Origin: an uncultured Methanosarcinales archaeon
GTDB lineage: Archaea > Nanobdellota > Nanobdellia > Woesearchaeales > DATGWN01
Assembly (NCBI GenBank): GCA_964557345.1
Contig: CAZKZU010000001.1
Coordinates: 555-64,554 of the forward strand
Length of the DNA stretch: 64,000 bases
Reading direction: 5' to 3'
Shown in pieces: positions 1-64,000 of this stretch. Both the position numbers and the translations under genes were made by a program. Each line of letters starts with the position of its first letter. Within the stretch, counting starts at the first letter, position 1. A model generated the notes under the pieces. The model worked only from the letters and a program-made list of their open reading frames with translations, was not told the origin of the DNA and did not search any database.

Positions 1-72
1 TGAGTTCTGAAATTGTAAAAAATTATATTCAGAACTCGAATAAATGGTTAGGAGGTCAACAAAGACTTAGTT

Positions 73-136
73 AAAAAAGTGGGCGGTGGATGCCCCGAAG
101 CCTTTAGCTAGGGGTAGCCCACTTTTTATTTTTCTC
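73..136 (+). terminator. GC-rich hairpin (aaaaagtgggc ... gcccacttttt) with nested CCCC/GGGG stem, followed by a T-tract; possible 3' end of an upstream + strand gene or a small RNA
   Basis: Inverted repeat read directly from the sequence, with a T-run at 123-136. GC-rich against the AT-rich background. Confidence 0.2.
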
Positions 137-300
137 ACTTATTCATTTATTTAAATAGTTATTAAGTTAGTTAATTATTTAGTTAGTTTAATTCCTGTTT
201 TTTAGGAATAGGGTTTATATACTTCCTTTTACTTTATTAATATGTGATAGTAAGAATTTGAAAATATAATTTTTATTAAATAAAATGGAGATGTTACAAA

Positions 301-783
301 ATGAGATCAGTAAATTTGATATATTGTCTAAAAGATAATTTAGTTCTATTAGGATTAAAAAAACGAGGCTTTGGTGTTAATAAACTTAATGGTTATGGCG
401 GAAAACCTGATGCAAATGAGACTATTGAACAAGCTGCTGTTAGAGAATTAAAGGAAGAAGCTGGTGTTACTTCTGATGTTTCTAATTATGAGAAAGTTGC
501 TGAAATAGATTTTATTTTTGCTGATGTTCCTGTTGAGAAGAATTGGAATCAAACAGTTCACGTATATTTTTTAAGAAAATGGGTTGGTGAGCCAGTTGAG
601 ACTGAAGAAATGAAACCTGTTTGGGCAGATATTAAACAGCTTCCTTTTGATAAAATGTGGCTTGATGATAAGTATTGGTTGTCTGATGCAATAGCTGGTA
701 AAAAAATAAAAGCTGAATTTGTATTTGGTAAATCTGGTGCTGAAATTATTGAATTTAAGATAAAATATGTAAATGGGTTTTAA
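301..783 (+). CDS. Nudix hydrolase (MutT/NTP pyrophosphohydrolase family)
   Basis: Perfect Nudix box GGKPDANETIEQAAVRELKEEAGV (Gx5Ex7REUxEExGU). Confidence 0.8.
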   Translation: MRSVNLIYCLKDNLVLLGLKKRGFGVNKLNGYGGKPDANETIEQAAVRELKEEAGVTSDVSNYEKVAEIDFIFADVPVEKNWNQTVHVYFLRKWVGEPVETEEMKPVWADIKQLPFDKMWLDDKYWLSDAIAGKKIKAEFVFGKSGAEIIEFKIKYVNGF

Positions 784-927
784 TTTTGGATTAATTTTTA
801 TTATCTATATTATTGGCATTTGTATTTTTACTATTTTTCCACAAGTTTCTTTTTTGGTTTCTACTCTAACGAAAAGCTTTTAAGGAAAGAATATAGCGTA
901 TGTGTTAAGGGGTTTGTTGGATAATAT

Positions 928-1605
928 ATGACTAAAAAAGATTTGAAAAAAAGGTTGAATGAGGATTTGAAAACAGAGTCTGTTGGAAAAGAAAATCATT
1001 CTAGTTATAGTTTAGTTATGTTTGCTCAAATTATTGGGGTTGTCTTAATATTCCTTGTAATTGTTTTATTATTGGTGTTTGTAAATAATGTTTCTGTTCC
1101 TACTTTTGCAATTGATGGAAGAACTATTGGTAATGCTGATGCACCAGTTGAAGTTATTGTCTGGAGTGATTTTCAATGTCCTTTCTGTTCACAATTTGCA
1201 ACCGATATTATGCCAAGTCTCGAGAAAGACTATGTTAGTACTGGTAAAGTTAAGATTTCATATAAATATTTTTTAGGACATACTGATTCAAAGCGAGCTG
1301 CAATGGCTGCAGAATGTGCTAATGAACAAGGAAAGTTTTGGGAATATCATGATTTAGTGTATAAGAATTCAGATATTAGTGAGAAGGCGCTTAAAAGTTA
1401 TGCAATTTCTTTAAGTTTAAATTCTTCTCAATTTAATGATTGTTATGGTAGTGAAAAATATGGTCGAGCAATTGAAAAGGAATTTATGGAAGGAATAAAT
1501 ATTGGTGTTAAAGGAACTCCTTCGGTTTTTATTAATGGAACTTTTATTGAAGGATTACAAAGTTATTCTAGTTATAAGATGGCGATTGATTTTGCATTGA
1601 AATAA
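928..1605 (+). CDS. Membrane-anchored DsbA-like thiol:disulfide oxidoreductase (thioredoxin fold)
   Basis: N-terminal TM helix, CPFC active-site motif, DsbA-like length and layout. Confidence 0.65.
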   Translation: MTKKDLKKRLNEDLKTESVGKENHSSYSLVMFAQIIGVVLIFLVIVLLLVFVNNVSVPTFAIDGRTIGNADAPVEVIVWSDFQCPFCSQFATDIMPSLEKDYVSTGKVKISYKYFLGHTDSKRAAMAAECANEQGKFWEYHDLVYKNSDISEKALKSYAISLSLNSSQFNDCYGSEKYGRAIEKEFMEGINIGVKGTPSVFINGTFIEGLQSYSSYKMAIDFALK

Positions 1606-1848
1606 TTTTTTTGTTTAAAATAGTTGAATGTATTGTTGTAGTATAATGAAATTATTGTTGCAGTTATTCTTTAGTGAATATTTTGTATCTTTTTTTGCTT
1701 ATTTTTACTCATGGTAAATATTTGGTTTATAAATTATCTTTCTTGAATGTAATTTTTGAAAACTAAAAGTTATAAAATTCACTTCAAATAATATAGTATC
1801 TAAAAGCTATAACTTTAAAAACATAAGGTTACAGTCAATTTAATCGCA

Positions 1849-1896
1849 ATACAACTTGTTGTAGTTTAACCTAACTGATAACACAACGGGTTGTGT
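1849..1896 (+). promoter_or_regulatory. Two palindromic boxes, ACAACttGTTGT (1851-1862) and ACACAACggGTTGTGT (1881-1896), with centres 32 bp apart, upstream of nrdD; NrdR-box-like operator
   Basis: Perfect palindromes read from the sequence. The 16 bp box with ACAC..GTGT ends and ~32 bp spacing resembles bacterial tandem NrdR boxes. A GGAGAGGTG Shine-Dalgarno-like motif lies at 1911-1919. Confidence 0.35.
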
Positions 1897-1924
1897 TTGT
1901 GCTTTTTTATGGAGAGGTGCTAGA

Positions 1925-4084
1925 ATGGAAGGAGTAGACGAATCATACGTTATAAGACGAGTTAAAAAAAGAGACGGATCTATTGTTCTTTTTGATGAAA
2001 AAAGAATTGCAGAAGCAATCTTTAAAGCAGCAAAAGCAGTAGGTGGCGACGATTATGATCTTTCAAAAAAATTAGCACGAAAAGTTACAAACACTCTAGA
2101 TATATTTTTCTATTCCGGTTCTATTCCTCACGTTGAAGCAATCCAAGATTTAATTGAAAAAACTTTAGTTGAAGAAGGTCATGCGAAAACTGTTAAGGCA
2201 TATATTCTTTATCGAAAACAAAGAACTGAACTTAGAGATTCTAAATCTTTTGCATTTGATGTTGAGAAAACTATGGATGGTTATTTAATGCAGTCGGACT
2301 GGAGAGTTAAAGAAAATAGTAATGTTGATTTTTCTCATTCTGGACTTTTACTTCACGTAGCAGGAACAGTTATTGCAAGATATACGCTTGATCGAATTTA
2401 TCCTCCAGAAGTTGCAAATGCGCATAAGGAAGGAGATTTTCATATTCATGATTTAAGTATGGGTATTGCAGGTTATTGTGCAGGTTGGAGTCTTAGACAA
2501 TTACTTGATGAGGGATTTAATGGTGTTCCAGGTAAAACTGATTCTGTTCCGCCAAGACATTTAGATTCTGCATGTTGGCAAATAATTAATTTTATTGGTA
2601 CTTTACAAAACGAATGGGCTGGTGCACAAGCGTTCTCGAGTTTTGATACTTATATGTCTCCTTTTGTAAAAAAAGATAATATGGAGTATAAAAAAGTAAA
2701 ACAATTAATGCAAGCATTTGTATTCAATATGAATATTCCTTCTAGATGGGGTGGACAAACTCCTTTTTCGAACATTACTTTAGATTGGATTGTTCCTGAA
2801 GATTTAAAAAATAAAAAAGCAACTGTTGGTGGTGAAAGACAAACTTTTACATACGGAGATTGTCAAAAAGAAATGGATATGATTAATAGAGCATTTATGG
2901 AAGTTATGACTGAAGGAGATGCTAAGGGCAGAATTTTTACTTTTCCAATTCCAACATATAATGTAACTAAAGATTTTAATTGGGATTCTGAGAATGCAAA
3001 ATTGTTATTCGACATGACTGCAAAATACGGTATTCCTTATTTTCAAAATTTTGTTAATTCAGAATTAAATCCTGGTGATGTAAGAAGTATGTGTTGTAGA
3101 CTTCAAATGAATTTAAATGAATTAAAGGCAAGAGGTGGAGGACTTTTTGGTTCTGCTGAAATGACTGGATCTCTTGGCGTTGTTACAATTAATCTTCCTC
3201 GAATAGGATATTTATCTAATAGTAAAGATGAGTTTTTTGCACGACTTGGAAAATTAATGGAAGTTGCAAAAGAATCTCTTGAAATTAAAAGAAAAATCGT
3301 TTCATTGAATATGGAAAGAGGTCTAATGCCTTATTCTAAAAGATATTTAGGAACTTTAAATAATCATTTCAATACCATTGGTTTAGTTGGTATGAATGAA
3401 GCTATAATGAATTTTATGGGTCCAGAATATAATATTACTACAGTTGATGGAAAAGCATTTGCTGAAGAAGTTTTAGATTTTATGAGAGTAAAATTAACTA
3501 AATTCCAAGAAGAAACTGGAAATATGTATAATTTAGAAGCAACACCTGCCGAAGGTACTAGTTATAGACTTGCAAAAATAGATAAAGAAAAATACAGCGA
3601 TATTATAACTCAAGGAATTGATGCGCCTTATTATACAAATAGTACTCAACTTCCAGTAGGATATACTGATGATGTATTTGAAGCACTTGATTTGCAAGAT
3701 TCACTTCAGATTAAATATACTGGAGGAACTGTTCTTCACGGATTTATCGGCGAGAGTCTTCAAACTGGAGATACTATTAAAAAATTAGTTAAAAGAATCG
3801 CGGAAAATTATAGATTGCCTTATTTTACAATAACTCCGACTTTTAGTATTTGTAAAGAGCATGGTTATGTTGCAGGAAAACATTTTGAATGTCCAACTTG
3901 TAAAGGCGCTTGTGAAGTTTTCAGTAGAGTTGTAGGATATTTAAGACCCGTACAAAATTGGAATAATGGTAAAAGAGAAGAGTTTAAAGAACGAGTTCCG
4001 TTTTCAGTATGTAAGTCAATTGAAAGTAAACATGGAACTCTTGGAAAACCTAAGACTCTTGCTCAACAAATAACTACTTATTGA
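1925..4084 (+). CDS. nrdD: Anaerobic ribonucleoside-triphosphate reductase (class III RNR), with N-terminal ATP-cone
   Basis: ATP-cone VIRRVKKRDGSIV..FDEKRI; C-terminal Zn-ribbon CPTCKGAC and glycyl-radical motif RVVGYLRP; 719 aa. Confidence 0.9.
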   Translation: MEGVDESYVIRRVKKRDGSIVLFDEKRIAEAIFKAAKAVGGDDYDLSKKLARKVTNTLDIFFYSGSIPHVEAIQDLIEKTLVEEGHAKTVKAYILYRKQRTELRDSKSFAFDVEKTMDGYLMQSDWRVKENSNVDFSHSGLLLHVAGTVIARYTLDRIYPPEVANAHKEGDFHIHDLSMGIAGYCAGWSLRQLLDEGFNGVPGKTDSVPPRHLDSACWQIINFIGTLQNEWAGAQAFSSFDTYMSPFVKKDNMEYKKVKQLMQAFVFNMNIPSRWGGQTPFSNITLDWIVPEDLKNKKATVGGERQTFTYGDCQKEMDMINRAFMEVMTEGDAKGRIFTFPIPTYNVTKDFNWDSENAKLLFDMTAKYGIPYFQNFVNSELNPGDVRSMCCRLQMNLNELKARGGGLFGSAEMTGSLGVVTINLPRIGYLSNSKDEFFARLGKLMEVAKESLEIKRKIVSLNMERGLMPYSKRYLGTLNNHFNTIGLVGMNEAIMNFMGPEYNITTVDGKAFAEEVLDFMRVKLTKFQEETGNMYNLEATPAEGTSYRLAKIDKEKYSDIITQGIDAPYYTNSTQLPVGYTDDVFEALDLQDSLQIKYTGGTVLHGFIGESLQTGDTIKKLVKRIAENYRLPYFTITPTFSICKEHGYVAGKHFECPTCKGACEVFSRVVGYLRPVQNWNNGKREEFKERVPFSVCKSIESKHGTLGKPKTLAQQITTY

Positions 4085-4347
4085 TTATAATAAGCACCTC
4101 TCTATTTTTTATTTTTTTATTTTTAAAAAAATTATATTTTAATTTATGATCCTCGATGATGATAAGTTTCGATTAAATAAAAAGTAGCATCTGTCAAAAC
4201 TTTTATACGTTTTGCTAAGGTTCTGCGTTCCCGGATGGAGCATCCCCTCGCAACGAACTCGCAGTGTGGAATTATGAGTTTTGACCTTTTGGGATGCAAC
4301 TTTTTATTGTACAATTAATTTATTATTTATTTAGGAAGGTATTCCCT

Positions 4348-4578
4348 ATGAAAGCATTATTGTTTACAACTCCAACTTGTATTAAATGTAAGAAAGTAAA
4401 AGATTTTCTTGCTAAGCAAAATAAATTTTCTGTTGAATTAGTTGATGCGTCTACTCCTTCTGGTCTTGAGCTTGCTAAAAAGTATGATGTGTTTGGTGTT
4501 CCCACTGTTGTTTTTTTTGATGGCGATACTTTGTTAGGTGTTGCAACTGATATTGACGAGGTAGAACAATATTTATGA
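4348..4578 (+). CDS. Small glutaredoxin/NrdH-like redoxin (CxxC)
   Basis: TPTCIKCKKVKDFL thioredoxin-fold CxxC motif, ~76 aa. AGGAAGGT Shine-Dalgarno-like motif 8 nt upstream. The ORF-track start at 4294 is probably an over-extension. Stop overlaps the nrdG start (ATGA). Confidence 0.55.
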   Translation: MKALLFTTPTCIKCKKVKDFLAKQNKFSVELVDASTPSGLELAKKYDVFGVPTVVFFDGDTLLGVATDIDEVEQYL

Positions 4579-5345
4579 TTCTGAAAAACTTTGGGTCTGC
4601 ATCATGTAATGATTCTGAAAAGTTAAATGCTTTTTCTGATACTTCAAAAATATTTCCTATAAAAGGATTTCAAGCGACATCTCTTATAGATTACCCTGGA
4701 AATATTTGTGCAGTTATTTTTTTAGCTGGATGTAATTTTAGATGTGGCTTTTGTCACAATAAAGATTTAGTTTTTAATTCTAGTAATTTACAACTTCATA
4801 ACGAGGAAGAAATATTAAGTTTGCTTTCTAAACGTTCTAAGTTGATTGATGGGGTTTGTATTACTGGAGGAGAACCAACACTCTATCCTTACTTATATGA
4901 TTTTATTGTCAAGATAAAAAAAATAGGACTGAAAGTTAAGCTTGATACTAATGGGACTAATACTTTTCTTTTATCTCAGTTGATTTCTGAAAGATTGGTG
5001 GATTATGTTGCTATGGATATTAAGCAATGTAAGCAAAAATATGATTTAATTTGTGGCACTAAAGTAGATATGTCTCAAGTAATTGGTTCTGTAGAATTAT
5101 TGAAAATAAGTTATATTGATTATGAATTTAGGACGACGTTTGTACCTGAGTTAATAAGTTGGGAAGATATAGTTGAAATTTCTAAATGGTTAAATGGTGC
5201 AAAAAGATATGTTTTGCAACAATTTGTTCCTATGTATACTCTTATTAATCCAAAATTGACCAAAACTATTTCTGAAGCTGATTTGAAAATGATTTCTGAG
5301 AGAGTAAAGCCTTGCTTTGGAACAGTTGAAGTTAGAGGACATTAA
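4575..5345 (+). CDS. nrdG: Anaerobic RNR activating enzyme (radical SAM)
   Basis: CNFRCGFCHN (Cx3Cx2C) and GGEPT motifs. Translationally coupled to the upstream redoxin gene, downstream of nrdD. Confidence 0.75.
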   Translation: MILKNFGSASCNDSEKLNAFSDTSKIFPIKGFQATSLIDYPGNICAVIFLAGCNFRCGFCHNKDLVFNSSNLQLHNEEEILSLLSKRSKLIDGVCITGGEPTLYPYLYDFIVKIKKIGLKVKLDTNGTNTFLLSQLISERLVDYVAMDIKQCKQKYDLICGTKVDMSQVIGSVELLKISYIDYEFRTTFVPELISWEDIVEISKWLNGAKRYVLQQFVPMYTLINPKLTKTISEADLKMISERVKPCFGTVEVRGH

Positions 5346-8257
5346 TATTCTTTTATGCCTAATATATCTCCTAAAGTGCCTTTAATTTTTGCCTTAGTCA
5401 ATTTTGCATATTCTAATATCTCAGAAGTATTTGCACCTTTTCCACTCATCCCATAGAAAGTATTTTCTCCTAATAAAACATATGACCAAATACAATCCAT
5501 TCTATGTTCGCTAATCAATTCATTTATTTTATCAATCCAATCGATAGTCGCCAAACGTTTCTGCTGAACATTTTTATTATTCAAATCTTTTTCTGCCTTA
5601 GTTTCAACCAAATAGATCTTATCTTTTATTCTAACTAAAAAATCAGGAAAATAGTGCGCTAATAACCCATCATCTCTAATGTAAATAATATTCGCAAAAT
5701 CATAATAGTGTTCATTAATCTTCATAAATGCTTTCACTTGGGAATCTGCGTCTATAAATTCAACAAACGCCTTTTCAAACCCGCCTTTATTTGAAGGATA
5801 TGCAATTTTAGGATATATAGTCTTGGCAACATCAAGTGCATAAGTTTCTCTAATTTTAATTTCATTTATTTCTGAAAATGCTCTTTTAATTATCTTTGCA
5901 TCAATTACTTTAAGACTATTTTGCAAATCATATATACATTGACTTACATTTTTGACAATATGATTTATTATTTTTTCTTGAGTTAAAAGTAAAACCTTCC
6001 AATTATTATTTTTAAGTGGTTCAAATTCCTGTCCAAAAAGCTTATATCTTATATATTCATCAACTAAACTTGCAACCAATGCCGAATTAATCTGCATTAT
6101 CGGATACTTTTGCTCTTTATTTTTTCCTATTTTAATTGGTATAAAAGATACTGCATTAACTATTTTTTGAATAAAAGAATTATAACTTTTTGCTGTAAAA
6201 ATATCAGAAGTTACAGTATATTCCCCATATTTAGTTTTTACCGTCAATTCTTCTCCATAAAAAGTATCGCCATCTTTCAAAACTAAAGGAGTTAAATCAT
6301 CTAGAGGGATAGGAAATTTTTCTAACTTTTCAGAAGAAAGAGATATTGACGAGAAATGTTCTTCCTTATCATGGATTATTATAGGCCAAGAAAAATCGTA
6401 ATCTACAAAGTTTTCTTTTAATGAAATGGAAATAATATCTCCGACAACATGATTTTTAGTAGGCATTTCTTTAGTAATCGCAACAGCACCACTTAATTCA
6501 TTATCATAAAACTGAATAAAAGCAGGATGTTCTATAATACTCAATATATCCATATAATTGTCTGGCTCTTCCTTTCGCACAAGTAATTTATTTCTAATTT
6601 CTTTTTTTGCATCTAAATACTGTGGTTCCCTCCACATTAATCTTAATCCTCTTCCTATAGTCTGTTCTAAAAGAATAAAAGAACTGCTAGATCTTAAAGG
6701 AACAATAACGCAAATATTGCTTACATCAAAACCTTCTCGAAGCATTAAAACAGAAATAATAATTTTAGGCTTTGAATGTTTATCTATACTAAATAATTTC
6801 TGTTTAAGAGAACTCCATTCATCATCAGAAATTTCTCCTTTTTTATTAGAATGTACTTCAATTAATTCATCCTCACTATATCCTTCTTGCTTCAAGAATG
6901 CTGACACATAAGAAACAACTTTTGTGTCTTCACACATAACTAAAAGTTTGGGGTACTTTGTGGGATCTAATGATGTAAATCCTTCTTCAAGAATTCGTAA
7001 TTTAGAAATTCCAGCTCGGAGCATAATTCTTTGACCATCAGATAATCCAAGTATGGTATTTCCTTCTCTTTCAGACTTAAAATCAAGCGGAAGTGCTGCA
7101 AGTTCTTTTCGTTTATCAATTGCAACAGTCTTGACTAATCCTAACTTAATTGCAGTAGGTAATTCAAAATTAGTAATTATATGAGGAAAAAAATGTTTTG
7201 TTCTCTGCTGACCAGAACCTGTAACTGAATACGGAGTCGCTGAAAAATCAATTTGCAAAAATTTATTCTGCTTTTTTTCTGCAATCAAATCAATTGCTTT
7301 TTGCCATTTCTTTTCAAAAGTATCGTCTGATTTTTTAAACTCACCTAAATGATGAGCTTCATCGTTAAAAACAACTAAATCAGAAAGATTTGCTAAATAT
7401 TCAATTTCTTTTCCTCTAAAATGTTGGTTATCCAATTCTTCAAGTGAATGACCTGCAGATATGCCAGGAGTAATAGGAAGCATTTGCTTCACAGTTTTTT
7501 CAGGACTATCTAAAGGAGTTTCAACATCTTCTTCCTCCTCGCTTCCAGACAATAAATGCCAATTAGTAATTGCGATTAACCCCTCTCCAGTTACTTTTTT
7601 CCCGATTTCATCTTTTGTTGAAACGCTAGACTGAATAAACCCGAACATTTCTTCTTTATATGCTTGTGGAAGAAATAAATTCTCAAACTTTTTAAAATCA
7701 GACTCTTCAAAATTTCGTGTACCATCAATGTTTTGCTTTCCCAAATATGCATCAAGCAATCTTTCATAAACAATAAGTCCTGGTGCGATTAATAAAAAGT
7801 TTTTTGAAAATCTTCCAGACATAGACTCTTCATACTTTGCATTTAAATATTGCCAAATAAGAATGGCAGATAAAACCCAAGTTTTACCAGTTCCCGTAGC
7901 CATTTTAATGCAATATTTAGATAATTCATATTTTTCTTTTTTCAAATCAATCAAATCCAATCCTGATAACAATTCGGGATAAATAGATTTGTAAATATCA
8001 GTCACAGTTTTGATTTTCAATATTTCATGAATATAAATAACATTAAGAATTGCTTGCCATTGTCCCTCATGGAAATTAGCATAACGCAAATCTCCAAATG
8101 AACCACTAGGATCCCAAAATCGCAATAAATCTCTAGTAATGGGAGACACTTTTTCCAAAAAGTCTCCTTTCTCATATTCTTTATTTACTTTTTCAGTTAT
8201 AGCTTTCGCTAACTTTAAAGGAATATCCCCAGTTCCGAGATTTTTTGCTTGGACCAT
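5342..8257 (-). CDS. res: Type III restriction enzyme Res subunit (SF2 helicase + nuclease)
   Basis: Walker A MATGTGKTW, DEAH-type FNDEAHHLG, 971 aa. Co-directional and immediately downstream of the mod gene. Confidence 0.85.
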   Translation of the reverse strand: MVQAKNLGTGDIPLKLAKAITEKVNKEYEKGDFLEKVSPITRDLLRFWDPSGSFGDLRYANFHEGQWQAILNVIYIHEILKIKTVTDIYKSIYPELLSGLDLIDLKKEKYELSKYCIKMATGTGKTWVLSAILIWQYLNAKYEESMSGRFSKNFLLIAPGLIVYERLLDAYLGKQNIDGTRNFEESDFKKFENLFLPQAYKEEMFGFIQSSVSTKDEIGKKVTGEGLIAITNWHLLSGSEEEEDVETPLDSPEKTVKQMLPITPGISAGHSLEELDNQHFRGKEIEYLANLSDLVVFNDEAHHLGEFKKSDDTFEKKWQKAIDLIAEKKQNKFLQIDFSATPYSVTGSGQQRTKHFFPHIITNFELPTAIKLGLVKTVAIDKRKELAALPLDFKSEREGNTILGLSDGQRIMLRAGISKLRILEEGFTSLDPTKYPKLLVMCEDTKVVSYVSAFLKQEGYSEDELIEVHSNKKGEISDDEWSSLKQKLFSIDKHSKPKIIISVLMLREGFDVSNICVIVPLRSSSSFILLEQTIGRGLRLMWREPQYLDAKKEIRNKLLVRKEEPDNYMDILSIIEHPAFIQFYDNELSGAVAITKEMPTKNHVVGDIISISLKENFVDYDFSWPIIIHDKEEHFSSISLSSEKLEKFPIPLDDLTPLVLKDGDTFYGEELTVKTKYGEYTVTSDIFTAKSYNSFIQKIVNAVSFIPIKIGKNKEQKYPIMQINSALVASLVDEYIRYKLFGQEFEPLKNNNWKVLLLTQEKIINHIVKNVSQCIYDLQNSLKVIDAKIIKRAFSEINEIKIRETYALDVAKTIYPKIAYPSNKGGFEKAFVEFIDADSQVKAFMKINEHYYDFANIIYIRDDGLLAHYFPDFLVRIKDKIYLVETKAEKDLNNKNVQQKRLATIDWIDKINELISEHRMDCIWSYVLLGENTFYGMSGKGANTSEILEYAKLTKAKIKGTLGDILGIKEY

Positions 8258-8277
8258 AGTAACTTGTTTAAAATTAT

Positions 8278-8772
8278 TTAGTGTTTATCATATTTTTTTG
8301 TTTTGATTAATTTTAACTTTTCAATATACTCTAAAGGCAAATTACATTCTTTAGCACCTTCAATTATAGTCGTCATGTAATTTACATAGGGTAAAAACAT
8401 ATCTTCAGTCATCAAACTAAAGTCATTGCTATAAACTCTGTAGGTTATTGCAGAATATGTTGTACCTGCCATATTTGTAACTAATATGCTCTCTCTTTTA
8501 TATTTTGGAAATTGTTCTTGACTAGTGCCCTCCCAATAATCTAATTTTAAAATATCATCATCAGTTACTTCAAATATAACACCCCACAACTTATCGTTCA
8601 TACTACTATCAAAACTAGCAACGCCACCTTTTTTTTTCAAAGAAAATTTTGGAAAAATTAATTTCATATTATTGATATAGACGATATCTAACAATTGCAA
8701 AGTCTTATTCTTAAGCCTTTCCCTTATTTGAGATAAATTCATATTTGAACCATATGCAAAATAATATTTCAT
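8278..8772 (-). CDS. Gamma-glutamyl cyclotransferase / AIG2-like fold protein embedded in the R-M operon
   Basis: N-terminal YFAYGSNM hallmark and LDYWEG motif (GGCT/GGACT/AIG2 family). Lies 40 bp after the mod stop and 20 bp before the res start, on the same strand. Confidence 0.55.
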   Translation of the reverse strand: MKYYFAYGSNMNLSQIRERLKNKTLQLLDIVYINNMKLIFPKFSLKKKGGVASFDSSMNDKLWGVIFEVTDDDILKLDYWEGTSQEQFPKYKRESILVTNMAGTTYSAITYRVYSNDFSLMTEDMFLPYVNYMTTIIEGAKECNLPLEYIEKLKLIKTKKYDKH

Positions 8773-8812
8773 TTTCCCTCAATAAAAACATAACTTTCTA
8801 TAATTAATATAA

Positions 8813-10870
8813 TCATATATCCTTCACCGTAACACTTTCAAATCCGAATACATCAACAGCTTTAATACAAATTTTTCTTCGACCTGACTTTTTTGGAACT
8901 ATTAATTTTGCTGATTTAATCACCCTAAACTCATCACCATCATTATCTGTGTTTTGACGATAATCCTGCCATTTACTTCTAAAAACTTCTCCATCATAAT
9001 CTGGATCAATACTCCAATATTCGATCAAAGATAAAGGATCTTCCTGAATTACTTTATCCAGTTTTTCTTTATTTTCTTTATCCAACGGTAATGCATCAGG
9101 AGAAAGAAGAACGTAATTTTCCAGTTCAATTTCAATTTCATCTTCGTCATCACTATATTTTTTTGTTTTAACTGGTTTAACAGTTAAATATTGTAAAGAA
9201 GAAAACTTAACCTTTTCTGATTTAATTAAGTCTTGATAACTTGTTTTTGATTTTAATTTATCAAGCAAATCAGGAGGAATTACTAAAACTTCAAGTTTAT
9301 CATCGTTTAAACTACTTAAAATTTTACCTATATTAACATCAAAATTCCATCCAAGAACAATAACTTTATCCCAACCGCCCATAAAACTAGCTCTCAATTC
9401 TTGAGCTTTTTTAAGCGTACTATATCCAGTTAATTTAGATGGAGAATCAACAATAACTAAAATCTTACTAAGTTTAATATATCCAAAATTATTTGGAATC
9501 CCTTCCTGTTGAGGAAAAGGCAAAGCGCCGAAAAGATTTATCACAACTTGAGATAAATCTCCAATAGTCTTAAACTCTGATTTCTCAAACTGTTCTTTTT
9601 GATAATCTCCTATTGATTGATATAAAAAAGGCTTCGCCTCTTGATCAATTAATCGCTTTCTCTGAATCATGCATGCAGGTTTTCCTAATTCACACATAAT
9701 CCAATTTCTTTTTAATTCTTCAGAAGCTATACCTGTTGTTCCAGAGCCTGCAAAAAAGTCTGCAACAATATCATTTTCTCTTGATGCCATTTCAATAATC
9801 CTTTTCAAAAAATTAGGAGATTTGGCAGTTAAAAAATCACTATTATAATCATAAGCAATAACATCATCCCATAGTGTATCGCAAATAGTATATTCCTTCG
9901 GAGCTAAGAAATATTCGGGCATACCGCTACTACCTAACCTAATAAATTCTAAATCAGAATGTTCTAAGGCATATTCATCCAAGGATAAATCATCACGATA
10001 TTTTTTTAAATATATATTATAATTTTCAACTGCTTTTTCAGCTCTATCTTTATTCCACATCCACTGACCTGTAGTAATTTTTACACCTAATAACTCATAT
10101 CTTAATGTAGGCCTATCTGCTGGTTGTTTGAATCCATGCCAATACCCTTTTCGAAAAAATTCTTTAGTAGGGGCATTAAATTTAACAGAAGAAGTTTTCG
10201 CGTATACATAAACTGAATCCCCAAATAAATTAAGAGAATTTAATTTGTCGAATTGTTTGGTTAGATTCTTATTAATTCTTCTGGTCACTATCTCGTTTCT
10301 AAAATTCTCTTTTCCAAATATATCATCCATAATAACTTTAACATAATGTCCAACATGCCAATCAATATGTACATAAATCGAACCTTGTTCTGATAATAAC
10401 TCTCTCATTAAAATTAATCGAGGTATCATCATTTGCAAATATGAAGCTGTTCCATCTTTCCAGGTATCAGAATAAGCGAATTGCTCTATTACTGTTGGCT
10501 TTTGTTCAATATCTGTTCCTGGAAGATGAATTTTAGTTCTATAATCCGCTTTAGAATCAAATGGTGGATCTATGTAAATCAAATTAATTTTTCCGCGCAT
10601 GGACGACATTCCTGTTTGAGGATCGCCTGCAAGTAATGCTTGCATCGCAAGTAGATTATCTCCATAAATCATTCTGTTAAGCCAATCCTTTTTTCCTAAT
10701 TCTTTAACACTCTGACCAAAGAAACCGCCTTTTGCTTTTGTTGGAAGAACTAATTCATTTGTCTGCAAAGTAACACGATTAGGTTTAGAAAGCCCATCTA
10801 AAATCTTTTGAGCTTCCTTTTTACCTTTTTCAATTATTTTTGGTAATTCTTCTATTAATGAGGCAGGCAT
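8813..10870 (-). CDS. mod: Type III R-M Mod subunit (beta-class N6-adenine DNA methyltransferase)
   Basis: Motif IV IYIDPPFDS precedes motif I DFFAGSGTTG; 685 aa; followed co-directionally by res. Confidence 0.85.
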   Translation of the reverse strand: MPASLIEELPKIIEKGKKEAQKILDGLSKPNRVTLQTNELVLPTKAKGGFFGQSVKELGKKDWLNRMIYGDNLLAMQALLAGDPQTGMSSMRGKINLIYIDPPFDSKADYRTKIHLPGTDIEQKPTVIEQFAYSDTWKDGTASYLQMMIPRLILMRELLSEQGSIYVHIDWHVGHYVKVIMDDIFGKENFRNEIVTRRINKNLTKQFDKLNSLNLFGDSVYVYAKTSSVKFNAPTKEFFRKGYWHGFKQPADRPTLRYELLGVKITTGQWMWNKDRAEKAVENYNIYLKKYRDDLSLDEYALEHSDLEFIRLGSSGMPEYFLAPKEYTICDTLWDDVIAYDYNSDFLTAKSPNFLKRIIEMASRENDIVADFFAGSGTTGIASEELKRNWIMCELGKPACMIQRKRLIDQEAKPFLYQSIGDYQKEQFEKSEFKTIGDLSQVVINLFGALPFPQQEGIPNNFGYIKLSKILVIVDSPSKLTGYSTLKKAQELRASFMGGWDKVIVLGWNFDVNIGKILSSLNDDKLEVLVIPPDLLDKLKSKTSYQDLIKSEKVKFSSLQYLTVKPVKTKKYSDDEDEIEIELENYVLLSPDALPLDKENKEKLDKVIQEDPLSLIEYWSIDPDYDGEVFRSKWQDYRQNTDNDGDEFRVIKSAKLIVPKKSGRRKICIKAVDVFGFESVTVKDI

Positions 10871-10968
10871 AGGTTTACAAAAGTTACTTATCGTTTAAAT
10901 ATGTTACGCTAATTGATACTCTATATGTTATTCTAGTTTATATGTAGATTATTACGCTATATGTATTT

Positions 10969-11223
10969 ATGAAGGAAAATCTATCTTTGTTAAGAAGTAA
11001 GCTAAAAAGGGATGTTTTGATGCTTTTAGAGGATAAAGAGCTTTCTCCAGTGATGATTGCTAAGCAATTGAAAAAACCAAGACCTAGTATAAGTAGGATA
11101 ATATTAGAATTAAAGGATAAGGATTATGTTTATTGTATTGATGAAAAGAAAGATAGGTGGCGATTCTATAAAGCAACTCCAAAGGGTAAGAAAACTTTAG
11201 ATGATATAAAAAAGTATGTTTGA
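10969..11223 (+). CDS. Small winged-HTH transcriptional regulator, divergent from mod
   Basis: 84 aa with a wHTH-like SPVMIAKQLKKPRPSISRIILELKDKDYV segment. Divergent promoter region shared with the R-M operon. Confidence 0.4.
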   Translation: MKENLSLLRSKLKRDVLMLLEDKELSPVMIAKQLKKPRPSISRIILELKDKDYVYCIDEKKDRWRFYKATPKGKKTLDDIKKYV

Positions 11224-11253
11224 ATAAATTAGAATTGTTAATATGATTTCTTG

Positions 11254-11808
11254 TTAAATAATGTCTTCAATTACTTTTACAAATGCTTTAGCTCTTTTTA
11301 GTGATGTTTTTGCTTTTTCTTTTTCTGCATTTTTTCCAAGTTCGTATGTGAATATTTTTCTTTTATTCATTTCTGCTGAGAAATCATCAATCATTTCAAA
11401 TACTCTGTTTTCTGAAATTTGCATGAGTTCTTCAGCTTCATTTATTGCTTGTTTATATTCTTCAATAAAGTGTTTTTTTAGTAATTTATTTTGATTGATA
11501 AAATAATATATTATTGCGTGATATGTGAAGCGATGGATACCGTATTCAGACTTTATTTTGTGATTATATTTTGCAAGAAGTGCTGTAGCTGCAAAGAACA
11601 TGGAGTAATAAGCACTGTTAATTACCCAAAGATACGTATTTATTTTTTCAGTTTCAGATATGTCAAAAAGCCTATTTGATACAATTATTGATTGTTTTGC
11701 TTTATCTAGAAAAAAATGATCTGTTCCTTCAATTGATTTAGTAATAATTCCTTCGGAAATGGCTCTTTTAATTATTTTATCGCTTTCGTTTAATTTATTA
11801 GTATCCAT
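11254..11808 (-). CDS. HEPN-like all-alpha protein, partner of the upstream nucleotidyltransferase
   Basis: All-helical 184 aa. Overlaps the upstream NTase gene by 11 nt. Paralog of 55755..56249. No canonical Rx4-6H motif. Confidence 0.35.
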   Translation of the reverse strand: MDTNKLNESDKIIKRAISEGIITKSIEGTDHFFLDKAKQSIIVSNRLFDISETEKINTYLWVINSAYYSMFFAATALLAKYNHKIKSEYGIHRFTYHAIIYYFINQNKLLKKHFIEEYKQAINEAEELMQISENRVFEMIDDFSAEMNKRKIFTYELGKNAEKEKAKTSLKRAKAFVKVIEDII

Positions 11809-12391
11809 TTTTTGTCTTTAATGTATTAATAAATTGCTCGTATCCTGTGATTACATAATGATTTTTTTCAATTTCGTTCCAAACGTTTATTGTTTTAGAT
11901 AGCCACATTTCTTTTAAATCCAGTTTTTTTATTATATTTATATCTGCATTATATAGTGAAAGCTGGTTTTTGATAACTCTTTCAAATTTATCTCTATTTA
12001 TGTCGTCATTAATTATAAATAGTAAATCCATATCTGAATTTTTTGTCGAGGCTCCTTTCGCATAGCTTCCGAATAAAATGCATGCAAAATTATATTCTAC
12101 GTTTAGAAGAGTTTCTTGGATGTTTTTTAAAGTTTTGTCTTTTTTTTCCGAAAATCTTTCCATTTCAACTGTTACATATTCGAGATTACATTTTTTGAAA
12201 TTAAGCTTTATAACTTTAGCAGAGCCTATTTTATTTGTGTTTATTAGCTCTTTTTTTTCTAATCCCTTTATTATTTTATGTGTTTGAGGATATTTTTGGT
12301 TTAATTTTTCGGATATTTTTTTGATAGATATATCTGTGGTGAAATCCTCGAACAATATTTTCAATATTTGGTATTCGTTTTTCTTTAACAT
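11798..12391 (-). CDS. wHTH-fused minimal nucleotidyltransferase (MNT/Pol-beta superfamily)
   Basis: GSYAKGASTKNSDMDLLFI (GS..D.D NTase motif) and an N-terminal wHTH-like segment. Paralog of 55187..55768. Confidence 0.6.
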   Translation of the reverse strand: MLKKNEYQILKILFEDFTTDISIKKISEKLNQKYPQTHKIIKGLEKKELINTNKIGSAKVIKLNFKKCNLEYVTVEMERFSEKKDKTLKNIQETLLNVEYNFACILFGSYAKGASTKNSDMDLLFIINDDINRDKFERVIKNQLSLYNADINIIKKLDLKEMWLSKTINVWNEIEKNHYVITGYEQFINTLKTKNGY

Positions 12392-12640
12392 TTTTGATAT
12401 AATTATTTTATTATATATATATAATAATATTGTTATATTTATATGTTTTATGATTTAAATTCCGCATTTAGTTGTTAAAACTCTAGTATTTAATCAAGTC
12501 GTTTTACAAATGCGCCATTTTCAAATTCTAGAAAATTTTGAATTTTTGATGTATTGACTTGTGATTCTTTTGCCGTTTTTGACAGATAGTTTTATATATT
12601 ATTAGATAATACTTTTTTATATATTGATTGGACTTGTAGT

Positions 12641-13372
12641 ATGGTTAACAAAACATTTATTTTTGATATGGATGATACTCTTGTTCACACTCATTATTTG
12701 TTTTCTAGAGCGAAATCTGATTTTGTAAAATTTGTTGCAGATACTTTAGGACCTAGAGCTCCTGATATTATGGATATTTTAAAAATGCATGAAAAGATGG
12801 ATGTTGAGCTCACTAACACATTAGGATTTAAGATAGAGAGATTTCCGACTTCATTATCTAGAACTTATCTCGATATTTCTCAAAAGTTAAATGAATCTGA
12901 TTCAGATAGAGATAATCATGCTAGTCAAGCGTATAAAATAGGTGAAGATGTTTTTGATGAGAAATTTTGGCATAAAGATTTAGTATCAAATGCAATAATG
13001 GCTCTTAATTTTTTACTTACTCAAGGAGATGAACTTTTTTTAATAACAACTGGGGATTATAAGATTCAACAAAAAAAGATTGAACATTATAATCTTAGTT
13101 TTTGGTTTAGAAATAATATTGATATAGTTTCTTGTGGGAAAAAAGAAAAAATTGATGCTATTTGTTCTTCCCGGGATAAAAGAAATACTTGGTTTGTTGG
13201 TAATTCAGTAAAGAGCGATATTGTCCCTTCTCTTGAAGCGGGAATTGGGGCTATTTATATTCCTTTTGAGACTTGGGCCTATGAGAATCATACACTTGAT
13301 AATGTGGATAAAAGTCGTTTGATTAAATTAGATGAAATAGGCCTAATTCCTGAGATTTATTTTAATTTGTAG
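12641..13372 (+). CDS. HAD-superfamily hydrolase
   Basis: N-terminal FIFDMDDTLV (DxDxT) motif; 243 aa. Confidence 0.6.
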   Translation: MVNKTFIFDMDDTLVHTHYLFSRAKSDFVKFVADTLGPRAPDIMDILKMHEKMDVELTNTLGFKIERFPTSLSRTYLDISQKLNESDSDRDNHASQAYKIGEDVFDEKFWHKDLVSNAIMALNFLLTQGDELFLITTGDYKIQQKKIEHYNLSFWFRNNIDIVSCGKKEKIDAICSSRDKRNTWFVGNSVKSDIVPSLEAGIGAIYIPFETWAYENHTLDNVDKSRLIKLDEIGLIPEIYFNL

Positions 13373-13491
13373 TTATTTTATATTAGTTTTTGTAAAAAAA
13401 TATTTTATTTTCAATTTTTTTCAATTATTATGAACGTTCTTCGAACTAATTATGCAAACTATTTTATTTTATTTGTTTTTTATATTTATTT

Positions 13492-13830
13492 ATGGAAATT
13501 TGGATAAAAGTAGATGATTTATGGGAAAAATTTAAAAATATGTGTTATATCAATGGATATAACATGAAAAAAGACATATTGCGATATCCTCGATTGGATA
13601 CAATTTTAATGGTTGAAAGTTTTATTCAGAAGAAAGATGGGATGTTTAAGAAAAGAAAACTCTGGGAAAGTCTTCCTAAGAAAATGATGTATCAGACTTT
13701 TTGTGTAATTATAGATTATTTAGTAGTTTCTCATAAAATTTCAATCGACAAAGAGGGGAAAATTGGGTGGATATATTATCCTAAAAGCAACAAAAATGTT
13801 AAGAAAGATAGTAGTTTGTTTTGGAAGTGA
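13492..13830 (+). CDS. Hypothetical protein, possible antitoxin partner of the downstream RelE-like gene
   Basis: 112 aa; overlaps the downstream gene by 10 nt; no recognisable motif. Confidence 0.2.
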   Translation: MEIWIKVDDLWEKFKNMCYINGYNMKKDILRYPRLDTILMVESFIQKKDGMFKKRKLWESLPKKMMYQTFCVIIDYLVVSHKISIDKEGKIGWIYYPKSNKNVKKDSSLFWK

Positions 13831-14165
13831 AAATGATTTTACCTTCTAAAGTAAGATTTTTAGATAAATCTTTACAAGATGCTTATTTTTCTTTACAAAG
13901 CGGATTTGATGATGAGAAAAAACTTTTTAAGAGTTTGAATAAAGCCTTTACTGAAATAGAAAAAAATGCTTTTTGTGGTATACAAGTACCAAAAAATCTA
14001 ATTCCTAAAAGATATATTAAGAATGATATTGTAAATATTTGGAAGTATAATCTTCCTAACGGTTGGAGATTATTATATTCTGTTGAAAATCAAAAGATAT
14101 GTGTTGTTTCAATAGTAATAGAATGGTTGGATCATAAGTCTTATGAGAGGAGGTTTAAATATTAG
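13821..14165 (+). CDS. RelE/ParE-family toxin-like protein
   Basis: C-terminal YNLPNGWRLLYSVENQKICVVSIVIEWLDHKSYE matches the RelE/ParE core pattern (W/YRl.Y.v......v.vl.i.H....Y). Confidence 0.4.
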   Translation: MEVKMILPSKVRFLDKSLQDAYFSLQSGFDDEKKLFKSLNKAFTEIEKNAFCGIQVPKNLIPKRYIKNDIVNIWKYNLPNGWRLLYSVENQKICVVSIVIEWLDHKSYERRFKY

Positions 14166-14611
14166 AAACGAATATGTTTTATCATATCTTCTAGATTTGT
14201 TATTATGTATTTTGGTTGTTCTAGTGCATTTTGCGGAGTTTCATTTGCAAATTTTCCAGATTTATACCAAATTGTTTTCATTCCCAGAATATTTCCCAGT
14301 CTTATTTCACTTTTGACTCTATCTCCAACAATTGCTGTTTGCGAATAGGTCGTATTCATAATTCTTGTGCATTCTTGAAGATTTGATTCTGTTTTTTCGC
14401 CTTCGACAACTTGGATGTTTAGAAAATATTTATCTAGACCTAATTGTGCGATTTGTTCTCTTCTCTCGTCTTTTGTTTTTTTACTTAATAGGCAGAGTTT
14501 GTATCCGTCTTTGATTAATGTATCTAATATTTTTAGAACTCCTGGAGTTAATTGCTGTGTATCTGGATCATACAACGTTCTATTGAAATCAAATATAATT
14601 CCTTTTATCAT
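14162..14611 (-). CDS. HAD-like hydrolase (variant DxN motif)
   Basis: N-terminal GIIFDFNRTLYDP and HAD-like C-terminal half; 149 aa. Confidence 0.45.
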   Translation of the reverse strand: MIKGIIFDFNRTLYDPDTQQLTPGVLKILDTLIKDGYKLCLLSKKTKDERREQIAQLGLDKYFLNIQVVEGEKTESNLQECTRIMNTTYSQTAIVGDRVKSEIRLGNILGMKTIWYKSGKFANETPQNALEQPKYIITNLEDMIKHIRF

Positions 14612-14766
14612 GTCGCATTATGCTTTTTATATATTTAATTGTGATATCTTTGCATTGATAAATGTATATATTATTAGGAATATAGTTTATATTTGCTGTT
14701 TAATCCGTAAATCCTTCACTTTTTGAAAAGCAAACTTTAAATACTTGAAAATCTATATACTTACTA

Positions 14767-15744
14767 ATGGAATCTGTTATTTCTGTATTAAATCTGTCAA
14801 AGGGGTTTAAGACTAAACTTAAGGAAGAAGGTCTCAAAGGTAGTTTTAAGGCTTTATTTAAGCCTGAGTATAAAGTTATTAAGGCAGTAGATAGTATTTC
14901 GTTTGATATTAAAAAAGGAGAGATTGTGGCTTTTATTGGGCCTAATGGTGCAGGGAAGTCTACTACTCTTAAAATTTTATCAGGGATACTTTATGCTGAT
15001 TCTGGAAAATGTGTTGTTGATGGATTAAATTCACAAAAAGATAGAAAGAAATTAGCTTATAAGATTGGAACTGTTTTTGGACAAAAACCTCAACTTTGGT
15101 TTCATCTTCCTGCGATTGATTCATTTAGGCTTTTTGCTAGTATTTATGATTTGAAGAAAAAAGATTATGAACCAAGAATGTATGAGCTATTTGATTTGTT
15201 TGAAATTAATGATATAATTACTCAACCTGTAAGAAAATTATCTTTAGGACAGAGAATGAGATGTGAAGTTGCTTTAGCATTGTTGCATAAACCGGAAATC
15301 CTTTTCCTTGATGAACCAACTATTGGTTTAGATGTAGTTGTAAAAAAGAATTTGCGTGAATTAATTAAGAAAATCAATAAGGAAGAAAAAGTTACAGTTA
15401 TTTTAACAAGCCACGATATGGGAGACGTTGAGGATATTTGTAAAAGAGCGATTATTATCAACAAGGGTAAAATAATTTATGATGATTTACTGGATAATAT
15501 TAAGAAGAAATATTTAGGTGTTAAATTAATTACTATAATTACCGAAGATTTTGTTAAAGAAATCAAGAAGAAAGGAGTCAAATTAATTAAGAAAAATAAA
15601 TTTAGTATGAGTATTGAAGTAGATACAAAACTTATGAGTATGAAAAATTTAATAGAAGAAATTACTGAACAAAATTCAATTAAAGATATAACTATTGAAG
15701 AGACTCCTATTGAGGAGATTATTTCGAAGATCTTTAAGGAATGA
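14767..15744 (+). CDS. ABC transporter ATP-binding protein (ABC-2 type) with a C-terminal extension
   Basis: Walker A GPNGAGKST, signature LSLGQRMR, Walker B LFLDEPT. Confidence 0.85.
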   Translation: MESVISVLNLSKGFKTKLKEEGLKGSFKALFKPEYKVIKAVDSISFDIKKGEIVAFIGPNGAGKSTTLKILSGILYADSGKCVVDGLNSQKDRKKLAYKIGTVFGQKPQLWFHLPAIDSFRLFASIYDLKKKDYEPRMYELFDLFEINDIITQPVRKLSLGQRMRCEVALALLHKPEILFLDEPTIGLDVVVKKNLRELIKKINKEEKVTVILTSHDMGDVEDICKRAIIINKGKIIYDDLLDNIKKKYLGVKLITIITEDFVKEIKKKGVKLIKKNKFSMSIEVDTKLMSMKNLIEEITEQNSIKDITIEETPIEEIISKIFKE

Positions 15745-15800
15745 TTTTTAATTTTTATCTAGTTTTGAATTAAGTTAGATTATAATTTGGTTTTTGAAAA

Positions 15801-16589
15801 ATGACAATAAATAAATATGTTCAAATTGCGAAGATTAATTTTGCAAATAGTTTTGTGTATACTTTTGATGTTTTGTCTAGAGCGGGTTTTATTGCTTTAA
15901 TTATTTATATTTTTTCTTGTATGTGGAAAGTGATTTACGCTTCTGGCAATAGTATGTATGGTTTTACTATCGCCACAGTTATTTGGTATTTGGTAATGAC
16001 TGAAGCTATTGCAACTTCTTTATCAAAAGTCGTTGAAGAAATAGGAGATGAAATAAAATCTGGAAGTATTGCAAATTATTTGAATAAGCCTTATAATTAT
16101 ATCGCGTATAAGTATTCATCCGCGATTGGAATTGCGATGTATAAGTTTATGTTTATTTTTTTATTTGGAGGAATTGTCGCATATATAACTGTTGGAGGTT
16201 TTGCATTTTCATGGACCGCACTAATTCCTGTTGCAATTTGTGCATTTTTAGCAATAACTTTAGATTTTGTAATTATGGCAACACTTGGCATATTTGCATT
16301 TTGGTTTGAAGATGCTCGTGCATTAAGTTTTTTATATCAAAAATTTTTATTTACTATTGGAGGAATGTTAATTCCGCTAGAATTTTTTCCTGATTGGTTG
16401 GCATATGTTAGTAAGTTTTTACCATTCAGTTATATCTCTTATGCACCTGCAAAATTATTTGTTAGTTATAGTTTTACCGCCTTTATTAACACTGCTTTAT
16501 TTCAAATTATGTGGATTTTTATCTTTTTAATATTAAGTTATGTGCTTTATAGATTTTGTGAGAAGAGGTTATCTGTAAATGGCGGATAA
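15801..16589 (+). CDS. ABC-2 family permease
   Basis: Six-TM hydrophobic protein immediately after the ABC ATPase; overlaps the next permease by 11 nt. Confidence 0.55.
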   Translation: MTINKYVQIAKINFANSFVYTFDVLSRAGFIALIIYIFSCMWKVIYASGNSMYGFTIATVIWYLVMTEAIATSLSKVVEEIGDEIKSGSIANYLNKPYNYIAYKYSSAIGIAMYKFMFIFLFGGIVAYITVGGFAFSWTALIPVAICAFLAITLDFVIMATLGIFAFWFEDARALSFLYQKFLFTIGGMLIPLEFFPDWLAYVSKFLPFSYISYAPAKLFVSYSFTAFINTALFQIMWIFIFLILSYVLYRFCEKRLSVNGG

Positions 16590-17409
16590 GAAAATTGAAG
16601 GGAAGGTTAATGGAACTTTTTTTGGAAATATTTTGAGCCATATTAAACTTCATTATGAGTATATGAAGGTAGCTTTTAGTACTGCTATGGAATATAAGAC
16701 TAACTTTTTTGTTCAGACAACATCTATGATTATTAATGATGTATTTTGGATTTTATTTTGGGTATTATTTTTTGATAAAATAACTAATATTAGAGGATGG
16801 GGTGCACACGAAGTAATTTTACTTATTGGTATTACTGCTTTTGCATACGGTGTTTGTGGGTTTATGTTTGGTAATTATAGTAAAATAGCTAATATTGTTG
16901 CGGAAGGAAGACTTGACTTTTATTTAGTTTTGCCTAAGAATCAATTGTATCATGTGCTTATGAGCAGGTCTAGCTTTTATGATTTAGGGGATATTATTGT
17001 GGGTTTAGCATTAATGATACTTTTACTTCCAATTGGGCTTTGGCCATTATATTTAGTTTTGTGCTTACTTAGCACTATTTTGTTTATGGCATTTGGGATA
17101 TTGGTAAATTCATTTGCATTTTGGGTTGGGAATATGGAAGAGGCAAGTCGTCAGATGCAGATGGGTTTATTGTCTGTATCAATGTATCCTTGGGGGATAT
17201 ATGAAGGTGCAGCTAAATTTATTTTAATGTTTATAATTCCAGCTGGATTTTTAGCAGGAATTCCTGTAGAGATATTGCAGAATTTTAGTTGGGAGTGGTT
17301 ATTTTATACAGCAATTTGCGCATTCGTATTTTTAGGTCTTGCTATTTTTGTATTCAATCGCGGATTGAAGAGATATGAAAGTGGAAATTGGTTGTATGTT
17401 AGAACTTAA
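16579..17409 (+). CDS. ABC-2 family permease (second subunit)
   Basis: Polytopic membrane protein, operonic with the ATPase and first permease. Confidence 0.55.
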   Translation: MADKKIEGKVNGTFFGNILSHIKLHYEYMKVAFSTAMEYKTNFFVQTTSMIINDVFWILFWVLFFDKITNIRGWGAHEVILLIGITAFAYGVCGFMFGNYSKIANIVAEGRLDFYLVLPKNQLYHVLMSRSSFYDLGDIIVGLALMILLLPIGLWPLYLVLCLLSTILFMAFGILVNSFAFWVGNMEEASRQMQMGLLSVSMYPWGIYEGAAKFILMFIIPAGFLAGIPVEILQNFSWEWLFYTAICAFVFLGLAIFVFNRGLKRYESGNWLYVRT

Positions 17410-17426
17410 GGCGCCATACTAAATTC

Positions 17427-17855
17427 TTAGATTATTTTTTTTATGTTCTTAACAGCTGTTAAATATTCTTTTCCAAATAATACTTTTCTTTTTCTTAGAT
17501 CGATATTAATTGCACCAATGATTAGCTTTGGAATTATATGGTAATGTATATGTTCAATAGATTTTCCTATTTTTTTCATATTTCCTTCTATATATAAAAT
17601 CGAAGCGTCATGATACTGTTTTTGGATTTTAGTCATAGCTAAATTAACTAGACTGTCTACACTTTCTTTTTCTTGTTTTGTTAATTCTTTTAGTGTTATG
17701 GCGTGTCTTTTTGGAACAACTAAAAGATGATCTTTAGTATAAGGTGCTTTTGCAAGAATTAATCTTGCGTGCTTATTTTCTTTTAAAATTTCATTATCTT
17801 CTAAATTACAAAAAGGACATTTTGTTATATTTTTAATAAATGTTTTGTAAAACAT
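17427..17855 (-). CDS. HIT-family (histidine triad) nucleotide hydrolase
   Basis: HIHYHIIP histidine-triad motif near the C-terminus; 142 aa. Confidence 0.75.
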   Translation of the reverse strand: MFYKTFIKNITKCPFCNLEDNEILKENKHARLILAKAPYTKDHLLVVPKRHAITLKELTKQEKESVDSLVNLAMTKIQKQYHDASILYIEGNMKKIGKSIEHIHYHIIPKLIIGAINIDLRKRKVLFGKEYLTAVKNIKKII

Positions 17856-18030
17856 GAATTATTAGATTTAATAATAGCTATAAAAATGTATCCATGGCTA
17901 TAGTCTTTAGAAAACGTACTGATACGATTGTTTTATATTTTAGGCGTGGCAGGGAGGAGGTTGTGTAAATATATGTATTGTCTGCGGAGTTATAAAATCG
18001 ATACCTTTTTAAATATATTAATGACTATTT

Positions 18031-18465
18031 ATGGATATGGGTAATCAAGAAATGTTTGATGATGAGTATTTTGGTAAGCATAGAGTAAGTAATACTAGAG
18101 CTCCAGAAAAGGATGATCAAAAAGTTTACAAGTACCTTAATGTTAAAAATATGCCTGTTAAAAAGGAAGTTGTTGTACCTGTTGAAGAAAATGCAGCAGA
18201 GGCAGATGAACTTGATCAAGAAATGGAAGATTCTAATAAATCAAGAACTTTTAATTTTAATTTAAATTTAAACACTGAAATCCTGAAACTCTTGATTTCT
18301 GGCTTTATGGGAGGATTAATTATCTTTATTTTCGGTTTGAAATATATTCTTAAATTTCCAGTGTTTAGCTTTGTTTTCTGGGCTAGTGTTATTGAAGTTT
18401 TCTTAATGGCAACAATTGTAGTAATTGTCTTAGGATTTATTTTCTCAATGTTAAAGCGGGATTAA
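18031..18465 (+). CDS. Hypothetical protein: acidic N-terminal half, two C-terminal TM helices
   Basis: Composition and hydrophobicity only. Confidence 0.25.
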   Translation: MDMGNQEMFDDEYFGKHRVSNTRAPEKDDQKVYKYLNVKNMPVKKEVVVPVEENAAEADELDQEMEDSNKSRTFNFNLNLNTEILKLLISGFMGGLIIFIFGLKYILKFPVFSFVFWASVIEVFLMATIVVIVLGFIFSMLKRD

Positions 18466-18474
18466 GTAATCACG

Positions 18475-20196
18475 ATGTTTGTTAATCAAATAGCTAAAGC
18501 AATTTCTGATGCGTCAGGTTGTAGTTTTGAAATTATTAAAGAGAAAATAGAAGTTCCTCCAGATTCTAAATTAGGTGATTTTGCATTTCCTTGCTTTATT
18601 CTTTCTAAAGAATTAAAAAAAGCGCCTCCTATGATTGCACAGGATTTAGTCAGTAAGTTGTCTTTGATGACGTCTTTGTCTGCAGCAGGAATTTTTGTAA
18701 AGGCTATTGGACCATATCTTAATTTCTATATTGATCATAGTAAAATTGTAAAGTCTATTTTGTTTGAAGTTTTAACTGAGAAAGAAAATTATGGAAAAGG
18801 AAATAAAACTGAAATAGTTTTAGTTGAATCCCCAGGACCAAATACTAATAAGCCATTGCACATGGGTCATTTGCGTAATATTTTACTTGGAGATTCTATT
18901 TATAAGATCTTACTTAAGAATGGCAAGAATGCGCATTTAGTTAATATTGTTAATGATAGAGGAGTTCATATTTGTAAATCTATGCTTGCTTACCAAATGT
19001 TTGGTAAAGGTATAACTCCTGAAAGTACTGGGATAAAATCTGATCATTTTGTTGGGAATTTTTATGTTGAATATGCGAAATACGCAAAAGAGCATCCTGA
19101 AGTAGAAGAAGAAATTCAGAAAATGCTTGTCAAATGGGAAGATGGAGACTCTGAGGTTAGGAAACTTTGGGCCATGATGAATAAATGGGCTCTTGATGGG
19201 TTTAGTCAAACTTACAAATTATTAGATTTTAATATTGAAAAAGAGTATTTTGAAAGTGACGTTTATTTGTCAGGGAAAGATATAATTTTAGATGGACTAA
19301 ATAAAGGTTTATTTGAGAAAGATGCAGAAGGAGGAGTTATTCTAGATTTAGAAAATAAAGGTTTAGGTAAAAAAGTTCTTTTGCGTTCAAATGGTACTGC
19401 TGTATATATTACTCAAGATATTGCTATGGCAAAGAAGCGATATGATGATTATAAGTTTGATGAAATGATTTATGTTGTAGGAAATGAACAAGAGCATCAT
19501 TTTAAAGTTCTATTCGAAGTTTTCAAAACATTAGGTTGGTCTTTTGGAAATAAATGTGCGCATTTTTCTTATGGAATGGTTGAACTTCCTGAAGGAAAAA
19601 TGAAATCCAGAGAAGGAAATGTTGTTGATACTGATAATTTAGTATCTGACGTAATTCTTATGGCAAAAGAGGAGATTACTAGTAGATATAGTAATTTGTC
19701 CGATGAAGAAATTCAACGAAGATCTAAAATTATTGCAATGGGTGCAATTAGATTTTTTATATTAAAGCACGATGCTAAAAAAGGATTTGTATATAATCCA
19801 AAAGAATCTCTTGCTTTTGAAGGTGAGACAGGTCCTTATGTTCAATATACTCATGCTAGAATTTGTTCAATACTTCGAAAAACAGATTTCAAATTTAACG
19901 GTACTAGTTCAATAAATTATGATTTGTTAAATACTGATTTAGATAAAGAAGTTGTTAAGTTGCTAGGCGAGTATCCTGCAATTGTTGATAAATCTGCAAG
20001 TGAGCTATCTCCGAACGTGCTTTGTAATTATTTAACAAAATTAGCCCAAAAATTTAATAATTATTACGCTGGAAATAAAATAATTCAAGAGGATGTTGCT
20101 TTGCAAGAATCACGATTATGTTTAATTTACGCAGTTAAGATTTTACTTTCTGACGGATTGAAATTACTTGGAATAGACGCTCCTGAAGAGATGTAA
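18475..20196 (+). CDS. argS: Arginine--tRNA ligase
   Basis: Class I HIGH-type motif PLHMGHLRN and typical ArgRS length and organisation (573 aa). Confidence 0.85.
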   Translation: MFVNQIAKAISDASGCSFEIIKEKIEVPPDSKLGDFAFPCFILSKELKKAPPMIAQDLVSKLSLMTSLSAAGIFVKAIGPYLNFYIDHSKIVKSILFEVLTEKENYGKGNKTEIVLVESPGPNTNKPLHMGHLRNILLGDSIYKILLKNGKNAHLVNIVNDRGVHICKSMLAYQMFGKGITPESTGIKSDHFVGNFYVEYAKYAKEHPEVEEEIQKMLVKWEDGDSEVRKLWAMMNKWALDGFSQTYKLLDFNIEKEYFESDVYLSGKDIILDGLNKGLFEKDAEGGVILDLENKGLGKKVLLRSNGTAVYITQDIAMAKKRYDDYKFDEMIYVVGNEQEHHFKVLFEVFKTLGWSFGNKCAHFSYGMVELPEGKMKSREGNVVDTDNLVSDVILMAKEEITSRYSNLSDEEIQRRSKIIAMGAIRFFILKHDAKKGFVYNPKESLAFEGETGPYVQYTHARICSILRKTDFKFNGTSSINYDLLNTDLDKEVVKLLGEYPAIVDKSASELSPNVLCNYLTKLAQKFNNYYAGNKIIQEDVALQESRLCLIYAVKILLSDGLKLLGIDAPEEM

Positions 20197-20284
20197 GTAG
20201 TATTTTTGAGATAGTTATAATTATTTTTTTATTTGGAATTTATCTTGTTGTTTTATTTTTATTTATTAATTCTTTTTTTTATTT

Positions 20285-20821
20285 CTATTTCGTATTTTTT
20301 TGCGATATATGTCTAAATCTTTCTTCAAATATTAAACTAATTGCAAAAGATATTTCTAGATAAGTTTTTTCGAATATGAAATGATCGTATGCAGCGGGGT
20401 CTTCTATATCTAGTTGTGAGAGTCCTGCAAATTCAGTTAGTGTGTATGTTTTAGGAAGTCCTGTTTTGAGATATGCTTCTTGATGTTTTCTTAAGCTATC
20501 TCTTTGCGCAACAGTCATAGTTAAAACTAAATCTGCTTCAAGTAGTTCTTGTCGGGTCATTGATTTTGGTTCGTGTTTATTACAAAAGTCTTCGTCATCA
20601 AGATGGTTGATTATTGAGAATCTAGAATAATCGGATATTTTTGAAAATATAGAATAGCACACTTTTTCATCTATAGTATTTCTTCTTGATGCAATCTGCA
20701 AATTAAGATTTCTTTTTTTGGCTTCATGTTTTGCAATAGCTTCCGCCATGGGGCTTCTGCAAGTATTACCTGTACATGTAAAATATATTATTTTGATATT
20801 ATTGTAATCTTCAGTATTCAT
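20285..20821 (-). CDS. Low-molecular-weight protein-tyrosine phosphatase / ArsC-like
   Basis: P-loop CTGNTCRS (CxGNxCRS signature) near the N-terminus. Confidence 0.75.
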   Translation of the reverse strand: MNTEDYNNIKIIYFTCTGNTCRSPMAEAIAKHEAKKRNLNLQIASRRNTIDEKVCYSIFSKISDYSRFSIINHLDDEDFCNKHEPKSMTRQELLEADLVLTMTVAQRDSLRKHQEAYLKTGLPKTYTLTEFAGLSQLDIEDPAAYDHFIFEKTYLEISFAISLIFEERFRHISQKNTK

Positions 20822-20886
20822 GTCATAAGGAGGAATTAAAATGAATATATAAATTTATTCGATTAGCTCTCTTTCTAATTTATATT

Positions 20887-21243
20887 TTAAAGAATTTTTT
20901 TAATTTTATCTAGATCCCAGACTTCTTTTATATTTATTGCAATGGTGTGGCTTGGAGTGTAAGGTTTGCTATTTTTTATTGCGTATTCGTGATGTTTACC
21001 TGAAGTTAATAGTTCGACTGTGCCTTTTAGTCTGTAGTATTCTTTTTTGTATTTCGTTACTACTACTATTTTTTTGTTTTTTAAAAGGTTGTTTAAGGTG
21101 GTTTTCATTTGACATGCGCCAATTAGTAGTTTTTTGTCGTGGATGCCCAAAGAAATAACAACTATTGCATGTGGGTCAGATTTGTTTGAACTTGTGACAA
21201 CTACTAATTCATTTCCCTTTTTAACTGAAGTTTGCCACGTCAT
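20887..21243 (-). CDS. Hypothetical protein (possibly a PNPOx-like split-barrel fold)
   Basis: 118 aa; weak resemblance only. Confidence 0.2.
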   Translation of the reverse strand: MTWQTSVKKGNELVVVTSSNKSDPHAIVVISLGIHDKKLLIGACQMKTTLNNLLKNKKIVVVTKYKKEYYRLKGTVELLTSGKHHEYAIKNSKPYTPSHTIAINIKEVWDLDKIKKIL

Positions 21244-21272
21244 TGTAGATGTTGTTTTTCAAATAAGAAAAA

Positions 21273-22049
21273 TTAAAGAGAATTATTTTCTTTTACAATT
21301 CGAATGTAGGAATATAATATTATTGCAACTTCAATCATTCTCATATTATGTTCATATGCTCTAACTATTCCTCTTTTTATTTCTTCTATTTTTGTTGTTA
21401 ATAGTTCTGATTTTTGAAGATCTTCTGCAGATAGTTTGTTTTTTATTATACTGAAATCTAATTTTTTTAATTCTTCATCTAATGATACGTGGAAAAGATA
21501 CCCTTTTTTCATGCCTTCATAAAGTCCAGTAATTGCTTGTACCTCTCCTTCGTTGACTATTTCTTCAGCATTAAAATAAAAGTCTCCATCGTGTCTTAAC
21601 ATCCTTTCAAATATATCGCTCAACTTTTTATTGTAATTTGCATTTTCTTCTTCTTTGAATTTTAAATTTTGATTAATCATATATGTGAATTCTCTAATAG
21701 TTTGACCTTTGTATCTAATCATGTTATTAGAATAAAGAATATTTTTGGTAAGTGCTTCTCTTAATTTATCTAAAATATTAATTGCTCTTTGAATATTAAC
21801 TTTACTATATGTTTCGCTTCCATTATCAAGAAGGTCTTTTAATTCATATATAACTGGATTAATTTGATCTAAAGCTTTGTCCATTAAGAATTTGTCAGTA
21901 TCTGACATAAAGTAAGTAATCAATTGAGAGTCTAGTTTTTCTTCAGTTAAAGGCAAAGGATAATTTCTTTTTAATTCTCTCATTACTTTGACAACTTCAA
22001 CTTCAGTTGATTTTGGACTTAAATCGTTTAGTGAGTGGATGTATATCAT
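21273..22049 (-). CDS. Hypothetical cytoplasmic protein
   Basis: 258 aa helical protein with no diagnostic motif. Confidence 0.25.
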   Translation of the reverse strand: MIYIHSLNDLSPKSTEVEVVKVMRELKRNYPLPLTEEKLDSQLITYFMSDTDKFLMDKALDQINPVIYELKDLLDNGSETYSKVNIQRAINILDKLREALTKNILYSNNMIRYKGQTIREFTYMINQNLKFKEEENANYNKKLSDIFERMLRHDGDFYFNAEEIVNEGEVQAITGLYEGMKKGYLFHVSLDEELKKLDFSIIKNKLSAEDLQKSELLTTKIEEIKRGIVRAYEHNMRMIEVAIILYSYIRIVKENNSL

Positions 22050-22205
22050 TGTTTTTACCTTCGTTATTATCTTTATCTCTGAAAGTTACTATGTGAAAGC
22101 TTATTTAAAAGTTTTTTTATGGTTAGGTTTTAATTTAAGCGTAACCTTAGTTTTGAATAAGGTAAGTCAATTTAGCAGGTTTACAATTGATTTAGAGAAT
22201 ACTAT

Positions 22206-22589
22206 TTAAGTTTTAATATCTACTTTTTCCCAGAATGCAGCATCATTTATGCTTCCATTTAGATACGAGTCAATTGCGTCTTTGTGAACTACTATTTTTG
22301 CAGTTGATTTGCCATCCAGAGTATTAATGATTGTTATTTTAGTATAATTAAAACTTGCAGATGTTGCCATTATAGTTGCCCAATCTGCGATTATTTGAGT
22401 GTCATATTCATTTGCTAAGGCTGCATCATAAGTAATGGTTACGCTGTTAAAAAAAGTGTCTATATCTGATACGTGTAATCCTTGTTCTTTTAATGAAAAT
22501 TCTAGAGAATCTGTAGACATTTTAGAACTGCATCCTGATAGCATAAAAGTTATTATTAATGCTAATGTTATTATTAGTATTTTTTTCAT
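22206..22589 (-). CDS. Small secreted lipoprotein
   Basis: Signal peptide plus lipobox LSGC|SS. Confidence 0.5.
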   Translation of the reverse strand: MKKILIITLALIITFMLSGCSSKMSTDSLEFSLKEQGLHVSDIDTFFNSVTITYDAALANEYDTQIIADWATIMATSASFNYTKITIINTLDGKSTAKIVVHKDAIDSYLNGSINDAAFWEKVDIKT

Positions 22590-22650
22590 TTTGTTTTCCT
22601 TTTTTTTGTTTTAAAATTATATTGCTGATTATGGTATTTTTTATGTTTAT

Positions 22651-23934
22651 TTAATATCCGCTAATTCCATCAGTATCACAATGTTCTGGGTCATCTATGC
22701 ATTTGTTTATTGCATGTGTTCTTTGTGCACGTGCGTTTGCTAATTTCATTGCTGCATCGAATGTTTCTTTTGTTACAGTTGAAATTGTACTTCCAAATAC
22801 GGGAACATAACTAGTTGCGTATTCTAATCCTTTACCTAAATAAACTCCGCCTTTAAGGACGTCTGCTTTTCCTTTATCCAATCTTCCTTCAGCAATTAAT
22901 TTATTTATTTTATCTACTTTAGTGTAAACTTCGTTTACTTCATCATAAACTTTTTTGAATTTTTCTATTTTTTCATTTATTGATTTATATTGTTCAGATG
23001 CTTTGTCGTATTTTGCTTTCATTTCTTCAAGTTGATTTAAGTTTTTCTTTAAATCATATCCTGCAGTATTTTTTGCCCATTTCCATCCTTCTTCAGCAAT
23101 TTCTCCTACTTTTTCATCTACTTCTTCTTGAGCATAATCTGTAACGCTTGTTTTCAATTGATCAACTAATGTATTTGCTTTTTCATCTAAGCTTTTTATT
23201 AATTGTTTTTCATCTTTTATTGTTTCAAGTTTAGTCATTAATGTATCTATATTTGCATTTGGATTTTGAACTTTGTATGCGATGTATGCTTTTTTTATGT
23301 CTGAGGAAACATCTTCATCATCTACATCACCAATAACGCTATTTATTCTGTCTCTTGTATATTCGCTTTTTTGTCCAGCTGGTGCAACGCCGAATAGATC
23401 ATCTTTTTTAGTTTGTAATGTTGATAATTCCGCTCTTGTTTTTGAATCAGTTGGATCGCTTGCAAGCTTATCTTTAAGGTCGCTGATTTGGGTGTCCATG
23501 TCTTTTAATGAACTTGATGTAACTCTACTTGATATCGTTGAAGTGCATTTTTGTTGTTCTGCTTGGGATAATTTTGAACATCCTTTTACGTCCATTTTAT
23601 CTGTTGCAATTCCTGAAATACATTCTTCTTTTGTATAAGATCCATATCCGCCTGCTATTTTTGAACAATCAGCATATTTTCCCGTTTCTTGAGCTACCAT
23701 TAAATAACATTTATCTTTTGGCGGATTTGAACCCATTTTTTTATATTCAGGAGGTGCAGTTACTTTTGCACATTTATCTGAATTTCCAGAGCCGACTGCT
23801 GCTTGCTGGTAGCAATGACTTGAGTCAGGATTGATATCGCAAAGTAATTCAGTTAATTCAGGAATTAGATCGCATCCGGGTAGAATTAGTAGTAATGCGA
23901 TTGCAAGGATAAAGATAGCAGATATTTTTTTCAT
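22651..23934 (-). CDS. Secreted lipoprotein with a Cys-rich N-terminal module and long coiled-coil
   Basis: Signal peptide with LPGC lipobox; about 14 Cys in the first 130 residues; K/D/E-rich heptad-like remainder. Confidence 0.45.
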   Translation of the reverse strand: MKKISAIFILAIALLLILPGCDLIPELTELLCDINPDSSHCYQQAAVGSGNSDKCAKVTAPPEYKKMGSNPPKDKCYLMVAQETGKYADCSKIAGGYGSYTKEECISGIATDKMDVKGCSKLSQAEQQKCTSTISSRVTSSSLKDMDTQISDLKDKLASDPTDSKTRAELSTLQTKKDDLFGVAPAGQKSEYTRDRINSVIGDVDDEDVSSDIKKAYIAYKVQNPNANIDTLMTKLETIKDEKQLIKSLDEKANTLVDQLKTSVTDYAQEEVDEKVGEIAEEGWKWAKNTAGYDLKKNLNQLEEMKAKYDKASEQYKSINEKIEKFKKVYDEVNEVYTKVDKINKLIAEGRLDKGKADVLKGGVYLGKGLEYATSYVPVFGSTISTVTKETFDAAMKLANARAQRTHAINKCIDDPEHCDTDGISGY

Positions 23935-24548
23935 TTTTTCACCTTATTATATGTTTTTTTTGAGATGTGTTTAATTTTATGATATGAATTAGTTGTATGT
24001 GTTGCTAATTTTTTACTTCCTTTTGCAATTGCTGGAAAAACAGTATTCATTAATAATTGCCAGTTTAAGTATATTAAAACTAATAGTAAAATTCCCAGTA
24101 TTATTTCTGTTGCATAAAGTAATGGAATTCCTGCAAATAGAATTATTCCAATTGATATAGGAGAATATCTGGATTCAATGTAAACTAGTTGTATTGCAAG
24201 CCATAATAATAATAGTGCTCCAATTAATCCAATTATTGTTGTAGTTTGTTTGTATTTATTTAATTTGAGTAATTTTGATAGTCCAAAAAGTATAGAGTAT
24301 AAAATCGATAAAAGTATTCCTAAAATAATTCCAACTGCAAATCCGTATTTTGATGCATATTTTAATGTGCCTTCAGTTGCAGTATACATATATGTTGAAA
24401 TAACTCTGGATTCTGAAGTTATTTTTTTAAATTCAGTTGTTAATTCTGATTTTTGCATAAAGAATATTGCAATAAATAACACTACAAAAGCTATAACTAT
24501 AGTCCATAAGAAAGCCTTGCTTTGTAAGTATGGTGTTTTTTCTTCCAT
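23931..24548 (-). CDS. Polytopic membrane protein
   Basis: Five or six hydrophobic helices; start overlaps the previous gene's stop. Confidence 0.35.
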   Translation of the reverse strand: MEEKTPYLQSKAFLWTIVIAFVVLFIAIFFMQKSELTTEFKKITSESRVISTYMYTATEGTLKYASKYGFAVGIILGILLSILYSILFGLSKLLKLNKYKQTTTIIGLIGALLLLWLAIQLVYIESRYSPISIGIILFAGIPLLYATEIILGILLLVLIYLNWQLLMNTVFPAIAKGSKKLATHTTNSYHKIKHISKKTYNKVKK

Positions 24549-24819
24549 TTAGCATTTACTTTTTTTAATAATTTAAAAAGGTTTTTGTTGTGATAGTTAG
24601 TGTTTTTATATCAACTGAAGTTAAATAATCACGTATTTAATCTTTTAAAGATATATAAGTAATATTTTTTGTTGTCAGTATAGTTTTGATTTTAGGTTTA
24701 ATTGGAACTTGGGTGTTTAATAGAATTGAAACTTTAAGCGGATATATTTTTTCAAATTAACTTATTAGATAAAAATTTTAGAAAATATACAAAATTGAAA
24801 ATATAAAAAAATAAAATAT

Positions 24820-25533
24820 TTATGGATATTTAATTCCACTTGGAATCATATTTGAAATATCTTGTGCTGCTGCGGGTAATTGAAATACGCTTGAGTCAAC
24901 AGTTCTTAATACCTTTGTTGCAATCATATTTGATTGAGGTGTTGCCATTTCAAGTAAAATCCCGTCATTTGTATAACAAACTTTAGATGTGGACTTATTA
25001 TAATTGACTTCGTATTTATTTCCAGTTTCTCCTGCTTGTGTACAAGTTCCAATAAGTGTTGATATTACTGAACCATCTTTGATTCCACTTTCCATTTGAG
25101 TGTTAGCAGGTTTTGGAACATCCATTTTAAAACAAGTCCAAGATCCAGCCATATTATTACATGAATTAACAGTATTTCCATCAAATATTACTTTAGCATC
25201 TCCTTGGGTAGTTTTTATGATTGTAGCTAATTTAGGAAGATCTAATGCAATTGTCATTGTTTGAACGGGATTTGATCCAGCTGTTAAACTATAATCTACA
25301 GTGTATTTTGGGACAGCAACTGAAAGAATGTCTTTTAAAGATTTTCCTTCAACTTTTGGTGTTGTTGGAGTTTCAGTTTTTGTGGGTTGTTTTTCTGTTT
25401 GTGTTTCAGGCGTTTTTGATGTAACTGAATCAGTGTTTTGTTTTTGTTTCTCTGTATTAACAGTAGAATTTTCTTGTGAGCATCCTGCTAGTATAAGCAG
25501 TAGTGCCAAACATATTATTCCTAATATTTTCAT
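24820..25533 (-). CDS. Secreted lipoprotein with a Thr/Pro-rich linker
   Basis: Signal peptide plus LAGC lipobox, then a TETPTTPK low-complexity linker and a Cys-containing domain. Confidence 0.5.
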   Translation of the reverse strand: MKILGIICLALLLILAGCSQENSTVNTEKQKQNTDSVTSKTPETQTEKQPTKTETPTTPKVEGKSLKDILSVAVPKYTVDYSLTAGSNPVQTMTIALDLPKLATIIKTTQGDAKVIFDGNTVNSCNNMAGSWTCFKMDVPKPANTQMESGIKDGSVISTLIGTCTQAGETGNKYEVNYNKSTSKVCYTNDGILLEMATPQSNMIATKVLRTVDSSVFQLPAAAQDISNMIPSGIKYP

Positions 25534-25661
25534 TATTGCACCTCTAGATTAAATAAAGAATTCTATTTTGGTTTAAATAGATTTGGATACCAGTTTGTGT
25601 TTTTTAATAAGAGTTATATCTATTCAATAATAATTTTATGTATGTAAACTGTTGTACCTTT

Positions 25662-25730
25662 GTTATTAGTATTATTATTATTATTATTACTATTATTGTT
25701 ACTAATATTACTATTAATAGTTATTATGTC
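25662..25730. repeat. Simple sequence repeat (TAT/ATT)n, ~70 bp, imperfect
   Basis: tattagtattattattattattattactattattgttactaatattactattaatag read directly. Intergenic, ~130 bp upstream of the lipoprotein gene start at 25533. Confidence 0.6.
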
Positions 25731-25787
25731 GAAAGAAGTGTGTGCTATTTTTAGCGTTGCTATATTGAAGAATATATCGTAGACGGA

Positions 25788-26411
25788 TTATTCTTTTCTA
25801 CCATAACTTCTATCTCCTGCATCTCCAAGTCCTGGAACTATAAAATATTTATCGTTTAGAATTGGATCGCTTACTGCAGTATGTATTTTAATGTCTGGTT
25901 TGTATTTTAGAATATTTTCTATTCCAGGTTTACTTGCTATCGCACTTGCTATGATTATTTCTTTAGGATTTTCTTTTTCTAATATTTTTATCGATTCAAT
26001 TATGCTTCCACCGGTTGCTAACATGGTGTCTGCCAGTATGACTATTTTTTTATAGATATTTGGTAATGCGACATAACTTATAGTTGATTTTGCTGTTTTT
26101 TCATCTCTCATTGCACCGATAAATCCTGCTTCTGAATCTGGAAATGCTCTAAGAAGACCATTCATAAAGGGAATTCCTGCTCTTAGAACTCCGATAATAA
26201 TTGGTTGTTCGGCTAAAATGTTGTGATATGCATTTTTTCCTAATTGAGTTTTTACTTCTTGTTTTGCAGTCGGTAAATCTTGTGCTATTATGTATCCTAT
26301 TTGTTCACCTACTGTTTCTAGTGTTGTTCTAAACTGACTTTTTTCTGTAAGAGGATTTCTTAGTTTAAATATTAAAGCCTCAAGTTGTGGGTTGTTTTGG
26401 TTTTGGGTCAT
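25788..26411 (-). CDS. upp: Uracil phosphoribosyltransferase
   Basis: PRPP-binding motif ILADTMLATGGS and UPRTase-like length (207 aa). Confidence 0.8.
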   Translation of the reverse strand: MTQNQNNPQLEALIFKLRNPLTEKSQFRTTLETVGEQIGYIIAQDLPTAKQEVKTQLGKNAYHNILAEQPIIIGVLRAGIPFMNGLLRAFPDSEAGFIGAMRDEKTAKSTISYVALPNIYKKIVILADTMLATGGSIIESIKILEKENPKEIIIASAIASKPGIENILKYKPDIKIHTAVSDPILNDKYFIVPGLGDAGDRSYGRKE

Positions 26412-26502
26412 GTTTATGTTAAAAATATTTTTATATTATAATTTAGTGTAGTAGATGATTCTACACTTTTTATACAATGTTTTTTAAACGTTTGACTTAT
26501 AT

Positions 26503-26706
26503 TTGGATATAATGACTGATGTACAAGAAGTAAATGGTGTTTCTATAAGGGTTAAAGAATTAGATCGTACTAAGTTAACTATAGGACAAAAAAAATGGTT
26601 AAATATGCATAGATGTGAGAATTGTAATTCTATTATGCCAAGTATTAAAAAAAATATTATCCTTATTTGTGATAAATGTTGGAGAGTTGTAATTGCCAAG
26701 AAATAA
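26503..26706 (+). CDS. Small zinc-ribbon protein
   Basis: CENCNS...CDKCW (two CxxC pairs) in 67 aa. Confidence 0.3.
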   Translation: MDIMTDVQEVNGVSIRVKELDRTKLTIGQKKWLNMHRCENCNSIMPSIKKNIILICDKCWRVVIAKK

Positions 26707-26727
26707 TTGGTTTTTTATTATGCTTCT

Positions 26728-28083
26728 TTATTCTTTTAGTTTAATTTTTCTTAGTTGATTAAGATAACTGCTCATGTCGTTTAATTTAATGATAGCATCT
26801 CCTCTCAAACAAATAATTTTTGGTCCATTCGTTGATTTTTCATATGCTTTTAATAATGCAGGAAAATCCATGTCTAATAATTCGTTGAATGTATATTTAT
26901 TTGCTCTAGCAATCTCAAAATATATGTGGTATCCTATCGAATAGCAATAATTGTATAATTTCTCTGATAAATCTTTATTTTTATTTTGTACTTTTTGCAA
27001 ATCAACAAATGTGACATCTTTAAAAACAATCATTGTCTCTAGCCATTCTTTTTCAACTTTTTCAGCATCACGTTTTGCATAAGCAAATGCTGATTTAGAT
27101 TCCATTTCAGTCATAGGTACTTGTCCAAATTTTCCTATGAATGTAGCTATTCCTTCAGACATAATTTCATCTTTAAAAATTTCAAGAGTTATTCTAAATA
27201 TTTCATACGCACTTAGTGTTGCATGTTGATTTAACGTATTAGCAGCTGTTAAAATGTTATGCATTGACTTTGCGTGTTTGTGAATTCTGTCGTTTTTTGC
27301 TAGGAAGTTCCTGTGTATTTTTCCTTGGATTTGTTCAACTATATGTGTTGCTTCATGTCGCATCACGTTTAGCATTATCGTTTTGTATGAATCATTTTCT
27401 TTGGCACGTTTTTCTTGTAGTTTGTATTCAGTAAATTTTAAAATCTGATCTATCGGAATGTTACATTGGATCATGCTTCTAACATCGTATGGGATGTCGG
27501 TTTCTATGAGAATTTTTGGCTCTTTATAATGGAAAATTAGAAGATCTAGTGCAACTTCATATTCTATAATAGTTCCTGTTGATAAATAATAGAGTCTGTC
27601 AAAAAATATATGTATTCTGAATTTATTTTGATCAATTTCTTTTGGTGTTACATATGCAATGTCGCTAGTTGTCCAATCTTTTTCAACTTTTCTAATAATG
27701 GTTTTTTGATTTTTATTAAGGTATTTTTCTGGGATCGATTTAATTAGGGATTCTCCTGCTCCTTCTTCTAGAATAATTTCTAATTCTGGGATACAGCTGA
27801 AAAATGGTTCTTGTTTTATAATTGTAGTGCATTCTTTAACAATATTTGCAATGAAATTATATACTTCCTTAACTCGGGTTTTATAGTCTCCAGTGATTTC
27901 GCAAAGTAATGCTTTTTGTAATGATTCACTTGAATCTAAACTCCCTGAGAGATTATTAAGTCGTAAGTCTACTAATTTTTTTGATAATTTACTTGTTATT
28001 TTTACAGGAATTCCTCCTGCTATACCATTAAATAAAGTATCTTGATCTAGGAGTTTGTCATTTAAAATATTAAATATACTCAT
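26728..28083 (-). CDS. Cytoplasmic HExxH protein (putative zinc-dependent hydrolase of unknown family)
   Basis: VMRHEATHIVE HExxH motif in a 451 aa protein with no signal peptide. Confidence 0.3.
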   Translation of the reverse strand: MSIFNILNDKLLDQDTLFNGIAGGIPVKITSKLSKKLVDLRLNNLSGSLDSSESLQKALLCEITGDYKTRVKEVYNFIANIVKECTTIIKQEPFFSCIPELEIILEEGAGESLIKSIPEKYLNKNQKTIIRKVEKDWTTSDIAYVTPKEIDQNKFRIHIFFDRLYYLSTGTIIEYEVALDLLIFHYKEPKILIETDIPYDVRSMIQCNIPIDQILKFTEYKLQEKRAKENDSYKTIMLNVMRHEATHIVEQIQGKIHRNFLAKNDRIHKHAKSMHNILTAANTLNQHATLSAYEIFRITLEIFKDEIMSEGIATFIGKFGQVPMTEMESKSAFAYAKRDAEKVEKEWLETMIVFKDVTFVDLQKVQNKNKDLSEKLYNYCYSIGYHIYFEIARANKYTFNELLDMDFPALLKAYEKSTNGPKIICLRGDAIIKLNDMSSYLNQLRKIKLKE

Positions 28084-28201
28084 AAGTGTCTTTTGGAAAT
28101 ACTTATTAATAAATCTTTGTTTAAATTGTGTTTTATTTATTTAGTTTTATTAATTTCGTTTATAGATGTATGATTTTGTTATTAGTTATTTATTCGCATG
28201 T

Positions 28202-29170
28202 TTATTCAAAAACTAATTTATTACAAGGAAATATTATATCTTCTCGCATTGTGGCTGTTTCTATTTTTATTACGTTTTTAGAGAATTCTTTTGTGAATTG
28301 CCCCATCGTTGAATCGTATTCTGCAAAGTTTTGTGCAAATAAGACTAGTTCTAAGTCCCATGATGCAATTTGTTTAACCATGTTGATTATTACTTTATTA
28401 TTTTTTATGTATTCATTTATTTTTTTTAGTAGATTGTCGTCTACGTCTTTTAGATAAACAAACGCTTTATAGTATTCATATCCTATTTTTTGGTAGTCTA
28501 TTATCGTGGAATATCTAATAATAATTTTGTCTTTTTTGAAGTTTTGTAGTCTTGTTCTTACTATGTCTACTGTCGTTTTTAGATTGAATGCGATTTCCGC
28601 TATATTTTTTTTGGCGTCCCAATATATTTCATTCAATACTTTTTTTCCAATAGCATCTATTTCAATTTCTTCTACTTTTTCAGTAAATGTTGTTAATGTT
28701 GTGATTTCGTCTATTAAGAAGTTTTTTTCATGCACGCTTACGCCTACTAGAGATGCCATTTTTATATCTAGAATTATATCTTTGTATTCTGAGATAAGTT
28801 CGTGTTTAATTTCAAATATTTCTTCTTTGGATTTAATAAAATAACTAACTCCTATGTTCCAGGCTCCTTCCGCAACTCCGATCCAATAAGTTCTTTTATC
28901 ATTTTTTATTTGTTTGATTAGTTGTTGTTTTTTATTTGGAAGGTTAAGTAAGTTTAAGTAAAACGTTTCTGTACTGTATCCTAATTTTGCATAGTCTATC
29001 CAGGTTTTGTATCCAGTTATTATTTTGTCTTTTTCTAGTCTTTTAATTCGGTATTTGACTGCATCTTTACTTTTTTTAGTTATTTTTGCAAGTTGAATGT
29101 CTGAAATTCGTGCATTCCTTTCTAATTCGAATAGAATTCTTTTATCTATTTTGTCGAGATTTATTTGCAT
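28202..29170 (-). CDS. Tandem (double) Lrp/AsnC-family transcriptional regulator
   Basis: Two successive wHTH + RAM-like halves (IDKRILFELERNARISDIQLAK... and LNEIYWDAKKNIAEIAFNLKTTVDIVRTRLQ...). Paralog of 57370..58314. Confidence 0.6.
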   Translation of the reverse strand: MQINLDKIDKRILFELERNARISDIQLAKITKKSKDAVKYRIKRLEKDKIITGYKTWIDYAKLGYSTETFYLNLLNLPNKKQQLIKQIKNDKRTYWIGVAEGAWNIGVSYFIKSKEEIFEIKHELISEYKDIILDIKMASLVGVSVHEKNFLIDEITTLTTFTEKVEEIEIDAIGKKVLNEIYWDAKKNIAEIAFNLKTTVDIVRTRLQNFKKDKIIIRYSTIIDYQKIGYEYYKAFVYLKDVDDNLLKKINEYIKNNKVIINMVKQIASWDLELVLFAQNFAEYDSTMGQFTKEFSKNVIKIETATMREDIIFPCNKLVFE

Positions 29171-29277
29171 AATACTATATTTATGGATTTGTATATAAAT
29201 ATTTCCATTATTTTCTTAAATTTAAGACGAAAGATTATTATATATTGGCAATGTTCTTTCTCTAAAGGAGTGAAAAA

Positions 29278-30117
29278 ATGCAATCTCAAAAAGAATTAAA
29301 CCTAATTTTTATTAAAGGATTGAAGCAGGAAGAATTTTTATTATATGGACAAAATCATATAGCAAAATTAGAACGATCTCTAGCTAAGGCAATAAAAGCT
29401 AATGGCGGAGCATGTTGGCTTGGAGATTTTCAAGAGCCATTGTATAAATATGTAAGAGAACAGTTTGATTCAAAAATATTTCTTCCAAATTCTGGTCATA
29501 ATTCTCTTGAAAAATGGGCATGGTATCACAAAGAAGAAAAGCCTACTCTCGATGAATATCTTTCTAGTCCAGAACGAGAGAAAGTTGTAAGTGAATCATT
29601 GTTTAAAAGAGTTAAAGCAGCGTTAAATAGAGTGACTGATGCTCCAAGGGAATTTAAGTCGGCGGAAGTACAAGGTTTTTTTAGAGAATATTGTTTACTT
29701 GAAAAGGAAGATTCTTTGGAATTTTTAGAGCCTTTGATAAATTTAGAAAATGTTGCAAGTCCGAACGTATTAGAGGTTTATAATAAGCTTTATTCTCGAA
29801 GAATGATTTCTAGAGAAAGGGGTAGTCCAGTATTTCCTGGTGATAGATACACCTTCGCTTTATTTGAAAAATTTTTGTCGGGAAATATAGGTGAAGAAAT
29901 ATACTCAAAAGAAAGGACAACTGATAAAAGTGATTACAGCTGGGAAATGGAACATCTGAATTATTTTTGTAAATCCTTGCAAAGACATTTTAGAGTGCTT
30001 ATTGCAAATACGCGATTTGTATATACTGATAAAGAAATGGCTAGACGCTTGATTGAAGAATATACTAATCCTGAAACAGAAACTAGGAAAAAAGTTCAGG
30101 TGTCTATGAGAATTTAA
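29278..30117 (+). CDS. Hypothetical protein
   Basis: 279 aa with no diagnostic motif. Confidence 0.25.
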   Translation: MQSQKELNLIFIKGLKQEEFLLYGQNHIAKLERSLAKAIKANGGACWLGDFQEPLYKYVREQFDSKIFLPNSGHNSLEKWAWYHKEEKPTLDEYLSSPEREKVVSESLFKRVKAALNRVTDAPREFKSAEVQGFFREYCLLEKEDSLEFLEPLINLENVASPNVLEVYNKLYSRRMISRERGSPVFPGDRYTFALFEKFLSGNIGEEIYSKERTTDKSDYSWEMEHLNYFCKSLQRHFRVLIANTRFVYTDKEMARRLIEEYTNPETETRKKVQVSMRI

Positions 30118-30186
30118 TTTGATTAATTTAAGTAAAGATTATTTTTCTTTCCATAATTTGTAAAATATTTTTTTCTTTGATAAAAA

Positions 30187-30570
30187 TTATGTTTTTTCTA
30201 TTTTTGTTTTTTCTCTTATTTCTTCTCTAATATTCATTGCTTTCATAAAGCCACAAAGCATTTTTCTTATTTCTATTATATCGATAAGTATTTCATTGCA
30301 CCAGTTTTCATTTAGTAATTTTATGTCTCTAAAATAATTGACCCAGTATTCTGCTTCAGTTATTTCTGCAAGAACTATTCTTATTTTGCATTTAGTATAT
30401 CTATCTGTTCTATACCCTTTCATTTCTGCAAGATTTGCTGGAACAGAAGTTATGCTTCTAAATAGTTGTTCTCTAAAATACAGGTTTTCTATTTTTTGTG
30501 CTTCTGTTGATACTTTAATTGCTAGATCGTATGCTTTTTTGTAAACTAATAGATTGTCGATGTTTGTCAT
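30187..30570 (-). CDS. Four-helix-bundle protein (23S rRNA intervening-sequence protein family, TIGR02436-like)
   Basis: LLVYKKAYDLAIKV....SITSVPANLAE pattern characteristic of this family; 127 aa. Confidence 0.45.
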   Translation of the reverse strand: MTNIDNLLVYKKAYDLAIKVSTEAQKIENLYFREQLFRSITSVPANLAEMKGYRTDRYTKCKIRIVLAEITEAEYWVNYFRDIKLLNENWCNEILIDIIEIRKMLCGFMKAMNIREEIREKTKIEKT

Positions 30571-30751
30571 AGTTAAATTGAGATTTTGATGATTATTATT
30601 AGTAGTGGTGAAATATTCGAAAAGTTTTTTTAATATTTGAATTAATTCGTAGAAGCTCTTGATTTTTCCGGGGTTTAAGTCCCACTCTTTGATTTTTACA
30701 GAATATGGTGAAGTTGGAGTATTAGGTGTAACGTGAAAGAAAAATATAGAG

Positions 30752-30824
30752 TGGGAACGGTGGGACTTGAACCCACGACTTCAAGAGCTTCAGTCTTGCA
30801 CTCTTCCAGCTGAGTTACGTTCCC
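30752..30824 (-). tRNA. tRNA-Phe (anticodon GAA)
   Basis: The reverse complement GGGAACGTAACTCAGCTGGAAGAGTGCAAGACTGAAGCTCTTGAAGTCGTGGGTTCAAGTCCCACCGTTCCCA folds as a cloverleaf. It has a 7 bp acceptor stem, a CAAGA/TCTTG anticodon stem with loop CTGAAGC, GTGGG/CCCAC T-arm and discriminator A. CCA is not encoded. A TATATAAA box lies ~34 nt upstream on the minus strand. Confidence 0.9.
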
Positions 30825-30986
30825 CTGACTCTGCTGTAATGGCAAAATACATGGTTTATATAGGTTTCTGTCTGATTTAGGGTCAGGGGTCTGGAAGATG
30901 TGCAATTTAGTGGGTTTTTTTGGTTTTGTTGCGATATAATGATTTCTAAGTTATATGCCTGTAGGAGTGTGAAACGCAGAATGAAG

Positions 30987-31448
30987 TTAATTTACGTTAA
31001 TTGTGCCGACGTTTTGTTTATTTAGTTTAATTGTTGTAAATCCTTTTGATTTTGGTATTATTGTGATTGATATGTTGCTATTCGGAATTAGTTTACCTTG
31101 GAATTCAGAACCGTATATTGGAATTTCTATTTCTTGCGAGTAGATGTCTTTATTTATTATCATTAGATTTGTAGTTCTGTTGAAAGTTAGGTTTAAGTTT
31201 CTGGGAATAAGTCCTTCTTTGTGAATTGTTAGAGTTTTATTTTCTTCAGGATTAACTATGTTATTATTATTTTCTTGTGAATTTATTTGATTATCTACAT
31301 TAGAGGGGATTATTGTTTTTTCTTCATTATCAAAAATAGGTGTTGTTGTTTGTATTTCTTGATTATTAGAACAGGCGCTAAGGACAAAAAGTGATACAAA
31401 AATTAATATAAAGATTAATTTAAATGAAAAAAAATTGATTGGTTTCAT
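30987..31448 (-). CDS. Small secreted lipoprotein, tandem paralog of 31453..31869
   Basis: Signal peptide plus LSAC lipobox. The C-terminal ...GTINVN matches ...GTVNVK of the neighbouring gene. Confidence 0.45.
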   Translation of the reverse strand: MKPINFFSFKLIFILIFVSLFVLSACSNNQEIQTTTPIFDNEEKTIIPSNVDNQINSQENNNNIVNPEENKTLTIHKEGLIPRNLNLTFNRTTNLMIINKDIYSQEIEIPIYGSEFQGKLIPNSNISITIIPKSKGFTTIKLNKQNVGTINVN

Positions 31449-31452
31449 TTAC

Positions 31453-31869
31453 TTATTTAACATTAACAGTTCCTAATTGAACGCCTGCTAATTCTAGAGG
31501 GTAAATTCCTTTATATTTTGGTGTTGCTGTAATAATTGCGTATCCGCCTGCAACAATGTCTTCTCTTACGTTCATTTGAGGAATTTCTACTCTTTTAGTA
31601 TCGCTTTGGGAATTGTATATAGTAATTGTATTAGCTACTCCTGCTGTCATACTTATTGTACTTGGATTAAATTGACCATCAATAATTTCAATATCCCACG
31701 ATATTGGTTTAGCTGGAGAATTAACAACAGTTGTGTCTTTTGTTTCAATAACTTTTGAAGTGTCTGCTGCTTGAGTAGTGTTGTCGTTATCAGCAGGCTG
31801 TGCTGTGCATGCAACTAATAAAAGAGCTGCAATCATCATTATTATTGTTATTATTTTCATTTTTATCAC
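31453..31869 (-). CDS. Small secreted lipoprotein, tandem paralog of 30987..31448
   Basis: Signal peptide plus LVAC lipobox; shared C-terminal beta-rich domain. Confidence 0.45.
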   Translation of the reverse strand: MIKMKIITIIMMIAALLLVACTAQPADNDNTTQAADTSKVIETKDTTVVNSPAKPISWDIEIIDGQFNPSTISMTAGVANTITIYNSQSDTKRVEIPQMNVREDIVAGGYAIITATPKYKGIYPLELAGVQLGTVNVK

Positions 31870-31999
31870 ATCAAGTGGGATGTTTATTGATATTATAAAC
31901 CTTGCTTTTTTGTAGTTAATTAGGGCTTTGTTTATTTATAAAAGATGATGTTAAATTAGAACTTAAAGGAATTACAAAAAAAAGAAAATAAAAAGCAAA

Positions 32000-32896
32000 T
32001 TAATTTGCTTTGAAATGTTTTACTAATGCAATTATTCCCCATATTATTGCAATGAATATTGCGTAAGGCAATATTGCAAAAATTAAGTATAGTAAGCTAT
32101 TCATGCTTTGTACTAAAGTTTTTACTAGGTCTGCAAATTTTACAAATGCCACGTCAATATAATTAGGTGTTTTTTCAGTCATTACTAAGTAAACTGTTGA
32201 ATATTCTACTTTATTGTCAAGATTGTTTAATGAATCTTCAAGGTATTTAATTGTTCTTTCTTCATCGAATATTCTGTCATTTAATGTAATTTTATCAGCT
32301 ATAATGTCTGCTTTGTCATACATTGCTTGATATCTTGCAAGTCTTTCTTTTTCAACCGCTATTTCAATTTTAGTATTTTTGAAGCTTGCTGTAATATCTG
32401 CTGAGTTTTCGCTAAATGATTTTACTTCTCCTAATTTTTTTAGTTCAGTTACTGTTAAATCATAGCTAGATACTGGAATTTTTATTGTGTATGATCCAGA
32501 AGAATATTTGTTTTTTCCTGATCCTTCTGAATTCACATTTTGACTTAATATTATGCTTTTTGTCGATGAGGCTAATGCCGTTACTTCGCTTTCTTTATTA
32601 TTAAATTCTCCTCTAGTAATTTCTAATCCTAGATTAACAGTTTTAGTTATTTTTCGGTCTGCAATTTCTGGTGCAAAATCACTAACTGATGGACTTGGAT
32701 AATACATATTTTTACTTAAGCTACTACTTACGCCATCATTTGCAGAATATCTGCCGGACATTGAATTAGAATACTGCGCTGAATTTGAAACATTGCTTAG
32801 TAAATTTGGCATGCTAAAAATTAATAAAATTACTAAAACGATCAAGATTATTAACCAGTTGTCTGTTATTTTTTTCCATTGTTCTTTTGCTGTCAT
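32000..32896 (-). CDS. Membrane-anchored protein with N- and C-terminal TM helices (DUF4349-like architecture)
   Basis: N-terminal TM, ~230 aa extracytoplasmic region with a coiled-coil segment, C-terminal TM; architecture only. Confidence 0.3.
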   Translation of the reverse strand: MTAKEQWKKITDNWLIILIVLVILLIFSMPNLLSNVSNSAQYSNSMSGRYSANDGVSSSLSKNMYYPSPSVSDFAPEIADRKITKTVNLGLEITRGEFNNKESEVTALASSTKSIILSQNVNSEGSGKNKYSSGSYTIKIPVSSYDLTVTELKKLGEVKSFSENSADITASFKNTKIEIAVEKERLARYQAMYDKADIIADKITLNDRIFDEERTIKYLEDSLNNLDNKVEYSTVYLVMTEKTPNYIDVAFVKFADLVKTLVQSMNSLLYLIFAILPYAIFIAIIWGIIALVKHFKAN

Positions 32897-32968
32897 TTTT
32901 CCTCTTTATATTTTAAATTTTATTTTTATCTATTCAATTTTATATTTATAAATCTATTCTTGATATGT

Positions 32969-33140
32969 GCTCTGTAGAAAATCTGTCGCTTACGCTCCTA
33001 TTTGCCAAGTTCGCTCGCAGATTTTAGTTCGCTAGCGCTCACAATTGTCGCCACGCTCGTCGTTATCACTCCTTGCTGCTCCTCATATGTCTACGTTAAA
33101 ATAGCTCACAAAAAGGCAACAATAACGATTTTCTACAGAG
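32969..33140. repeat. 172 bp element bounded by a perfect 15 bp inverted repeat (gctctgtagaaaatc); its core resembles the MITE-like family at 41254, 45655 and 62446
   Basis: Terminal inverted repeats read directly. The internal segments tttgccaagttcgc, tgtcgccacgctc and ctacgttaaaatagctcacaa resemble repeat C. GC-rich relative to the flanks. Confidence 0.5.
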
Positions 33141-33322
33141 CCCTTAATATAGGAAAAGGGTTTCATATTAGCCCTTGCTAAACTCAGAGGTTTTTACTTA
33201 GCTCTTGATTTGTGTTTGAATGATTGTTTTAGAACTAGCAGTATTAATCTAGTAAAAAGTTGTTTTAGATAAATAAGTTATAATAAGAATTAATAAAAAA
33301 AATAAAAAAAAAGAAAGCTAAT

Positions 33323-34540
33323 TTACTGGAAATAAGCTGTGTCGTTAAAGACTGGAGCTCGATTCTTATTTTCAATTACAATTGCTATATCTTTGCTTAC
33401 TGAATCTTTACCATCGCTTACAGTTACAATTGTTTTATAATTTCCTGCATCTGTATAAGTTGTTTGGTATGTTGAAGATTTCATAAAGCCGCTATATGTA
33501 ATTTTTAAGCTGTCGCCATCTTTGTCTGAAACTACAGGTTTTATTTCAATTAAATCTCCTTCTGAGACTGTAATTGTGCTTGGTACGTCAATTACTGGTA
33601 GATTGTTTAAAGCCTTAACTGTAACTTTAAATGTTTCTTTGTCTTGTAATTTCCCGTCGGATGCTGTTACATCTATTTCGTAAACTCCTGCGTCTCCTAC
33701 TTTAGTTGTCCATTTTCCATTTGTATCAAGTGGCATGCCATATACTATTGATAATGCATCTCCATCTGGATCTGTTGCGCTTGCAGAAACTTTTACAGTG
33801 TCTTTTTCAGTGACTGTTAAGTCAGAGATAGGAGATAATTTTGGAGCTCTGTTTACGTTGTTGATTGTAATTGAAATTGTTTTTGTGTTTTCAGTTTTAC
33901 CATCTTTAGCTGTTAATGTTACAGTTTTATCTCCTGCATCACTATAAGTTGTTTGGTATTCTGAAGTAGTCATAAATCCTGAATATTTTAAAGTTACTTT
34001 GTCGCCATCTTCATCAGTTACTGTTGGATTGAATGTAATTAAATCTCCTTCATTTACTGTGATGTCTTTAAAGTTTGTAATAACGGGTGCTCTATTTACA
34101 GCGTCGATAATTAATCTGATTTTTTGAGTACTTTCAAGTTGACCATCGGAAGCAGTTACAGAAATAATATATTCTCCAGCATCTCCGATTTTAGTAGTCC
34201 ATTCTCCATTTTTGTCTAACGGAAGTGAAAATGTATATGTTAATTTACTTCCATCAGGGTCATAAGCTAAATCTTTTTTAAATTTTACAACATCGCCTTC
34301 TTTGAAAGTTTTTGTTGGAAGATCTTTGATCGCTATGTTATCTTTGCTGTTATCTACGATTACAGTAGATTTATTTTCTTTTGCTGTAGTGCCTTCAGTT
34401 GTATTGCTTTTTGAATAATTCAAATCAAGCAGTACGGACTTAGTGTCATTTGTATTATTTGCACTAGTTCCGGTTGGTGTTTGGCAACCAGCTAATACTA
34501 GTAGAAATAAGCACAATATTATTGCTAGTACTTTTTTCAT
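33323..34540 (-). CDS. Surface lipoprotein with three or more cadherin-like / putative-Ig (He_PIG-type) repeats
   Basis: LAGC lipobox; repeated ~90 aa modules containing NRAPV...D.DGD.L...Y signatures. Confidence 0.55.
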   Translation of the reverse strand: MKKVLAIILCLFLLVLAGCQTPTGTSANNTNDTKSVLLDLNYSKSNTTEGTTAKENKSTVIVDNSKDNIAIKDLPTKTFKEGDVVKFKKDLAYDPDGSKLTYTFSLPLDKNGEWTTKIGDAGEYIISVTASDGQLESTQKIRLIIDAVNRAPVITNFKDITVNEGDLITFNPTVTDEDGDKVTLKYSGFMTTSEYQTTYSDAGDKTVTLTAKDGKTENTKTISITINNVNRAPKLSPISDLTVTEKDTVKVSASATDPDGDALSIVYGMPLDTNGKWTTKVGDAGVYEIDVTASDGKLQDKETFKVTVKALNNLPVIDVPSTITVSEGDLIEIKPVVSDKDGDSLKITYSGFMKSSTYQTTYTDAGNYKTIVTVSDGKDSVSKDIAIVIENKNRAPVFNDTAYFQ

Positions 34541-34723
34541 AAATTATCACCCTATATTATCTATTATTAAATGGTGACGTATTTAAATAGTTTTTGCTTG
34601 AAAGTGGTAGTTGCAGCAAATTTTGAATTTTTCGTCTAAACGGAGTGATGATTATTTTTTTGTTTTTTAATGATTATTTTTGGTTTTAGAAAAGTTATTA
34701 AGTTTAAGAAATTCTTTTGAGTT

Positions 34724-35062
34724 ATGGATCCTATTTTGATTGCATTTATTTTTGGTATATTATTAAGTGTAATAACTGTTTTTGCTGACGTTTTGATTAA
34801 ACATGCTTCGTTACAGAATGGTTTTTCAGGTTGGTTTACTTTGCTATTAGGAGCAGTTGTGTATGGAATTACTGCACTTGGTTGGTTTTTTTTGATGAGG
34901 AAAGTAAAACTTTCCACACTTGGAGTTTTGTACGCAGTTAGTTGTGTAGTTCTTTTGACTTTATTTAGCGTTTTTTATTTTAAGGAAAAAATAAATGTAT
35001 TTGAGATTGTCGGAATTGTGCTTGCTATAATTTCTTTAATATTATTGTCTAGATTTGCATAA
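34724..35062 (+). CDS. Small four-TM transporter-like protein (SMR/DMT-superfamily-like)
   Basis: 112 aa with four hydrophobic helices; topology resemblance only. Confidence 0.35.
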   Translation: MDPILIAFIFGILLSVITVFADVLIKHASLQNGFSGWFTLLLGAVVYGITALGWFFLMRKVKLSTLGVLYAVSCVVLLTLFSVFYFKEKINVFEIVGIVLAIISLILLSRFA

Positions 35063-35118
35063 AGTAAAACTTTCGTTTAAAAAGTAATCTTATTAAATAG
35101 CAGTATGTTAATATTATT

Positions 35119-36525
35119 ATGGACAGAGATTATATTTTTCATGAGTCAACAGAGAGTATTTGCCCGAAGTGTTTAGCGCGAATACCTGCCAAAATAATCT
35201 ATAAAGATAATAAGGTTTTTCTGAAAAAGTTTTGTAAAGTTCATGGTGAACAATTGGAATTGTATGAAGAAGATATTGAATATTATGAAACCAAAAAAGG
35301 ATTTGATAAGCCAGGTACAATTTCTAAAACGCAAACTAAAATTAATCGCGGATGTCCTTTTGATTGCGGGTTATGTCCTGATCATGATCAGCATACTTGT
35401 ATTGGTCTTATTGAAGTAACCAATAAGTGTAATCTTAATTGTCCAACATGTTATGCAAATAGTGGGAAAGGGAATTTTTTGTCTTTAGATAAATTATCTA
35501 AAATGATGGATTTTTTGATTGAATCAGAAGGTGGGCAGTCAGAAATTTTGCAGATTAGTGGAGGGGAGCCAACTATACATCCTGAAATAATTAAAATTAT
35601 TGAGTTAGCGAGAACTAAAAAAATAAATTACGTTATGCTTAATACTAATGGTGTGCGAATTGCTGAGGATGAGAATTTCGTAAAATCTCTTGGTAAGTTT
35701 AAAGGAAAGTTTGAAGTGTATTTGCAATTTGATGGTTTTTCTCCTAAAGCAAATATTGCACTTCGTGGAAAAGATTTGGTTAAAATTAAATTGAAGGCAA
35801 TCGAAAATTTGCGAAAATATAATATTCCCATAACTCTTGTAACAACAGTTCAAAAGGGTTTGAATGATTCTGAATTAGGGAAAATAATTAAGTTTGGAAT
35901 GGAAACTTCTTGTATTAGAGGAATAAATTTTCAACCGGTTTGTTATTCTGGAAGAGGTTCATTTAAAGACACTAAAAAGACTGAATTAATAAATGATCGA
36001 ATTACGCTTTCTGGCGTTATTAAAAAAATAGAGCAGCAATTGCCAGAAGTATTTGTGAAAGGCGATATTGTACCATTACCTTGTAATGCTGAACGTGTTG
36101 CTGTTACGTATTTGGCAAGATCTGGTGATAATAATGGTAATAATAAAAAAAATAATGATTTTATTCCAATAACAAGAAGTGTTAAAGTTAAAAGTTATCT
36201 TCCCTTAATAGATAATACTTTTGGTTTTGATGCAGATAAGATATTAAAACAAAATGTTAAAAAGGCAATTACTCCTGCGGGTTTTTGTAATTGTATGAGT
36301 TTTATTAAAGATCTTAAAGGCATTATTCCTTTGAGTTATGCATTAAAATCTGATGACGAGAAACTCACTTATTTGAATGAAAATACATTTAGGTTAAGCG
36401 TTACTTCTTTTATTGATGTGTTTAATTTTGATATTAAGTCGATGCAAAAAGAGTGTGTGCATATTATAACTCCTGATTTTAAAAAAATTCCTTTTTCAGC
36501 ATATAATATGTTTTATAGAAAATGA
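35119..36525 (+). CDS. Radical SAM enzyme with N-terminal rubredoxin/Zn-ribbon-like Cys cluster and a second Cys cluster; possible lipid-modifying enzyme (Tes/GDGT-MAS-like, tentative)
   Basis: CPKC..(x)..CKVHG; CPFDCGLCPDHDQHTC; radical SAM Cx3Cx2C in VTNKCNLNCPTCYA; GGEPT motif. Followed by lipid-related genes. Confidence 0.65.
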   Translation: MDRDYIFHESTESICPKCLARIPAKIIYKDNKVFLKKFCKVHGEQLELYEEDIEYYETKKGFDKPGTISKTQTKINRGCPFDCGLCPDHDQHTCIGLIEVTNKCNLNCPTCYANSGKGNFLSLDKLSKMMDFLIESEGGQSEILQISGGEPTIHPEIIKIIELARTKKINYVMLNTNGVRIAEDENFVKSLGKFKGKFEVYLQFDGFSPKANIALRGKDLVKIKLKAIENLRKYNIPITLVTTVQKGLNDSELGKIIKFGMETSCIRGINFQPVCYSGRGSFKDTKKTELINDRITLSGVIKKIEQQLPEVFVKGDIVPLPCNAERVAVTYLARSGDNNGNNKKNNDFIPITRSVKVKSYLPLIDNTFGFDADKILKQNVKKAITPAGFCNCMSFIKDLKGIIPLSYALKSDDEKLTYLNENTFRLSVTSFIDVFNFDIKSMQKECVHIITPDFKKIPFSAYNMFYRK

Positions 36526-36566
36526 TTGTTGTTAGAATTAATTAGGTTACAAAACAGTGGTTTTTA

Positions 36567-37151
36567 TTGACAATGGTAGATTTAATATTAGTAATTGCGG
36601 ATGTTGTAATTGGGCTGTGTCTTTTTGCGTTATTTACTTCTATACTTATTAATTTTGTAGAGTCTAAACATAAAGAAGTGAAAAAAGAAAAAAGAAGTAT
36701 AGTTGAAACGGGATCGATGACTTTATTTTTTATCTTTTTTTATTTATTAATACGATTTAAAATCGGCGCATTTGTCGTAGGGGATTTTGCTAGGGTCAGT
36801 TTGATTATAATAGGCCTAATTATGATAGTATTTGGATGTTTTGTTAACATTTTTGGTAGATTTAATTTAGGCAAAAATTGGGCTAACCAAGTTAAAATAT
36901 ATAAAAACCAAACTCTTGTGAAAGTTGGAGTTTATAGATTTGTAAGGCATCCTTTGTATGCTTCAATTATGTTGATGTTTTATGGTGCGTGTTTAGTGCA
37001 TTTGAATTATTTGGCGTTTTTTTCGAATACATTCATATTTATTCCATTTATGTATTATAGGGCGAAGCAAGAAGAATGGCTATTAAGTAAAACTTTTAAA
37101 GAATATAGTAAATATCAAAAAGAAGTAGGAATGTTTTTTCCAAAGTTGTGA
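36567..37151 (+). CDS. Isoprenylcysteine carboxyl methyltransferase (ICMT) / phospholipid methyltransferase family membrane enzyme
   Basis: VRHPLYAS motif and C-terminal EEWLL..FKEY..Y...V pattern typical of ICMT/PEMT; polytopic. Confidence 0.6.
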   Translation: MTMVDLILVIADVVIGLCLFALFTSILINFVESKHKEVKKEKRSIVETGSMTLFFIFFYLLIRFKIGAFVVGDFARVSLIIIGLIMIVFGCFVNIFGRFNLGKNWANQVKIYKNQTLVKVGVYRFVRHPLYASIMLMFYGACLVHLNYLAFFSNTFIFIPFMYYRAKQEEWLLSKTFKEYSKYQKEVGMFFPKL

Positions 37152-37708
37152 TTGTTATGAAAGCTAAATTAAATACAATGAAAAAAGTAAGTGTGGCTAA
37201 TAAAAAAGTTTTGAAAACTAATAGTTCTGTAAAATTAGAAACTTGTGATAGTTGTAAAACGTGTTCAACTGATTTAGTTGATATTAGAAAAGATGCATTT
37301 GCTTTTTGTCGATATGGAGTTATGGTTCTTGTTTGGATAGCATTTATTTTTAAAATTAAATGGTTGGTTTTATTGGTATTTGGAATTCTTGTGTTGTCGG
37401 CAATTCTTGGTGTGCAATATGCTCCAATGATTCTGTTATATAATTATACTGTTGGTTTATTTTTTAAGTTCAAAACAGAATCGCTTGGAATTAGCGGAAT
37501 GAGGTTTGCTCATACGTTAGGAAGTTTTTTATCTGGACTTGCGGTATTATTCTTATTTTTCTGGAATGTAAAAATTGGTTGGAGTATTACTTTGTTTTTA
37601 GCTATTATGAAGACGATTTCCGCTTTAGGATTATGTCCTGCATATAAATTATATAATTGTATGAAATCTGGTGGCTGTTGTTCTTTTACTAAACGATTGA
37701 GCAAGTGA
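37148..37708 (+). CDS. Membrane protein with Cys-rich termini (CDSCKTC; CPAYKLYNC..GGCC)
   Basis: Hydrophobic helices; overlaps the upstream methyltransferase stop (ATGA-type coupling). Confidence 0.3.
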   Translation: MIVMKAKLNTMKKVSVANKKVLKTNSSVKLETCDSCKTCSTDLVDIRKDAFAFCRYGVMVLVWIAFIFKIKWLVLLVFGILVLSAILGVQYAPMILLYNYTVGLFFKFKTESLGISGMRFAHTLGSFLSGLAVLFLFFWNVKIGWSITLFLAIMKTISALGLCPAYKLYNCMKSGGCCSFTKRLSK

Positions 37709-37754
37709 GTAAATGAATATTTCAGTAAAAATATTATAATAAACGGTAAACAAA

Positions 37755-38507
37755 ATGTTAGATTATCACACAGTTCCATCGGGAGTTTGGGGAATTAGAC
37801 CCGTTTTATTTAGTATTGGAAAATTTGAAGTTAACTCTTATTCTTTTTTTGTCCTTCTTGGGCTTATTGTAGGTCTTGCAGTATATTATTACTTGGCTAG
37901 AACGGAGAAAAAAGTTAATGAGAATTCTTTTTATGTTTTAATGGCGGGACTTTTGGGTGGCGTTATTGGCGCTAAGCTACCAATGTGGATTATTAATTAT
38001 CGTTTGATAATTGAAAGTTTTCCCGATATTACTCCTCTACTTTCAGGTAGAACTATTACAGGGGGACTTATTGGTGGAACTCTTGCCGTTATGTATGTTA
38101 AATACAAGTTGAAAATTAAAGATAAGAAAGGAAATTTATTTGCACCAGCTATTGCAATTGGTGTTGCTATTGGTAGAATTGGTTGTTTATTTAAAGGATG
38201 TTGTTATGGAATTGCAACAAGTTTACCTTGGGGTGTTGATTTTGGTGATGGAATACCTAGGCATCCAACTCAGATATATGAAATAATTTTTTTCCTTTTG
38301 ATGTTTGTGTTTTTGATGGTGAAGCGCGAAACTGCAAAACCAGGTCAGTTATTTTATTGGCTTATGAATAGTTATTTCATATTTAGATTTGTTGAAGAGT
38401 TTATTCGAGAAGAGCCAACTTTGTTTTTAGGTTTGACTATATTTCAATATATTTCAATTGTTGCACTAATTTTTATCAACGCAAAGTATTTAAATGAGAA
38501 GAAGTAG
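37755..38507 (+). CDS. lgt: Prolipoprotein diacylglyceryl transferase homolog
   Basis: Lgt signature GRIGCLFKGCCYG (G.R.GNF.NGE-like) and HPTQIYE. Polytopic, 250 aa. Confidence 0.65.
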   Translation: MLDYHTVPSGVWGIRPVLFSIGKFEVNSYSFFVLLGLIVGLAVYYYLARTEKKVNENSFYVLMAGLLGGVIGAKLPMWIINYRLIIESFPDITPLLSGRTITGGLIGGTLAVMYVKYKLKIKDKKGNLFAPAIAIGVAIGRIGCLFKGCCYGIATSLPWGVDFGDGIPRHPTQIYEIIFFLLMFVFLMVKRETAKPGQLFYWLMNSYFIFRFVEEFIREEPTLFLGLTIFQYISIVALIFINAKYLNEKK

Positions 38508-38516
38508 GTAAATGGT

Positions 38517-38885
38517 ATGGCGAATGTTAAAGTAACTAAGATGTCTAAAACTGAAAATAATTTTTCTAAAGTCGAAAAAGATTATTATGATACTACTAGT
38601 AAGAAAGTTGTTGATTTCTCAAAAGGCTTTTTTTTAAATATTGTAATTGGAGTTGTTGTTACAGTAATCAATTTCTATACTGGAGCGGCTATATTTGATA
38701 GTTCTCCGACGATAATAACTAGGCTAATTGGTATTGCAGTTCCTTTAACTGTAATTCCTTTGGAGATCTTTCTGATTAGACATTTTTTCAAACAGAAAAG
38801 ATTTATTGCAATTGGTATGTTGTCTTCTTTAATATTGCCATTGTTAGTTACTGGAACTTGTTCTTTTATGTTTTTAACGGCTTGA
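38517..38885 (+). CDS. Small membrane protein (tandem paralog 1)
   Basis: MANVKVTKMSK...DYYDTTSKK N-terminus followed by three TM helices. Paralog of 38936..39292. Confidence 0.35.
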   Translation: MANVKVTKMSKTENNFSKVEKDYYDTTSKKVVDFSKGFFLNIVIGVVVTVINFYTGAAIFDSSPTIITRLIGIAVPLTVIPLEIFLIRHFFKQKRFIAIGMLSSLILPLLVTGTCSFMFLTA

Positions 38886-38935
38886 TTAGTAAATTAGCTA
38901 AAAACATTTAAATTAGAGAGTAAATCATATTTACT

Positions 38936-39292
38936 ATGGCAAATGCAAAATTATCTAAAAAAGTAAAAATTGAAAAAGATTATTATCAATCAACTGCTAG
39001 TAAAGCAACTGATTTTGTAATAGGGTTTTTTGGTGTTTGGGTAGTTAATGCGTTAATTGGTTATGGGTCTTATTTAATGTTTGCTAGACTTATTAATTGG
39101 TCTGCTAATTATACTTTGATTTATTCCTTGACTACTATTTTTTATTTAGTAATACTTGGTTTAAATATTGCAGTAATAATTTTATCTTTTAAACGAAATA
39201 GGCGATATATTGGAATAGGAATTTTGTGTTCTGCGGTTTTACTTCCATTACTTGCTTTTGGAGCATGTATAGTTGCTCTTAGTGGTTTATAA
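38936..39292 (+). CDS. Small membrane protein (tandem paralog 2)
   Basis: MANAKLSKKVKIEKDYYQSTASKATDF followed by TM helices. Paralog of 38517..38885. Confidence 0.35.
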   Translation: MANAKLSKKVKIEKDYYQSTASKATDFVIGFFGVWVVNALIGYGSYLMFARLINWSANYTLIYSLTTIFYLVILGLNIAVIILSFKRNRRYIGIGILCSAVLLPLLAFGACIVALSGL

Positions 39293-39365
39293 AATAATTA
39301 TAGCTCTCATTATTTTTAGGATTATTTAAAATAATTCTTTAATTTATTAATTAAATTATAAATTT

Positions 39366-40022
39366 TTATTTTTCATTAATGTTGTGCGGGTTTTCTAGTC
39401 CTATTAATTCACAGATTCCAAAATAAATTAGTCCTAACGCAAAATATGAGATTTGCATCCATATTGGTGCATGAATACAATTAAAAAATGGAATTCCGTT
39501 GTAAATAGCAGCAGATGCATTTTGAATGTTGAATACGTGGTATGCGATAGTTTCAATTGATATGAGAAGTGGCCAGTATATAGCGATGAATAAAAGCATT
39601 TTTTTCGCGTAACTTTTTGAGTTTATTTTGTGTTCAAGGTGTGAATATAATATGTACGTTAAAAATAATCCTGTTGCCCAGGCGAAAAGAGGGTAAATAG
39701 TTATTCCGAAAATAGTGAGCATTTCTTTGTTATAACCATATTGATTGTGTGCGAAAATCATCCATATTAGTGCAACTCCTGATGATACAAAAAGGTGATA
39801 AATTAATCTTTTTCTCGATGTTAAATATAAATATGGAAATAATAGAATATATGCTCCAATCATAACTAAATCTGGGCGAAATATAGCTAATAGGAAGAAA
39901 ATTAATAGAGTGATAATTTTGTCAAAAAAAAACATTTGTTTTTTCCAATTACGAGATTTTGTTTTAGTTTTAATATTCTGTTTATGCAAGAATATACTAT
40001 TTATGTATTTTGTTAAATTCAT
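39366..40022 (-). CDS. Polytopic integral membrane protein of unknown function
   Basis: Six or seven hydrophobic helices with no catalytic motif. Checked for the prepilin-peptidase GxGD motif; not found. Confidence 0.3.
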   Translation of the reverse strand: MNLTKYINSIFLHKQNIKTKTKSRNWKKQMFFFDKIITLLIFFLLAIFRPDLVMIGAYILLFPYLYLTSRKRLIYHLFVSSGVALIWMIFAHNQYGYNKEMLTIFGITIYPLFAWATGLFLTYILYSHLEHKINSKSYAKKMLLFIAIYWPLLISIETIAYHVFNIQNASAAIYNGIPFFNCIHAPIWMQISYFALGLIYFGICELIGLENPHNINEK

Positions 40023-40171
40023 TGACGTTAGTTATTTCATATTGGTTTTTAAAACATTCTGTTATTTTACAAAATTACTCTCCTAGTTATTTTAATAAAA
40101 TATTGTTTTTGAGATATAGATTATATATTTTTATTCAAACCTGTTTATTAAATATCAGATCTTGGTTTATA

Positions 40172-41215
40172 TTAAATATCAAATCTTAATTTGGCTGCAA
40201 TTCCGCCTAGCCCATCAAGTCTTTTTACGTGATCTCCTTTTCCGGATATGATTTTAATTTTTCCGCCATTTTCTTCTATTTGTCTAAATAGAAATTCTAG
40301 TTCGCCCATGGTTTCGTTTTCTCTTTTCTTTTTGATTAAGTTGTCGGAACAGACAAGTGTTTCAATTGCAGATTGTTCGTTTGCTTTTGTGCAATCTTTT
40401 AATCCATATGCTACTTTTGAATCTTTAGAAATGCTCGTAAATATGTCCTCTACAAGTCTTGCATCTCGTACAGCTTGTTGATCTTTTAGTGCTATTTCTA
40501 TTTCCGGTCTTCTTAGAAGTTCAGCAAAACTACTTTCAGAGACTTCGTTTATGATTGCAAAGATTGTTTTCTTTTTTAAATCTCCTAGTTCATTTTCCAT
40601 ATTATTTTTCCAGAAATGACTGCTTGCGCAAATAATATGTTTTGGTTTAATTCTATTATCAAGTTCAGTTAGTTGATCTACGATTTCTTTAAAGAAATTT
40701 GTTGCTTTTGGAGTTCCTGCAACTTTTTTTTCTACATTTCCTGCAACTTTTGAAATAGTATGAAAGCTATTTTTTTCTAATTTTGCAAATATTGCTTCTT
40801 CTCGATCAAAAATACATGCAATGATTTTAGAATCTTCTTTATTTACTGCTTCATTGATTTTGTCGAGTTGATAAGTTAACCAATTTTTTCGTATTTCAAT
40901 TTCATCGTTTTCTGCTACGTTTAATGAATGATAACTTCCAAGAGGAATATCTTCTGGACCTGCAATAACAGTTCCAAGAATTTTTAGATTAGTATCTTCT
41001 AAATCGATTTTTTCCGCTTTTATTGCTAAAAAGACTGGTTTTTTGATAGCTTTTGTTTTTTCTGAGGTTTTATCTCCTAATATTATTTTTCTTATTGTAA
41101 TTCCTGAAACTGCATCCCCTTTGCTTAATATAGTACTAATACACCATAGGTCATCTATGCTTTCTGGCTTTATCTTTAAGCTTCCTTGTTTTAGGTTTTG
41201 GGATATTATTTTCAT
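40172..41215 (-). CDS. pelA: Pelota / Dom34-like mRNA surveillance factor
   Basis: Typical Pelota N-terminus MKI....G.LKIKPESIDDLWCISTIL.KGD and an eRF1-domain-3-like C-terminus; 347 aa. Confidence 0.8.
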   Translation of the reverse strand: MKIISQNLKQGSLKIKPESIDDLWCISTILSKGDAVSGITIRKIILGDKTSEKTKAIKKPVFLAIKAEKIDLEDTNLKILGTVIAGPEDIPLGSYHSLNVAENDEIEIRKNWLTYQLDKINEAVNKEDSKIIACIFDREEAIFAKLEKNSFHTISKVAGNVEKKVAGTPKATNFFKEIVDQLTELDNRIKPKHIICASSHFWKNNMENELGDLKKKTIFAIINEVSESSFAELLRRPEIEIALKDQQAVRDARLVEDIFTSISKDSKVAYGLKDCTKANEQSAIETLVCSDNLIKKKRENETMGELEFLFRQIEENGGKIKIISGKGDHVKRLDGLGGIAAKLRFDI

Positions 41216-41253
41216 TTTGGTTTATTTATTTGCTAAATAATGCATAATTCTCA

Positions 41254-41387
41254 AATTATACTGCCAATTCGCCTTTCTGGTTTTTGTCGGCATTCGCCTG
41301 AGTATAGTCGCGAACGCTCCTCACTATGCGTTCGTCGCTGCTCCATTGAGTCATACGCAATATCGGCTCATGAGCAGGCAGTATATT
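41254..41387 (+). repeat. MITE-like repeat copy A (~134 bp, terminal inverted repeats ~TATACTGCC/GGCAGTATA)
   Basis: Nearly identical to the reverse complement of 45655..45790, and colinear with 62446..62579. GC-rich and intergenic. Confidence 0.7.
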
Positions 41388-41479
41388 TTTGGATTGTTTC
41401 GGGGTAACTTTTTTTTATGGTGCGTTCCCACTATATACTATTATAGATATATTTATAAATATTAAGTGCAAATAAGTTC

Positions 41480-43168
41480 TTGATGAAGAGTAAGTTAGCG
41501 CAGACAGCTAGTGCAGCAGGAGTAGTTGGTGTTATAGCGTTAGTTTTAATTATTTATATCGTATTAATTCCTGGTATTAAAGATTCTATTAATGGAGGAA
41601 GTTCTAGTGGCGGTAGTTCTGCTGGTGGGACAACAAGCGGTTCAACCCTTGTAAATGGATCTAGACCTTTAAATTATGTTGATCAGTTTTCTTTTCCAGG
41701 TCCTGGATTAGTTGATAGTTCAACAAATGGAAGGCAAATTATTTTACCTACTCTTAATCTTAAGACAACTACAAATTCTAAAATTTTAGCAAGTGATAAT
41801 AGTTTTTATGTGTATAAAACTTTTTTTGGAAATGATAAAAGAAAATCAATTATGTTTGATATTAAAGATTCAGAGCAAATTAGTAATGCACAGATTTCCT
41901 TTTTAGTTAAGAAATCATACGGTATGATTTATATTGATTTAAACGGCGTTAGAATTTATGAAGATGAACTTAGTTCTATGAATATAAATCCAATTAAAGT
42001 AAGTTCTGCTTTATTTCAAAAAAATAATTTATTAGAAATTTATACTGACTATCCAGGAATTGTATTCTGGAGACAACATCAATATATAATTGATGACTTT
42101 AAACTTTTTGCAGACGTTACTCAAACAAGTCAACAATCAAGTTTGGTTTCTTTTGATCTTAAACCATCAGAATTTAAATCATTAAGTAGATTGAAACTTA
42201 AATTTTATCCAACTTGCACTCAATCAACTGTCGATAAATTATATGTCTCATTAAATGGGCAAACAATTTCTGAACAAGTTCCTGATTGTAATGTATTAAA
42301 TATTTATGATCTTCCTCAAATACAAACAAAAGAAGGAATGAATACTATCGAGTTTAAAACTTTAAAAGATTCGTACTTGGTTGATCAACTTTCAGTGCAG
42401 ACTGAGCTTAAAGAAAATGATGATTTAATTTATACTTTTGATTTAGATAAAAAATTATTTAATTTTAAAGAAGAAGCTAAAAACGTGTGTGGTGAATTAG
42501 ATGGCGTATGTCCTGATTCATGTACTGCTGATCAAGATAAAGATTGCTGTTTCTTAGAATATAATAAAGGATTTTGGTGTACTGCTCCAACATTAAATGA
42601 AAATGATAAATGTGTTGGTAGAGTTGATAATTATAATATTGGTTTATGTCCTTCTGGATATGAAGATAAAAGTAAAAATCCTCCAACTGATTTTGAAAAT
42701 TTATGTGGTGATGATACTGATGGTACTTGTCCATTAGGTTGTTCTAAATTTATGGATAAGGATTGTTGTTTTGAGAATACTGGATATTGGTGTTCCGACG
42801 TTGCAACTAATGGAATGGCTGGCGTTTGTGTTGATGTTGTTACAAAAGATAGTTGTTCTTTTTGTCCTAGCGGATATAAAGGAGAGGATTCAACTCCAAC
42901 TTGTGATGGTTATGAAACTAGAAATCCAATGGAAGAAGTTTCTCAATTAAAATCTACATATCAAGCTGACGTTCAACTAAGATTTGTTGATGATGGTAAT
43001 AGAAAGAAAGGTAAAATTATTGTTGATGGTAGTACTATTTCATTTACTACACTAGAAGGAACTTATACTAAAGAAATTAGTACATTAGTTCAAGATGGAA
43101 ATAATTATGTGCAGATTGTTCCTGAAAGCGATTTCAATTTAGTTAATGTTAAGGTTACTGTTAAATAG
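41480..43168 (+). CDS. Surface protein with a pilin-like (class III-type) N-terminal signal and tandem Cys-rich modules
   Basis: N-terminus MMKSKLAQTASAAGVVGVIALVLIIYIV. Repeated C..DG.CP..C....DKDCCF...G(F/Y)WC modules at ~42480-42915. Confidence 0.4.
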   Translation: MMKSKLAQTASAAGVVGVIALVLIIYIVLIPGIKDSINGGSSSGGSSAGGTTSGSTLVNGSRPLNYVDQFSFPGPGLVDSSTNGRQIILPTLNLKTTTNSKILASDNSFYVYKTFFGNDKRKSIMFDIKDSEQISNAQISFLVKKSYGMIYIDLNGVRIYEDELSSMNINPIKVSSALFQKNNLLEIYTDYPGIVFWRQHQYIIDDFKLFADVTQTSQQSSLVSFDLKPSEFKSLSRLKLKFYPTCTQSTVDKLYVSLNGQTISEQVPDCNVLNIYDLPQIQTKEGMNTIEFKTLKDSYLVDQLSVQTELKENDDLIYTFDLDKKLFNFKEEAKNVCGELDGVCPDSCTADQDKDCCFLEYNKGFWCTAPTLNENDKCVGRVDNYNIGLCPSGYEDKSKNPPTDFENLCGDDTDGTCPLGCSKFMDKDCCFENTGYWCSDVATNGMAGVCVDVVTKDSCSFCPSGYKGEDSTPTCDGYETRNPMEEVSQLKSTYQADVQLRFVDDGNRKKGKIIVDGSTISFTTLEGTYTKEISTLVQDGNNYVQIVPESDFNLVNVKVTVK

Positions 43169-43300
43169 GCTTTAACCCTAGTTATGCTTATTTAGTTGTA
43201 TTTATTTGGTTGTATTTGTTTAGTTGATTTATTTAGAATTTGATACTTTATTATAATGATGATTAAAAATTTCTTAAAAAGAGGAGAAGTATAGATTAAT

Positions 43301-45598
43301 ATGGCTAATGTTCCTGGCGCTACTGGAGGTTCTTCTACTAGTAGTCCCGTTACTCCTTCAGCTCCCATCATTCCTAAGCCGGGATTTATGGAAAGGTTTG
43401 GAAAATATATTCCTTTTGTTGTAAATAAGTCAAGAGCAGCGGCAGTAGCTGGTGTGGGAATGGCGGGTGCAGCTTGGGGATTTGGATCTAAAGTAGCTAA
43501 AAGTGTTGCTGAAAAAGCGCCTTCTATTAAATATTCAATGATGTTTATTATTGCATGTATTTTGGCAGCAGTTAATTTTGTTTATTCTTCCAATAATACT
43601 TTAAAATTAAGTCTTCTTATTGTATATTTGGTTATTTTTTATTATTCATTTCAGAATAATATTGATAATATAAATAAAGAATACGGAAAGATCATCTTTT
43701 TTTCACTGATATATATTTTTGCTCCAACACTTGGTAATTTACTTGTATCATATGTGCCTGATATTGGTATTAGAAATTTATTAGTATATTTTTTGTTTAT
43801 ATTTGGATATTTGAGTCCATTGATAATGCTTTTATCAGTTCATCATGAAGAAAATTGGTTTAGCATTACTTTAGAATTACTTTTAGTCTTTTTCTTAATA
43901 GTTTTAGTTTTAAAATTTATGGCTACAGCAGGAATTCTTCCAGAAGGAGATCAAATTAGTTCTGATCAAAAGGAGGCATTTACTTCATTATTTGTTGGGA
44001 CTTGGGACACCATTAAATCCATTCCTACTTATGTTAAAACCTCAATCAATGGAACTGCGCACGATATAAATCAATCTTGGAATCAGATTCAAGGTAATAG
44101 TTATGAGGAAGAAATTGATCAAAGTGCCCTGGTAAGTACTCTTGGTTTAAAATTAAATGATATATCTTTTTCTAATACAGATGGCGCTTATTATCAAGGA
44201 GATCCTATTGATGCATGGACCTCTATTGAAGGAAAGAGTCTTGCTCGAGTTATTAAAGTAAAAACTTCGTGTGTTGTTGATAGGAAAAGAGGTTTAACTG
44301 AAAATATAACTTGGGTTCCTAAAAAACCTGAATTTTATATCAACGATATTGGATTTGAAGATATCTCGTGTAAGTTTCCAAAAAATAAATTTACTACTGT
44401 TAGAAGTTATGAATTAGAAATGTTTGCTGATTTTGATTTTACAACTAGTTCATATTTAAGACGATATTTTATTTCTGAAGCAGATAATAATAATATGAGG
44501 AAAAATAATATAGATCCAATTGTTTATTATAATATTCCACAGACTGATGAAGAAGGTAAATATACTAACGGACCAGTTGAACTTTCAGTTGTTAAAAACA
44601 ATTTATTACAACCTTTAGCTGATCAAGGAGATACTTTTTTATTAGGAATTAAAATCGCGACAAATAGAAAACAAGGTTTTGGCGATGGTAAATTAGTTAC
44701 AATGACCAATCTTCATCTTTCTTTGCCCCCCGGATTTGAGCTTGCTAGAGATGGTTCTAGATATGACTGCGGTAATTATGAGTTCGAAGTTTATCCTGGT
44801 GCTGATTGTATTGCGGATTGTACCCGGCTTATGAAAGGAGAAAGATGTATAGCTGATTGTAATAATTATAATAATTATAGGTTAAAAGCAGCTGATTCTA
44901 ATAATATAAGTGCTGGTGTTTTACCAAAAATAAAAGAAGAAGGAAAAGAATTCGTTAAATTACCTTTGCAAATTCCATGTTATGTGAAAACTAAATCTTC
45001 GCAATCTATACTTAAAACATCCAAGTTCGTTATGGAAAATTTCAGAGCAACAGCAGATTATGATTTCGAAATTTCAGTAGCAAAACCTTTTAAGATTCAA
45101 GAAAAGCAAGGTTATGTTAATGCAGAAAAATTAGCTGATTTTTGTGGCTTTAAAACAAGTTATATCAATTCAAGTTTAATTACAAAAGATAATGTTAATA
45201 GTTTAATTTCCAGGTCTGCTGAGCTTATTAATGATAGTAAAGTTTCTTTTTCAGGTTCAACAGTTTGTTCACAATTAATCAAAGCTATTGTCGTATATAA
45301 GAATAGAAATGGTGTTGAAAATAATATGGGTTATGGAATTACTGGTATAACTGAAGAACAGCTTGATTATTCTTATCAATGGCCAACTAATTTAGCTAAT
45401 GTTGAAACACAACATCAAGATATAACTTTAACTTCAAATTATTTGAAATATGCGCTTAGTCATGAGTGTACGATTGATGGACAACAAAATTTAGATTGTG
45501 CTCTTGGTTATTATTTCTGTAATTCTGGAACTGGTAGTTGCGTTGAAACTGTAGCTCCAATTGTAATACAGATCGCTAAAGCATTAAGTACTCCTTAA
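43301..45598 (+). CDS. Large polytopic membrane protein with a Gly/Ala-rich N-terminus and a large Cys-containing extracellular domain
   Basis: 765 aa; multiple TM helices at residues ~80-215, then ~550 aa soluble domain with many Cys. Confidence 0.4.
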   Translation: MANVPGATGGSSTSSPVTPSAPIIPKPGFMERFGKYIPFVVNKSRAAAVAGVGMAGAAWGFGSKVAKSVAEKAPSIKYSMMFIIACILAAVNFVYSSNNTLKLSLLIVYLVIFYYSFQNNIDNINKEYGKIIFFSLIYIFAPTLGNLLVSYVPDIGIRNLLVYFLFIFGYLSPLIMLLSVHHEENWFSITLELLLVFFLIVLVLKFMATAGILPEGDQISSDQKEAFTSLFVGTWDTIKSIPTYVKTSINGTAHDINQSWNQIQGNSYEEEIDQSALVSTLGLKLNDISFSNTDGAYYQGDPIDAWTSIEGKSLARVIKVKTSCVVDRKRGLTENITWVPKKPEFYINDIGFEDISCKFPKNKFTTVRSYELEMFADFDFTTSSYLRRYFISEADNNNMRKNNIDPIVYYNIPQTDEEGKYTNGPVELSVVKNNLLQPLADQGDTFLLGIKIATNRKQGFGDGKLVTMTNLHLSLPPGFELARDGSRYDCGNYEFEVYPGADCIADCTRLMKGERCIADCNNYNNYRLKAADSNNISAGVLPKIKEEGKEFVKLPLQIPCYVKTKSSQSILKTSKFVMENFRATADYDFEISVAKPFKIQEKQGYVNAEKLADFCGFKTSYINSSLITKDNVNSLISRSAELINDSKVSFSGSTVCSQLIKAIVVYKNRNGVENNMGYGITGITEEQLDYSYQWPTNLANVETQHQDITLTSNYLKYALSHECTIDGQQNLDCALGYYFCNSGTGSCVETVAPIVIQIAKALSTP

Positions 45599-45654
45599 TT
45601 GTAGATTGTTATATTTCTTATTTTATTTGATTTTACATATTATTCTTTGACTGA

Positions 45655-45790
45655 AAGTATACTGCCTGACTATGAGCCAATAAAACGTACTAAATTGGTG
45701 GAGCAACGACGAACGCATAGTGAGGAGTGTTCGCGACAATAGACAGGCGAATGCCGATAAAAAAAAGAACGGCGAATTGGCAGTATACTT
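45655..45790 (-). repeat. MITE-like repeat copy B (inverted relative to copy A)
   Basis: Its reverse complement aligns with 41254..41387 over ~135 bp with few mismatches. Perfect 12 bp terminal inverted repeat aagtatactgcc/ggcagtatactt. Confidence 0.7.
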
Positions 45791-45857
45791 GATAAAATCA
45801 TAAGACTTAAGCAATTTTACCATAAATATTAAAAATAGCAGAGAATATAGCTATGTT

Positions 45858-46820
45858 ATGAGAAGAAGTATTTTAAGATTGATTTTGATTGTTGTGGTAG
45901 TATTTTCTTTATTGTTCATGTCTGGATGCGGATCTAGCGGTAATACAATTAATTACATTTCTGATAATCAATTTAGAACTGGTACTAATGGAGTTACTAT
46001 GGAATTTGTGCAAAATTCTCCTCCTGAATCGATGATTGAAGATGCTGAAGTTTCTGTTGGAGTTAAATTACATAATGATGGCGCTTATAATGTTCAAAAT
46101 GGGTATTTAGTTGTTAGTTATGATAAGGATTATTTGACTTTATTTAATACGGGACAAAAGTCCTTTAATTTAGAAGGGAAAAATAAATATAATAAAGCTG
46201 GTGAAGAAAAGAGTATTTTTTTTGATGGTAAAACTTCTGTGTTAGAAGTTGAAAGCCAAAGACATGATGTTCCAATTGTAGCATCTATATGTTATCAATA
46301 TAATGCAACTTTATTAGATTTACTTTGCTTTGATACTCCTGATTTGCCGAATAAAGAAAAGGGTAAAACTATTTGTTCCTATAAGTCCGATTATTCTTAT
46401 AGTGGCCAAGGGGCTCCAGTTTCGATTTCTAACGTTAAATTAACTTTATCCTATTCTGAGGTTACTCAAAAATTTAAACCCATTATTGACTTTGAAATAA
46501 GTCATACTGCAAGTGGTTTTAGTAGTGATAAAGGCTTGGTTGTTAATTATGATAATTATAGATCAGCATGTACTAGTTCTGGATCGTCATCTTTTGATAA
46601 TTTGAATTTAGTTAAATTTGAGGCATCAATATCTGATGAAATTTTATCTTGTAATAAAGAAGAAGGGACAGTTACTCTTAGAGATGGAAAAGCAAATGTT
46701 AGATGCACTGGAAATTATATTGAGGCAGGATATTTGCCTTATCAAGCTCCATTAAAGATAGATTTACTTTATGGTTATATGACTACTACATCTACGACAA
46801 TGCAAGTAATTCGAAGTTAA
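45858..46820 (+). CDS. Secreted lipoprotein
   Basis: Signal peptide plus lipobox MSGC|GSS; Cys-containing beta-rich protein, 320 aa. Confidence 0.45.
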   Translation: MRRSILRLILIVVVVFSLLFMSGCGSSGNTINYISDNQFRTGTNGVTMEFVQNSPPESMIEDAEVSVGVKLHNDGAYNVQNGYLVVSYDKDYLTLFNTGQKSFNLEGKNKYNKAGEEKSIFFDGKTSVLEVESQRHDVPIVASICYQYNATLLDLLCFDTPDLPNKEKGKTICSYKSDYSYSGQGAPVSISNVKLTLSYSEVTQKFKPIIDFEISHTASGFSSDKGLVVNYDNYRSACTSSGSSSFDNLNLVKFEASISDEILSCNKEEGTVTLRDGKANVRCTGNYIEAGYLPYQAPLKIDLLYGYMTTTSTTMQVIRS

Positions 46821-46895
46821 GAAATAAGTTATTATTTTTAGGTCATTAACGTTTAGATTTTTTAGCATTTAAATAAGTCTTATGATTTAATTTTA

Positions 46896-47687
46896 TTAGA
46901 TTAGTTCAAATACGTAGTTTTTAACATACAAACTATTAGTAGTTGTAGAATATGTCACTATTTGGTTTGTATCGATTTTATAGATTTCTTTATTTGTTAA
47001 TTTTACGCACGTATCTTCTGTTTTTGTTACTTTACATCTAACAAAGAAGTCTTTAGCTTGATAGATAGTTGATATGTCTGTAAAAAAATCCGATTTAGCT
47101 GTAAAGTGTGGCCAGTAATAATAGTAGCTATGATCATTATTGGTTGCCATTCTTTTTATTCTTTCGCTATGTTTTGCAATGCCGTATACATTTTCATCTT
47201 TTTCAATTAGTGTGTAATTATTAGGGGAAATAGCGTTTATTGTTTTGTCTTCTTCTTTGTTATCCATTATAATTGAGTTGTATAATTTTATTTTGTTAGG
47301 TAGTTCTAAGTTGGTTTGATTTTCCATCCACTCCAATGCATATTTAGATAAATCTAATTGATAAGTTGAATTTTGGAGAATAATTTTCCCGTCTTGTTTT
47401 GGTAGATTTTTAATGGCATAGTCTTCGAAGATTTTGCTTTTTTCATCAATTATCTTTTGTGACGCAGTTTCAATGAAGAACCTTTGTTTGTAGCTTTCTT
47501 GCTTCATTTCTGTAATTTTAGCTGCGTCTATACCAACATAAGTAGTTGAGGATATTTGTGTTGCAATTCCACTAATTGCTATGTATAAAACGAAAATAAC
47601 GAATACCATTAATAGACTTACAATTAGGACTGATGCTTTTTTTCCAGCTTTATGTATTGAACTTTTTGTATTGTTTTTTGTTGTCAT
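46896..47687 (-). CDS. Pilin-like protein (class III signal peptide)
   Basis: Signal HKAGKKA|SVLIVSLLMVFVIFVLYIAI; last gene of the minus-strand pilin-like cluster. Confidence 0.4.
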   Translation of the reverse strand: MTTKNNTKSSIHKAGKKASVLIVSLLMVFVIFVLYIAISGIATQISSTTYVGIDAAKITEMKQESYKQRFFIETASQKIIDEKSKIFEDYAIKNLPKQDGKIILQNSTYQLDLSKYALEWMENQTNLELPNKIKLYNSIIMDNKEEDKTINAISPNNYTLIEKDENVYGIAKHSERIKRMATNNDHSYYYYWPHFTAKSDFFTDISTIYQAKDFFVRCKVTKTEDTCVKLTNKEIYKIDTNQIVTYSTTTNSLYVKNYVFELI

Positions 47688-47691
47688 TTTT

Positions 47692-48189
47692 TTATTTATC
47701 GGTTTTATCTAAAAACATTAGGTATGCTCCTCTATTTTGATAGTTAACCATTAATTCAGCAGAGTATGGATTAACTATTACTATTGAAGGTATTTCTATA
47801 GCACTTTTTCTATATGGCAATATTAAATATGACTTTTTGAAAGGCATTTTATCATTAAAATTTTCATTGGTTACTATGTCCCCTTTAAACGTTACATATT
47901 CTTTTTCAGCAAAAATATTATTGCTATCATCATAATTTTTTAGTTCAATGGTGATTGGAGTATACTCATCGTAAAGAGATCTATTCATCTTTATTAGCAT
48001 TGGAATAAATGAATCTACAATGTCGTTATTGTGAGAATCTGTTATTTTTTTGTTTTTCATTTCTTCTAGTTTAGAACTTAAGAGCCAAAAACCTACTATT
48101 AGTGCTACAAGTATGATTACTCCGATTATTACATCAGTCGCAAGATCTGCTTGTGCTTTTTTTGTATTCCTTATGGTTATTGGTCTCAT
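47692..48189 (-). CDS. Pilin-like protein (class III signal peptide)
   Basis: Signal TKKA|QADLATDVIIGVIILVALIVGF. Confidence 0.4.
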   Translation of the reverse strand: MRPITIRNTKKAQADLATDVIIGVIILVALIVGFWLLSSKLEEMKNKKITDSHNNDIVDSFIPMLIKMNRSLYDEYTPITIELKNYDDSNNIFAEKEYVTFKGDIVTNENFNDKMPFKKSYLILPYRKSAIEIPSIVIVNPYSAELMVNYQNRGAYLMFLDKTDK

Positions 48190-48300
48190 GTTTTTTAGTT
48201 ATTATTTTTCTAGTTTTTTCTTTTATGTTTTTAGTTATTTTATTGTTTGTTCTAGTATTTTTTAGTGTTATTTATTGCACTCTTATTATTATTCTTATCA

Positions 48301-48792
48301 TCATATTTTCCAAAATGATATATTTATCTTTCCGGCTTTGTATCCGTTAGTATCTTTGATTAAAATAGGATAAACTTTACTAAAATCAGGCCTGTCGATA
48401 TAATTTATTGTTTTTAATGATCCATTTACCTCGTTGTTTTTATCGTAAACAGTCAGTTTTACTCCTTTATTTTCTTCCTCAGAATAAAGTCCCATGCAAT
48501 TACTAAAAGTTACGTTATTAGTTAGTTTTGATTCGTCTATTACTTTACTATATTTTATTCCTGTGAATGGATCAATGTAATTGATACAATTGAAAGCTCT
48601 TTCTTCAAAGTTAAGAACGTTTGTTCCGTATGTGTTTTTGTAATATTTGTCGTTAATGCCTGTTGCAAGGATCATTAAGAATATGAATAGAACTATAATT
48701 ATAATTATTGCAATTATATAATAACCCATTTTATTTCCTAAATCAAATGATTCAGATTGGGCCTTCTTATTTAATTTCTTGAATGGTTTCAT
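48301..48792 (-). CDS. Pilin-like protein (class III signal peptide)
   Basis: Signal NKKA|QSESFDLGNKMGYYIIAIIIIIVLFIF. Confidence 0.35.
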   Translation of the reverse strand: MKPFKKLNKKAQSESFDLGNKMGYYIIAIIIIIVLFIFLMILATGINDKYYKNTYGTNVLNFEERAFNCINYIDPFTGIKYSKVIDESKLTNNVTFSNCMGLYSEEENKGVKLTVYDKNNEVNGSLKTINYIDRPDFSKVYPILIKDTNGYKAGKINISFWKI

Positions 48793-48805
48793 TTTTTAGT
48801 TTAAT

Positions 48806-49840
48806 TTAAGGTTTATTTACGCTTGCAATTTCAGTTCCTGCGCCATTTTCTAGTATAGGGACTATTTTGATGCTATTAATAACTATATTATTGTCAGTGT
48901 ATTTTGTTTCATCTTTTACATACGGAGAATAGTATCTAACTTCGTACCATTGCTCAGGATAAAGTTCTTTTAATTGAGGCCCACTACTTGGAATCATCCT
49001 ATCGTAAAAAGAATTAATTGCATCATATCCCGCTCCTGCAACCATTATGGCTATCGCAGCCCAGCCAAATGGAGTTGATCCTAAAAAAAAGGCCACAGGT
49101 AGCATTATTAGAGGCATGTTTTTCATTGCATTTCCGATATTAGATGATTGTTCATTCCATGCAATTGTCTCATCAACTTTTTCAATAAATTCAATGTAGC
49201 CATTTCCTTCGTAGAATACATATCCTGCATATGAGAGATAGTTTTTATCTCCAGCTCCATATTTTTTAATTGATTCTTCAAAAGTTGTATCTATTTTTTT
49301 TCCTTTAGTATTATAGTTCCAAAGAGAATATTTGTTATTGACGTCTAATAATTCTGATGTTGATATTTTTGCATTTTTATCATCTAAATGTAGTTTGAAT
49401 TTATAGCACGAAAAATAGTAATTTCCGTCTTCTCTCCACCCAATCCAATTAGTAGTGCCTTGCCCGAAAGTGTTAAGTATTTTTCCTTCTCCAAATGTGC
49501 TCCAGCAACTATCGATCATATTTCCCATTTCAATTGTAACTTTTTCTTTTAATTTATCCCCGCTGTATTTTGTTAAGTTTATTTCTTTTGTTTGCGTTAT
49601 GCACATAGGGTGTTTCATAGCTCCTTTCGCTACGGCATCTAGTCCCCATATATCTTTTTGAAGTATCGATCTAGAGACTTGTAATTCTTCTTTACAGATC
49701 ATATTTTGCGTTTTTGGTTCAAGACTTAAATAGAATTTGCTGACTATTGCAATTGCAAGTATTGCGAATATGATAACTAAGAGGATTTGCATTATTGCAG
49801 TCATTTCTCCTTTTTTGTTTTTTTGGATTATTTTGGCCAT
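48806..49840 (-). CDS. Pilin-like protein with a large C-terminal domain; paralog of 52853..53803
   Basis: Signal NKKG|EMTAIMQILLVIIFAIL. The C-terminal YEVRYYSPYVKDETKY..N.IK.VP..E.GAG is shared with 52853..53803. Confidence 0.45.
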   Translation of the reverse strand: MAKIIQKNKKGEMTAIMQILLVIIFAILAIAIVSKFYLSLEPKTQNMICKEELQVSRSILQKDIWGLDAVAKGAMKHPMCITQTKEINLTKYSGDKLKEKVTIEMGNMIDSCWSTFGEGKILNTFGQGTTNWIGWREDGNYYFSCYKFKLHLDDKNAKISTSELLDVNNKYSLWNYNTKGKKIDTTFEESIKKYGAGDKNYLSYAGYVFYEGNGYIEFIEKVDETIAWNEQSSNIGNAMKNMPLIMLPVAFFLGSTPFGWAAIAIMVAGAGYDAINSFYDRMIPSSGPQLKELYPEQWYEVRYYSPYVKDETKYTDNNIVINSIKIVPILENGAGTEIASVNKP

Positions 49841-49915
49841 TTGATTTTATTATTTTGTTTTATTATTATTTTTTCTTTATAGTTTAGTTCTTAGTATTTT
49901 CATATTTTTCGTCCT

Positions 49916-50809
49916 TTAATTTAATCCTTGAACGTATTCTCCGAATTTGTTAGTTTTAGTAATAATGATTGGATTTTTCTCAAGTTGCTCTTTTGTTACT
50001 ATAATTTGAACTGATTGAAGTGCAGAGATTATTTCATCATAATTAGTGATCGGAATGCTGTTTACTTCGCCTAGTTTATTTTTTGTTGAAGTTGCCTTGA
50101 TTTGGTTGTAATAGATGTCGCCATAAGTTTTTGCTTTATCATTGTATTCTATTTCGAAAGAGTTTTCTTTTGAGTCAATTTGTATCCAAATCAGAGAACT
50201 CATATTTTCTAATGCTTTAGTGATTTGACTTTCTGTATTTATGTTTTTATTTTTTAGAAGGAAATTCATAGCACTTTTGTATTGGAGATTATTTGTGCTG
50301 TTGGTGTAGAAAAATATCTTTGTTTGTTTGAAATTATCTGTATTAGTATTAACGGCATTTCCATCATTATTTGTTATTTCTTTATCTGTTAACCTACTTT
50401 CTAAATCTTCTTTTGGTTTGTCGCTTGCATATAATTGAGTTCCTATTTTATAGAAATAAAGTTTTGAAACGTTTTGGAATTTTGCTTCTATTTGAAAGTT
50501 TTTGGGATTAGCGTATCTTGCCGCATATTTTTTATCAGTAAGTGATGGAGATTTGTCTAATTGTATAGTGTCTTTTTGAAAGTCAATATCTACACTTTTA
50601 TTGAACTGAAAAACATATTTAAAATTTCCTTCTATCGAAGGTGTTCTTTCCATAAATAAAGCTAAATTGTAGGTGTCAAAACCAATCATTTTAGCATCGC
50701 TAACTGTTACTTTGTATGCATATCCTGTGAATGTAATTATGATTAAAGCTAGAAGTACAAGTTCCATTAGGAAGAATATTTCTGCTTTTTTACTTTTGTG
50801 TTTTATCAT
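49916..50809 (-). CDS. Pilin-like protein (class III signal peptide)
   Basis: Signal SKKA|EIFFLMELVLLALIIITF (type IV pilin-like, Glu in the hydrophobic N-terminus). Confidence 0.4.
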   Translation of the reverse strand: MIKHKSKKAEIFFLMELVLLALIIITFTGYAYKVTVSDAKMIGFDTYNLALFMERTPSIEGNFKYVFQFNKSVDIDFQKDTIQLDKSPSLTDKKYAARYANPKNFQIEAKFQNVSKLYFYKIGTQLYASDKPKEDLESRLTDKEITNNDGNAVNTNTDNFKQTKIFFYTNSTNNLQYKSAMNFLLKNKNINTESQITKALENMSSLIWIQIDSKENSFEIEYNDKAKTYGDIYYNQIKATSTKNKLGEVNSIPITNYDEIISALQSVQIIVTKEQLEKNPIIITKTNKFGEYVQGLN

Positions 50810-50812
50810 TTT

Positions 50813-51409
50813 TTATGTGCACGTTTGTTGAGTTGCATTAAGGCAGAATTGGATTTTATTGTCTTCTCGTATGATGTAAACATTATCTGAGTAGATAATA
50901 CTCCTTTGACCAGGTTTTGCATTTATTTGGGTGTGTTTGTTTCCAAATACATAAAAGTCTTCTGAGTTGTAAGGAGTTTTAAATAATGAAATGGCAGATA
51001 CTCCTAATGTTTTGCAGTAAGTGAATTTATTTGATTTTGTATAAAATGCACAAATACAGGATATTTCATTGCATTTTGTGGGTTTGTATAAATTTTGCTT
51101 TGTAATGTCTGAATAGCCTAGTGTCTTATTTGATCCAATTTGAAAGATGAAGATTAAATAATTTCCATCCAAATCTTCATTAATAGGAAGAAGTTGAGTT
51201 AGATATTTTTCAGGTCTTTGATTTAGTTCTTTAATTTCATTTGCCCATTGGTCAATTACATCTTCTTCATAGTGTTTATCCATGAAGCCTGTGAATTTCA
51301 AAACGATTCCTATAAAAAATAGTATTAAGAATACAGAGCCTAAAAGTCCCATTAAAAATTTTAAAGAGATGCTTGTGCCGGCTTTTTTTGAGTGGTTGAA
51401 TTTTTGCAT
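50813..51409 (-). CDS. Pilin-like protein (class III signal peptide); start trimmed to MQKF...
   Basis: Signal SKKAG|TSISLKFLMGLLGSVFLILFFIGIVL. The ORF-track N-terminal extension to 51511 is unlikely to be real. Confidence 0.35.
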   Translation of the reverse strand: MQKFNHSKKAGTSISLKFLMGLLGSVFLILFFIGIVLKFTGFMDKHYEEDVIDQWANEIKELNQRPEKYLTQLLPINEDLDGNYLIFIFQIGSNKTLGYSDITKQNLYKPTKCNEISCICAFYTKSNKFTYCKTLGVSAISLFKTPYNSEDFYVFGNKHTQINAKPGQRSIIYSDNVYIIREDNKIQFCLNATQQTCT

Positions 51410-51702
51410 ATTTTCCTCTTTCTTTTTAGTGTGAATGGAAGTCCTAGTAAAAACATAGGTTTGAAATCTTTTGTAAGTGTGCAAGTTGCAGTTTCTTGTC
51501 CAGGGATACATTGTCCAACCCCGCCGATAGTTTGGTTTACTACATCGTTTTCTCTTCCAATGTTTTTAACGAATATGAATATTACAACGACTAATACAAG
51601 GATAAGGATAGTTGCAATTATAACAGTTGAAAGTGTTAATTCATTGGATTTTTTATTATTAATATTTACTTTTGATTTTTGGTTGTTAGTTGTTTTTGTC
51701 AT
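51361..51702 (-). CDS. Small Cys-containing pilin-like protein; paralog of 53947..54207
   Basis: Signal NKKS|NELTLSTVIIATILILVLVVVIF; short C-terminal Cys-containing domain. Confidence 0.35.
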   Translation of the reverse strand: MTKTTNNQKSKVNINNKKSNELTLSTVIIATILILVLVVVIFIFVKNIGRENDVVNQTIGGVGQCIPGQETATCTLTKDFKPMFLLGLPFTLKRKRKICKNSTTQKKPAQASL

Positions 51703-51787
51703 GGGTTATCTCCTTTTTAGCTTTGTTATTTTTACTATAGTTTTTAATTATTCTTAATTCTTATTATATTTTTAATTTTGCTTAGTA

Positions 51788-52573
51788 TTAAGGACAAATA
51801 GGTAATTTTTCAATTTCGGCAGTTTTATCTGTTTCTAAGTTTCCACCAAACCAATTATGTTCGGTGTCTATTAATATTATATTTTTGCCTGACTTAATAG
51901 TTGTTTTCCAAATGTATTTTGAACTTAACGATTTACTATCGGCGTCATAGTAATAACTTGGGTTTAATACCTGATCTGTATAAAGCGATAATGTGCTATT
52001 TGTTCCTTTTATTTCTTCAGCTACATAATTGCTTTCCATGAATTTTTTTCTGATTGTTATTATGGATAATTTACTTGGTGATTTTTGTTGCTCTGCTAGG
52101 GATAATAACTCTTGTATTGAATGTGTGTCTAGGTATCCATCTAAATCTTGGATGATGTAAACGTCGTTTATACTTACCAATTCTTTTTCAAATGAAAGAC
52201 CTTGAACTGGATCTTGATATTGGAACGATAATTTTTGATTTTCAGTTTTATTTATTTTGAAATTGTATCCTTTTTCTCCATTTCCAACTGATGGTTTTAA
52301 AGTTTGATTTATTCTGCATAAATTTGTTCCAGACGATGCAGCTCTTTCCCAAGATGCTGTCAGATTTGTAAAATATTCTTTAGATTTTAGAATAATTCCT
52401 TTTTCATCTACTTTAGTATTATTTTGATTAGTTAAATTTCCTACAGTTGAATTTACAATTGAATCAGTTAGTTTATGTGCGCCAAAAATTTGGTTTGGGC
52501 CTATCCATAGTAAAATAAATCCCACTGCAATTACTATAGTGTATCCTATTATTTTATTTAGTTCTAGTGCCAT
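51788..52573 (-). CDS. N-terminally anchored secreted protein in the pilin-like cluster
   Basis: N-terminal hydrophobic segment IIGYTIVIAVGFILLWIG, without the usual KK motif. Confidence 0.3.
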   Translation of the reverse strand: MALELNKIIGYTIVIAVGFILLWIGPNQIFGAHKLTDSIVNSTVGNLTNQNNTKVDEKGIILKSKEYFTNLTASWERAASSGTNLCRINQTLKPSVGNGEKGYNFKINKTENQKLSFQYQDPVQGLSFEKELVSINDVYIIQDLDGYLDTHSIQELLSLAEQQKSPSKLSIITIRKKFMESNYVAEEIKGTNSTLSLYTDQVLNPSYYYDADSKSLSSKYIWKTTIKSGKNIILIDTEHNWFGGNLETDKTAEIEKLPICP

Positions 52574-52586
52574 TTTTTATTGGTAT

Positions 52587-52784
52587 TTAATCGAATAATC
52601 CTGAAATTGAATCTACAATTGAATTTTCGCTTGTAAACATTGTTTTTATAAAAAATAATAGTACAATTGCTATAATAATTATTACTAGCCACATAACAAT
52701 AATTTTCATTTCCATGCCTTTTTTGCTGGTATTGAATCTAGTTAATGCGTGTTTGGATGTTGTTTGTTGTGTTTTTGTTTTCAT
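52587..52784 (-). CDS. Very small pilin-like protein (65 aa)
   Basis: Signal SKKG|MEMKIIVMWLVIIIIAIVLLFFI, with almost no mature domain. Confidence 0.3.
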   Translation of the reverse strand: MKTKTQQTTSKHALTRFNTSKKGMEMKIIVMWLVIIIIAIVLLFFIKTMFTSENSIVDSISGLFD

Positions 52785-52852
52785 TGTGTACTTCTTTTTA
52801 TTTCTCTTATATATATTGATTTTGATATGTTTATATAATAAACTTACAATGA

Positions 52853-53803
52853 TTAAACTGTGCCTGCTCCTGTAATTACATTTCCAGCGCCATCTTCTCC
52901 AACTGGAACTACTTTTATGTTGTTTAGAACATATGTGTCTTTGTATTTGTCTATATCTTTAATATAAGGGGAGTAATATCTTACTTCGTAGTATCGTTCT
53001 GCATTGATTTCAATTAGCGGAGTTCCCATGTTAGGAGTTGCTTTTTTGATAAAGTCAATTCCCCCATCTAAATGTAACCATTGGGTAAGTTTAAATGAAT
53101 CTCTTGTATCTCCCGTTCCAAATGTTAGTTTTTCTTTAGTAGTATTCATGAATTCTAAGTACCCATAACCATTATAGAATATGTAACCTGCATAGGAAAT
53201 GTAGTTTTTATCTCCTGCAATTGCCTTATTGTAGCTTTCTTCAAAACTTATTTCGATTGGTTTTTTATTTATGTTGTATTTCCAAAGTAATCCGTCATTT
53301 GGATTTGAACTATATTCTAATAGTTTAGCTGTAGTAATTTTGTAGTTTGGATCTTTAGTATGAATTTTGAATTTGTAACATGTGAAGTAATAATTATTGA
53401 AATCAGTAAATCCCCAGTTTGAGGAATCTTGAATAAAAGTATTTGGATATTTTCCTTCTCCAAATGTTTTCCAACAATTTTCTGTCATTTCTCCTATTTC
53501 AATTGCGACTTGTTTATCTAGTTCAATTCCTTCATATTTAGTTAGATCAATTCGATTAATTTTTGTTGTGCATAAAGGATCTTTTACAGAAGTTTTAGCA
53601 AATTCATCTAATGACCAGGCAATTTCTTTATTTACTGCTTTATTTGCAAGGATGATATTAGCTGAACATATTTCTTGTTGAGTTGTTGTGTCTAGTGTTT
53701 TCATTAGTTTTCCAGATACCGTCCAGACTAAAATAGCAGCAATTAAGATAAGTATGATAGACATAATTACGCTCATACTTTTTTTATTTAGTTTTTTAAC
53801 CAA
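52853..53803 (-). CDS. Pilin-like protein; paralog of 48806..49840
   Basis: Signal NKKS|MSVIMSIILILIAAILVW; shared C-terminal domain with 48806..49840. Confidence 0.45.
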   Translation of the reverse strand: MVKKLNKKSMSVIMSIILILIAAILVWTVSGKLMKTLDTTTQQEICSANIILANKAVNKEIAWSLDEFAKTSVKDPLCTTKINRIDLTKYEGIELDKQVAIEIGEMTENCWKTFGEGKYPNTFIQDSSNWGFTDFNNYYFTCYKFKIHTKDPNYKITTAKLLEYSSNPNDGLLWKYNINKKPIEISFEESYNKAIAGDKNYISYAGYIFYNGYGYLEFMNTTKEKLTFGTGDTRDSFKLTQWLHLDGGIDFIKKATPNMGTPLIEINAERYYEVRYYSPYIKDIDKYKDTYVLNNIKVVPVGEDGAGNVITGAGTV

Positions 53804-53946
53804 GAATCATCGCCGCTTTTTTTCTAATTATAAAGAAAATAATAATAAATAGAACAATAACGACTGCGATAATAATGGCAATTCCTAAAAATCCTGAATT
53901 GTCTTCTTCGCTATCGGTATCATCCATGAGTTAGTTAAGCAGCCAA

Positions 53947-54207
53947 TTAAGGAGCTAGTTTTCCGCAACAATATAGATTATTACTGCATTTCAAGTCAAG
54001 TCTATATACAGGGTATTGTTCGTTTCCAATATCTCCGCAATCTAATTTACTTGCAACACATTTTCCTTGTTGAGCTTCACAACTAGCGATATTTTTGTCT
54101 CCTGCTCCCATGTATCTTATAAAAATAAATGATAGCACTATTAATACTAAGATTACTAAAGCTGCTATTATTACTGTGTTTAATGTCATACTTTGAGATT
54201 TTTTCAT
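53947..54207 (-). CDS. Small Cys-rich pilin-like protein (first gene of cluster)
   Basis: Signal MKKS|QSMTLNTVIIAALVILVLIVL followed by a 6-Cys ~45 aa domain. Confidence 0.4.
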   Translation of the reverse strand: MKKSQSMTLNTVIIAALVILVLIVLSFIFIRYMGAGDKNIASCEAQQGKCVASKLDCGDIGNEQYPVYRLDLKCSNNLYCCGKLAP

Positions 54208-54246
54208 ATTATCACCTACATAACTTCCGGGTAAAAGTATTTATAA

Positions 54247-54789
54247 ATGTTTTCTTATACCTCAATGTTTGGAATAAGCATGGTTAAATACATTCATAAC
54301 ATTGAAATTAAGGTTTTTTATAAGCCAATTGTAAAAAGTGACGTGGTAACTGAGAATGCAGAACCTGTAGTTAGCGTTGATTTAGATGACGAAATAGCTT
54401 TAAAAAATAGGTTGAAGTTATTTGCTGGACTTAAAGATTCTTCAAGTATTATTGAAGAGAGACTTTTAGGTGTTGATGATTTAGGTAATGCAATTGGTAG
54501 TGATTTAGTTATATTTACTATTAGAATTAATAACAGGTGTGAAGAGTTTATGAGAAATATATTTTCCAAGATTTCAAACGAAGAGCGATTGCGGATTAGA
54601 GAAAGTATTGATGAGTTAGCTAATTGTTATTTAAGATTAGATTTAGATAAGTATGTAAAAGACAATCAAATAGAAAGTGTAACCCATGGTAATTGCATAC
54701 ATGTAAGAGTAAAGTTGGCAGCATATCCTGCAAAATTAGAACCTGCGATTAAAGCATATGATGGACTGATTGGAAGTATAAAGGGTTAA
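54247..54789 (+). CDS. Hypothetical protein
   Basis: 180 aa soluble protein with no motif; the real start may be at a downstream Met. Confidence 0.2.
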   Translation: MFSYTSMFGISMVKYIHNIEIKVFYKPIVKSDVVTENAEPVVSVDLDDEIALKNRLKLFAGLKDSSSIIEERLLGVDDLGNAIGSDLVIFTIRINNRCEEFMRNIFSKISNEERLRIRESIDELANCYLRLDLDKYVKDNQIESVTHGNCIHVRVKLAAYPAKLEPAIKAYDGLIGSIKG

Positions 54790-54810
54790 TTATTTTTATA
54801 TCTCTTATAT

Positions 54811-55065
54811 TTATTTTTTTGAGATAGTATTATTTATTTCATTAAGATTTATTTTTTCTTTGGATAATTTCTTTCTTATATTTCTAATTTCTTTAACTGA
54901 ATTTCCCGTATTTTTGATTGATCCTAATTGTTGTTCCAGAATTAGTTTTCTTAATGCATCCCTAACTACGTCAGATTTATTTGTGTAGATGCCTTTATTG
55001 ATCAGTTTGTCTATTTCATCAACTAGTCCTTGAGGTAATCTTACTTGTGTAACTGTCATTGTCAT
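54811..55065 (-). CDS. Ribbon-helix-helix (CopG/antitoxin-like) DNA-binding protein
   Basis: N-terminal TVTQVRLPQGLVDEIDKLINKG..SDVVRDALRKL, a typical RHH beta-strand plus two helices. Confidence 0.5.
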   Translation of the reverse strand: MTMTVTQVRLPQGLVDEIDKLINKGIYTNKSDVVRDALRKLILEQQLGSIKNTGNSVKEIRNIRKKLSKEKINLNEINNTISKK

Positions 55066-55186
55066 ACATTTGTAGTACAGGTGTACTATATAAAGTTTTG
55101 GGTATTTTTTCTGAATTATTCAATGTTTGTTAAACAAAAGCTTTATATACTAATGGTGTATACTTATACACTGGCGGTGTATATTT

Positions 55187-55768
55187 ATGTTAACTCCCAA
55201 CGAAAAAAAGGTGTTGAAATTGATTATATTTTCTTTTGATACTGATTATTCTATTAATCAAATAGCAAAAGAGTGTAAGTTATCTGCTAATGGGGCATAT
55301 AAAATTCTTTTAAAATATGAAAAAGAAGGTATTTTACAACATAAAAATATTGCTAATTTGAAATCCTATAAGATTGATTTTAAAAGCGATAAGACCGCCA
55401 GTATTCTCGAATTAGTTTTGATTCCAGAATTGGATAAAAAAATTAAATTGAGATTAGATGATTTGAAAGAAGTAAGAGAGGTTTCTTCTGCTTGTATTTT
55501 CTTCGGTTCTTATATTAATAAAAAGGATCCGAATGATTTGGATGTAATTTTTGTTATTGATAAAAATAAATATAAGAATTATTCCGAAAAAATTGCTGTT
55601 GCAAAAGAAATAATTCCGATTAAAGTACATGATGTTGTTCAAACCTTCGAAGATTTAAAGCAAAATATTTTAAGTAAAGACAAAATTGTTCTTAGTGCAC
55701 TAAAAGAAGGAGTTATACTTTGGGGCTATAATGTTGTAATTCAGGTGATTAAAGATGTCTATAACTGA
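55187..55768 (+). CDS. wHTH-fused minimal nucleotidyltransferase (paralog of 11798..12391)
   Basis: ACIFFGSYINKKDPNDLDVIFVID NTase motif; N-terminal wHTH-like segment. Confidence 0.6.
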   Translation: MLTPNEKKVLKLIIFSFDTDYSINQIAKECKLSANGAYKILLKYEKEGILQHKNIANLKSYKIDFKSDKTASILELVLIPELDKKIKLRLDDLKEVREVSSACIFFGSYINKKDPNDLDVIFVIDKNKYKNYSEKIAVAKEIIPIKVHDVVQTFEDLKQNILSKDKIVLSALKEGVILWGYNVVIQVIKDVYN

Positions 55769-56249
55769 CAAATTAAAAAAATGTTTTAAGGAAGGGGAAA
55801 CTGGGGCTCGTCATAAAGGAGTACGTAAGATTGCAAAATCTCCTGAACTTGCAAATCAACATTTACAAAAAGCGATACATAATTTTAAGGCAATGTCTGA
55901 GTTTCAAAAAATAGGTTATTCGGATTGGTCTGCGTCTGCTTCTTTTTACAGCCTTTATCATTGTCTTTTGGCAATACTTGCTAAAGAAGGATATGAATCT
56001 AGAAATCAAAGTTGTACATTTGCGTTAATTGAAAGTATGATTGATAAGTTATCTATTACAAAAGAAGAATTAAAAGAAATATTTGACAGAGATGTTACTG
56101 AAGATCTAGAGCATAGTAACAAAATTCTTGATATAAGAGAAACAATGCAATATTCAATCAAAACTTCTTTAAAGCAGGAAGAATTTTTAATGTTAAAAGA
56201 AAAAACAAAAATACTTTTTGACAAATTAAGAAGAGATATTGAGAAGTGA
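55755..56249 (+). CDS. HEPN-like alpha-helical partner protein (paralog of 11254..11808)
   Basis: Overlaps the upstream NTase gene by 14 nt; all-helical; no canonical Rx4-6H motif. Confidence 0.35.
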   Translation: MSITDKLKKCFKEGETGARHKGVRKIAKSPELANQHLQKAIHNFKAMSEFQKIGYSDWSASASFYSLYHCLLAILAKEGYESRNQSCTFALIESMIDKLSITKEELKEIFDRDVTEDLEHSNKILDIRETMQYSIKTSLKQEEFLMLKEKTKILFDKLRRDIEK

Positions 56250-56262
56250 TTGGTAAATAAAA

Positions 56263-57327
56263 ATGAAAGGTGTGGTTGTAACAAATAAAAATGCGGAAAA
56301 AGTACTTGATTTTCTTAAGACAGGGTATTTGCATCCTAGTTTTAAAGTTAAGAAAGGACAAAACTTTTTAATTTTTCCAGTTGTTGATGATTTTGACATG
56401 AAAAAAGCTAAGCCTATTTCTAAATGGATTAAATTTGTTGATGATAAGTTTCCTGCTAAGAACGTAAGTTTGGATTTTAAAATTGAGGCTGAGAAAATAT
56501 TAAGTGACGAAGAGAAGCCTCATCTTAAGACTGCTTATGATTTAGTTGGAAAGATTGCTATTCTTGAATTTGATGATTTAGTTAGACCTAAAGCCAAAAA
56601 GGTTGCGGAAATTTTACTTAAATGTAATAAAAATGTAGAAACTGTTGTTATGAAAAAAGGTAAGCATGAAGGAGAACTTCGAATACAGGATTATGAAATA
56701 ATCGCTGGAAAAAAAACAATGGTTGCAAAGCATAAAGAAAGTGGTTGCATTCTAAATGTCGAATTAAATAAAGTATATTATTCTGCAAGATCTGCAACTG
56801 AAAGAATGAGAGTTGCTAGTATGGTTAAACCTGGTGAGAAAATTTTAGTTATGTTTTCTGGTTGTGCTCCTTTTGTTTGTGTATTCGCTAAAAACACTGA
56901 TGCGCGTTCAATATTAGGAATTGAATTAAATAAAGATGGTCATAAATATGGTCTTATGAATATTGCTGAAAATAGAATTACTAATGCTGAATTGATTTGT
57001 GGGGATGTAAGAAAAGTTTGTCCAAAACTTCGTGAAGAAAAAAAAGTTTTTGATAGAATTGCAATGCCGTTACCAAAGACTGCAGAAGAATTTTTACCTG
57101 AAGCTTTTATGGTTTCTAAAAAAGGAACAATTATTCATCTATACGATTTCGTTGATGAGAAAGAATTTCCAAAGTCAACTGTAGATAAGATTGAAAATTA
57201 TGCTAATATTTATTCAAAGACAACAAAAAAGAAACTGAAATATAAAATTTTAAATGCAGTTAAATGCGGACAATTTTCCCCCAGCATATATAGGGTTTGT
57301 GTTGATTTTGAGATTGTTGATATTTGA
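56263..57327 (+). CDS. tRNA (guanine37-N1)-methyltransferase Trm5 / Taw2-like (Met-10+ family)
   Basis: Class I SAM-methyltransferase core VMFSGCAPFVCVFAK...GIELNKD...CGDVRKV...FDRIAMPLP, matching the Met-10+ pattern. Confidence 0.65.
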   Translation: MKGVVVTNKNAEKVLDFLKTGYLHPSFKVKKGQNFLIFPVVDDFDMKKAKPISKWIKFVDDKFPAKNVSLDFKIEAEKILSDEEKPHLKTAYDLVGKIAILEFDDLVRPKAKKVAEILLKCNKNVETVVMKKGKHEGELRIQDYEIIAGKKTMVAKHKESGCILNVELNKVYYSARSATERMRVASMVKPGEKILVMFSGCAPFVCVFAKNTDARSILGIELNKDGHKYGLMNIAENRITNAELICGDVRKVCPKLREEKKVFDRIAMPLPKTAEEFLPEAFMVSKKGTIIHLYDFVDEKEFPKSTVDKIENYANIYSKTTKKKLKYKILNAVKCGQFSPSIYRVCVDFEIVDI

Positions 57328-57369
57328 GAATTTATTATTTAATATTACATACTAAATATTATCTTTAAT

Positions 57370-58314
57370 TTAAAATAAATGTTTTATGTGCTGTTTTTCT
57401 ACATAATATATTGCATCATTTATTTTGTAATGAATTGCTTTTTTTAAGTCATTTATTATTTTCGAGTATTCAATTATATCTTTGCATTCTATGTTTATTA
57501 ATGCTTCGAAGTGACCAATAAATATTCCGAAGTAAGTTATGTTAGGATGTTTTTCTGCAAATCTTTCTAGATTTTTTAGTTCTTTTGTGTCTGTAAATGA
57601 AATTAAAACTTTGTGTCTTTGAAAACATAATTTATCTAAATTTATTGTAATTCCATACCCTGTTATTATGTTTTCTTTTTCTAGGTATTCAATTATTTTC
57701 TTAATTTTATGTACTGATATATTAGTTTTTTTAAATATTTCAACAAGTGATGCTCTCGGATATGCTATCAATGTGTTTAAAATTTTTTCTTGACCGTTAT
57801 TTAATTTTTTTATTTCGCAAATGTATTTTTTTCTAATTTTAGGAGGATTTGCGGGATTCAAATATTTTCTGTTGTAACTTATTTCTTGTACTGGTTGAAT
57901 TATTTCTTTTATTATTATATTTTGTCCGAATTTATCTTTTAATTTGGTTATTTCTTGAAAAATCTCTAATTTGTTTTTAGCAAAAAAAGAAACATATAGA
58001 TCAAAGACTTCTTCGCATTTAATTATCACTCTGATCTTTTCGTTTTTGTTTAAATAATCAATAATATTTTTTTCAATTTTTGGCGTGGTCTGATTGTATT
58101 TAATTAGAAGTTGGAGGGTTATGTTTCCTAAATATCCTAAATCGATTGCAGTATAAAATCTAGTGATAACTCCAGTTTCTATCAATTTATTAACTTTAGC
58201 AGATACTGCTTCTCTAGTTAGATGAACCTTTTTACCAATATCCGCATAAGACTCTCTTGAATTGTTGTCGAGCCTGTTAATTATCATTAAATCTTTTTGG
58301 TTCATTGTTTCCAT
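57370..58314 (-). CDS. Tandem (double) Lrp/AsnC-family transcriptional regulator
   Basis: Two wHTH+RAM halves (IINRLDNNSRESYADIGKKVHLTREAVSAKVNKLIETGVI... and ILNTLIAYPRASLVEIFKKTNISVHKIKKIIEYLEKENII...). Paralog of 28202..29170. Confidence 0.6.
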   Translation of the reverse strand: METMNQKDLMIINRLDNNSRESYADIGKKVHLTREAVSAKVNKLIETGVITRFYTAIDLGYLGNITLQLLIKYNQTTPKIEKNIIDYLNKNEKIRVIIKCEEVFDLYVSFFAKNKLEIFQEITKLKDKFGQNIIIKEIIQPVQEISYNRKYLNPANPPKIRKKYICEIKKLNNGQEKILNTLIAYPRASLVEIFKKTNISVHKIKKIIEYLEKENIITGYGITINLDKLCFQRHKVLISFTDTKELKNLERFAEKHPNITYFGIFIGHFEALINIECKDIIEYSKIINDLKKAIHYKINDAIYYVEKQHIKHLF

Positions 58315-58413
58315 AAGTTAAAATTAGCTTTAAATATTTTGTGTTTTGTCAGATTTTTTTTAAGAAAGCATTATATAGAGGTTATTTCCTTGTATACTTT
58401 GCGGTTTGAGATT

Positions 58414-58447
58414 AGTAAGGTAATTGCTTTCGAGCTTTTACCTTACT
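58414..58447. promoter_or_regulatory. Perfect 10 bp inverted repeat (AGTAAGGTAA-n14-TTACCTTACT) in the divergent promoter region between the Lrp gene and the pilin-adhesin gene, followed by a TTTTATATAA TATA-like box at 58451-58460
   Basis: Read directly from the sequence. Candidate regulator operator. Confidence 0.3.
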
Positions 58448-58536
58448 TTCTTTTATATAAACTGCACAGTACTAAAATTGCTAATAACAACTTTTATTAA
58501 CACAGTTAACTAGGGTTAGGGTATACATAAGTATTT

Positions 58537-61371
58537 ATGGAAACAAAACGATCTCAGACCGCAACAGAGTATTTAATAATTCTCGCAGTAGTTATTATTA
58601 TAGCATTAGTTGTAGTTAATACTCTTGGTGGATTTCCTGGGATTGGTGCGAATAATAATAAGAAGGTTTCGGATTATAAACTTCAATCTGATACTGTTGG
58701 GGTTGAAAGTTATTCTATTGGTGCTAATAGTTCTTTGTTTAAATTAAAGAATAATTATTTTGATACAATTACAGTAACTGAATTTAGAGTTAATCAACAA
58801 AGTAATTTAACTTGTAATTCTTCTAATACAAATCCTTCTTTGCCGATTGTTTTGAATGTTGGGCAGAGTATGATTGTTAATTGTAGTGTTGTAAATAGTT
58901 CATCTTATACAATTACTAATAGGCAAGTTCCTGTTGTTGGGATATTATTTACTGATTCAGTTACAAGTAATAGATTTGCTGGGAATGCGCAAAGTTACGG
59001 TGCTGTTTCTTTAAGTGGAACATCTGGACAAAGTGGTTGTGTTGTAACAGGTGGAAATATAACTATTGTAAACGGTTATAAGATTCATACTTTTTTAAGT
59101 AATGGTACATTAAATATAACTTCAGGTAGTTGTGTCGCCGAGGTTTTAGTTGTTGCTGGCGGTGGTGCTGGTGGTGGAAATGGTGCTCCAGGAGGAGGTG
59201 GAGGTGCTGGTGGTTTAATTTACAATAGTTCTTATAATCTTAATTTAAGTAATTATAGCATTGTAGTAGGAAATGGTGGTTTAGCAGGTTACAATGGAGG
59301 AAATTCTAGTTTTGGTAGTTTAGTTGCAATTGGTGGCGGACATGGTGCTATGTATTCTGGTTCAAGAACTACTGGAGGATCTGGTGCTGGAGGAGGTTAT
59401 TCTACTTCAGCAGGAGCTGCAGGAACTGCAGGACAAGGTAATAATGGAGGTAATGGTTTAGGAACTTCAGTATTACCTTTAGGAGCTGGTGGTGGAGGAG
59501 GAGCTGGGACTGTAGGACAAGCTGCAACTGCAAATCCTTCTGGAAAATCAGGAGATGGTGGAATTGGACTTAATTATTCTATATCCGGCGTTAATACTTA
59601 TTATGCTGGTGGTGGTGGTGCTGGAGTAACTGCACAAGGAAGTACTCAAGGATTTGGAGGACTTGGTGGTGGAGGAAATGGTACTAGCGTACAAAACGCA
59701 GTTGGAGGAAGCGCAATTGCAAATACTGGTGGCGGTGGAGGAGGATCTCATAACGCAGCAGGAGGATCAGGTGGTTCAGGAATTGTAATTGTAAGATATG
59801 CTTTGACTGGAGGTAGTATTCCTAATTGTGCAGATGGGCAAATTTTGTGTAATGGTACTATTTATTCAAATTGCTCGAATGGAAATTGGGTAAATAATGG
59901 AAATGTTGATGGACTATGCGGATATTCTGCTCCTGGAAATATTACTTCACTTAGAACTGGATTAGTAGGATATTGGCCATTGGATGGAAATGTATCTGAT
60001 TCAAGTGGAAGTAATAAGGGTGGCGCAAATAATGGTGCAACTTATACTATTTCAGGAAAAGTTGGTGGCGCATATAGTTTTGATGGAAGTACTACTTTAA
60101 TTAACACAAATTTAACAATGCCAACTACTAATTTTTCTATTTCTATTTGGTATAATACTTCAGATAACGGTGGATCTTATACTCATAGGCCATTTGGTTC
60201 AGGCGATAGTTGTTGTGGCTCACATGGATTAGATTATACTGTTAATAATGGTGGTGGACGAGCTACTGTAATATTTAGAAACAATGGTGCAAGTTATGAT
60301 TTTGATTGTGGTTCATCTCCTTCTATTAATATTTGGGAAAATTTAATACTTGCAGTTTCTTCTACGACAGGAACTACTTGTTATAGAAACTCCGTTTCTT
60401 CTGGAAGTAATTCTAATGCTAAATCTATATCTACTGGTGGATTGACTTTTAAAATGGGTTCTGCAGGAGATACAGGTGGTGTTTTTAGTGGAAAAATGGA
60501 TGAAGTTTCTGTTTGGAATCGGTCTTTGAATTCAACTGAAGTATTACAATTATATAATAATGGAACTGGTTTAAGTTTATCTTTATCTGGAGCTCAAACT
60601 CCTGTGTGTGCTGCTGGACAAACTAGTTGCAATGTTACTAATTATTTAACTTGCTCGAATGGAAGTTGGTTTAATAATGGAAATATTACTGGTTATTGTG
60701 GATATGCTCCTCCTGGAAATGTAACTCAACTTAGACAAAATTTAATTGAATATTATCATTTCGATGGAAATGTTACTGATTATAGTGGTTATGGCAGAAA
60801 TGCAAGTTGGTCAGGTGCTAGTTCTTATGTATCAGGAAAGATTGGACAATCTGCAAATTTAAACGGTTGGGATAGTTTTATTTGGTTACCCTCTAATTAT
60901 ATTCCGAATTCAAATGTTACTTTAAGTATGTGGATTAAACCTTACATTCTTCGAGATGCACTTATTGTTGAAAGAGGTCCTACTGCAGGGTGTGATGGAT
61001 TATTATTTATGTTAGGTGAAGGAGGAGATACTTCAAGTAGATTAAGATTTGATTATGGATGTTCAGATTATAGTTTGCATTCTAATAATTCTTTGACAAT
61101 AAATTCTTGGAATCATGTAGCAATAACTCAGGATGCTGCAGGATATTCTAAAATATATATCAATGGTCAATTTGAGGCAGGAGAATCTCAAGGAATTCAT
61201 ACTAATACGAACATTCAATCTTTAGGTGGAGGATATGGTGGCGGGACTTACGTTGGTACTTGGAACTTAAATGGTACTGTAGATGAATTCGCAGCATGGA
61301 ATAGAGTTTTGAATGATACAGAAATAGCGCAGATGTATAATGGCGGAAATGGATTAAGTTTAGTTCCATAA
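58537..61371 (+). CDS. Large pilin-signal surface protein with a Gly-rich repeat region and two concanavalin A-like (LamG) lectin domains
   Basis: N-terminus METKRS|QTATEYLIILAVVIIIALVVV (archaeal type IV pilin-like QTA.EYL). ~270 aa of GGGAGGG/NGG repeats. Two LamG-like ends: MDEVSVWNRSLNSTEVLQLYNNGTGLS and VDEFAAWNRVLNDTEIAQMYNGGNGLS. Confidence 0.55.
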   Translation: METKRSQTATEYLIILAVVIIIALVVVNTLGGFPGIGANNNKKVSDYKLQSDTVGVESYSIGANSSLFKLKNNYFDTITVTEFRVNQQSNLTCNSSNTNPSLPIVLNVGQSMIVNCSVVNSSSYTITNRQVPVVGILFTDSVTSNRFAGNAQSYGAVSLSGTSGQSGCVVTGGNITIVNGYKIHTFLSNGTLNITSGSCVAEVLVVAGGGAGGGNGAPGGGGGAGGLIYNSSYNLNLSNYSIVVGNGGLAGYNGGNSSFGSLVAIGGGHGAMYSGSRTTGGSGAGGGYSTSAGAAGTAGQGNNGGNGLGTSVLPLGAGGGGGAGTVGQAATANPSGKSGDGGIGLNYSISGVNTYYAGGGGAGVTAQGSTQGFGGLGGGGNGTSVQNAVGGSAIANTGGGGGGSHNAAGGSGGSGIVIVRYALTGGSIPNCADGQILCNGTIYSNCSNGNWVNNGNVDGLCGYSAPGNITSLRTGLVGYWPLDGNVSDSSGSNKGGANNGATYTISGKVGGAYSFDGSTTLINTNLTMPTTNFSISIWYNTSDNGGSYTHRPFGSGDSCCGSHGLDYTVNNGGGRATVIFRNNGASYDFDCGSSPSINIWENLILAVSSTTGTTCYRNSVSSGSNSNAKSISTGGLTFKMGSAGDTGGVFSGKMDEVSVWNRSLNSTEVLQLYNNGTGLSLSLSGAQTPVCAAGQTSCNVTNYLTCSNGSWFNNGNITGYCGYAPPGNVTQLRQNLIEYYHFDGNVTDYSGYGRNASWSGASSYVSGKIGQSANLNGWDSFIWLPSNYIPNSNVTLSMWIKPYILRDALIVERGPTAGCDGLLFMLGEGGDTSSRLRFDYGCSDYSLHSNNSLTINSWNHVAITQDAAGYSKIYINGQFEAGESQGIHTNTNIQSLGGGYGGGTYVGTWNLNGTVDEFAAWNRVLNDTEIAQMYNGGNGLSLVP

Positions 61372-61452
61372 ATATATTCTTGTTTTTGATTTTATTATTT
61401 GAGAAATAGATTTATTTATGTTTATTAGTATTAATTTTATTACTATTATTAT

Positions 61453-62346
61453 CTATTCAAATTCTAAATCGAAGAATTCTTCTGGTTTGATTATTCCTAT
61501 GTCGCAGATTACTGCTGTTATTAATTTAGGATCTATTTTTTCAAACATTGTGTTTTTTATTGTGATAAGTTTTGGTGTTTTATCGAATATTATTATTTTT
61601 TCATTTAATCTTTCTATTCCTTTTTTCATTTCATCTATGTTAAATTTTTTAATTTTTTTCATGCAATCTGTGCAGATGTATATTGGAATATCGTACTTGT
61701 TTGCAATCTCTGCTACAAGTTCAGAACCCATTGTGTTTATGAATTTATTTTCTGATGCAGCTTCACATCCAAGTAAAACCATATTAGAGGATTTTACTGC
61801 TAGTCTTATTGATGAGTCTGAGTAAATTGTTACAGGGATATTTAGTTTAGCAATTTCTTCTGCCATTTTTTTCCCATTACCATATGGTCGAGCTTCAGTT
61901 ATATTAACTTTGAAATTTTTGCATTTAGCGTCATTTAGAATTCTTAAAACTGTTGAAGAATATCCGTGGGTGTAAACTACAGAGTTTTCTTTTATTTTAT
62001 TTGCACCATTTCTTCCTATTTCTAAATAAACTTTTTCTAGGTGCTTTTCAATTTTGGTTATTTTTTTATTTAATTCTATTTGAATTTCTTTTAATGTTTT
62101 ATATTTTGATAATGTTTCTTTGTCAAAAATATAATTGATAATGTTAATCGTTGCAGGATCTGATGAAATTACTTCAAATATTGTTGTTTTTGCTTTATCT
62201 AGATTTTTTAGGTAAGTATTAATGAACACGCAAGTATTGTCTAAATCTGTTTTTTCTGCTTTGAATGCTTTTAGACTCCAAAGTGGAAGGTTTTCTGGTC
62301 CAGAAATAGATCCGCTCTTAATATCTGCAATTATTTGCTTAAACAT
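61453..62346 (-). CDS. eIF-2B alpha/beta/delta-family protein (ribose-1,5-bisphosphate isomerase or aIF-2B-like)
   Basis: Family-typical C-terminal core GCEAASENKFINTMGSELVAEIANKYDIPIYICTD; 297 aa. Confidence 0.65.
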   Translation of the reverse strand: MFKQIIADIKSGSISGPENLPLWSLKAFKAEKTDLDNTCVFINTYLKNLDKAKTTIFEVISSDPATINIINYIFDKETLSKYKTLKEIQIELNKKITKIEKHLEKVYLEIGRNGANKIKENSVVYTHGYSSTVLRILNDAKCKNFKVNITEARPYGNGKKMAEEIAKLNIPVTIYSDSSIRLAVKSSNMVLLGCEAASENKFINTMGSELVAEIANKYDIPIYICTDCMKKIKKFNIDEMKKGIERLNEKIIIFDKTPKLITIKNTMFEKIDPKLITAVICDIGIIKPEEFFDLEFE

Positions 62347-62445
62347 AAGATATATGCTAACAATGTGGCTTTAAAAACATTAGTCACTACTTTCTTAGAA
62401 TTTATTAATAATATGAACTATTTTTCTTATATTGTCTTTTGAAAT

Positions 62446-62579
62446 AAGTATTTTGCCAATTCGCCCTACTTCTTTTTGCCGGCATTCGCCTGTATATAGT
62501 CGCCACACTCCTCACTATTCGTTCGTCGTTGCTCCATCTAGATCAACGTAAAAATGGCTCATAACAGGGCAGTATACTT
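62446..62579 (+). repeat. MITE-like repeat copy C (same orientation as copy A)
   Basis: Shares gccaattcgcc, ggcattcgcctg, ctcctcactat.cgttcgtcgttgctcca, ggctcat and gggcagtatactt blocks with A and B. Left terminal repeat degenerate (aagtattttgcc). Confidence 0.65.
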
Positions 62580-62617
62580 ATTTCTTGATGTCTTGATCTT
62601 ACCTTAAAATATATTAT

Positions 62618-62932
62618 TTAAGCATATCTCATAATCAAATATCCTGCTATTAGAGCTAATATTAAGATTAGTGCTATAAAGAACATAATTGGTTTTTTGT
62701 CTTTTGGAGCGCTTCCTACGTTTTTAGGCATGGTATTCTGAGATAAAGTAGCATTTGTGTTAACTTTAGGTGTTTTTGATACTGGTTTAGCTGTTTTTGC
62801 CTTTGTTTTTGTTGTTTTTTTGTTTTTTACCATAGGATTTCTAGAGTTTGCTTGTATAGTTACATTTATAATTTTTCTCGTTTCTTGTATGGTTATGTGT
62901 GGAATAATTGGAGCGATTGGGGAAGATTGCAA
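62618..62932 (-). CDS. Small Lys/Thr-rich protein with a C-terminal TM anchor
   Basis: Composition only. The start may instead be at the internal Met (62833), which would avoid overlapping the asnB start. Confidence 0.25.
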   Translation of the reverse strand: MQSSPIAPIIPHITIQETRKIINVTIQANSRNPMVKNKKTTKTKAKTAKPVSKTPKVNTNATLSQNTMPKNVGSAPKDKKPIMFFIALILILALIAGYLIMRYA

Positions 62933-64000
62933 GGAAATTGTTGCAAATGGCCTTAAAGTTATGAAGAATCGAGGTAAAGATAATTCTTCTAGTTGGTTTT
63001 CTAAGGAGATTGGTGTTGCTTTAGGACATAATCTTCATTCAATTGTTTCTTATGTTGAACAACCTTTGTTTTCTTCTGACAAAGAAAAGCGATTTATTTT
63101 TGCAGCAAATTGCGAGATATATAATTGGAAGGAGCTTTCTGAAAAATATAAAATTAAAGCTGATAATGATGCAGTTCTTTTGTTTGAATTATTTTTACAA
63201 AAAGGAGTAAAATGTTTAACTGAGTTAGATGGAGTTTATGCTTTCTTTTTGTATGACTCAAAAGAAAAGAAACTAATTCTTGCAAGAGATATTCTTGGAG
63301 TTAAGCCTTTATTTTATTTACATGATAAGCGAAATAACTTTTGTTTTGCATCTGAGAAAAAGTCTTTGCCTAAAGGTTTAGTTCAGGAATTAAATCCACG
63401 ACAAGTTTTAACTTATGTTGTTGATAGCGATGAGGCATTATTTGAGGATAGAGAATTTTTTAAGATTGGAAATATTGATGTTTCAAAAAGCAAAATTGTT
63501 TATGAGCTTGAGGAGAAATTTACTTCTGCAATTATGAAAAGAATTCCTGATAAGAAGTTTGGACTTCTTTTTTCTGGGGGAGTTGACTCGACTTTAATTG
63601 CTTACATTATGAAAAAGAAAGGTTTGAAATTTACTTGCTATACGGCTGCAATTTCTGATATTGGAGAATCTGAAGATTTAGTTTATGCTAAGAAAATTGC
63701 AAAAGAATTTGATTTAGATCTTAAAATAGCGACAATAACTCTTGCTGAGCTTGAAGATTATATTAAAAAAGTAGCTCCATTAATTGAGTCAAATAACGTT
63801 GTTAAAGTTGGTGTTGCACTTCCTTTCTTTTTAGCATGTGAAGCTGCAAGAAAAGATAAATTAAAAGTTATTTTTTCGGGACTTGGTAGTGAGGAACTTT
63901 TTGCAGGTTATGAAAGACATGCAGTATCAGCAGGAGTTAGTATTCGAGGAGAAGAATATTTAGATAAAATGAATGCATATGATACTTTATCTATGGATAA
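62895..64000 (+). CDS. asnB: Asparagine synthetase (glutamine-hydrolysing), 5' part; runs off the window end
   Basis: Ntn-amidotransferase N-terminus MCGIIG and PP-loop LFSGGVDST read from my own translation. Not in the ORF track because it is truncated by the window end. Confidence 0.75.
   Translation, partial: MCGIIGAIGEDCKEIVANGLKVMKNRGKDNSSSWFSKEIGVALGHNLHSIVSYVEQPLFSSDKEKRFIFAANCEIYNWKELSEKYKIKADNDAVLLFELFLQKGVKCLTELDGVYAFFLYDSKEKKLILARDILGVKPLFYLHDKRNNFCFASEKKSLPKGLVQELNPRQVLTYVVDSDEALFEDREFFKIGNIDVSKSKIVYELEEKFTSAIMKRIPDKKFGLLFSGGVDSTLIAYIMKKKGLKFTCYTAAISDIGESEDLVYAKKIAKEFDLDLKIATITLAELEDYIKKVAPLIESNNVVKVGVALPFFLACEAARKDKLKVIFSGLGSEELFAGYERHAVSAGVSIRGEEYLDKMNAYDTLSMD

Follow-up and report, generated by a model that had tools for sequence, protein, structure and literature searches.

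In bacteria, minor-pilin and pseudopilin operons (fimU-pilVWXY1E, gspG-K and comGC-GG) combine genes for several different prepilin-like proteins, which prime a filament or form its tip; pilB/pilC/pilD frequently lie at other loci. A life attached to host cells is assumed for DPANN archaea, and cytoplasmic bridges connecting these archaea with their hosts have been observed; to our knowledge, the molecules that make this contact are largely unknown. Archaeal prepilins carry a G, A or S residue at position -1 of the processing site, and the charged residue at -2 is critical in archaea (PMC4371748). The Epd pilins of Methanococcus maripaludis are processed at K-G-Q sites, with Q at +1; their major pilin, EpdE, is short and headless, and extra pilin genes are present at separate loci (PMC4371748; bioRxiv 10.64898/2026.04.22.720090). 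PilA1-6 of Haloferax volcanii are assembled by PilB3/PilC3 and mediate adhesion, and their genes are neither co-located nor co-regulated with the PilB3/PilC3 genes (PMC4371748; PMC4858521). In DPANN archaea, "dark matter" islands contain orphan signal-peptide proteins, which are read as highly diverged type IV pilins (Makarova, Wolf and Koonin 2019, PMC6393860), and a groundwater study described type IV pili components as "missing in DPANN genomes" (bioRxiv 10.1101/2020.05.14.094862).

In the window, i.e., the whole 64-kb stretch of DNA that was analyzed, 12 tightly packed genes are located on the minus strand at positions 46896-54207 (Table 1). The intergenic gaps range from -49 to +143 nt; the overlap is 49 nt between g113 and the next gene and 8 nt between g43 and the start of g316. 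Eleven ORFs (263, 165, 163, 344, 297, 232, 113, 261, 65, 316 and 86 aa) had been listed in the initial annotation and all of them are present, but a twelfth conserved ORF of 43 aa (g43) had been overlooked. The 232-aa ORF extends to 51511, and its probable product is a 198-aa form (g198), the start of which was set by ortholog alignment. Two internal paralog pairs, which had been noticed earlier, proved to be real by blastp: 48806/52853 (g344 and g316; 41% identity over 340 aa, E=4e-78) and 51361/53947 (g113 and g86; 40% identity over 53 aa, E=4e-10).

Table 1. Positions and features of the 12 genes of the block and of a LamG-domain gene in the same window. Arrows mark putative processing sites.
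Gene	Position	Strand	Features
g86	53947..54207	-	First in the operon (86 aa); M-KKS↓QSMTLNTVIIAALV...; small head with six Cys
g43	53796..53927	-	Conserved 43-aa membrane protein; acidic N-terminus, TM segment, RKK C-terminus
g316	52853..53803	-	Signature family copy 1, 316 aa; TTG start at 53803; KKS↓MSVIM...
g65	52587..52784	-	65 aa; 23-residue leader ending KKG↓MEMKIIVMW...
g261	51788..52573	-	261 aa; leaderless pilin-like, starts at hydrophobic segment (MALELNKIIGYTIVIAVGF...)
g113	51361..51702	-	Paralog of g86, 113 aa; KKS↓NELTLSTVIIATIL...
g198	50813..51409	-	198 aa from Met at 51409; KKA↓GTSISLKFLMGLLG...
g297	49916..50809	-	297 aa; KKA↓EIFFLMELVLL...
g344	48806..49840	-	Signature family copy 2, 344 aa; KKG↓EMTAIMQILLV...
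g163	48301..48792	-	163 aa; KKA↓QSESFDLGNKMGYYIIAIIIII...; best-conserved small subunit
g165	47692..48189	-	165 aa; KKA↓QADLATDVIIGVIILV...
g263	46896..47687	-	Last in the operon (263 aa); KKA↓SVLIVSLLMVFV...
LamG protein	58537..61371	+	944-aa adhesin-like protein; METKRS↓QTATEYLIILAVVIIIALVV; Gly_rich_2 and two Laminin_G_3 domains (Pfam)

The same operon, with the same gene order, was found on at least six other Nanobdellota/Woesearchaeota-type contigs, namely L004 (Nanobdellota MAG), L014, L015 (Ca. Woesearchaeota MAG), L017, L019 and L022/L023; pairwise comparisons gave E-values as low as 1e-42, and the divergence between the loci is ortholog-like. In L014 as in the window, a PF01877 RNA-binding gene adjoins the block in divergent orientation, DUF212 comes after the operon in L004, L014 and L022, and eIF-1A is nearby in L014, L019 and L022. 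Orthologs were detected for g263 (L014 7001, E=1.6e-21; L004 15861, E=1.3e-12), g165 (L014 6447, E=8e-9; positional orthologs in L004, L015 and L017), g163 (E down to 7e-42; seven homologs among 5.8e9 proteins), g297 (L014 4162, E=2e-41; L004 13915, E=3e-15), g198 (L014 3602, E=9e-39; L004 13311, E=5e-15), g261 (L014 2594-3346, E=2.5e-30) and g65 (L004, L006, L017 and L019). Orthologs of g43 occur at four related loci, by a match to L006 146-280 (blastp E=1.9e-5) and by position in L004, L017 and L019; its acidic N-terminus and RKK tail imply a topology opposite to that of the other block proteins. The g86 gene, which is present in one to three tandem copies in relatives, is a candidate for the abundant, major subunit, and its paralog g113, for which orthologs were also aligned, differs from it at the C-terminus, where a short hydrophobic patch is followed by a basic tail. 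Because the mature part of g65 (~42 aa) consists of a helix and a short tail with no globular domain, it resembles the short pilins of the Flp/EpdE type, and g65 is an alternative candidate for the major subunit.

In ten of the 12 block genes, the encoded protein begins with a short, basic leader that ends in K-K-[A/G/S] and precedes a hydrophobic helix of ~20-25 residues. In these genes the site is separated from the hydrophobic 19-mer by 0-14 residues, and the 19-mer has a mean Kyte-Doolittle value of 2.5-3.7. Such a start had been attributed to all 11 ORFs of the initial annotation; it was found in 10 of them, the exception being the 261-aa gene. Since g261 lies only 13 nt from the upstream gene, there is no space for a leader, and the leaderless state was also observed in L014, in L019 and in the 52/53-aa genes of L011/L008; the L004 and L017 orthologs have KKG/KKA leaders. 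The motif was enriched in the block in comparison with the rest of the window (10/12 versus 2/56 genes; Fisher one-sided p=1.4e-8), where the two positive genes encode a lipoprotein, a chance match, and the 944-aa LamG protein, which has a class III-like signal. In a set of 105 orthologs and distant relatives without other shared sequence, ~84 have kept the K-K-[G/A/S] site. Among 87 pattern matches, including three spurious C-terminal ones, position -1 was G in 41, A in 35 and S in 11, position -2 was K in 79 and R in 7, and position +1 was Q in 18, resembling EppA substrates. The charged -2 residue and the G/A/S residue at -1 of archaeal prepilins thus precede the hydrophobic domain in 10 of the 12 genes, and the ~20-residue H-domain behind the site has no lipobox in the motif-bearing genes. 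Lipobox signals were found in six to seven other exported proteins of the window, which also encodes Lgt, and in none of the block genes. Only g344 presumably passes the strict FlaFind pattern at +1 to +4.

None of the block genes gave a match beyond noise in Pfam or NCBIfam (both at E<=1), and none was matched by the curated pilin, archaellin and class III signal profiles of these libraries. Only two weak PHROG matches were obtained (E=2e-4 and 1e-3), both to families of unknown function, and PDB sequence searches with the block family profiles found no pilin. The AlphaFold model of g163 (pLDDT 80.1) contains a 58-residue N-terminal helix (13-70) followed by six beta strands, and that of g316 (pLDDT 80, pTM 0.80) contains a 50-residue N-terminal helix and a globular domain. 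In this modeling, which had been suggested in the initial annotation, g163 showed a pilin-like architecture, but there was no significant match to any solved pilin structure. The g316/g344 family, with 18 close and ~90 distant representatives in a profile search, combines a pilin-type N-terminus with a domain that has no match among solved structures and is predicted to be disulfide-bonded; g316 contains four invariant Cys residues and the conserved motifs CWxTFGEGK, NYYFxCYKFK, YEVRYYSPY and NNIKIVP. Invariant Cys residues, together with a membrane-anchored DsbA-like thioredoxin encoded in the 64-kb window, suggest that the head domains are extracellular. Most close and distant members of the family also have a hydrophobic hairpin, which is helical, usually Gly/Ala-rich and bent at a central (N)PxGW turn. 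It corresponds to residues 240-268 of g344 (...FFLGSTPFGWAAIAIMVAG...), being Gly/Ala-rich in relatives; the Gly/Ala-rich hairpin is missing from g316. Such a hairpin is atypical for a subunit that must exit the membrane and runs counter to the explanation favored below.

The earlier statement that no assembly genes lie within 64 kb was confirmed by Pfam, tblastn and motif checks. No Pfam match to T2SSE, T2SSF or Peptidase_A24 was found in the window among all ORFs of at least 100 aa, and the DPANN-type ATPase, platform and peptidase of related loci, used as tblastn queries, gave no match in the window at E<0.1. The sole Walker A match in an ATPase-like protein of the window was an ABC transporter, a second motif match fell in a NUDIX ORF, and GxGD within a membrane segment was found in no membrane protein of the window. 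The block itself includes none of the components of a complete TFF locus (secretion ATPase, polytopic platform and Peptidase_A24). Similarly, the surroundings of six related loci, read for up to 10 kb per side with some contigs ending sooner, revealed neither a secretion ATPase nor a platform or prepilin peptidase; the flanks read for the ATPase were those of L004, L014, L017, L019 and L022.

Distant homologs of g316/g344 were detected at complete TFF loci in L007, L008, L011 and L013 (profile E 1e-9 to 1e-3; tblastn). These loci contain genes for a 767-aa ATPase and a 724-aa protein, about nine KKG/KRG-plus-TM genes and a Peptidase_A24 gene. The ATPase, present in L011 and L013, matched Pfam T2SSE (7e-14), and its best PDB matches were afGspE (2e-28), CpaF (4e-24) and FlaI (2e-13). 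The 724-aa protein of L011/L013 had no Pfam or PDB match; its position and ~10 TM segments point to a putative platform. PF01478 Peptidase_A24 (1.4e-10) closes the pilin block in L008 and L011. The g86/g113 and g65 HMMs also matched genes in complete TFF loci, the g113 HMM at L008 4634 (6e-6) and the g65 HMM at the first small gene past the platform in L008 and L011 (E=1.8e-4 and 6e-4). Of the 11 families, just three or four showed detectable homology to genes of complete loci, and the TM helix contributes part of this signal. The block's connection with bona fide type IV filament machinery runs through these distant relatives only. As a whole, the motif, the distant relatives at TFF loci, the g163 model and the contrast with lipobox proteins support the original reading of the block as a pilin-like operon with class III signals and no assembly genes nearby.

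Comparison with described systems revealed partial similarities. Like the block, the M. maripaludis Epd locus (TFF "system 1") is an operon of ~11 genes with several class III signal pilins, but it includes an ATPase gene, two platform genes and a dedicated peptidase, EppA, none of which is present in the block. The Epd-type signature (invariant Q at +1, E at +5, DUF361/QxSxExxxL) was not found in the block genes, as an Epd-like Q at +1 (KKA↓Q/KKS↓Q) occurs only in g163, g165 and g86, i.e., in three of 11 genes or three of the 10 with a leader; neither sequence nor profile comparisons linked the block to Epd pilins or DUF361/PF04021. Haloferax PilA genes are dispersed singletons or pairs of one family with a near-identical H-domain (Pilin_N/DUF1628), whereas the block gathers 12 mostly unrelated families into a single conserved operon. 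Bacterial minor-pilin and pseudopilin signals differ (G↓F/M with E at +5, and a different peptidase lineage), homology to these operons is undetectable, and the block set is larger, with 10-12 genes. Features in common with the Tad/Flp pilus are the CpaF match of the complete-locus ATPase and the Flp-sized, headless helix of mature g65; however, profiles of the Tad-specific RcpA secretin, TadZ and TadE/F found nothing, and the peptidase of the complete loci is of the archaeal A24 type. The complete loci L007, L008, L011 and L013 resemble the "dark matter" islands of PMC6393860. The argument made there is carried by adjacent ATPase (FlaI) and TadC genes, which are not adjacent at the window and the six related loci, and the block families and their conserved order of 12-15 genes are not named in the text of that study consulted.

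Considering these findings, it is likely that the block represents a detached and expanded subunit ("pilin") module of a Nanobdellota/Woesearchaeota-type, DPANN-specific type IV filament system. The source archaeon is tiny and probably host-dependent, and the motor genes for the filament, the presence of which is assumed, are most likely located elsewhere in the genome. The products would be inserted into the membrane with the short basic leader on the cytoplasmic side, and an A24-type class III signal peptidase (PibD/FlaK-like) would cleave after K-K-[G/A/S]. An afGspE/CpaF-like ATPase and a polytopic platform would pull the hydrophobic N-terminal helices out of the membrane and join them into a polymer, either a filament on the cell surface or a short pseudopilus; the ATPase, platform and peptidase would all be encoded outside the 64 kb. 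The bulk of the structure may be formed by the short proteins g65 (Flp/EpdE-like, headless) or g86 (disulfide-rich small head), and the larger single-copy proteins g316/g344, g297, g263, g261, g198, g163 and g165 may act as minor, priming or tip subunits or as adhesins. The genes, the motif, the conserved operon and the homology of three or four families to genes of complete TFF loci are direct observations, whereas cleavage of the products, their assembly into a filament and a function in surface or host attachment are inferred.

Pilin-like processing might instead serve a secretion or uptake machine with a short pseudopilus or piston, comparable to GspG-K of the T2SS or to competence ComG, rather than an external adhesive filament, and such a machine might carry DNA, protein or lipid cargo between DPANN cell and host. 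The 10-12 different subunits, none of which is clearly dominant, are reminiscent of pseudopilin sets; in addition, afGspE and CpaF are the nearest matches of the ATPase at the distant complete loci, the very small membrane proteins g43 and g65 resemble machine parts, and the g344 family has an extra membrane hairpin. We consider this unlikely, however, given that none of the loci yielded a secretin-like, channel or DNA-binding component and that the tandem multiplication of g86 fits an abundant filament subunit better. It is very doubtful that the operon encodes a DPANN-specific host-contact apparatus and not an ordinary adhesive pilus, in which case g316/g344 at the filament tip would insert in the host membrane and help to open cytoplasmic bridges; the steady separation from the ATPase, platform and peptidase genes could then even indicate assembly by a different or a shared machine.

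Alternatively, the K-K-[A/G/S]-plus-helix starts may be uncleaved signal anchors of bitopic proteins that belong to a TFF-independent envelope or host-contact complex, so that assembly genes would never be adjacent. The absence of ATPase, platform and peptidase genes beside the operon in seven loci is consistent with this, as are the lack of a matching curated pilin profile or solved pilin fold, the leaderless versions of the g261 family and the g344 hairpin, which implies a stable membrane location. The explanation nevertheless appears quite improbable: the small residue (G/A/S) after two lysines is invariant across unrelated families, for which the positive-inside rule alone is insufficient, homologs of three or four families sit between the TFF ATPase/platform and the A24 peptidase in other archaea, and an arrangement with pilin genes outside the assembly operon is common among archaea (PMC4858521). 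The orphan status of all block genes, which have no family assignment, the two PHROG matches and the frequency of small TM proteins in archaeal viruses would also agree with an integrated virus or mobile element encoding membrane or virion proteins. Such an origin is extremely unlikely, because the GC content is flat across the block and its flanks (0.29), Pfam scans found no integrase, capsid, packaging or replication gene, the chromosomal neighborhood (PF01877, DUF212 and eIF-1A) is conserved and the loci have diverged in an ortholog-like manner.

A Woesearchaeota-type lineage retains a conserved set of 12-15 pilin-like genes that was missed by all curated profile libraries tried, and annotation-based surveys can miss such unannotated DPANN pili genes and report "no pili genes". 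The roughly one dozen gene families, the KK[G/A/S] motif and the signature protein provide handles for metagenome searches, and the families are candidates for proteomics, cryo-ET labeling and host-attachment studies. The 944-aa LamG protein is possibly associated with the operon, judging from its proximity. Its start (KRS↓QTATEYLII) comes nearest to the Epd-type signature, and its LamG domain gave a weak match to the TafC fimbrial protein.

The initial annotation listed eleven minus-strand ORFs at positions 46896-54207, and all of them were present as listed, separated by gaps of -49 to +143 nt. It did not list a twelfth, g43 (block genes are named here by product length in aa), which encodes an acidic N-terminus, a TM segment and then an RKK C-terminus, a topology reversed relative to that of the pilin-like genes; orthologs of g43 were found on the related metagenome contigs L004, L006, L017 and L019. 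The KK[AGS] motif and following helix, attributed to all eleven genes, were seen in 10 of them, whose lysine-rich leaders (1-23 residues) end in K-K-[A/G/S] and precede a hydrophobic stretch with a best 19-mer mean hydropathy of 2.5-3.7. The attribution did not hold for g261, which starts with the hydrophobic segment itself and is separated from the upstream gene by only 13 nt. The leader motif was found in 10/12 block genes as against 2/56 other genes of the window (Fisher p=1.4e-8), indicating that lysine-rich composition does not account for it; the two carriers outside the block were a lipoprotein and a LamG protein of 944 aa whose own signal is of good class-III type, that is, a leader of the kind cut by prepilin peptidase. 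Both proposed paralog pairs were recovered, g316/g344 (41% over 340 aa, E=4e-78) and g113/g86 (40% over 53 aa, E=4e-10). The g113 gene and the one after it share 49 nt, or 151 nt when the longer 232-aa ORF is taken. Members of the g113 family end in a short hydrophobic patch and a basic tail (...PMFLLGLPFTLKRKRK; in L004 ...IIPLIPFIRKKYF), possibly a signal for C-terminal anchoring or sorting.

Coordinates of features in the window and, where a contig is named, in related loci (a slash within a motif marks the predicted cleavage point)
Feature	Position	Strand	Description
g43	53796-53927	-	43 aa, between g86 and g316
g261	51788-52573	-	261 aa
g113	51361-51702	-	paralog of g86
Gene after g113	50813-51409/51511	-	second end, 232-aa ORF
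g344	48806-49840	-	hairpin at residues about 240-268
LamG protein	58537-61371	+	944 aa; METKRS/QTATEYLIILAVVIIIALVV (KRS/QTATEYLIIL...); Gly_rich_2; two Laminin_G_3
Lgt	37755-38507	+	bacterial-type prolipoprotein diacylglyceryl transferase; Pfam 3.9e-40
Orphan envelope protein 1	within 41483-46820	+	about 561 aa; MKSKLA/QTASAAG...; TM; repeated CPxxC...DKDCCF
Orphan envelope protein 2	within 41483-46820	+	765 aa; 4-5 TM segments; large Cys-containing ectodomain
Orphan envelope protein 3	within 41483-46820	+	320-aa lipoprotein
Extra KKG/Q or KGKA/Q trio and neighbour, L014	10032-10886, 10883-12947	-	
Extra trio, L019	2530-4557		
Extra trio, L022	2196-4274		
LPG_synthase_TM protein, L013	5176-6195		5e-48
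LPG_synthase_TM protein, L007	2392-3411		5e-48
Nucleotidyltransferase/HEPN pair	11254-12391	-	minimal nucleotidyltransferase
Nucleotidyltransferase/HEPN pair	55187-56249	+	minimal nucleotidyltransferase
YoeB-like toxin	13821-14165		
Helicase/methylase module	5342-10870	-	probably restriction-modification or defence

With a GC content of 29%, the window is a piece of archaeal chromosome that encodes pelota, ArgRS, anaerobic NrdD, aIF-2B and Trm5, and the taxon-labelled homologous loci are assigned to 'Nanobdellota archaeon' and 'Candidatus Woesearchaeota archaeon', both DPANN. The operon was found in unchanged order on L004, L014, L015, L017, L019 and L022/L023, with pairwise E down to 1e-42, and fragments of the operon-bearing loci were represented by L006, L020 and L021. 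The order is g86 (1-3 copies), the 43-aa ORF, a g316-like gene, g65, a g261-like gene, g113, g198, g297, a second g344 copy (window and L014 only), g163, g165 and g263. On L019, L022 and L023, three further KKG/Q-type genes are fused directly upstream of the operon, and the products of this extra trio measure about 340, 85-160 and 165-190 aa. On L014 the trio is followed, with an overlap, by a presenilin/SPP-like GxGD intramembrane protease (PF06550 1.1e-5, above the cut-off); this protease could conceivably process class III signals. No homolog of the trio or of its L014 protease neighbour was detected in the window.

The initial annotation had also stated that no ATPase, platform or peptidase gene lies within the 64 kb, and our searches agreed: Pfam analysis of ORFs >=100 aa gave no T2SSE, T2SSF or A24 match, and tblastn queries with an ATPase, platform and peptidase of the DPANN type found none in the window or on L004, L014, L015, L017 and L019. 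Walker A proteins of the window were confined to an ABC transporter, with a second motif match in a NUDIX ORF, and no GxGD membrane protein was present in the window. Extension past the window gave nothing relevant at the 5' end and, at the 3' end, only the ORF that runs off the edge, which is asparagine-synthase-like. Three Pfam-negative multi-TM proteins, of 765 aa (43301), 218 aa (39366) and 205 aa (23931), were considered as a divergent platform or peptidase and rejected because they had no membrane-segment GxGD, no similarity to the platform or peptidase of L011 and L013, and the wrong topology.

Complete type IV filament (TFF) loci were reached through a metagenome scan, in which distant relatives of the N-terminal domain of g316/g344 (22-29% identity) were found within such loci on L007, L008, L011 and L013. 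These loci encode an ATPase of 767-769 aa (Pfam T2SSE 7e-14), whose best solved relatives are afGspE (2e-28), CpaF (4e-24) and FlaI (2e-13); a 724-aa putative platform with ~10 TM segments, identified by platform position and giving no Pfam or PDB match; about nine small genes with a [KR][KR]G start and hydrophobic helix; and a Peptidase_A24 prepilin peptidase (1.4e-10). On L013 and L007 the genes for the ATPase and the putative platform are separated by one for an LPG_synthase_TM membrane protein. Three of the four defining parts of the complete TFF locus are missing from the window locus.

We consider that the block probably encodes pilin subunits of a filament or pseudopilus whose assembly genes are located elsewhere. 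Its proteins would be inserted by Sec with the leader on the cytoplasmic side, cut after KK[G/A/S] by an A24 peptidase whose gene lies elsewhere, and extracted and polymerised by a platform protein together with an ATPase resembling afGspE/CpaF, giving a filament or pseudopilus as the end product. Candidates for the bulk subunit are g65 and/or g86: g65, with a mature part of about 42 aa, is Flp/EpdE-like and comes directly behind the platform gene in the complete loci, and g86 heads the operon, is tandemly multiplied and has a disulfide-rich head. The larger block proteins are candidates for minor, tip or adhesin subunits. We consider it less likely that the product is a pseudopilus for secretion or uptake instead of an adhesive filament.

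We give still less credence to uncleaved signal anchors that build a TFF-independent envelope complex, a reading on which the leader itself bears. All type IV prepilins require G/A/S at -1, the charged residue at -2 is critical in archaea, and EppA substrates carry K-G-Q, with Q at +1 (PMC4371748). In 105 sequences, comprising ten small families, the g316 family and distant g316 relatives, [KR][KRQ][GAS] stood directly before the H-domain in about 84, and sequences without the signal were mostly truncated gene calls or members of the naturally leaderless g261 family. Over all 87 pattern matches, of which 3 lie C-terminally in g43-group and g65-group sequences and are spurious, -1 was G in 41, A in 35 and S in 11, and +1 was Q in 18. 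Families otherwise unlike one another have an invariant small residue behind the two lysines, which the positive-inside rule alone would not yield and which points to KK[G/A/S] as the predicted processing site. Under the stricter FlaFind pattern for +1 to +4, in what we take to be its form, g344 would be the sole gene to pass. A viral or mobile module is very improbable, since the flanking genes are partly conserved across loci, as expected of a chromosomal operon: a divergent PF01877 RNA-binding gene lies upstream in the window and L014, DUF212 lies downstream on L004, L014 and L022, and eIF-1A is nearby on L014, L019 and L022.

In archaea it is common for pilin genes to lie apart from the assembly operon, typically as singletons or tandem pairs (PMC4858521), and a pilin-only operon of 12-15 genes conserved across genomes is larger than the cases in that survey. 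Closest to the block are the Epd locus of M. maripaludis, H. volcanii PilA/PilB3C3, bacterial minor-pilin and pseudopilin operons and the DPANN 'dark matter' pilin islands beside FlaI/TadC genes (PMC6393860). The proposed working of the block is that of these systems, and, judged by sequence, no block family falls in a described pilin family; we filed the block as a detached, expanded, lineage-specific pilin module. Pilin-like genes in DPANN are what a specialist would expect, and the value lies in concrete, searchable families for a group whose pili genes are sometimes reported missing (bioRxiv 10.1101/2020.05.14.094862).

Pfam, NCBIfam and PHROG scans returned only noise and no family for any of the twelve block genes, and no pilin was found when the PDB was searched by sequence with profiles of the g86/g113 and g163 families. 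For the 344-aa protein, a word-indexed search of 5.8e9 proteins found only four relatives; when 1.84e9 cluster representatives were searched exhaustively with a profile, 18 close (E<1e-30) and ~90 distant ones emerged. A word-indexed search with a 51-sequence alignment gave only 5 proteins, its candidate list being saturated by words from the TM helix, and in an 18-sequence alignment no stretch was sufficiently conserved to serve as a query. A scan of GTDB species representatives recovered only one related genome, already among the known relatives. AlphaFold models were built from family alignments. That of g316 (19 sequences; pLDDT 79.9, pTM 0.80) has an N-terminal helix at 7-57, kinked at 37-38, followed by an alpha/beta domain, and that of g163 (7 sequences; pLDDT 80.1) has a helix at 13-70 followed by six beta strands. 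A hydrophobic hairpin of 30-70 residues lies towards the C-terminus in most members of the g316/g344 family, close as well as distant (P0002-P0060), and is missing from g316 and a few others. It is usually rich in Gly/Ala (about 35-55%), and a central (N)PxGW turn is often present. Such a hairpin is odd for a pilin-like subunit that needs to exit the membrane. Because of it we entertained, as a long shot, a tip protein that inserts into a host membrane.

The signal of the 944-aa LamG protein, encoded 4.3 kb from the operon, is close to the QxSxExxxL signature, and the protein gave a weak TafC fimbrial-protein match. It looks like an adhesin with a predicted prepilin-type signal and may be a cargo or tip adhesin of the filament. 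Ordinary exported proteins of the window use a signal other than that of the block proteins, as indicated by Lgt and six or seven N-terminal lipobox proteins (22206, 22651, 24820, 30987, 31453, 33323, 45858); no Lsp was seen in the window. Three orphan envelope proteins without a Pfam match converge on the operon from the plus strand, and were rejected as members of the system because they had no homologs in any related locus. The window also carries a YoeB-like toxin gene and two pairs of adjacent minimal nucleotidyltransferase and HEPN genes, which fit the DPANN-typical MNT/HEPN families reported in PMC6393860. A probable type III-like restriction-modification or defence module comprises a ResIII helicase of 971 aa that includes a TnsA-like endonuclease domain, an AIG2-like gene and an N6/N4 DNA methylase of 685 aa.

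Follow-up and report, generated by a model that had tools for sequence, protein, structure and literature searches.

Modular pilins have been described in bacteria, where a pilin module precedes a domain that is not particular to pili, the PF13385 class being among the domains found in this position (Raynaud et al., 2021; PMC8179133). The survey that established this was restricted to bacteria, and its set of proteins was defined by the N-terminal IPR012902 motif of bacterial prepilin N-methylation (PMC8179133). In Streptococcus sanguinis, PilC combines a pilin with a ConA-like lectin module and PilB combines a pilin with a vWA domain (PMC8179133, PMC9934059). Archaeal type IV filament loci of the 'system 1' kind contain two platform genes (bioRxiv 10.64898/2026.04.22.720090; PMC3875500), and archaea also possess class III substrates other than pilins, those of the bindosome (PMC4858521). 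DPANN archaea, for example 'ARMAN' Mia14, have jelly-roll LamG proteins in abundance; a function in host contact has been proposed for them, and gene neighbourhood ties some of them to type IV pilus loci (PMC5498576). How DPANN archaea find and attach to their hosts is largely unexplained; type IV pili and the abundant LamG proteins are suspected, and the connection between the two has so far rested mainly on such neighbourhood data. Archaeal class III signals consist of a short basic leader ending in K/R-[G/A/S] and a subsequent hydrophobic helix of ~20 residues, and in the DUF361 subtype Gln occupies position +1.

Here we describe a gene from a DPANN archaeon, a tiny organism of the symbiotic type, that lies in a 64-kb stretch of DNA (referred to below as the window). 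With a probability of roughly 0.6, we read it as the gene for a type IV pilin of archaeal, modular build on which adhesion domains are displayed. The features of the locus are as follows.

58537..61371, + strand: whole gene, encoding a modular class III signal-peptide protein of 944 aa (ORF list)
58537..58554, + strand: predicted class III leader METKRS, aa 1-6 (44-sequence alignment, PF04021)
58555..59016, + strand: mature pilin module, aa 7-160
59038..59808, + strand: Gly_rich_2 domain, aa 168-424, modelled as a TNF-like beta-sandwich with a glycine-rich lattice
59827..59925, + strand: four-Cys linker module 1, aa 431-463, CADGQILCNGTIYSNCSNGNWVNNGNVDGLCGY (motif; no Pfam match)
59944..60576, + strand: LamG/ConA-like domain 1, aa ~470-680, Pfam core 524-669 (PF13385)
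60607..60705, + strand: four-Cys linker module 2, aa 691-723
60724..61368, + strand: LamG/ConA-like domain 2, aa ~730-944, Pfam core 779-931 (PF13385)
57370..58314, - strand: divergent neighbour, a 314-aa tandem Lrp/AsnC-type regulator (Pfam, NCBIfam)
58414..58447, no strand: inverted repeat with spacer, AGTAAGGTAA-N14-TTACCTTACT, within the 222 bp that separate the divergent genes

The open reading frame of the original prediction is borne out exactly by the ORF list, and the proposed domain order is real: a pilin head is followed by three cargo domains (one Gly_rich_2, two LamG). What had been observed in the sequence stands throughout, save for the description of a palindrome, while the interpretation as a glycan-binding adhesin at a filament tip is supported in part. 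The identical protein P0001 is annotated as hypothetical and nothing more. In keeping with the adhesin that had been proposed, the protein has extracellular traits: the 944-aa sequence contains 34 N-glycosylation sequons (19.3 +/- 3.6 expected from shuffles), its 18 Cys residues include two conserved four-Cys modules, and it contains no second TM segment. It also contains no C-terminal anchor, and no catalytic domain was detected in it. A DsbA-like gene is present within the window; together with the sequon excess and the Cys modules, we count it among the extracellular hallmarks that speak for an adhesin.

The N-terminus (METKR-S followed by QTATEYLIILAVVIIIALVVV) had been likened to archaeal pilin processing sites, and the resemblance goes further than was claimed, since residues 1-160 constitute a whole pilin module and not a signal peptide alone. 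Cleavage is predicted between S6 and Q7. The mature module is laid out as a hydrophobic alpha-1 helix (residues 7-30, carrying QTATEYLIILAVVI), a GGFPG kink, a helix at 37-51 and a beta-sandwich at 54-149. Q7 (+1), E11 (+5), Y12-L13-I14, L16-I20 and P34 do not vary among the 44 aligned family members, and conservation extends to the K/R at -2 and the S/A/G at -1, so that the basic leader, the hydrophobic helix and Gln +1 of archaeal class III signal proteins are all present. PF04021 (Class_IIIsignal) matches residues 5-29 with 15.1 bits in the whole protein and 17.8 bits in the isolated module, values below the curated cut-off of 23.7 bits of a model that is merely 27 positions long; 34 of the 44 aligned members match it at E <= 0.01. 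Residues 1-160 align from end to end with stand-alone class III signal-peptide proteins of ~150 aa from DPANN archaea, and these homologues (144-183 aa) stop where the cargo of the target starts. In alpha-1, they and the target are nearly identical, and both the end-to-end alignment and the profile search identify the globular domain behind alpha-1 as homologous to bona fide pilins. Foldseek searches with the module returned archaeal pilins and archaellins as best matches at low TM-scores (0.3-0.4).

The glycine-rich stretch is real (33% Gly at residues 166-445) and matches PF21722 (Gly_rich_2) above the cut-off at 191-421 (E 4e-24). It had been described as beta-helix or PGRS-like; the confident structure model contains no solenoid, rules out a beta-helix and instead predicts a TNF-like sandwich with a glycine lattice. 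The region is a defined domain whose predicted fold places it with those of phage tail fibres and the ALK GRD. The solved structures closest to the model are phage tail-fibre and tail-tip proteins, the match being to phage receptor-binding tips. This kinship emerges from fold comparison alone, for HMMER searches of the PDB with the Gly domain profile found no sequence.

The remainder of the cargo consists of two units, each composed of a 33-aa four-Cys module and a Laminin_G_3 domain, that are 33% identical to each other (E 3e-39). The motif of the Cys modules, C-x6-C-x7-C-x15-C-G-Y, was found in no sequences other than P0001-P0007 and P0281, all of them close relatives. Two lectin-fold modules with a terminal LamG signature had been proposed, and the HMM search agrees: PF13385 is matched twice above its curated cut-off of 27.6 bits, by LamG 1 with 56.2 bits (E 5.7e-15) and by LamG 2 with 68.5 bits (E 9e-19), the E-value for the whole protein being 2.4e-32. 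The units end in DEVSVWNRSL and DEFAAWNRVL, respectively. LamG 2 has weak secondary matches to two families of its own fold class, the clostridial neurotoxin receptor-binding N domain and pentaxin; when the whole protein was compared with PDB chains by sequence, marginal matches of LamG 2 to clostridial neurotoxin binding domains were the only ones seen. LamG folds are not always lectins, and proteins and other ligands are bound by them as well.

Relatives of the head provide the link to pilus biology. A profile search yielded 2,449 cluster representatives. Among the best 150, 47 exceed 250 aa, and in nearly all of these 47 the module is N-terminal. Single-sequence searches of genome and metagenome contigs with the head found no close relatives, and its homologue loci were recovered by an alignment-based scan only. 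At loci L022, L045 and L054 the head homologue lies directly 3' of a T2SSE ATPase gene and two T2SSF platform genes, and at L033 it directly follows a confirmed ATPase gene; in homologue loci with machinery the gene order is ATPase, two T2SSF genes, pilin, an arrangement that is a type IV pilus operon. Across 56 homologue loci, tblastn placed an ATPase in the flanks of 22 and a platform gene in those of 26. These ATPases were detected through Pfam and tblastn, a strict Walker-A regular expression having found none because the pattern was too narrow. The window itself contains no T2SSE ATPase, no T2SSF platform gene and no further copy of the head, and no prepilin peptidase was found among the window ORFs scanned; the long fused relatives (L001, L002, L004, L007, L014, L047) have no nearby machinery either. 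Eleven class III-like genes are present at 46.9-54.2 kb of the window; they have no Pfam match and no homologues in the 56 pilin loci, and could not be linked to the target.

Close relatives keep the head (64-79% identity) but carry different cargo, and the family therefore resembles a collection of pilus adhesins that can stand in for one another. The cargo types found on the conserved head comprise LamG, BNR-like, beta-helix, Flg_new, GLUG, Lcl_C, PQQ, RCC1 and SBBP propellers, and tandem paralogues are present at L057 and L001. Further archaeal and bacterial proteins also have a pilin-type N-terminus joined to Gly_rich_2, in some cases together with LamG.

The divergent neighbour is, as had been noted, a tandem Lrp-type regulator: HTH_24/HTH_AsnC domains are located at aa 4-51 and about 176-216, a weak AsnC_trans_reg ligand domain is located at 238-291, and NCBIfam Lrp-type models match two stretches. 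It belongs to the adhesin system by position only, and it may control the adhesin gene; at the two paralogue loci visible this pairing is absent. The shared promoter region does contain an inverted repeat, which had been called a perfect palindrome; it consists of two 10-nt arms, AGTAAGGTAA (58414-58423) and TTACCTTACT (58438-58447), interrupted by a 14-nt spacer, and its significance is modest, an equal repeat occurring in 28 of 2000 intergenic shuffles (about 1.4%) and in 4 of 288 equal-sized window tiles. A TATA-like TTTATATA (58451-58458) starts 3 nt past the repeat, for which any function is conjectural. Because the half-site does not recur above chance elsewhere in the 64 kb, we propose no regulon. 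A sigma-70 promoter scan, whose model is irrelevant for an archaeon, gave no excess, and Rfam detected one tRNA and nothing else in the window.

Collectively, these data make it probable that the protein serves as a pilus-displayed adhesin, with an architecture that would be the archaeal form of one known in bacteria. A class III signal peptidase of the PibD/EppA type would remove METKRS and thereby expose Gln +1, with Glu at +5. The pilin module, complete with its hydrophobic alpha-1 helix and a small beta-sandwich, is the one found in stand-alone DPANN pilins, and through it the pilus machinery could take the protein up as part of the filament. Since the cargo amounts to about 780 residues, the subunit would most likely be rare and situated at or near the tip, a location for which bacterial modular pilins serve as the analogy. 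The cargo would face outward, the phage-tail-fibre-like TNF-like/glycine-rich domain preceding the two LamG lectin-fold domains; disulfide-type four-Cys modules would separate the domains, and the whole would probably be heavily N-glycosylated. In this position it could bind a surface ligand on another cell or substrate, in a DPANN archaeon most plausibly a glycan or glycoprotein of the host envelope. Several observations count against this reading: the window lacks machinery, the target's PF04021 score is sub-threshold, the Foldseek TM-scores are 0.3-0.4, and not every LamG domain is a lectin.

Some of these same observations would fit a cell-surface protein that uses its class III signal for export and anchoring only. 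After cleavage, the hydrophobic helix would retain such a protein, and it would act as a membrane-bound or short-stalk envelope adhesin and not as a long-pilus subunit; the Sulfolobus bindosome, whose sugar-binding proteins are of class III, offers a parallel. The lack of pilus genes around the target and its long fused relatives, the precedent of non-pilin class III substrates in archaea (PMC4858521) and the difficulty of fitting a cargo of ~80 kDa into a filament all lend weight to this possibility. We nevertheless consider it rather unlikely, given that the entire globular pilin domain is kept, homologous to pilins encoded in pilus operons and thus more than a signal and a helix, and that alpha-1 is near-identical to that of stand-alone pilins, as co-assembly would require.

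An improbable alternative is a carbohydrate-active or S-layer-associated protein, secreted or bound to the envelope, whose LamG and Gly domains serve substrate capture or wall structure. According to the Pfam family description, Laminin_G_3 is common beside glycoside hydrolases and other secreted enzymes, and many Gly_rich_2 proteins have an ordinary signal peptide and no pilin head; the target, however, has a pilin module as its head, no detected catalytic domain and no C-terminal anchor. An origin as receptor-binding protein of an integrated archaeal virus is suggested by the phage structures nearest to the Gly domain, by PHROG matches (phrog_2295, E 3e-46; a tail fibre assembly family, E 9e-6) and by a G+C content of 35.5% at 58-60 kb, which might mark foreign DNA, versus about 29% elsewhere in the window. 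Yet this rise overlaps the GGN-rich Gly region, the protein begins with a pilin module of cellular type whose homologues are linked to operons, genes with housekeeping functions (Trm5/TYW2, IF-2B family, asparagine-synthase-like) flank it, and virus hallmark genes were not seen nearby; on gene context we reject a viral origin and assign it only a very small residual probability.

If the protein is a pilus-displayed adhesin, then it and its relatives join a pilus subunit covalently to lectin-fold and phage-tip-like binding domains, and the principle of the modular pilin extends from bacteria to archaea. With the same head also bearing many other binding modules, the family offers concrete, expressible candidate adhesins; this single gene comes from an uncultivated organism, and its practical value is accordingly limited. 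Tentatively, one may envisage a cassette system in this DPANN lineage, in which one pilin head and its leader region are recombined with many binding domains for host recognition. It is similarly speculative that a domain shared with phage receptor-binding proteins is among the swapped cargo. Were this so, the head-plus-cargo repertoire, sometimes arranged in tandem, would set or switch host range, like tail-fibre swapping in phages.

Like the modular pilins of bacteria, the target fuses a small N-terminal class III pilin module to bulky functional cargo that is not specific to pili (PF21722 and two PF13385 domains), its PF13385/ConA-like lectin cargo is among the common bacterial architectures, and a minor subunit, probably located at the tip, is proposed to mediate adhesion. 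Unlike them, it has an archaeal-type signal (K/R-S, then Q) without IPR012902, N_methyl being matched in neither Pfam nor NCBIfam; its globular pilin part is an archaeal-style beta-sandwich, and it carries three cargo domains instead of one and is known here from sequence and models. With the archaeal DUF361-UPF0333 pilins (Methanococcus Epd pilins, substrates of EppA; PMC3875500) it shares Gln +1, Glu +5 and the hydrophobic alpha-1 helix, and the DPANN operons in which head homologues follow an ATPase and two platform genes fit the published description of 'system 1'; the target differs in being six times as long as a normal pilin, in lying away from machinery and in its sub-threshold PF04021 score. 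By fold, its Gly domain is kin to Pam3 gp24 (7YPX), Salmonella phage S16 gp38, mycobacteriophage Bxb1 gp33/gp29 (9D93) and the ALK/LTK glycine-rich domain (7LRZ), and the authors of the Pam3 study attribute host-receptor recognition to a glycine-rich domain of that type (PMC9608196). In contrast to the phage tips, the Gly domain of the target is cellular and internal, between pilin head and LamG domains, and in contrast to trimeric phage fibres it is presumably monomeric. Finally, where the DPANN LamG proteins described previously were linked to pili by gene neighbourhood (PMC5498576), the LamG domains of the target are covalently fused to a pilin module.

The ORF listing contains a single reading frame of 944 aa at 58537..61371 (+ strand; N-terminal sequence METKRSQTATEYLIILAVVIIIALVVV), with the coordinates and length given in the original prediction; a protein identical to it is held in public collections, where it is annotated as hypothetical only. 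The pilin-like N-terminus that had been proposed extends beyond a signal: judged from sequence comparisons, the target begins with a whole pilin module (the head, residues 1 to ~160), homologous to stand-alone proteins of ~150 aa. Pfam's Class_IIIsignal profile matched residues 5-29 below threshold (15.1 bits vs. a cut-off of 23.7). With residues 1-163 alone as the query, 51 proteins were found; most are 145-180 aa long and stem from Nanobdellota, Woesearchaeota and Micrarchaeota MAGs, and one was named 'UPF0333 family' by JGI. In a 44-sequence alignment, the stand-alone proteins follow the target from the leader to residue ~155-160 and end where its C-terminal domains (the cargo) start; Q7, E11, Y12, L13, I14, L16-I20 and P34 are invariant, K/R and then S/A/G precede Q7, and 34 of the 44 sequences match PF04021 (E ≤ 0.01). 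For residues 1-170, AlphaFold2 (mean pLDDT 76) predicts this layout:

Residues 6-30: helix 1
Between residues 6-30 and 37-51: break with a conserved GGFPG
Residues 37-51: helix 2
Residues 54-149: beta-sandwich
From residue 153: disordered tail

The operon context of the head homologues is the decisive evidence for membership in a pilin family. An alignment-based scan covering one genome per species yielded 56 loci, all from archaeal MAGs and mostly with DPANN lineage labels; they carry 69 head-bearing genes, most encoding 144-183 aa and seven encoding 285-511 aa. Operon order was checked by Pfam in representative loci, three of which (L022, L045, L054) have the genes for a T2SSE ATPase and two T2SSF platform proteins, followed in the same orientation by a stand-alone pilin gene; at another (L033), the ATPase was confirmed by Pfam as well. 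Within the fetched flanks, tblastn detected an ATPase in 22 and a platform gene in 26 of the 56 loci. The ATPase/two-platform/pilin order is that published for 'system 1' of the archaeal type IV filaments, a two-platform-gene system occurring in methanogens and DPANN (bioRxiv 10.64898/2026.04.22.720090). Because of this match, the target head is placed in a family of genuine pilus-operon pilins.

Behind the head, the two anticipated LamG/ConA-like modules were recovered by Pfam as two Laminin_G_3 domains (whole-protein E 2.4e-32). The two C-terminal units share 33% identity (E 3e-39), and each comprises a four-Cys module and a LamG domain:

59827-59925 and 60607-60705 (+): four-Cys modules, 33 residues, C-x6-C-x7-C-x15-C-G-Y, one ahead of each LamG
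Residues 524-669 (+): LamG 1, Laminin_G_3 E 5.7e-15 with the C-terminal unit scanned alone
Residues 779-931 (+): LamG 2, Laminin_G_3 E 9e-19 with the C-terminal unit scanned alone

The four-Cys module had no match in the Pfam scan; it was confined to the closest relatives (P0001-P0007 and P0281), where it always stood between cargo domains.

As for the glycine-rich region, its presence was upheld by a Gly_rich_2 match (PF21722) at residues 191-421 (E 4e-24), while the suggested beta-helix is unsupported by the AlphaFold2 model, a confident one (pLDDT 88.5, pTM 0.87) consisting of a beta-sandwich and long extended segments left unassigned by DSSP. A phmmer search with residues 161-450 gave a single envelope of ~260-290 residues in more than 100 proteins, with one to seven copies each, and a 29-sequence alignment has 45 invariant columns. 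The region also matches phrog_2295 in PHROGs (E 3e-46), and a published study relates a glycine-rich phage domain to gp38 of phage S16 (PMC9608196). Since HMMER found no PDB sequence with the domain profile, it is the predicted fold that links the region to phage proteins; the region is a defined domain, of phage-tip type by its model. Local G+C is 35.5% (vs. ~29%), a rise that coincides with the GGN-rich glycine region.

The head family keeps the head and exchanges the cargo. Relatives (P-numbered proteins) are 64-79% identical over the first ~160 residues and differ greatly in their C-terminal parts:

P0003, P0004, P0006, P0007: two or three LamG units
P0002: Gly_rich_2 and LamG
P0005: LamG and a BNR-like propeller
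P0014: BNR-like propeller alone
P0015: beta-helix-like repeats
P0012: Flg_new
P0018: GLUG

When 1.84 billion cluster representatives were searched with a profile, 2,449 head-family members emerged (1,310 at E ≤ 1e-10); among the best 150 of these, 47 exceed 250 aa, and in nearly all 47 the module is N-terminal. Ten of these long members have LamG or propellers of the Lcl_C, PQQ, RCC1 or SBBP kind. Head-bearing genes with different cargo also stand in tandem, namely those for P0014 and P0005 at locus L057 (1795-3447 and 3517-5673, 70 bp apart) and three paralogues at locus L001 (8004-11214). Gly_rich_2, with or without LamG, likewise occurs behind other archaeal pilin-type heads (P0032, P0051, P0073) and behind bacterial prepilin-like N-termini (P0008, P0021, P0074, P0083). 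In the leaders of the target and P0014, the ~11 nt immediately upstream of the start codon (AAGTATTTATG) are the same, and both leaders contain a TAGGGTA motif.

The window looks archaeal and DPANN-like (29% G+C; eRF1-domain protein, Trm5/TYW2, IF-2B family protein), and the nearest named relatives of the target head are Nanobdellota. Since the 64-kb window contains no T2SSE, T2SSF or second head copy, and no prepilin peptidase was found among the ~70 ORFs scanned, the target is an orphan pilin-fusion gene; the fused relatives at genome loci have no machinery nearby either. The divergent tandem-Lrp neighbour was found as predicted, 222 bp from the target; the one sequence-level point of the prediction that needs correcting is the supposed perfect palindrome in the shared promoter, which is an interrupted inverted repeat:

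57370..58314 (-): tandem-Lrp neighbour with a pair of AsnC-type HTH domains; its AsnC ligand domain is weak
58414-58423 (AGTAAGGTAA) and 58438-58447 (complement, TTACCTTACT): inverted repeat, 14-nt spacing

A TATA-like TTTATATA starts 3 nt beyond the end of the repeat. Arms of at least 10 occur in 28 of 2,000 shuffles and in four of 288 equal-sized window tiles, and the half-site does not recur in the window above chance. No divergent Lrp gene is present at the two visible paralogue loci, those of P0014 and P0006; regulation of the target by this neighbour is possible from its position. A second tandem Lrp/AsnC-type protein (28202-29170, -; 322 aa) is 22% identical to the first, and its divergent neighbour (29278-30117) has neither a Pfam match nor a signal-like N-terminus.

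Elsewhere in the window, eleven genes at 46896-54207 (-) encode products with a basic start ending in KK[G/A/S], followed by ~20 hydrophobic residues as in class III signals. None has a Pfam match or homologues at the 56 DPANN pilin loci, and two paralogue pairs (48806-49840/52853-53803 and 51361-51702/53947-54207) are each ~41% identical; lying 4.3 kb from the target, the run may represent another pilin-like gene set that is so far uncharacterised. The otherwise archaeal-looking genome also carries a bacterial-type prolipoprotein diacylglyceryl transferase Lgt (37755-38507, +; PF01790, E 4e-40) and at least six proteins whose signal peptides resemble a lipobox (L-[AS]-[GA]-C; starts 22589, 23934, 25533, 31448 and 31869, -; 45858, +). 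Three probable surface proteins occupy 41480-45598 (+) and 33323-34540 (-): one of 562 aa that is anchored N-terminally and has Cys-rich motifs in repeated form (…DKDCCF…), a multi-pass membrane protein of 765 aa with a large Cys-containing domain, both without a Pfam match, and a PKD/Big_9/cadherin-like protein of 405 aa. Further genes comprise two toxin-antitoxin-like nucleotidyltransferase and HEPN pairs in overlapping frames (11254-12391, -; 55187-56249, +), a ribbon-helix-helix gene (54811-55065), and a type III restriction-modification-like pair (5342-10870, -; 971-aa ResIII helicase-domain protein and 685-aa N6/N4 DNA methylase) whose members flank an AIG2-like gene.

The target has 34 N-x-S/T sequons vs. 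19.3 ± 3.6 in 2,000 shuffles (maximum 33), and 18 Cys residues, of which the two conserved four-Cys modules account for eight; alpha-1 is its only hydrophobic segment. A DsbA-like thioredoxin-fold protein (928-1605, +; PF13462, E 8.5e-36) is consistent with extracytoplasmic disulfide formation, the organism's surface proteins being Cys-rich. These features fit a putatively exported, glycosylated and disulfide-stabilised protein.

Established for the target are thus an N-terminus of class III type, a pilin module that is complete and homologous to operon pilins, and three binding-type cargo domains, along with extracellular hallmarks and cargo swapping within the family. A PibD/EppA-type peptidase would cut after Ser6, and the conserved alpha-1 would allow uptake by the pilus machinery. 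Because ~780 cargo residues cannot decorate every subunit, the target would be a low-abundance subunit that probably sits at the tip, an argument also made for PilB of S. sanguinis (PMC8179133). A ligand on a host or substrate surface may be bound by the LamG domains of the target, its Gly-rich tip or both. The main rival, in which the class III signal serves export and anchoring only and the protein stays in the envelope, has a precedent in the bindosome proteins (PMC4858521), but the target retains a globular pilin domain, which speaks against this explanation and makes it the less likely one. An enzyme or S-layer role, or a viral origin, is less likely still.

LamG expansions in DPANN, linked to pilus loci (PMC5498576), have already been noted, as has the occurrence of lectin-type domains in class III proteins encoded at archaeal pilus loci (bioRxiv 10.64898/2026.04.22.720090). 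New are a DPANN pilin joined covalently to LamG, cargo in the form of a Gly-rich domain of phage-tip type and the wide range of cargo exchanged on one head, none of which is described in the literature searched. Pilins with PF13385 are a frequent class among bacterial modular pilins (PMC8179133), and among those studied, the nearest counterpart is PilC of S. sanguinis, which carries a lectin module (PMC9934059). The target shares their design of pilin plus cargo, whereas the bacterial N-methyl motif that defines the published set is absent and both the signal and the pilin fold of the target are of archaeal type. By analogy, it would thus work like a modular pilin while being a member of the class III/UPF0333 family of archaeal pilins.

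Follow-up and report, generated by a model that had tools for sequence, protein, structure and literature searches.

A family of small, GC-rich, MITE-like repeats between the genes of an AT-rich archaeon, and a relative with IS6-type ends

What kind of sequence occupies the intergenic region at 62446–62579 of the DNA stretch analysed here (64 kb, called the window in the following)? The original prediction had taken this segment for the third copy of a dispersed, MITE-like DNA element and had argued against a structured RNA gene. Besides these two possibilities we considered two others: first, that the repeats spread without a classical DDE transposase; second, that their interior is a functional module.

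Members of the repeat family and a relative with IS6-type ends

The following features of the window belong to the family in the narrow sense.

62446–62579, plus strand: copy C, 134 nt, the most eroded family member (nhmmer E=7e-41)
62446–62457, plus strand: left inverted-repeat arm of C, AAGTATTTTGCC, 10/12 to the family arm AAGTATACTGCC
62568–62579, plus strand: right inverted-repeat arm of C, GGCAGTATACTT, exact
62501–62528, plus strand: remnant of the internal hairpin in C, its stem broken by a 1-nt deletion and by substitutions
41254–41388, plus strand: copy A, 135 nt, intergenic between two divergent genes, pelota (40172–41215, minus strand) and an ORF (41480–43168, plus strand)
45655–45790, minus strand: copy B, 136 nt, with perfect 12/12 arms, between 43301–45598 (plus strand) and 45858–46820 (plus strand)
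41419–41439, plus strand: piece of the family core, 21 nt (18/21), lying 30 nt from A and oriented opposite to it

Brought into one orientation, A, B, and C can be aligned from end to end with a mean column identity of 82% and with single-base insertions and deletions only. The segment at 62446–62579 is homologous to A and B over its full length, and its assignment as a third family copy stands. The 21-nt core CTCCTCACTATNCGTTCGTCG is present exactly three times in the window, with none expected, and the 12-mer AAGTATACTGCC, allowing at most one mismatch, was found five times in the 64 kb against 0.2 expected occurrences; all five are arms of A, B, or C. These shared blocks agree with the dispersed family that had been proposed. 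Each of the three copies lies between ORFs, and their GC content of 43–47% exceeds that of the 2-kb bins of the window (26–35%; background 29%), so that the intergenic location and the GC-richness were likewise described correctly.

The terminal inverted repeats call for a correction. The arms are complementary at 11 of 12 positions in A, at 12 of 12 in B, and at 10 of 12 in C, and a related element, E, has arms of 15/15 (see below). In C the right arm is exact as quoted in the original prediction, but the left arm departs from AAGTATACTGCC by two substitutions; the perfect pair that had been given as C's own is exact in copy B only. When the inverted repeat of C is extended (62441–62457 against 62568–62584), 15 of 17 positions are complementary. 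The extra 5 bp, GAAAT/ATTTC, lie in the flanks of C and have no counterpart in A or B. The internal hairpin is intact in copy A, where it consists of CGAACGC, the loop CTCCTCACTAT, and GCGTTCG. C carries 12 private differences compared with 5–6 in the other copies and is the most eroded copy of the family.

The fragment at 41419–41439 had escaped the first reading of the sequence, as had element E. Its score of 24 was equalled by none of 300 shuffles (mean 14.6, sd 1.9), and it probably remains from an older copy or insertion. In the 64 kb the family is thus represented by three copies together with a divergent relative and a fragment; this window and a few short contigs are the basis for statements on copy number and host range.

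The divergent relative was recovered by a profile built without it, which matched at about 33041–33118 (nhmmer E=8e-8). The full element and its ends are as follows.

32967–33142, plus strand: element E, 176 bp, a divergent relative sharing the core (TGCC...GGCA), with different and longer ends
32969–32983, plus strand: left arm of E, GCTCTGTAGAAAATC, a perfect 15-bp repeat with 33127–33141, fitting the pattern GGNTCTGTWGMAAA with one mismatch
33127–33142, minus strand: right arm of E, reading GGCTCTGTAGAAAATC inward, an IS6/IS26-type tip (GG, CTGT, AAA), fitting the pattern GGNTCTGTWGMAAA with no mismatch
32959–32966, plus strand: left putative 8-bp target duplication of E, CTTGATAT, 7/8 with 33143–33150
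33143–33150, plus strand: right putative 8-bp target duplication of E, CTTAATAT, adjacent to the end of the element

Element E is situated between the gene for a PKD/Big_9 surface protein and a DUF4349 gene. In the internal block that was examined most closely it is, judged by eye, about 65% identical to the family. The ends of the IS6/IS26 family are characterized by a GG tip and the motifs cTGTt and caaa (PMC7986276). Read inward, the right tip of E (GGCTCTGTAGAAAA) shows the GG tip followed by both motifs, G7 is conserved as noted for the family (PMC6807381), and 12 of 14 positions are identical to the inverted repeat of IS6100, GGCTCTGTTGCAAA (taken from PMC10470526). The direct repeat flanking E agrees at 7 of 8 positions, for which the chance of at least 7/8 within offsets of ±2 is about 0.02, and its 8 bp correspond to the duplication length of the IS6 family. 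Because of these tips and the direct repeat, E has the appearance of a genuine small derivative of an IS6-type transposon, with an interior that is common to the A–C family.

The ends of A, B, and C (AAGTATACTGCC) have neither the GG tip nor the CTGT/AAA motif, and therefore these copies were not filed as IS6-type. A–C and E thus have a common interior and different ends. Usually it is the ends that are conserved best within a transposon family.

No transposase or integrase domain was detected by Pfam among the window ORFs of at least 90 aa, about one-third of which had no Pfam match of any kind, and no DDE_Tnp_IS240-type gene was found in the window; the absence of a transposase from the window, as originally noted, is consistent with these scans. 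Outside the window, exact-pattern scans of genome and metagenome contigs with CTCCTCACTATNCGTTCG gave chance matches only, as judged from second motifs and from reading the matches. The same was true of viral collections scanned with different exact-pattern blocks, including both arms at MITE spacing, and blastn of B and E against plasmids gave no match. Neither the Pfam analysis of the window nor the exact-pattern scans of genome, metagenome, and viral collections revealed an autonomous element with either type of end. As far as the exact-pattern and protein searches can see, the family is confined to a species-level lineage.

Proposed insertion sites, assembly breaks, and a variant tract

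The genes around the copies have an archaeal character; among them are pelota (40172–41215), an IF-2B family gene (61453–62346), and the gene for a surface protein of 944 aa that has a class III signal peptide. Among named sequences, pelota finds its best relatives in Woesearchaeota/Nanobdellota MAGs, and the nearest relative outside the 90% cluster is only 57% identical, which indicates a sparsely sampled lineage. Judged by these genes, the host is a sparsely sampled, AT-rich, Woesearchaeota-like DPANN archaeon. Elsewhere the window carries a helicase with ResIII and endonuclease domains (5342–8257) next to an N6/N4 DNA methylase (8813–10870), and the region 5342–10870 looks like a type III-like restriction–modification system. 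Also present are two toxin–antitoxin-like pairs of HEPN and nucleotidyltransferase genes (11254–12391 and 55187–56249) and a YoeB-like toxin gene (13821–14165).

Three relatives keep the local gene order, namely, L079, L035, and L036; with pelota proteins 57%, 54%, and 53% identical, respectively, they are distant ones. At site A the spacer upstream of pelota measures 264 nt in the window but only 72 nt in L079 and 58 nt in L036. At site B, where the window has 259 nt between the genes, L036 has 115 nt, and in L035 the two genes overlap. No family element was detected in L035 and L036 by nhmmer (run on all loci from L027 up and again from L035 up), and none is present in the 72-nt spacer of L079, which was read directly. 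Sites A and B are accordingly empty in L079, L035, and L036; an empty site within the species was not encountered. An 18-nt promoter-like box, ATTTATAAATATATCTAT, is common to L079 and the window, where it lies 31 nt and 227 nt, respectively, from the pelota start.

The gene order differs at another place. In L035 and L036 the genes for the PKD/Big_9 protein and a cupredoxin directly follow pelota, whereas in the window they are about 5.6 kb apart from it and (31453–34540) have the DUF4349 gene and element E between them. This arrangement is a local rearrangement relative to L035 and L036.

Between non-allelic copies the 5' flanks are unrelated, with 2–9 identities in 26 nt. The 3' flanks are near background (8–12 of 26 identities against 7.5); this excess is unconvincing, and a repeat unit extending into the 3' flank was rejected. 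Target-site duplications, which the original prediction had named as a sign to look for, could not be detected at A, B, or C (at least 5 bp, within ±6 nt of the ends); only E has one candidate, the 7/8 match over 8 bp. The arms contain GTATAC, a self-complementary sequence, and a palindromic 6-bp duplication could hide inside them.

From these observations, the best explanation of A, B, and C is in our view a MITE-like family of non-autonomous transposons, about 135 bp long, GC-rich, specific to the lineage, and related in its core to an IS6-type element, with C as a decaying copy; we regard this as probable. The copies would have been inserted into free space between terminators and promoters and moved in trans by a transposase encoded outside the window. 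They would since have diverged by about 18% and may no longer be active in any obvious way. Element E, through its IS6/IS26-type ends and its 8-bp direct repeat, would tie the shared core to an IS6-like transposon lineage, and A, B, and C would form a subfamily with different 12-bp ends. The membership of the copies in one family, their intergenic location, the lack of coding capacity, their absence from syntenic relatives, and the lack of RNA covariation are direct observations, as are the IS6-like ends and the direct repeat of E; the spread by transposition, the identity of the transposase, and the present inactivity are what we infer. The MITE reading is only partly supported because two defining features are missing from A–C: no target-site duplication could be detected, and an autonomous element ending in the same way is not known.

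The copies also affect the assembly of the host genome. Of eight short-read contigs from this organism, five begin or end inside a copy or at its edge:

41286: start of contig L028
45708: start of contig L029
45788: start of contig L030
62463: end of contig L032
62470: end of contig L033

These five contigs stem from four sequencing runs, and the breaks lie at copies A, B, and C. In an assembly graph, a repeat or a polymorphic hot spot behaves in this way.

One further contig, L034 (JGI 3300045131), covers locus B, its positions 1–2314 corresponding to 45636–47951 of the window. The two sequences differ at 33 positions, all of which fall into a tract of 134 nt (45683–45816), with no difference in the other ~2.18 kb. 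The tract is offset from the element by about 27 nt: it starts 28 nt inside B and ends 26 nt beyond it, before a TATA-like box. The first 28 nt of the element are those of B; what follows is no closer to one of the copies A, B, and C than to another (80% to B), and the replaced flank of 26 nt has no match elsewhere in the window. A variable repeat of a diversity-generating retroelement (DGR) was rejected, since six of the 33 positions are indels and the changes affect C, G, and T and are not adenine-specific; no reverse transcriptase domain was found in the window. The tract may result from gene conversion by a copy not seen here, from sequence imported from a divergent strain, or from a chimeric assembly. 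Both the contig breaks and the sharply bounded variant tract are useful to know when genomes of this host are assembled and compared.

The missing duplications and the variant tract bear on the possibility that A–C are dispersed palindromic repeats that were not moved by a classical DDE transposase. Two versions can be put forward. In the first, the unit would be the core TGCC...GGCA, and the outer AAGTATAC/GTATACTT would derive from a palindromic target or from a 6-bp GTATAC duplication; as GTATAC is self-complementary, a duplicated target of this sequence could not be distinguished from an extension of the inverted repeat. In the second, spread and homogenization would be due to recombination or gene conversion, as for REP-type or RPE-type repeats. 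The lack of a conventional duplication at A–C, the complementarity running 5 bp into the flanks of C, and the mosaic L034 haplotype, which looks like a recombination tract, all fit such a course. However, the palindrome is extended in C only, the L034 tract runs past the element so that conversion between copies would not suffice, E has conventional transposon features, and no enzyme for a mechanism of this kind was identified in the window. We consider this explanation rather unlikely.

Coding capacity, RNA structure, and the shared core

No reading frame is conserved across the copies, as stops occur in every frame or 1-nt indels shift it. When the six-frame translations of all copies were concatenated and used as a peptide query against a protein database, no match was obtained. 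A small protein or type I toxin was rejected, there being no conserved start or frame.

A structured RNA had to be considered more closely. The copies could be paralogous small RNAs, either sRNA genes or 5' leaders, read from the strand on which B is plus; their ends would then be a closing helix and the GC-rich blocks would be functional. In AT-rich archaeal genomes, an island of high GC content is often an RNA gene, as Klein, Misulovin and Eddy reportedly found in 2002. A structure built by hand was tested on the five sequences; it comprises a terminal helix, a UGAGCC/GGAGCA hairpin, a CGAACGC/GCGUUCG hairpin, and a small GGC-GAAU-GCC hairpin. The closing helix is kept in E with a wholly different sequence (15/15 bp), and several one-sided changes lead to G–U pairs on the B-plus strand only (pairs 76–89 and 39–61). 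This strand also folds better in three of four copies (B, −37.8 versus −33.9; C, −29.3 versus −23.8; E, −57.7 versus −41.0 kcal/mol) as well as in the consensus (−21.2 versus −13.8 kcal/mol on the other strand). Copy A, in contrast, folds better on the other strand, and C folds no better than its shuffles on either (z-scores −0.86 and −0.81).

The covariation likewise argues against an RNA. Three pairs show double changes, a number equalled by 37 of 500 shuffles and not significant, with five sequences giving low power. In the CGAACGC/GCGUUCG hairpin no pair shows a double change and four pairs depart from the consensus only by becoming unpaired; the hairpin is broken in C, D, and E. Changes without compensation are also found in the arms, at position 3 in A and at positions 7 and 8 in C. 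The non-compensatory nature of the hairpin substitutions was therefore described correctly, and compensatory changes, which would have spoken for an RNA family, are absent from this hairpin and not significantly more frequent than in shuffles over the whole structure.

At the gathering threshold Rfam recognized only a tRNA (30752–30824) within the window, and at E<=10 there was no consistent weak match at any copy. The tRNA gene, the only one in the window, is adjoined by a gene of the '23S rRNA intervening sequence protein' family (30187–30570). Two known RNA classes were rejected. For 5S rRNA, the loop ACGAACGCAUAGUGAGGA loosely recalls loop C, but no match was obtained at E<=10 and the order of the helices does not fit; for H/ACA and C/D sRNAs, an ACA box does not follow the closing stem, and consistent C/D boxes are likewise lacking.

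Another GC-rich island of about 133 nt (4176–4308) is closed by a 16-bp inverted repeat (4176–4191/4293–4308) and preceded by a C-box-like GATGATGA. Its neighbours are nrdD on one side and the glutaredoxin-like and nrdG-like genes on the other. Rfam gave no match at E<=10, and the island could be an unrecognized structured RNA; as it shows no significant similarity to the repeat family, we rejected it as a fifth copy.

The surroundings and the base composition of the copies also have to be weighed. B, C, and E sit between tandem genes in the direction of the downstream gene and 67–99 nt upstream of its start; this orientation in three of three cases has a probability of 1/8 only, and A, between divergent genes, is uninformative. 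Among copies A–D, 8 of 62 consensus G/C positions are changed compared with 19 of 73 A/T positions, which is the opposite of neutral decay in a genome of 29% GC and hints at a constraint on the GC blocks. Both the position upstream of a gene in the same direction and the better conservation of G/C would suit an RNA. Against this stand not only the covariation, the broken hairpin, the folding of A and C, and the lack of an Rfam match, but also the orthologous intergenic regions of three relatives that do not contain the element, and the transposon-type tips and flanking direct repeat of E. We therefore regard paralogous RNAs as unlikely.

With respect to the original prediction this means that a DNA element, dispersed, non-coding, and non-autonomous, is retained as the main reading in preference to a structured RNA gene.

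Three observations do not fit a plain decaying MITE: a core common to A–C and E that have different ends, the G/C bias, and the orientation of the copies. The undetected target duplications of A–C and the better folding of the B-plus strand do not fit it either. The first three could be explained if the GC-rich core of about 115 nt (TGCC...GGCA) were a functional module, either a structured RNA or protein-binding DNA, carried inside two inverted-repeat shells, one of them IS6-type, and selected near promoters. Such a module would account for a conserved interior with differing ends, for the slower change of G/C positions, and for copies facing the downstream gene. In a genome-reduced DPANN archaeon it would then be a MITE that has been domesticated or carries a cargo. 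We think it quite improbable that the core has such a role; unless it proves functional, the family opens no new biological question.

Comparison with known systems

Integron attC sites were rejected, as the ends have no R''/R' core sites (RYYYAAC/GTTRRRY) and the copies neither form an array nor share one orientation. The Hgc RNAs (Klein et al. 2002) resemble the present family in being GC-rich intergenic islands of an AT-rich archaeon with a stable predicted fold, here in some of the copies. They differ in that our elements have no Rfam match and no significant covariation, occur as multiple diverging copies, and are not conserved in syntenic relatives.

The palindromic elements of Rickettsia (RPEs) and the Correia elements of Neisseria share with the present repeats a short length (about 100–150 bp), the capacity to form hairpins, a higher GC content than the host genome, and a scattered distribution in a small, AT-rich genome. 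Rickettsia palindromic and Correia-type repeats may be co-transcribed with neighbouring genes. RPEs often lie in frame inside genes, whereas the copies described here are all intergenic, and similarity in sequence to RPEs is not to be expected. The TA duplication of Correia elements was not seen here.

Only E is comparable to the IS6/IS26 family, by its tip GGCTCTGTAGAAAA that fits the signature, by 12 of 14 identities to the IS6100 inverted repeat, and by its 8-bp direct repeat (7/8). Unlike the insertion sequences of that family, E measures 176 bp and encodes no transposase, and the A–C ends AAGTATACTGCC misfit the signature. MITEs of the IS6/IS26 family are recorded in ISfinder as MITEBth2 and MITEHarch3 (PMC7986276, PMC6807381). 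Archaea carry many IS6-type elements, whose membership in the IS6 family is disputed (PMC6807381). E links the lineage-specific family described here to IS6-type transposons.

Mobile DNA of DPANN archaea is poorly catalogued, and a family with no relative in the searched collections adds one lineage-specific example. Archaeal MITEs are said to include the Sulfolobus elements SM1–SM4 reported by Redder et al. in 2001. Prokaryotic MITEs have been surveyed (PMC11602168), and A–C differ from them in having no visible target duplication, no autonomous partner, and no relative found outside the lineage, and in that, from one subfamily to the other (A–C and E), the interior has been conserved better than the ends. 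What A–C have in common with prokaryotic MITEs is a length of about 135 bp, terminal inverted repeats, a non-coding sequence, and dispersed intergenic copies with unrelated flanks that are absent from orthologous sites in relatives and have no transposase nearby. A small, non-autonomous, MITE-like repeat is an ordinary kind of element.
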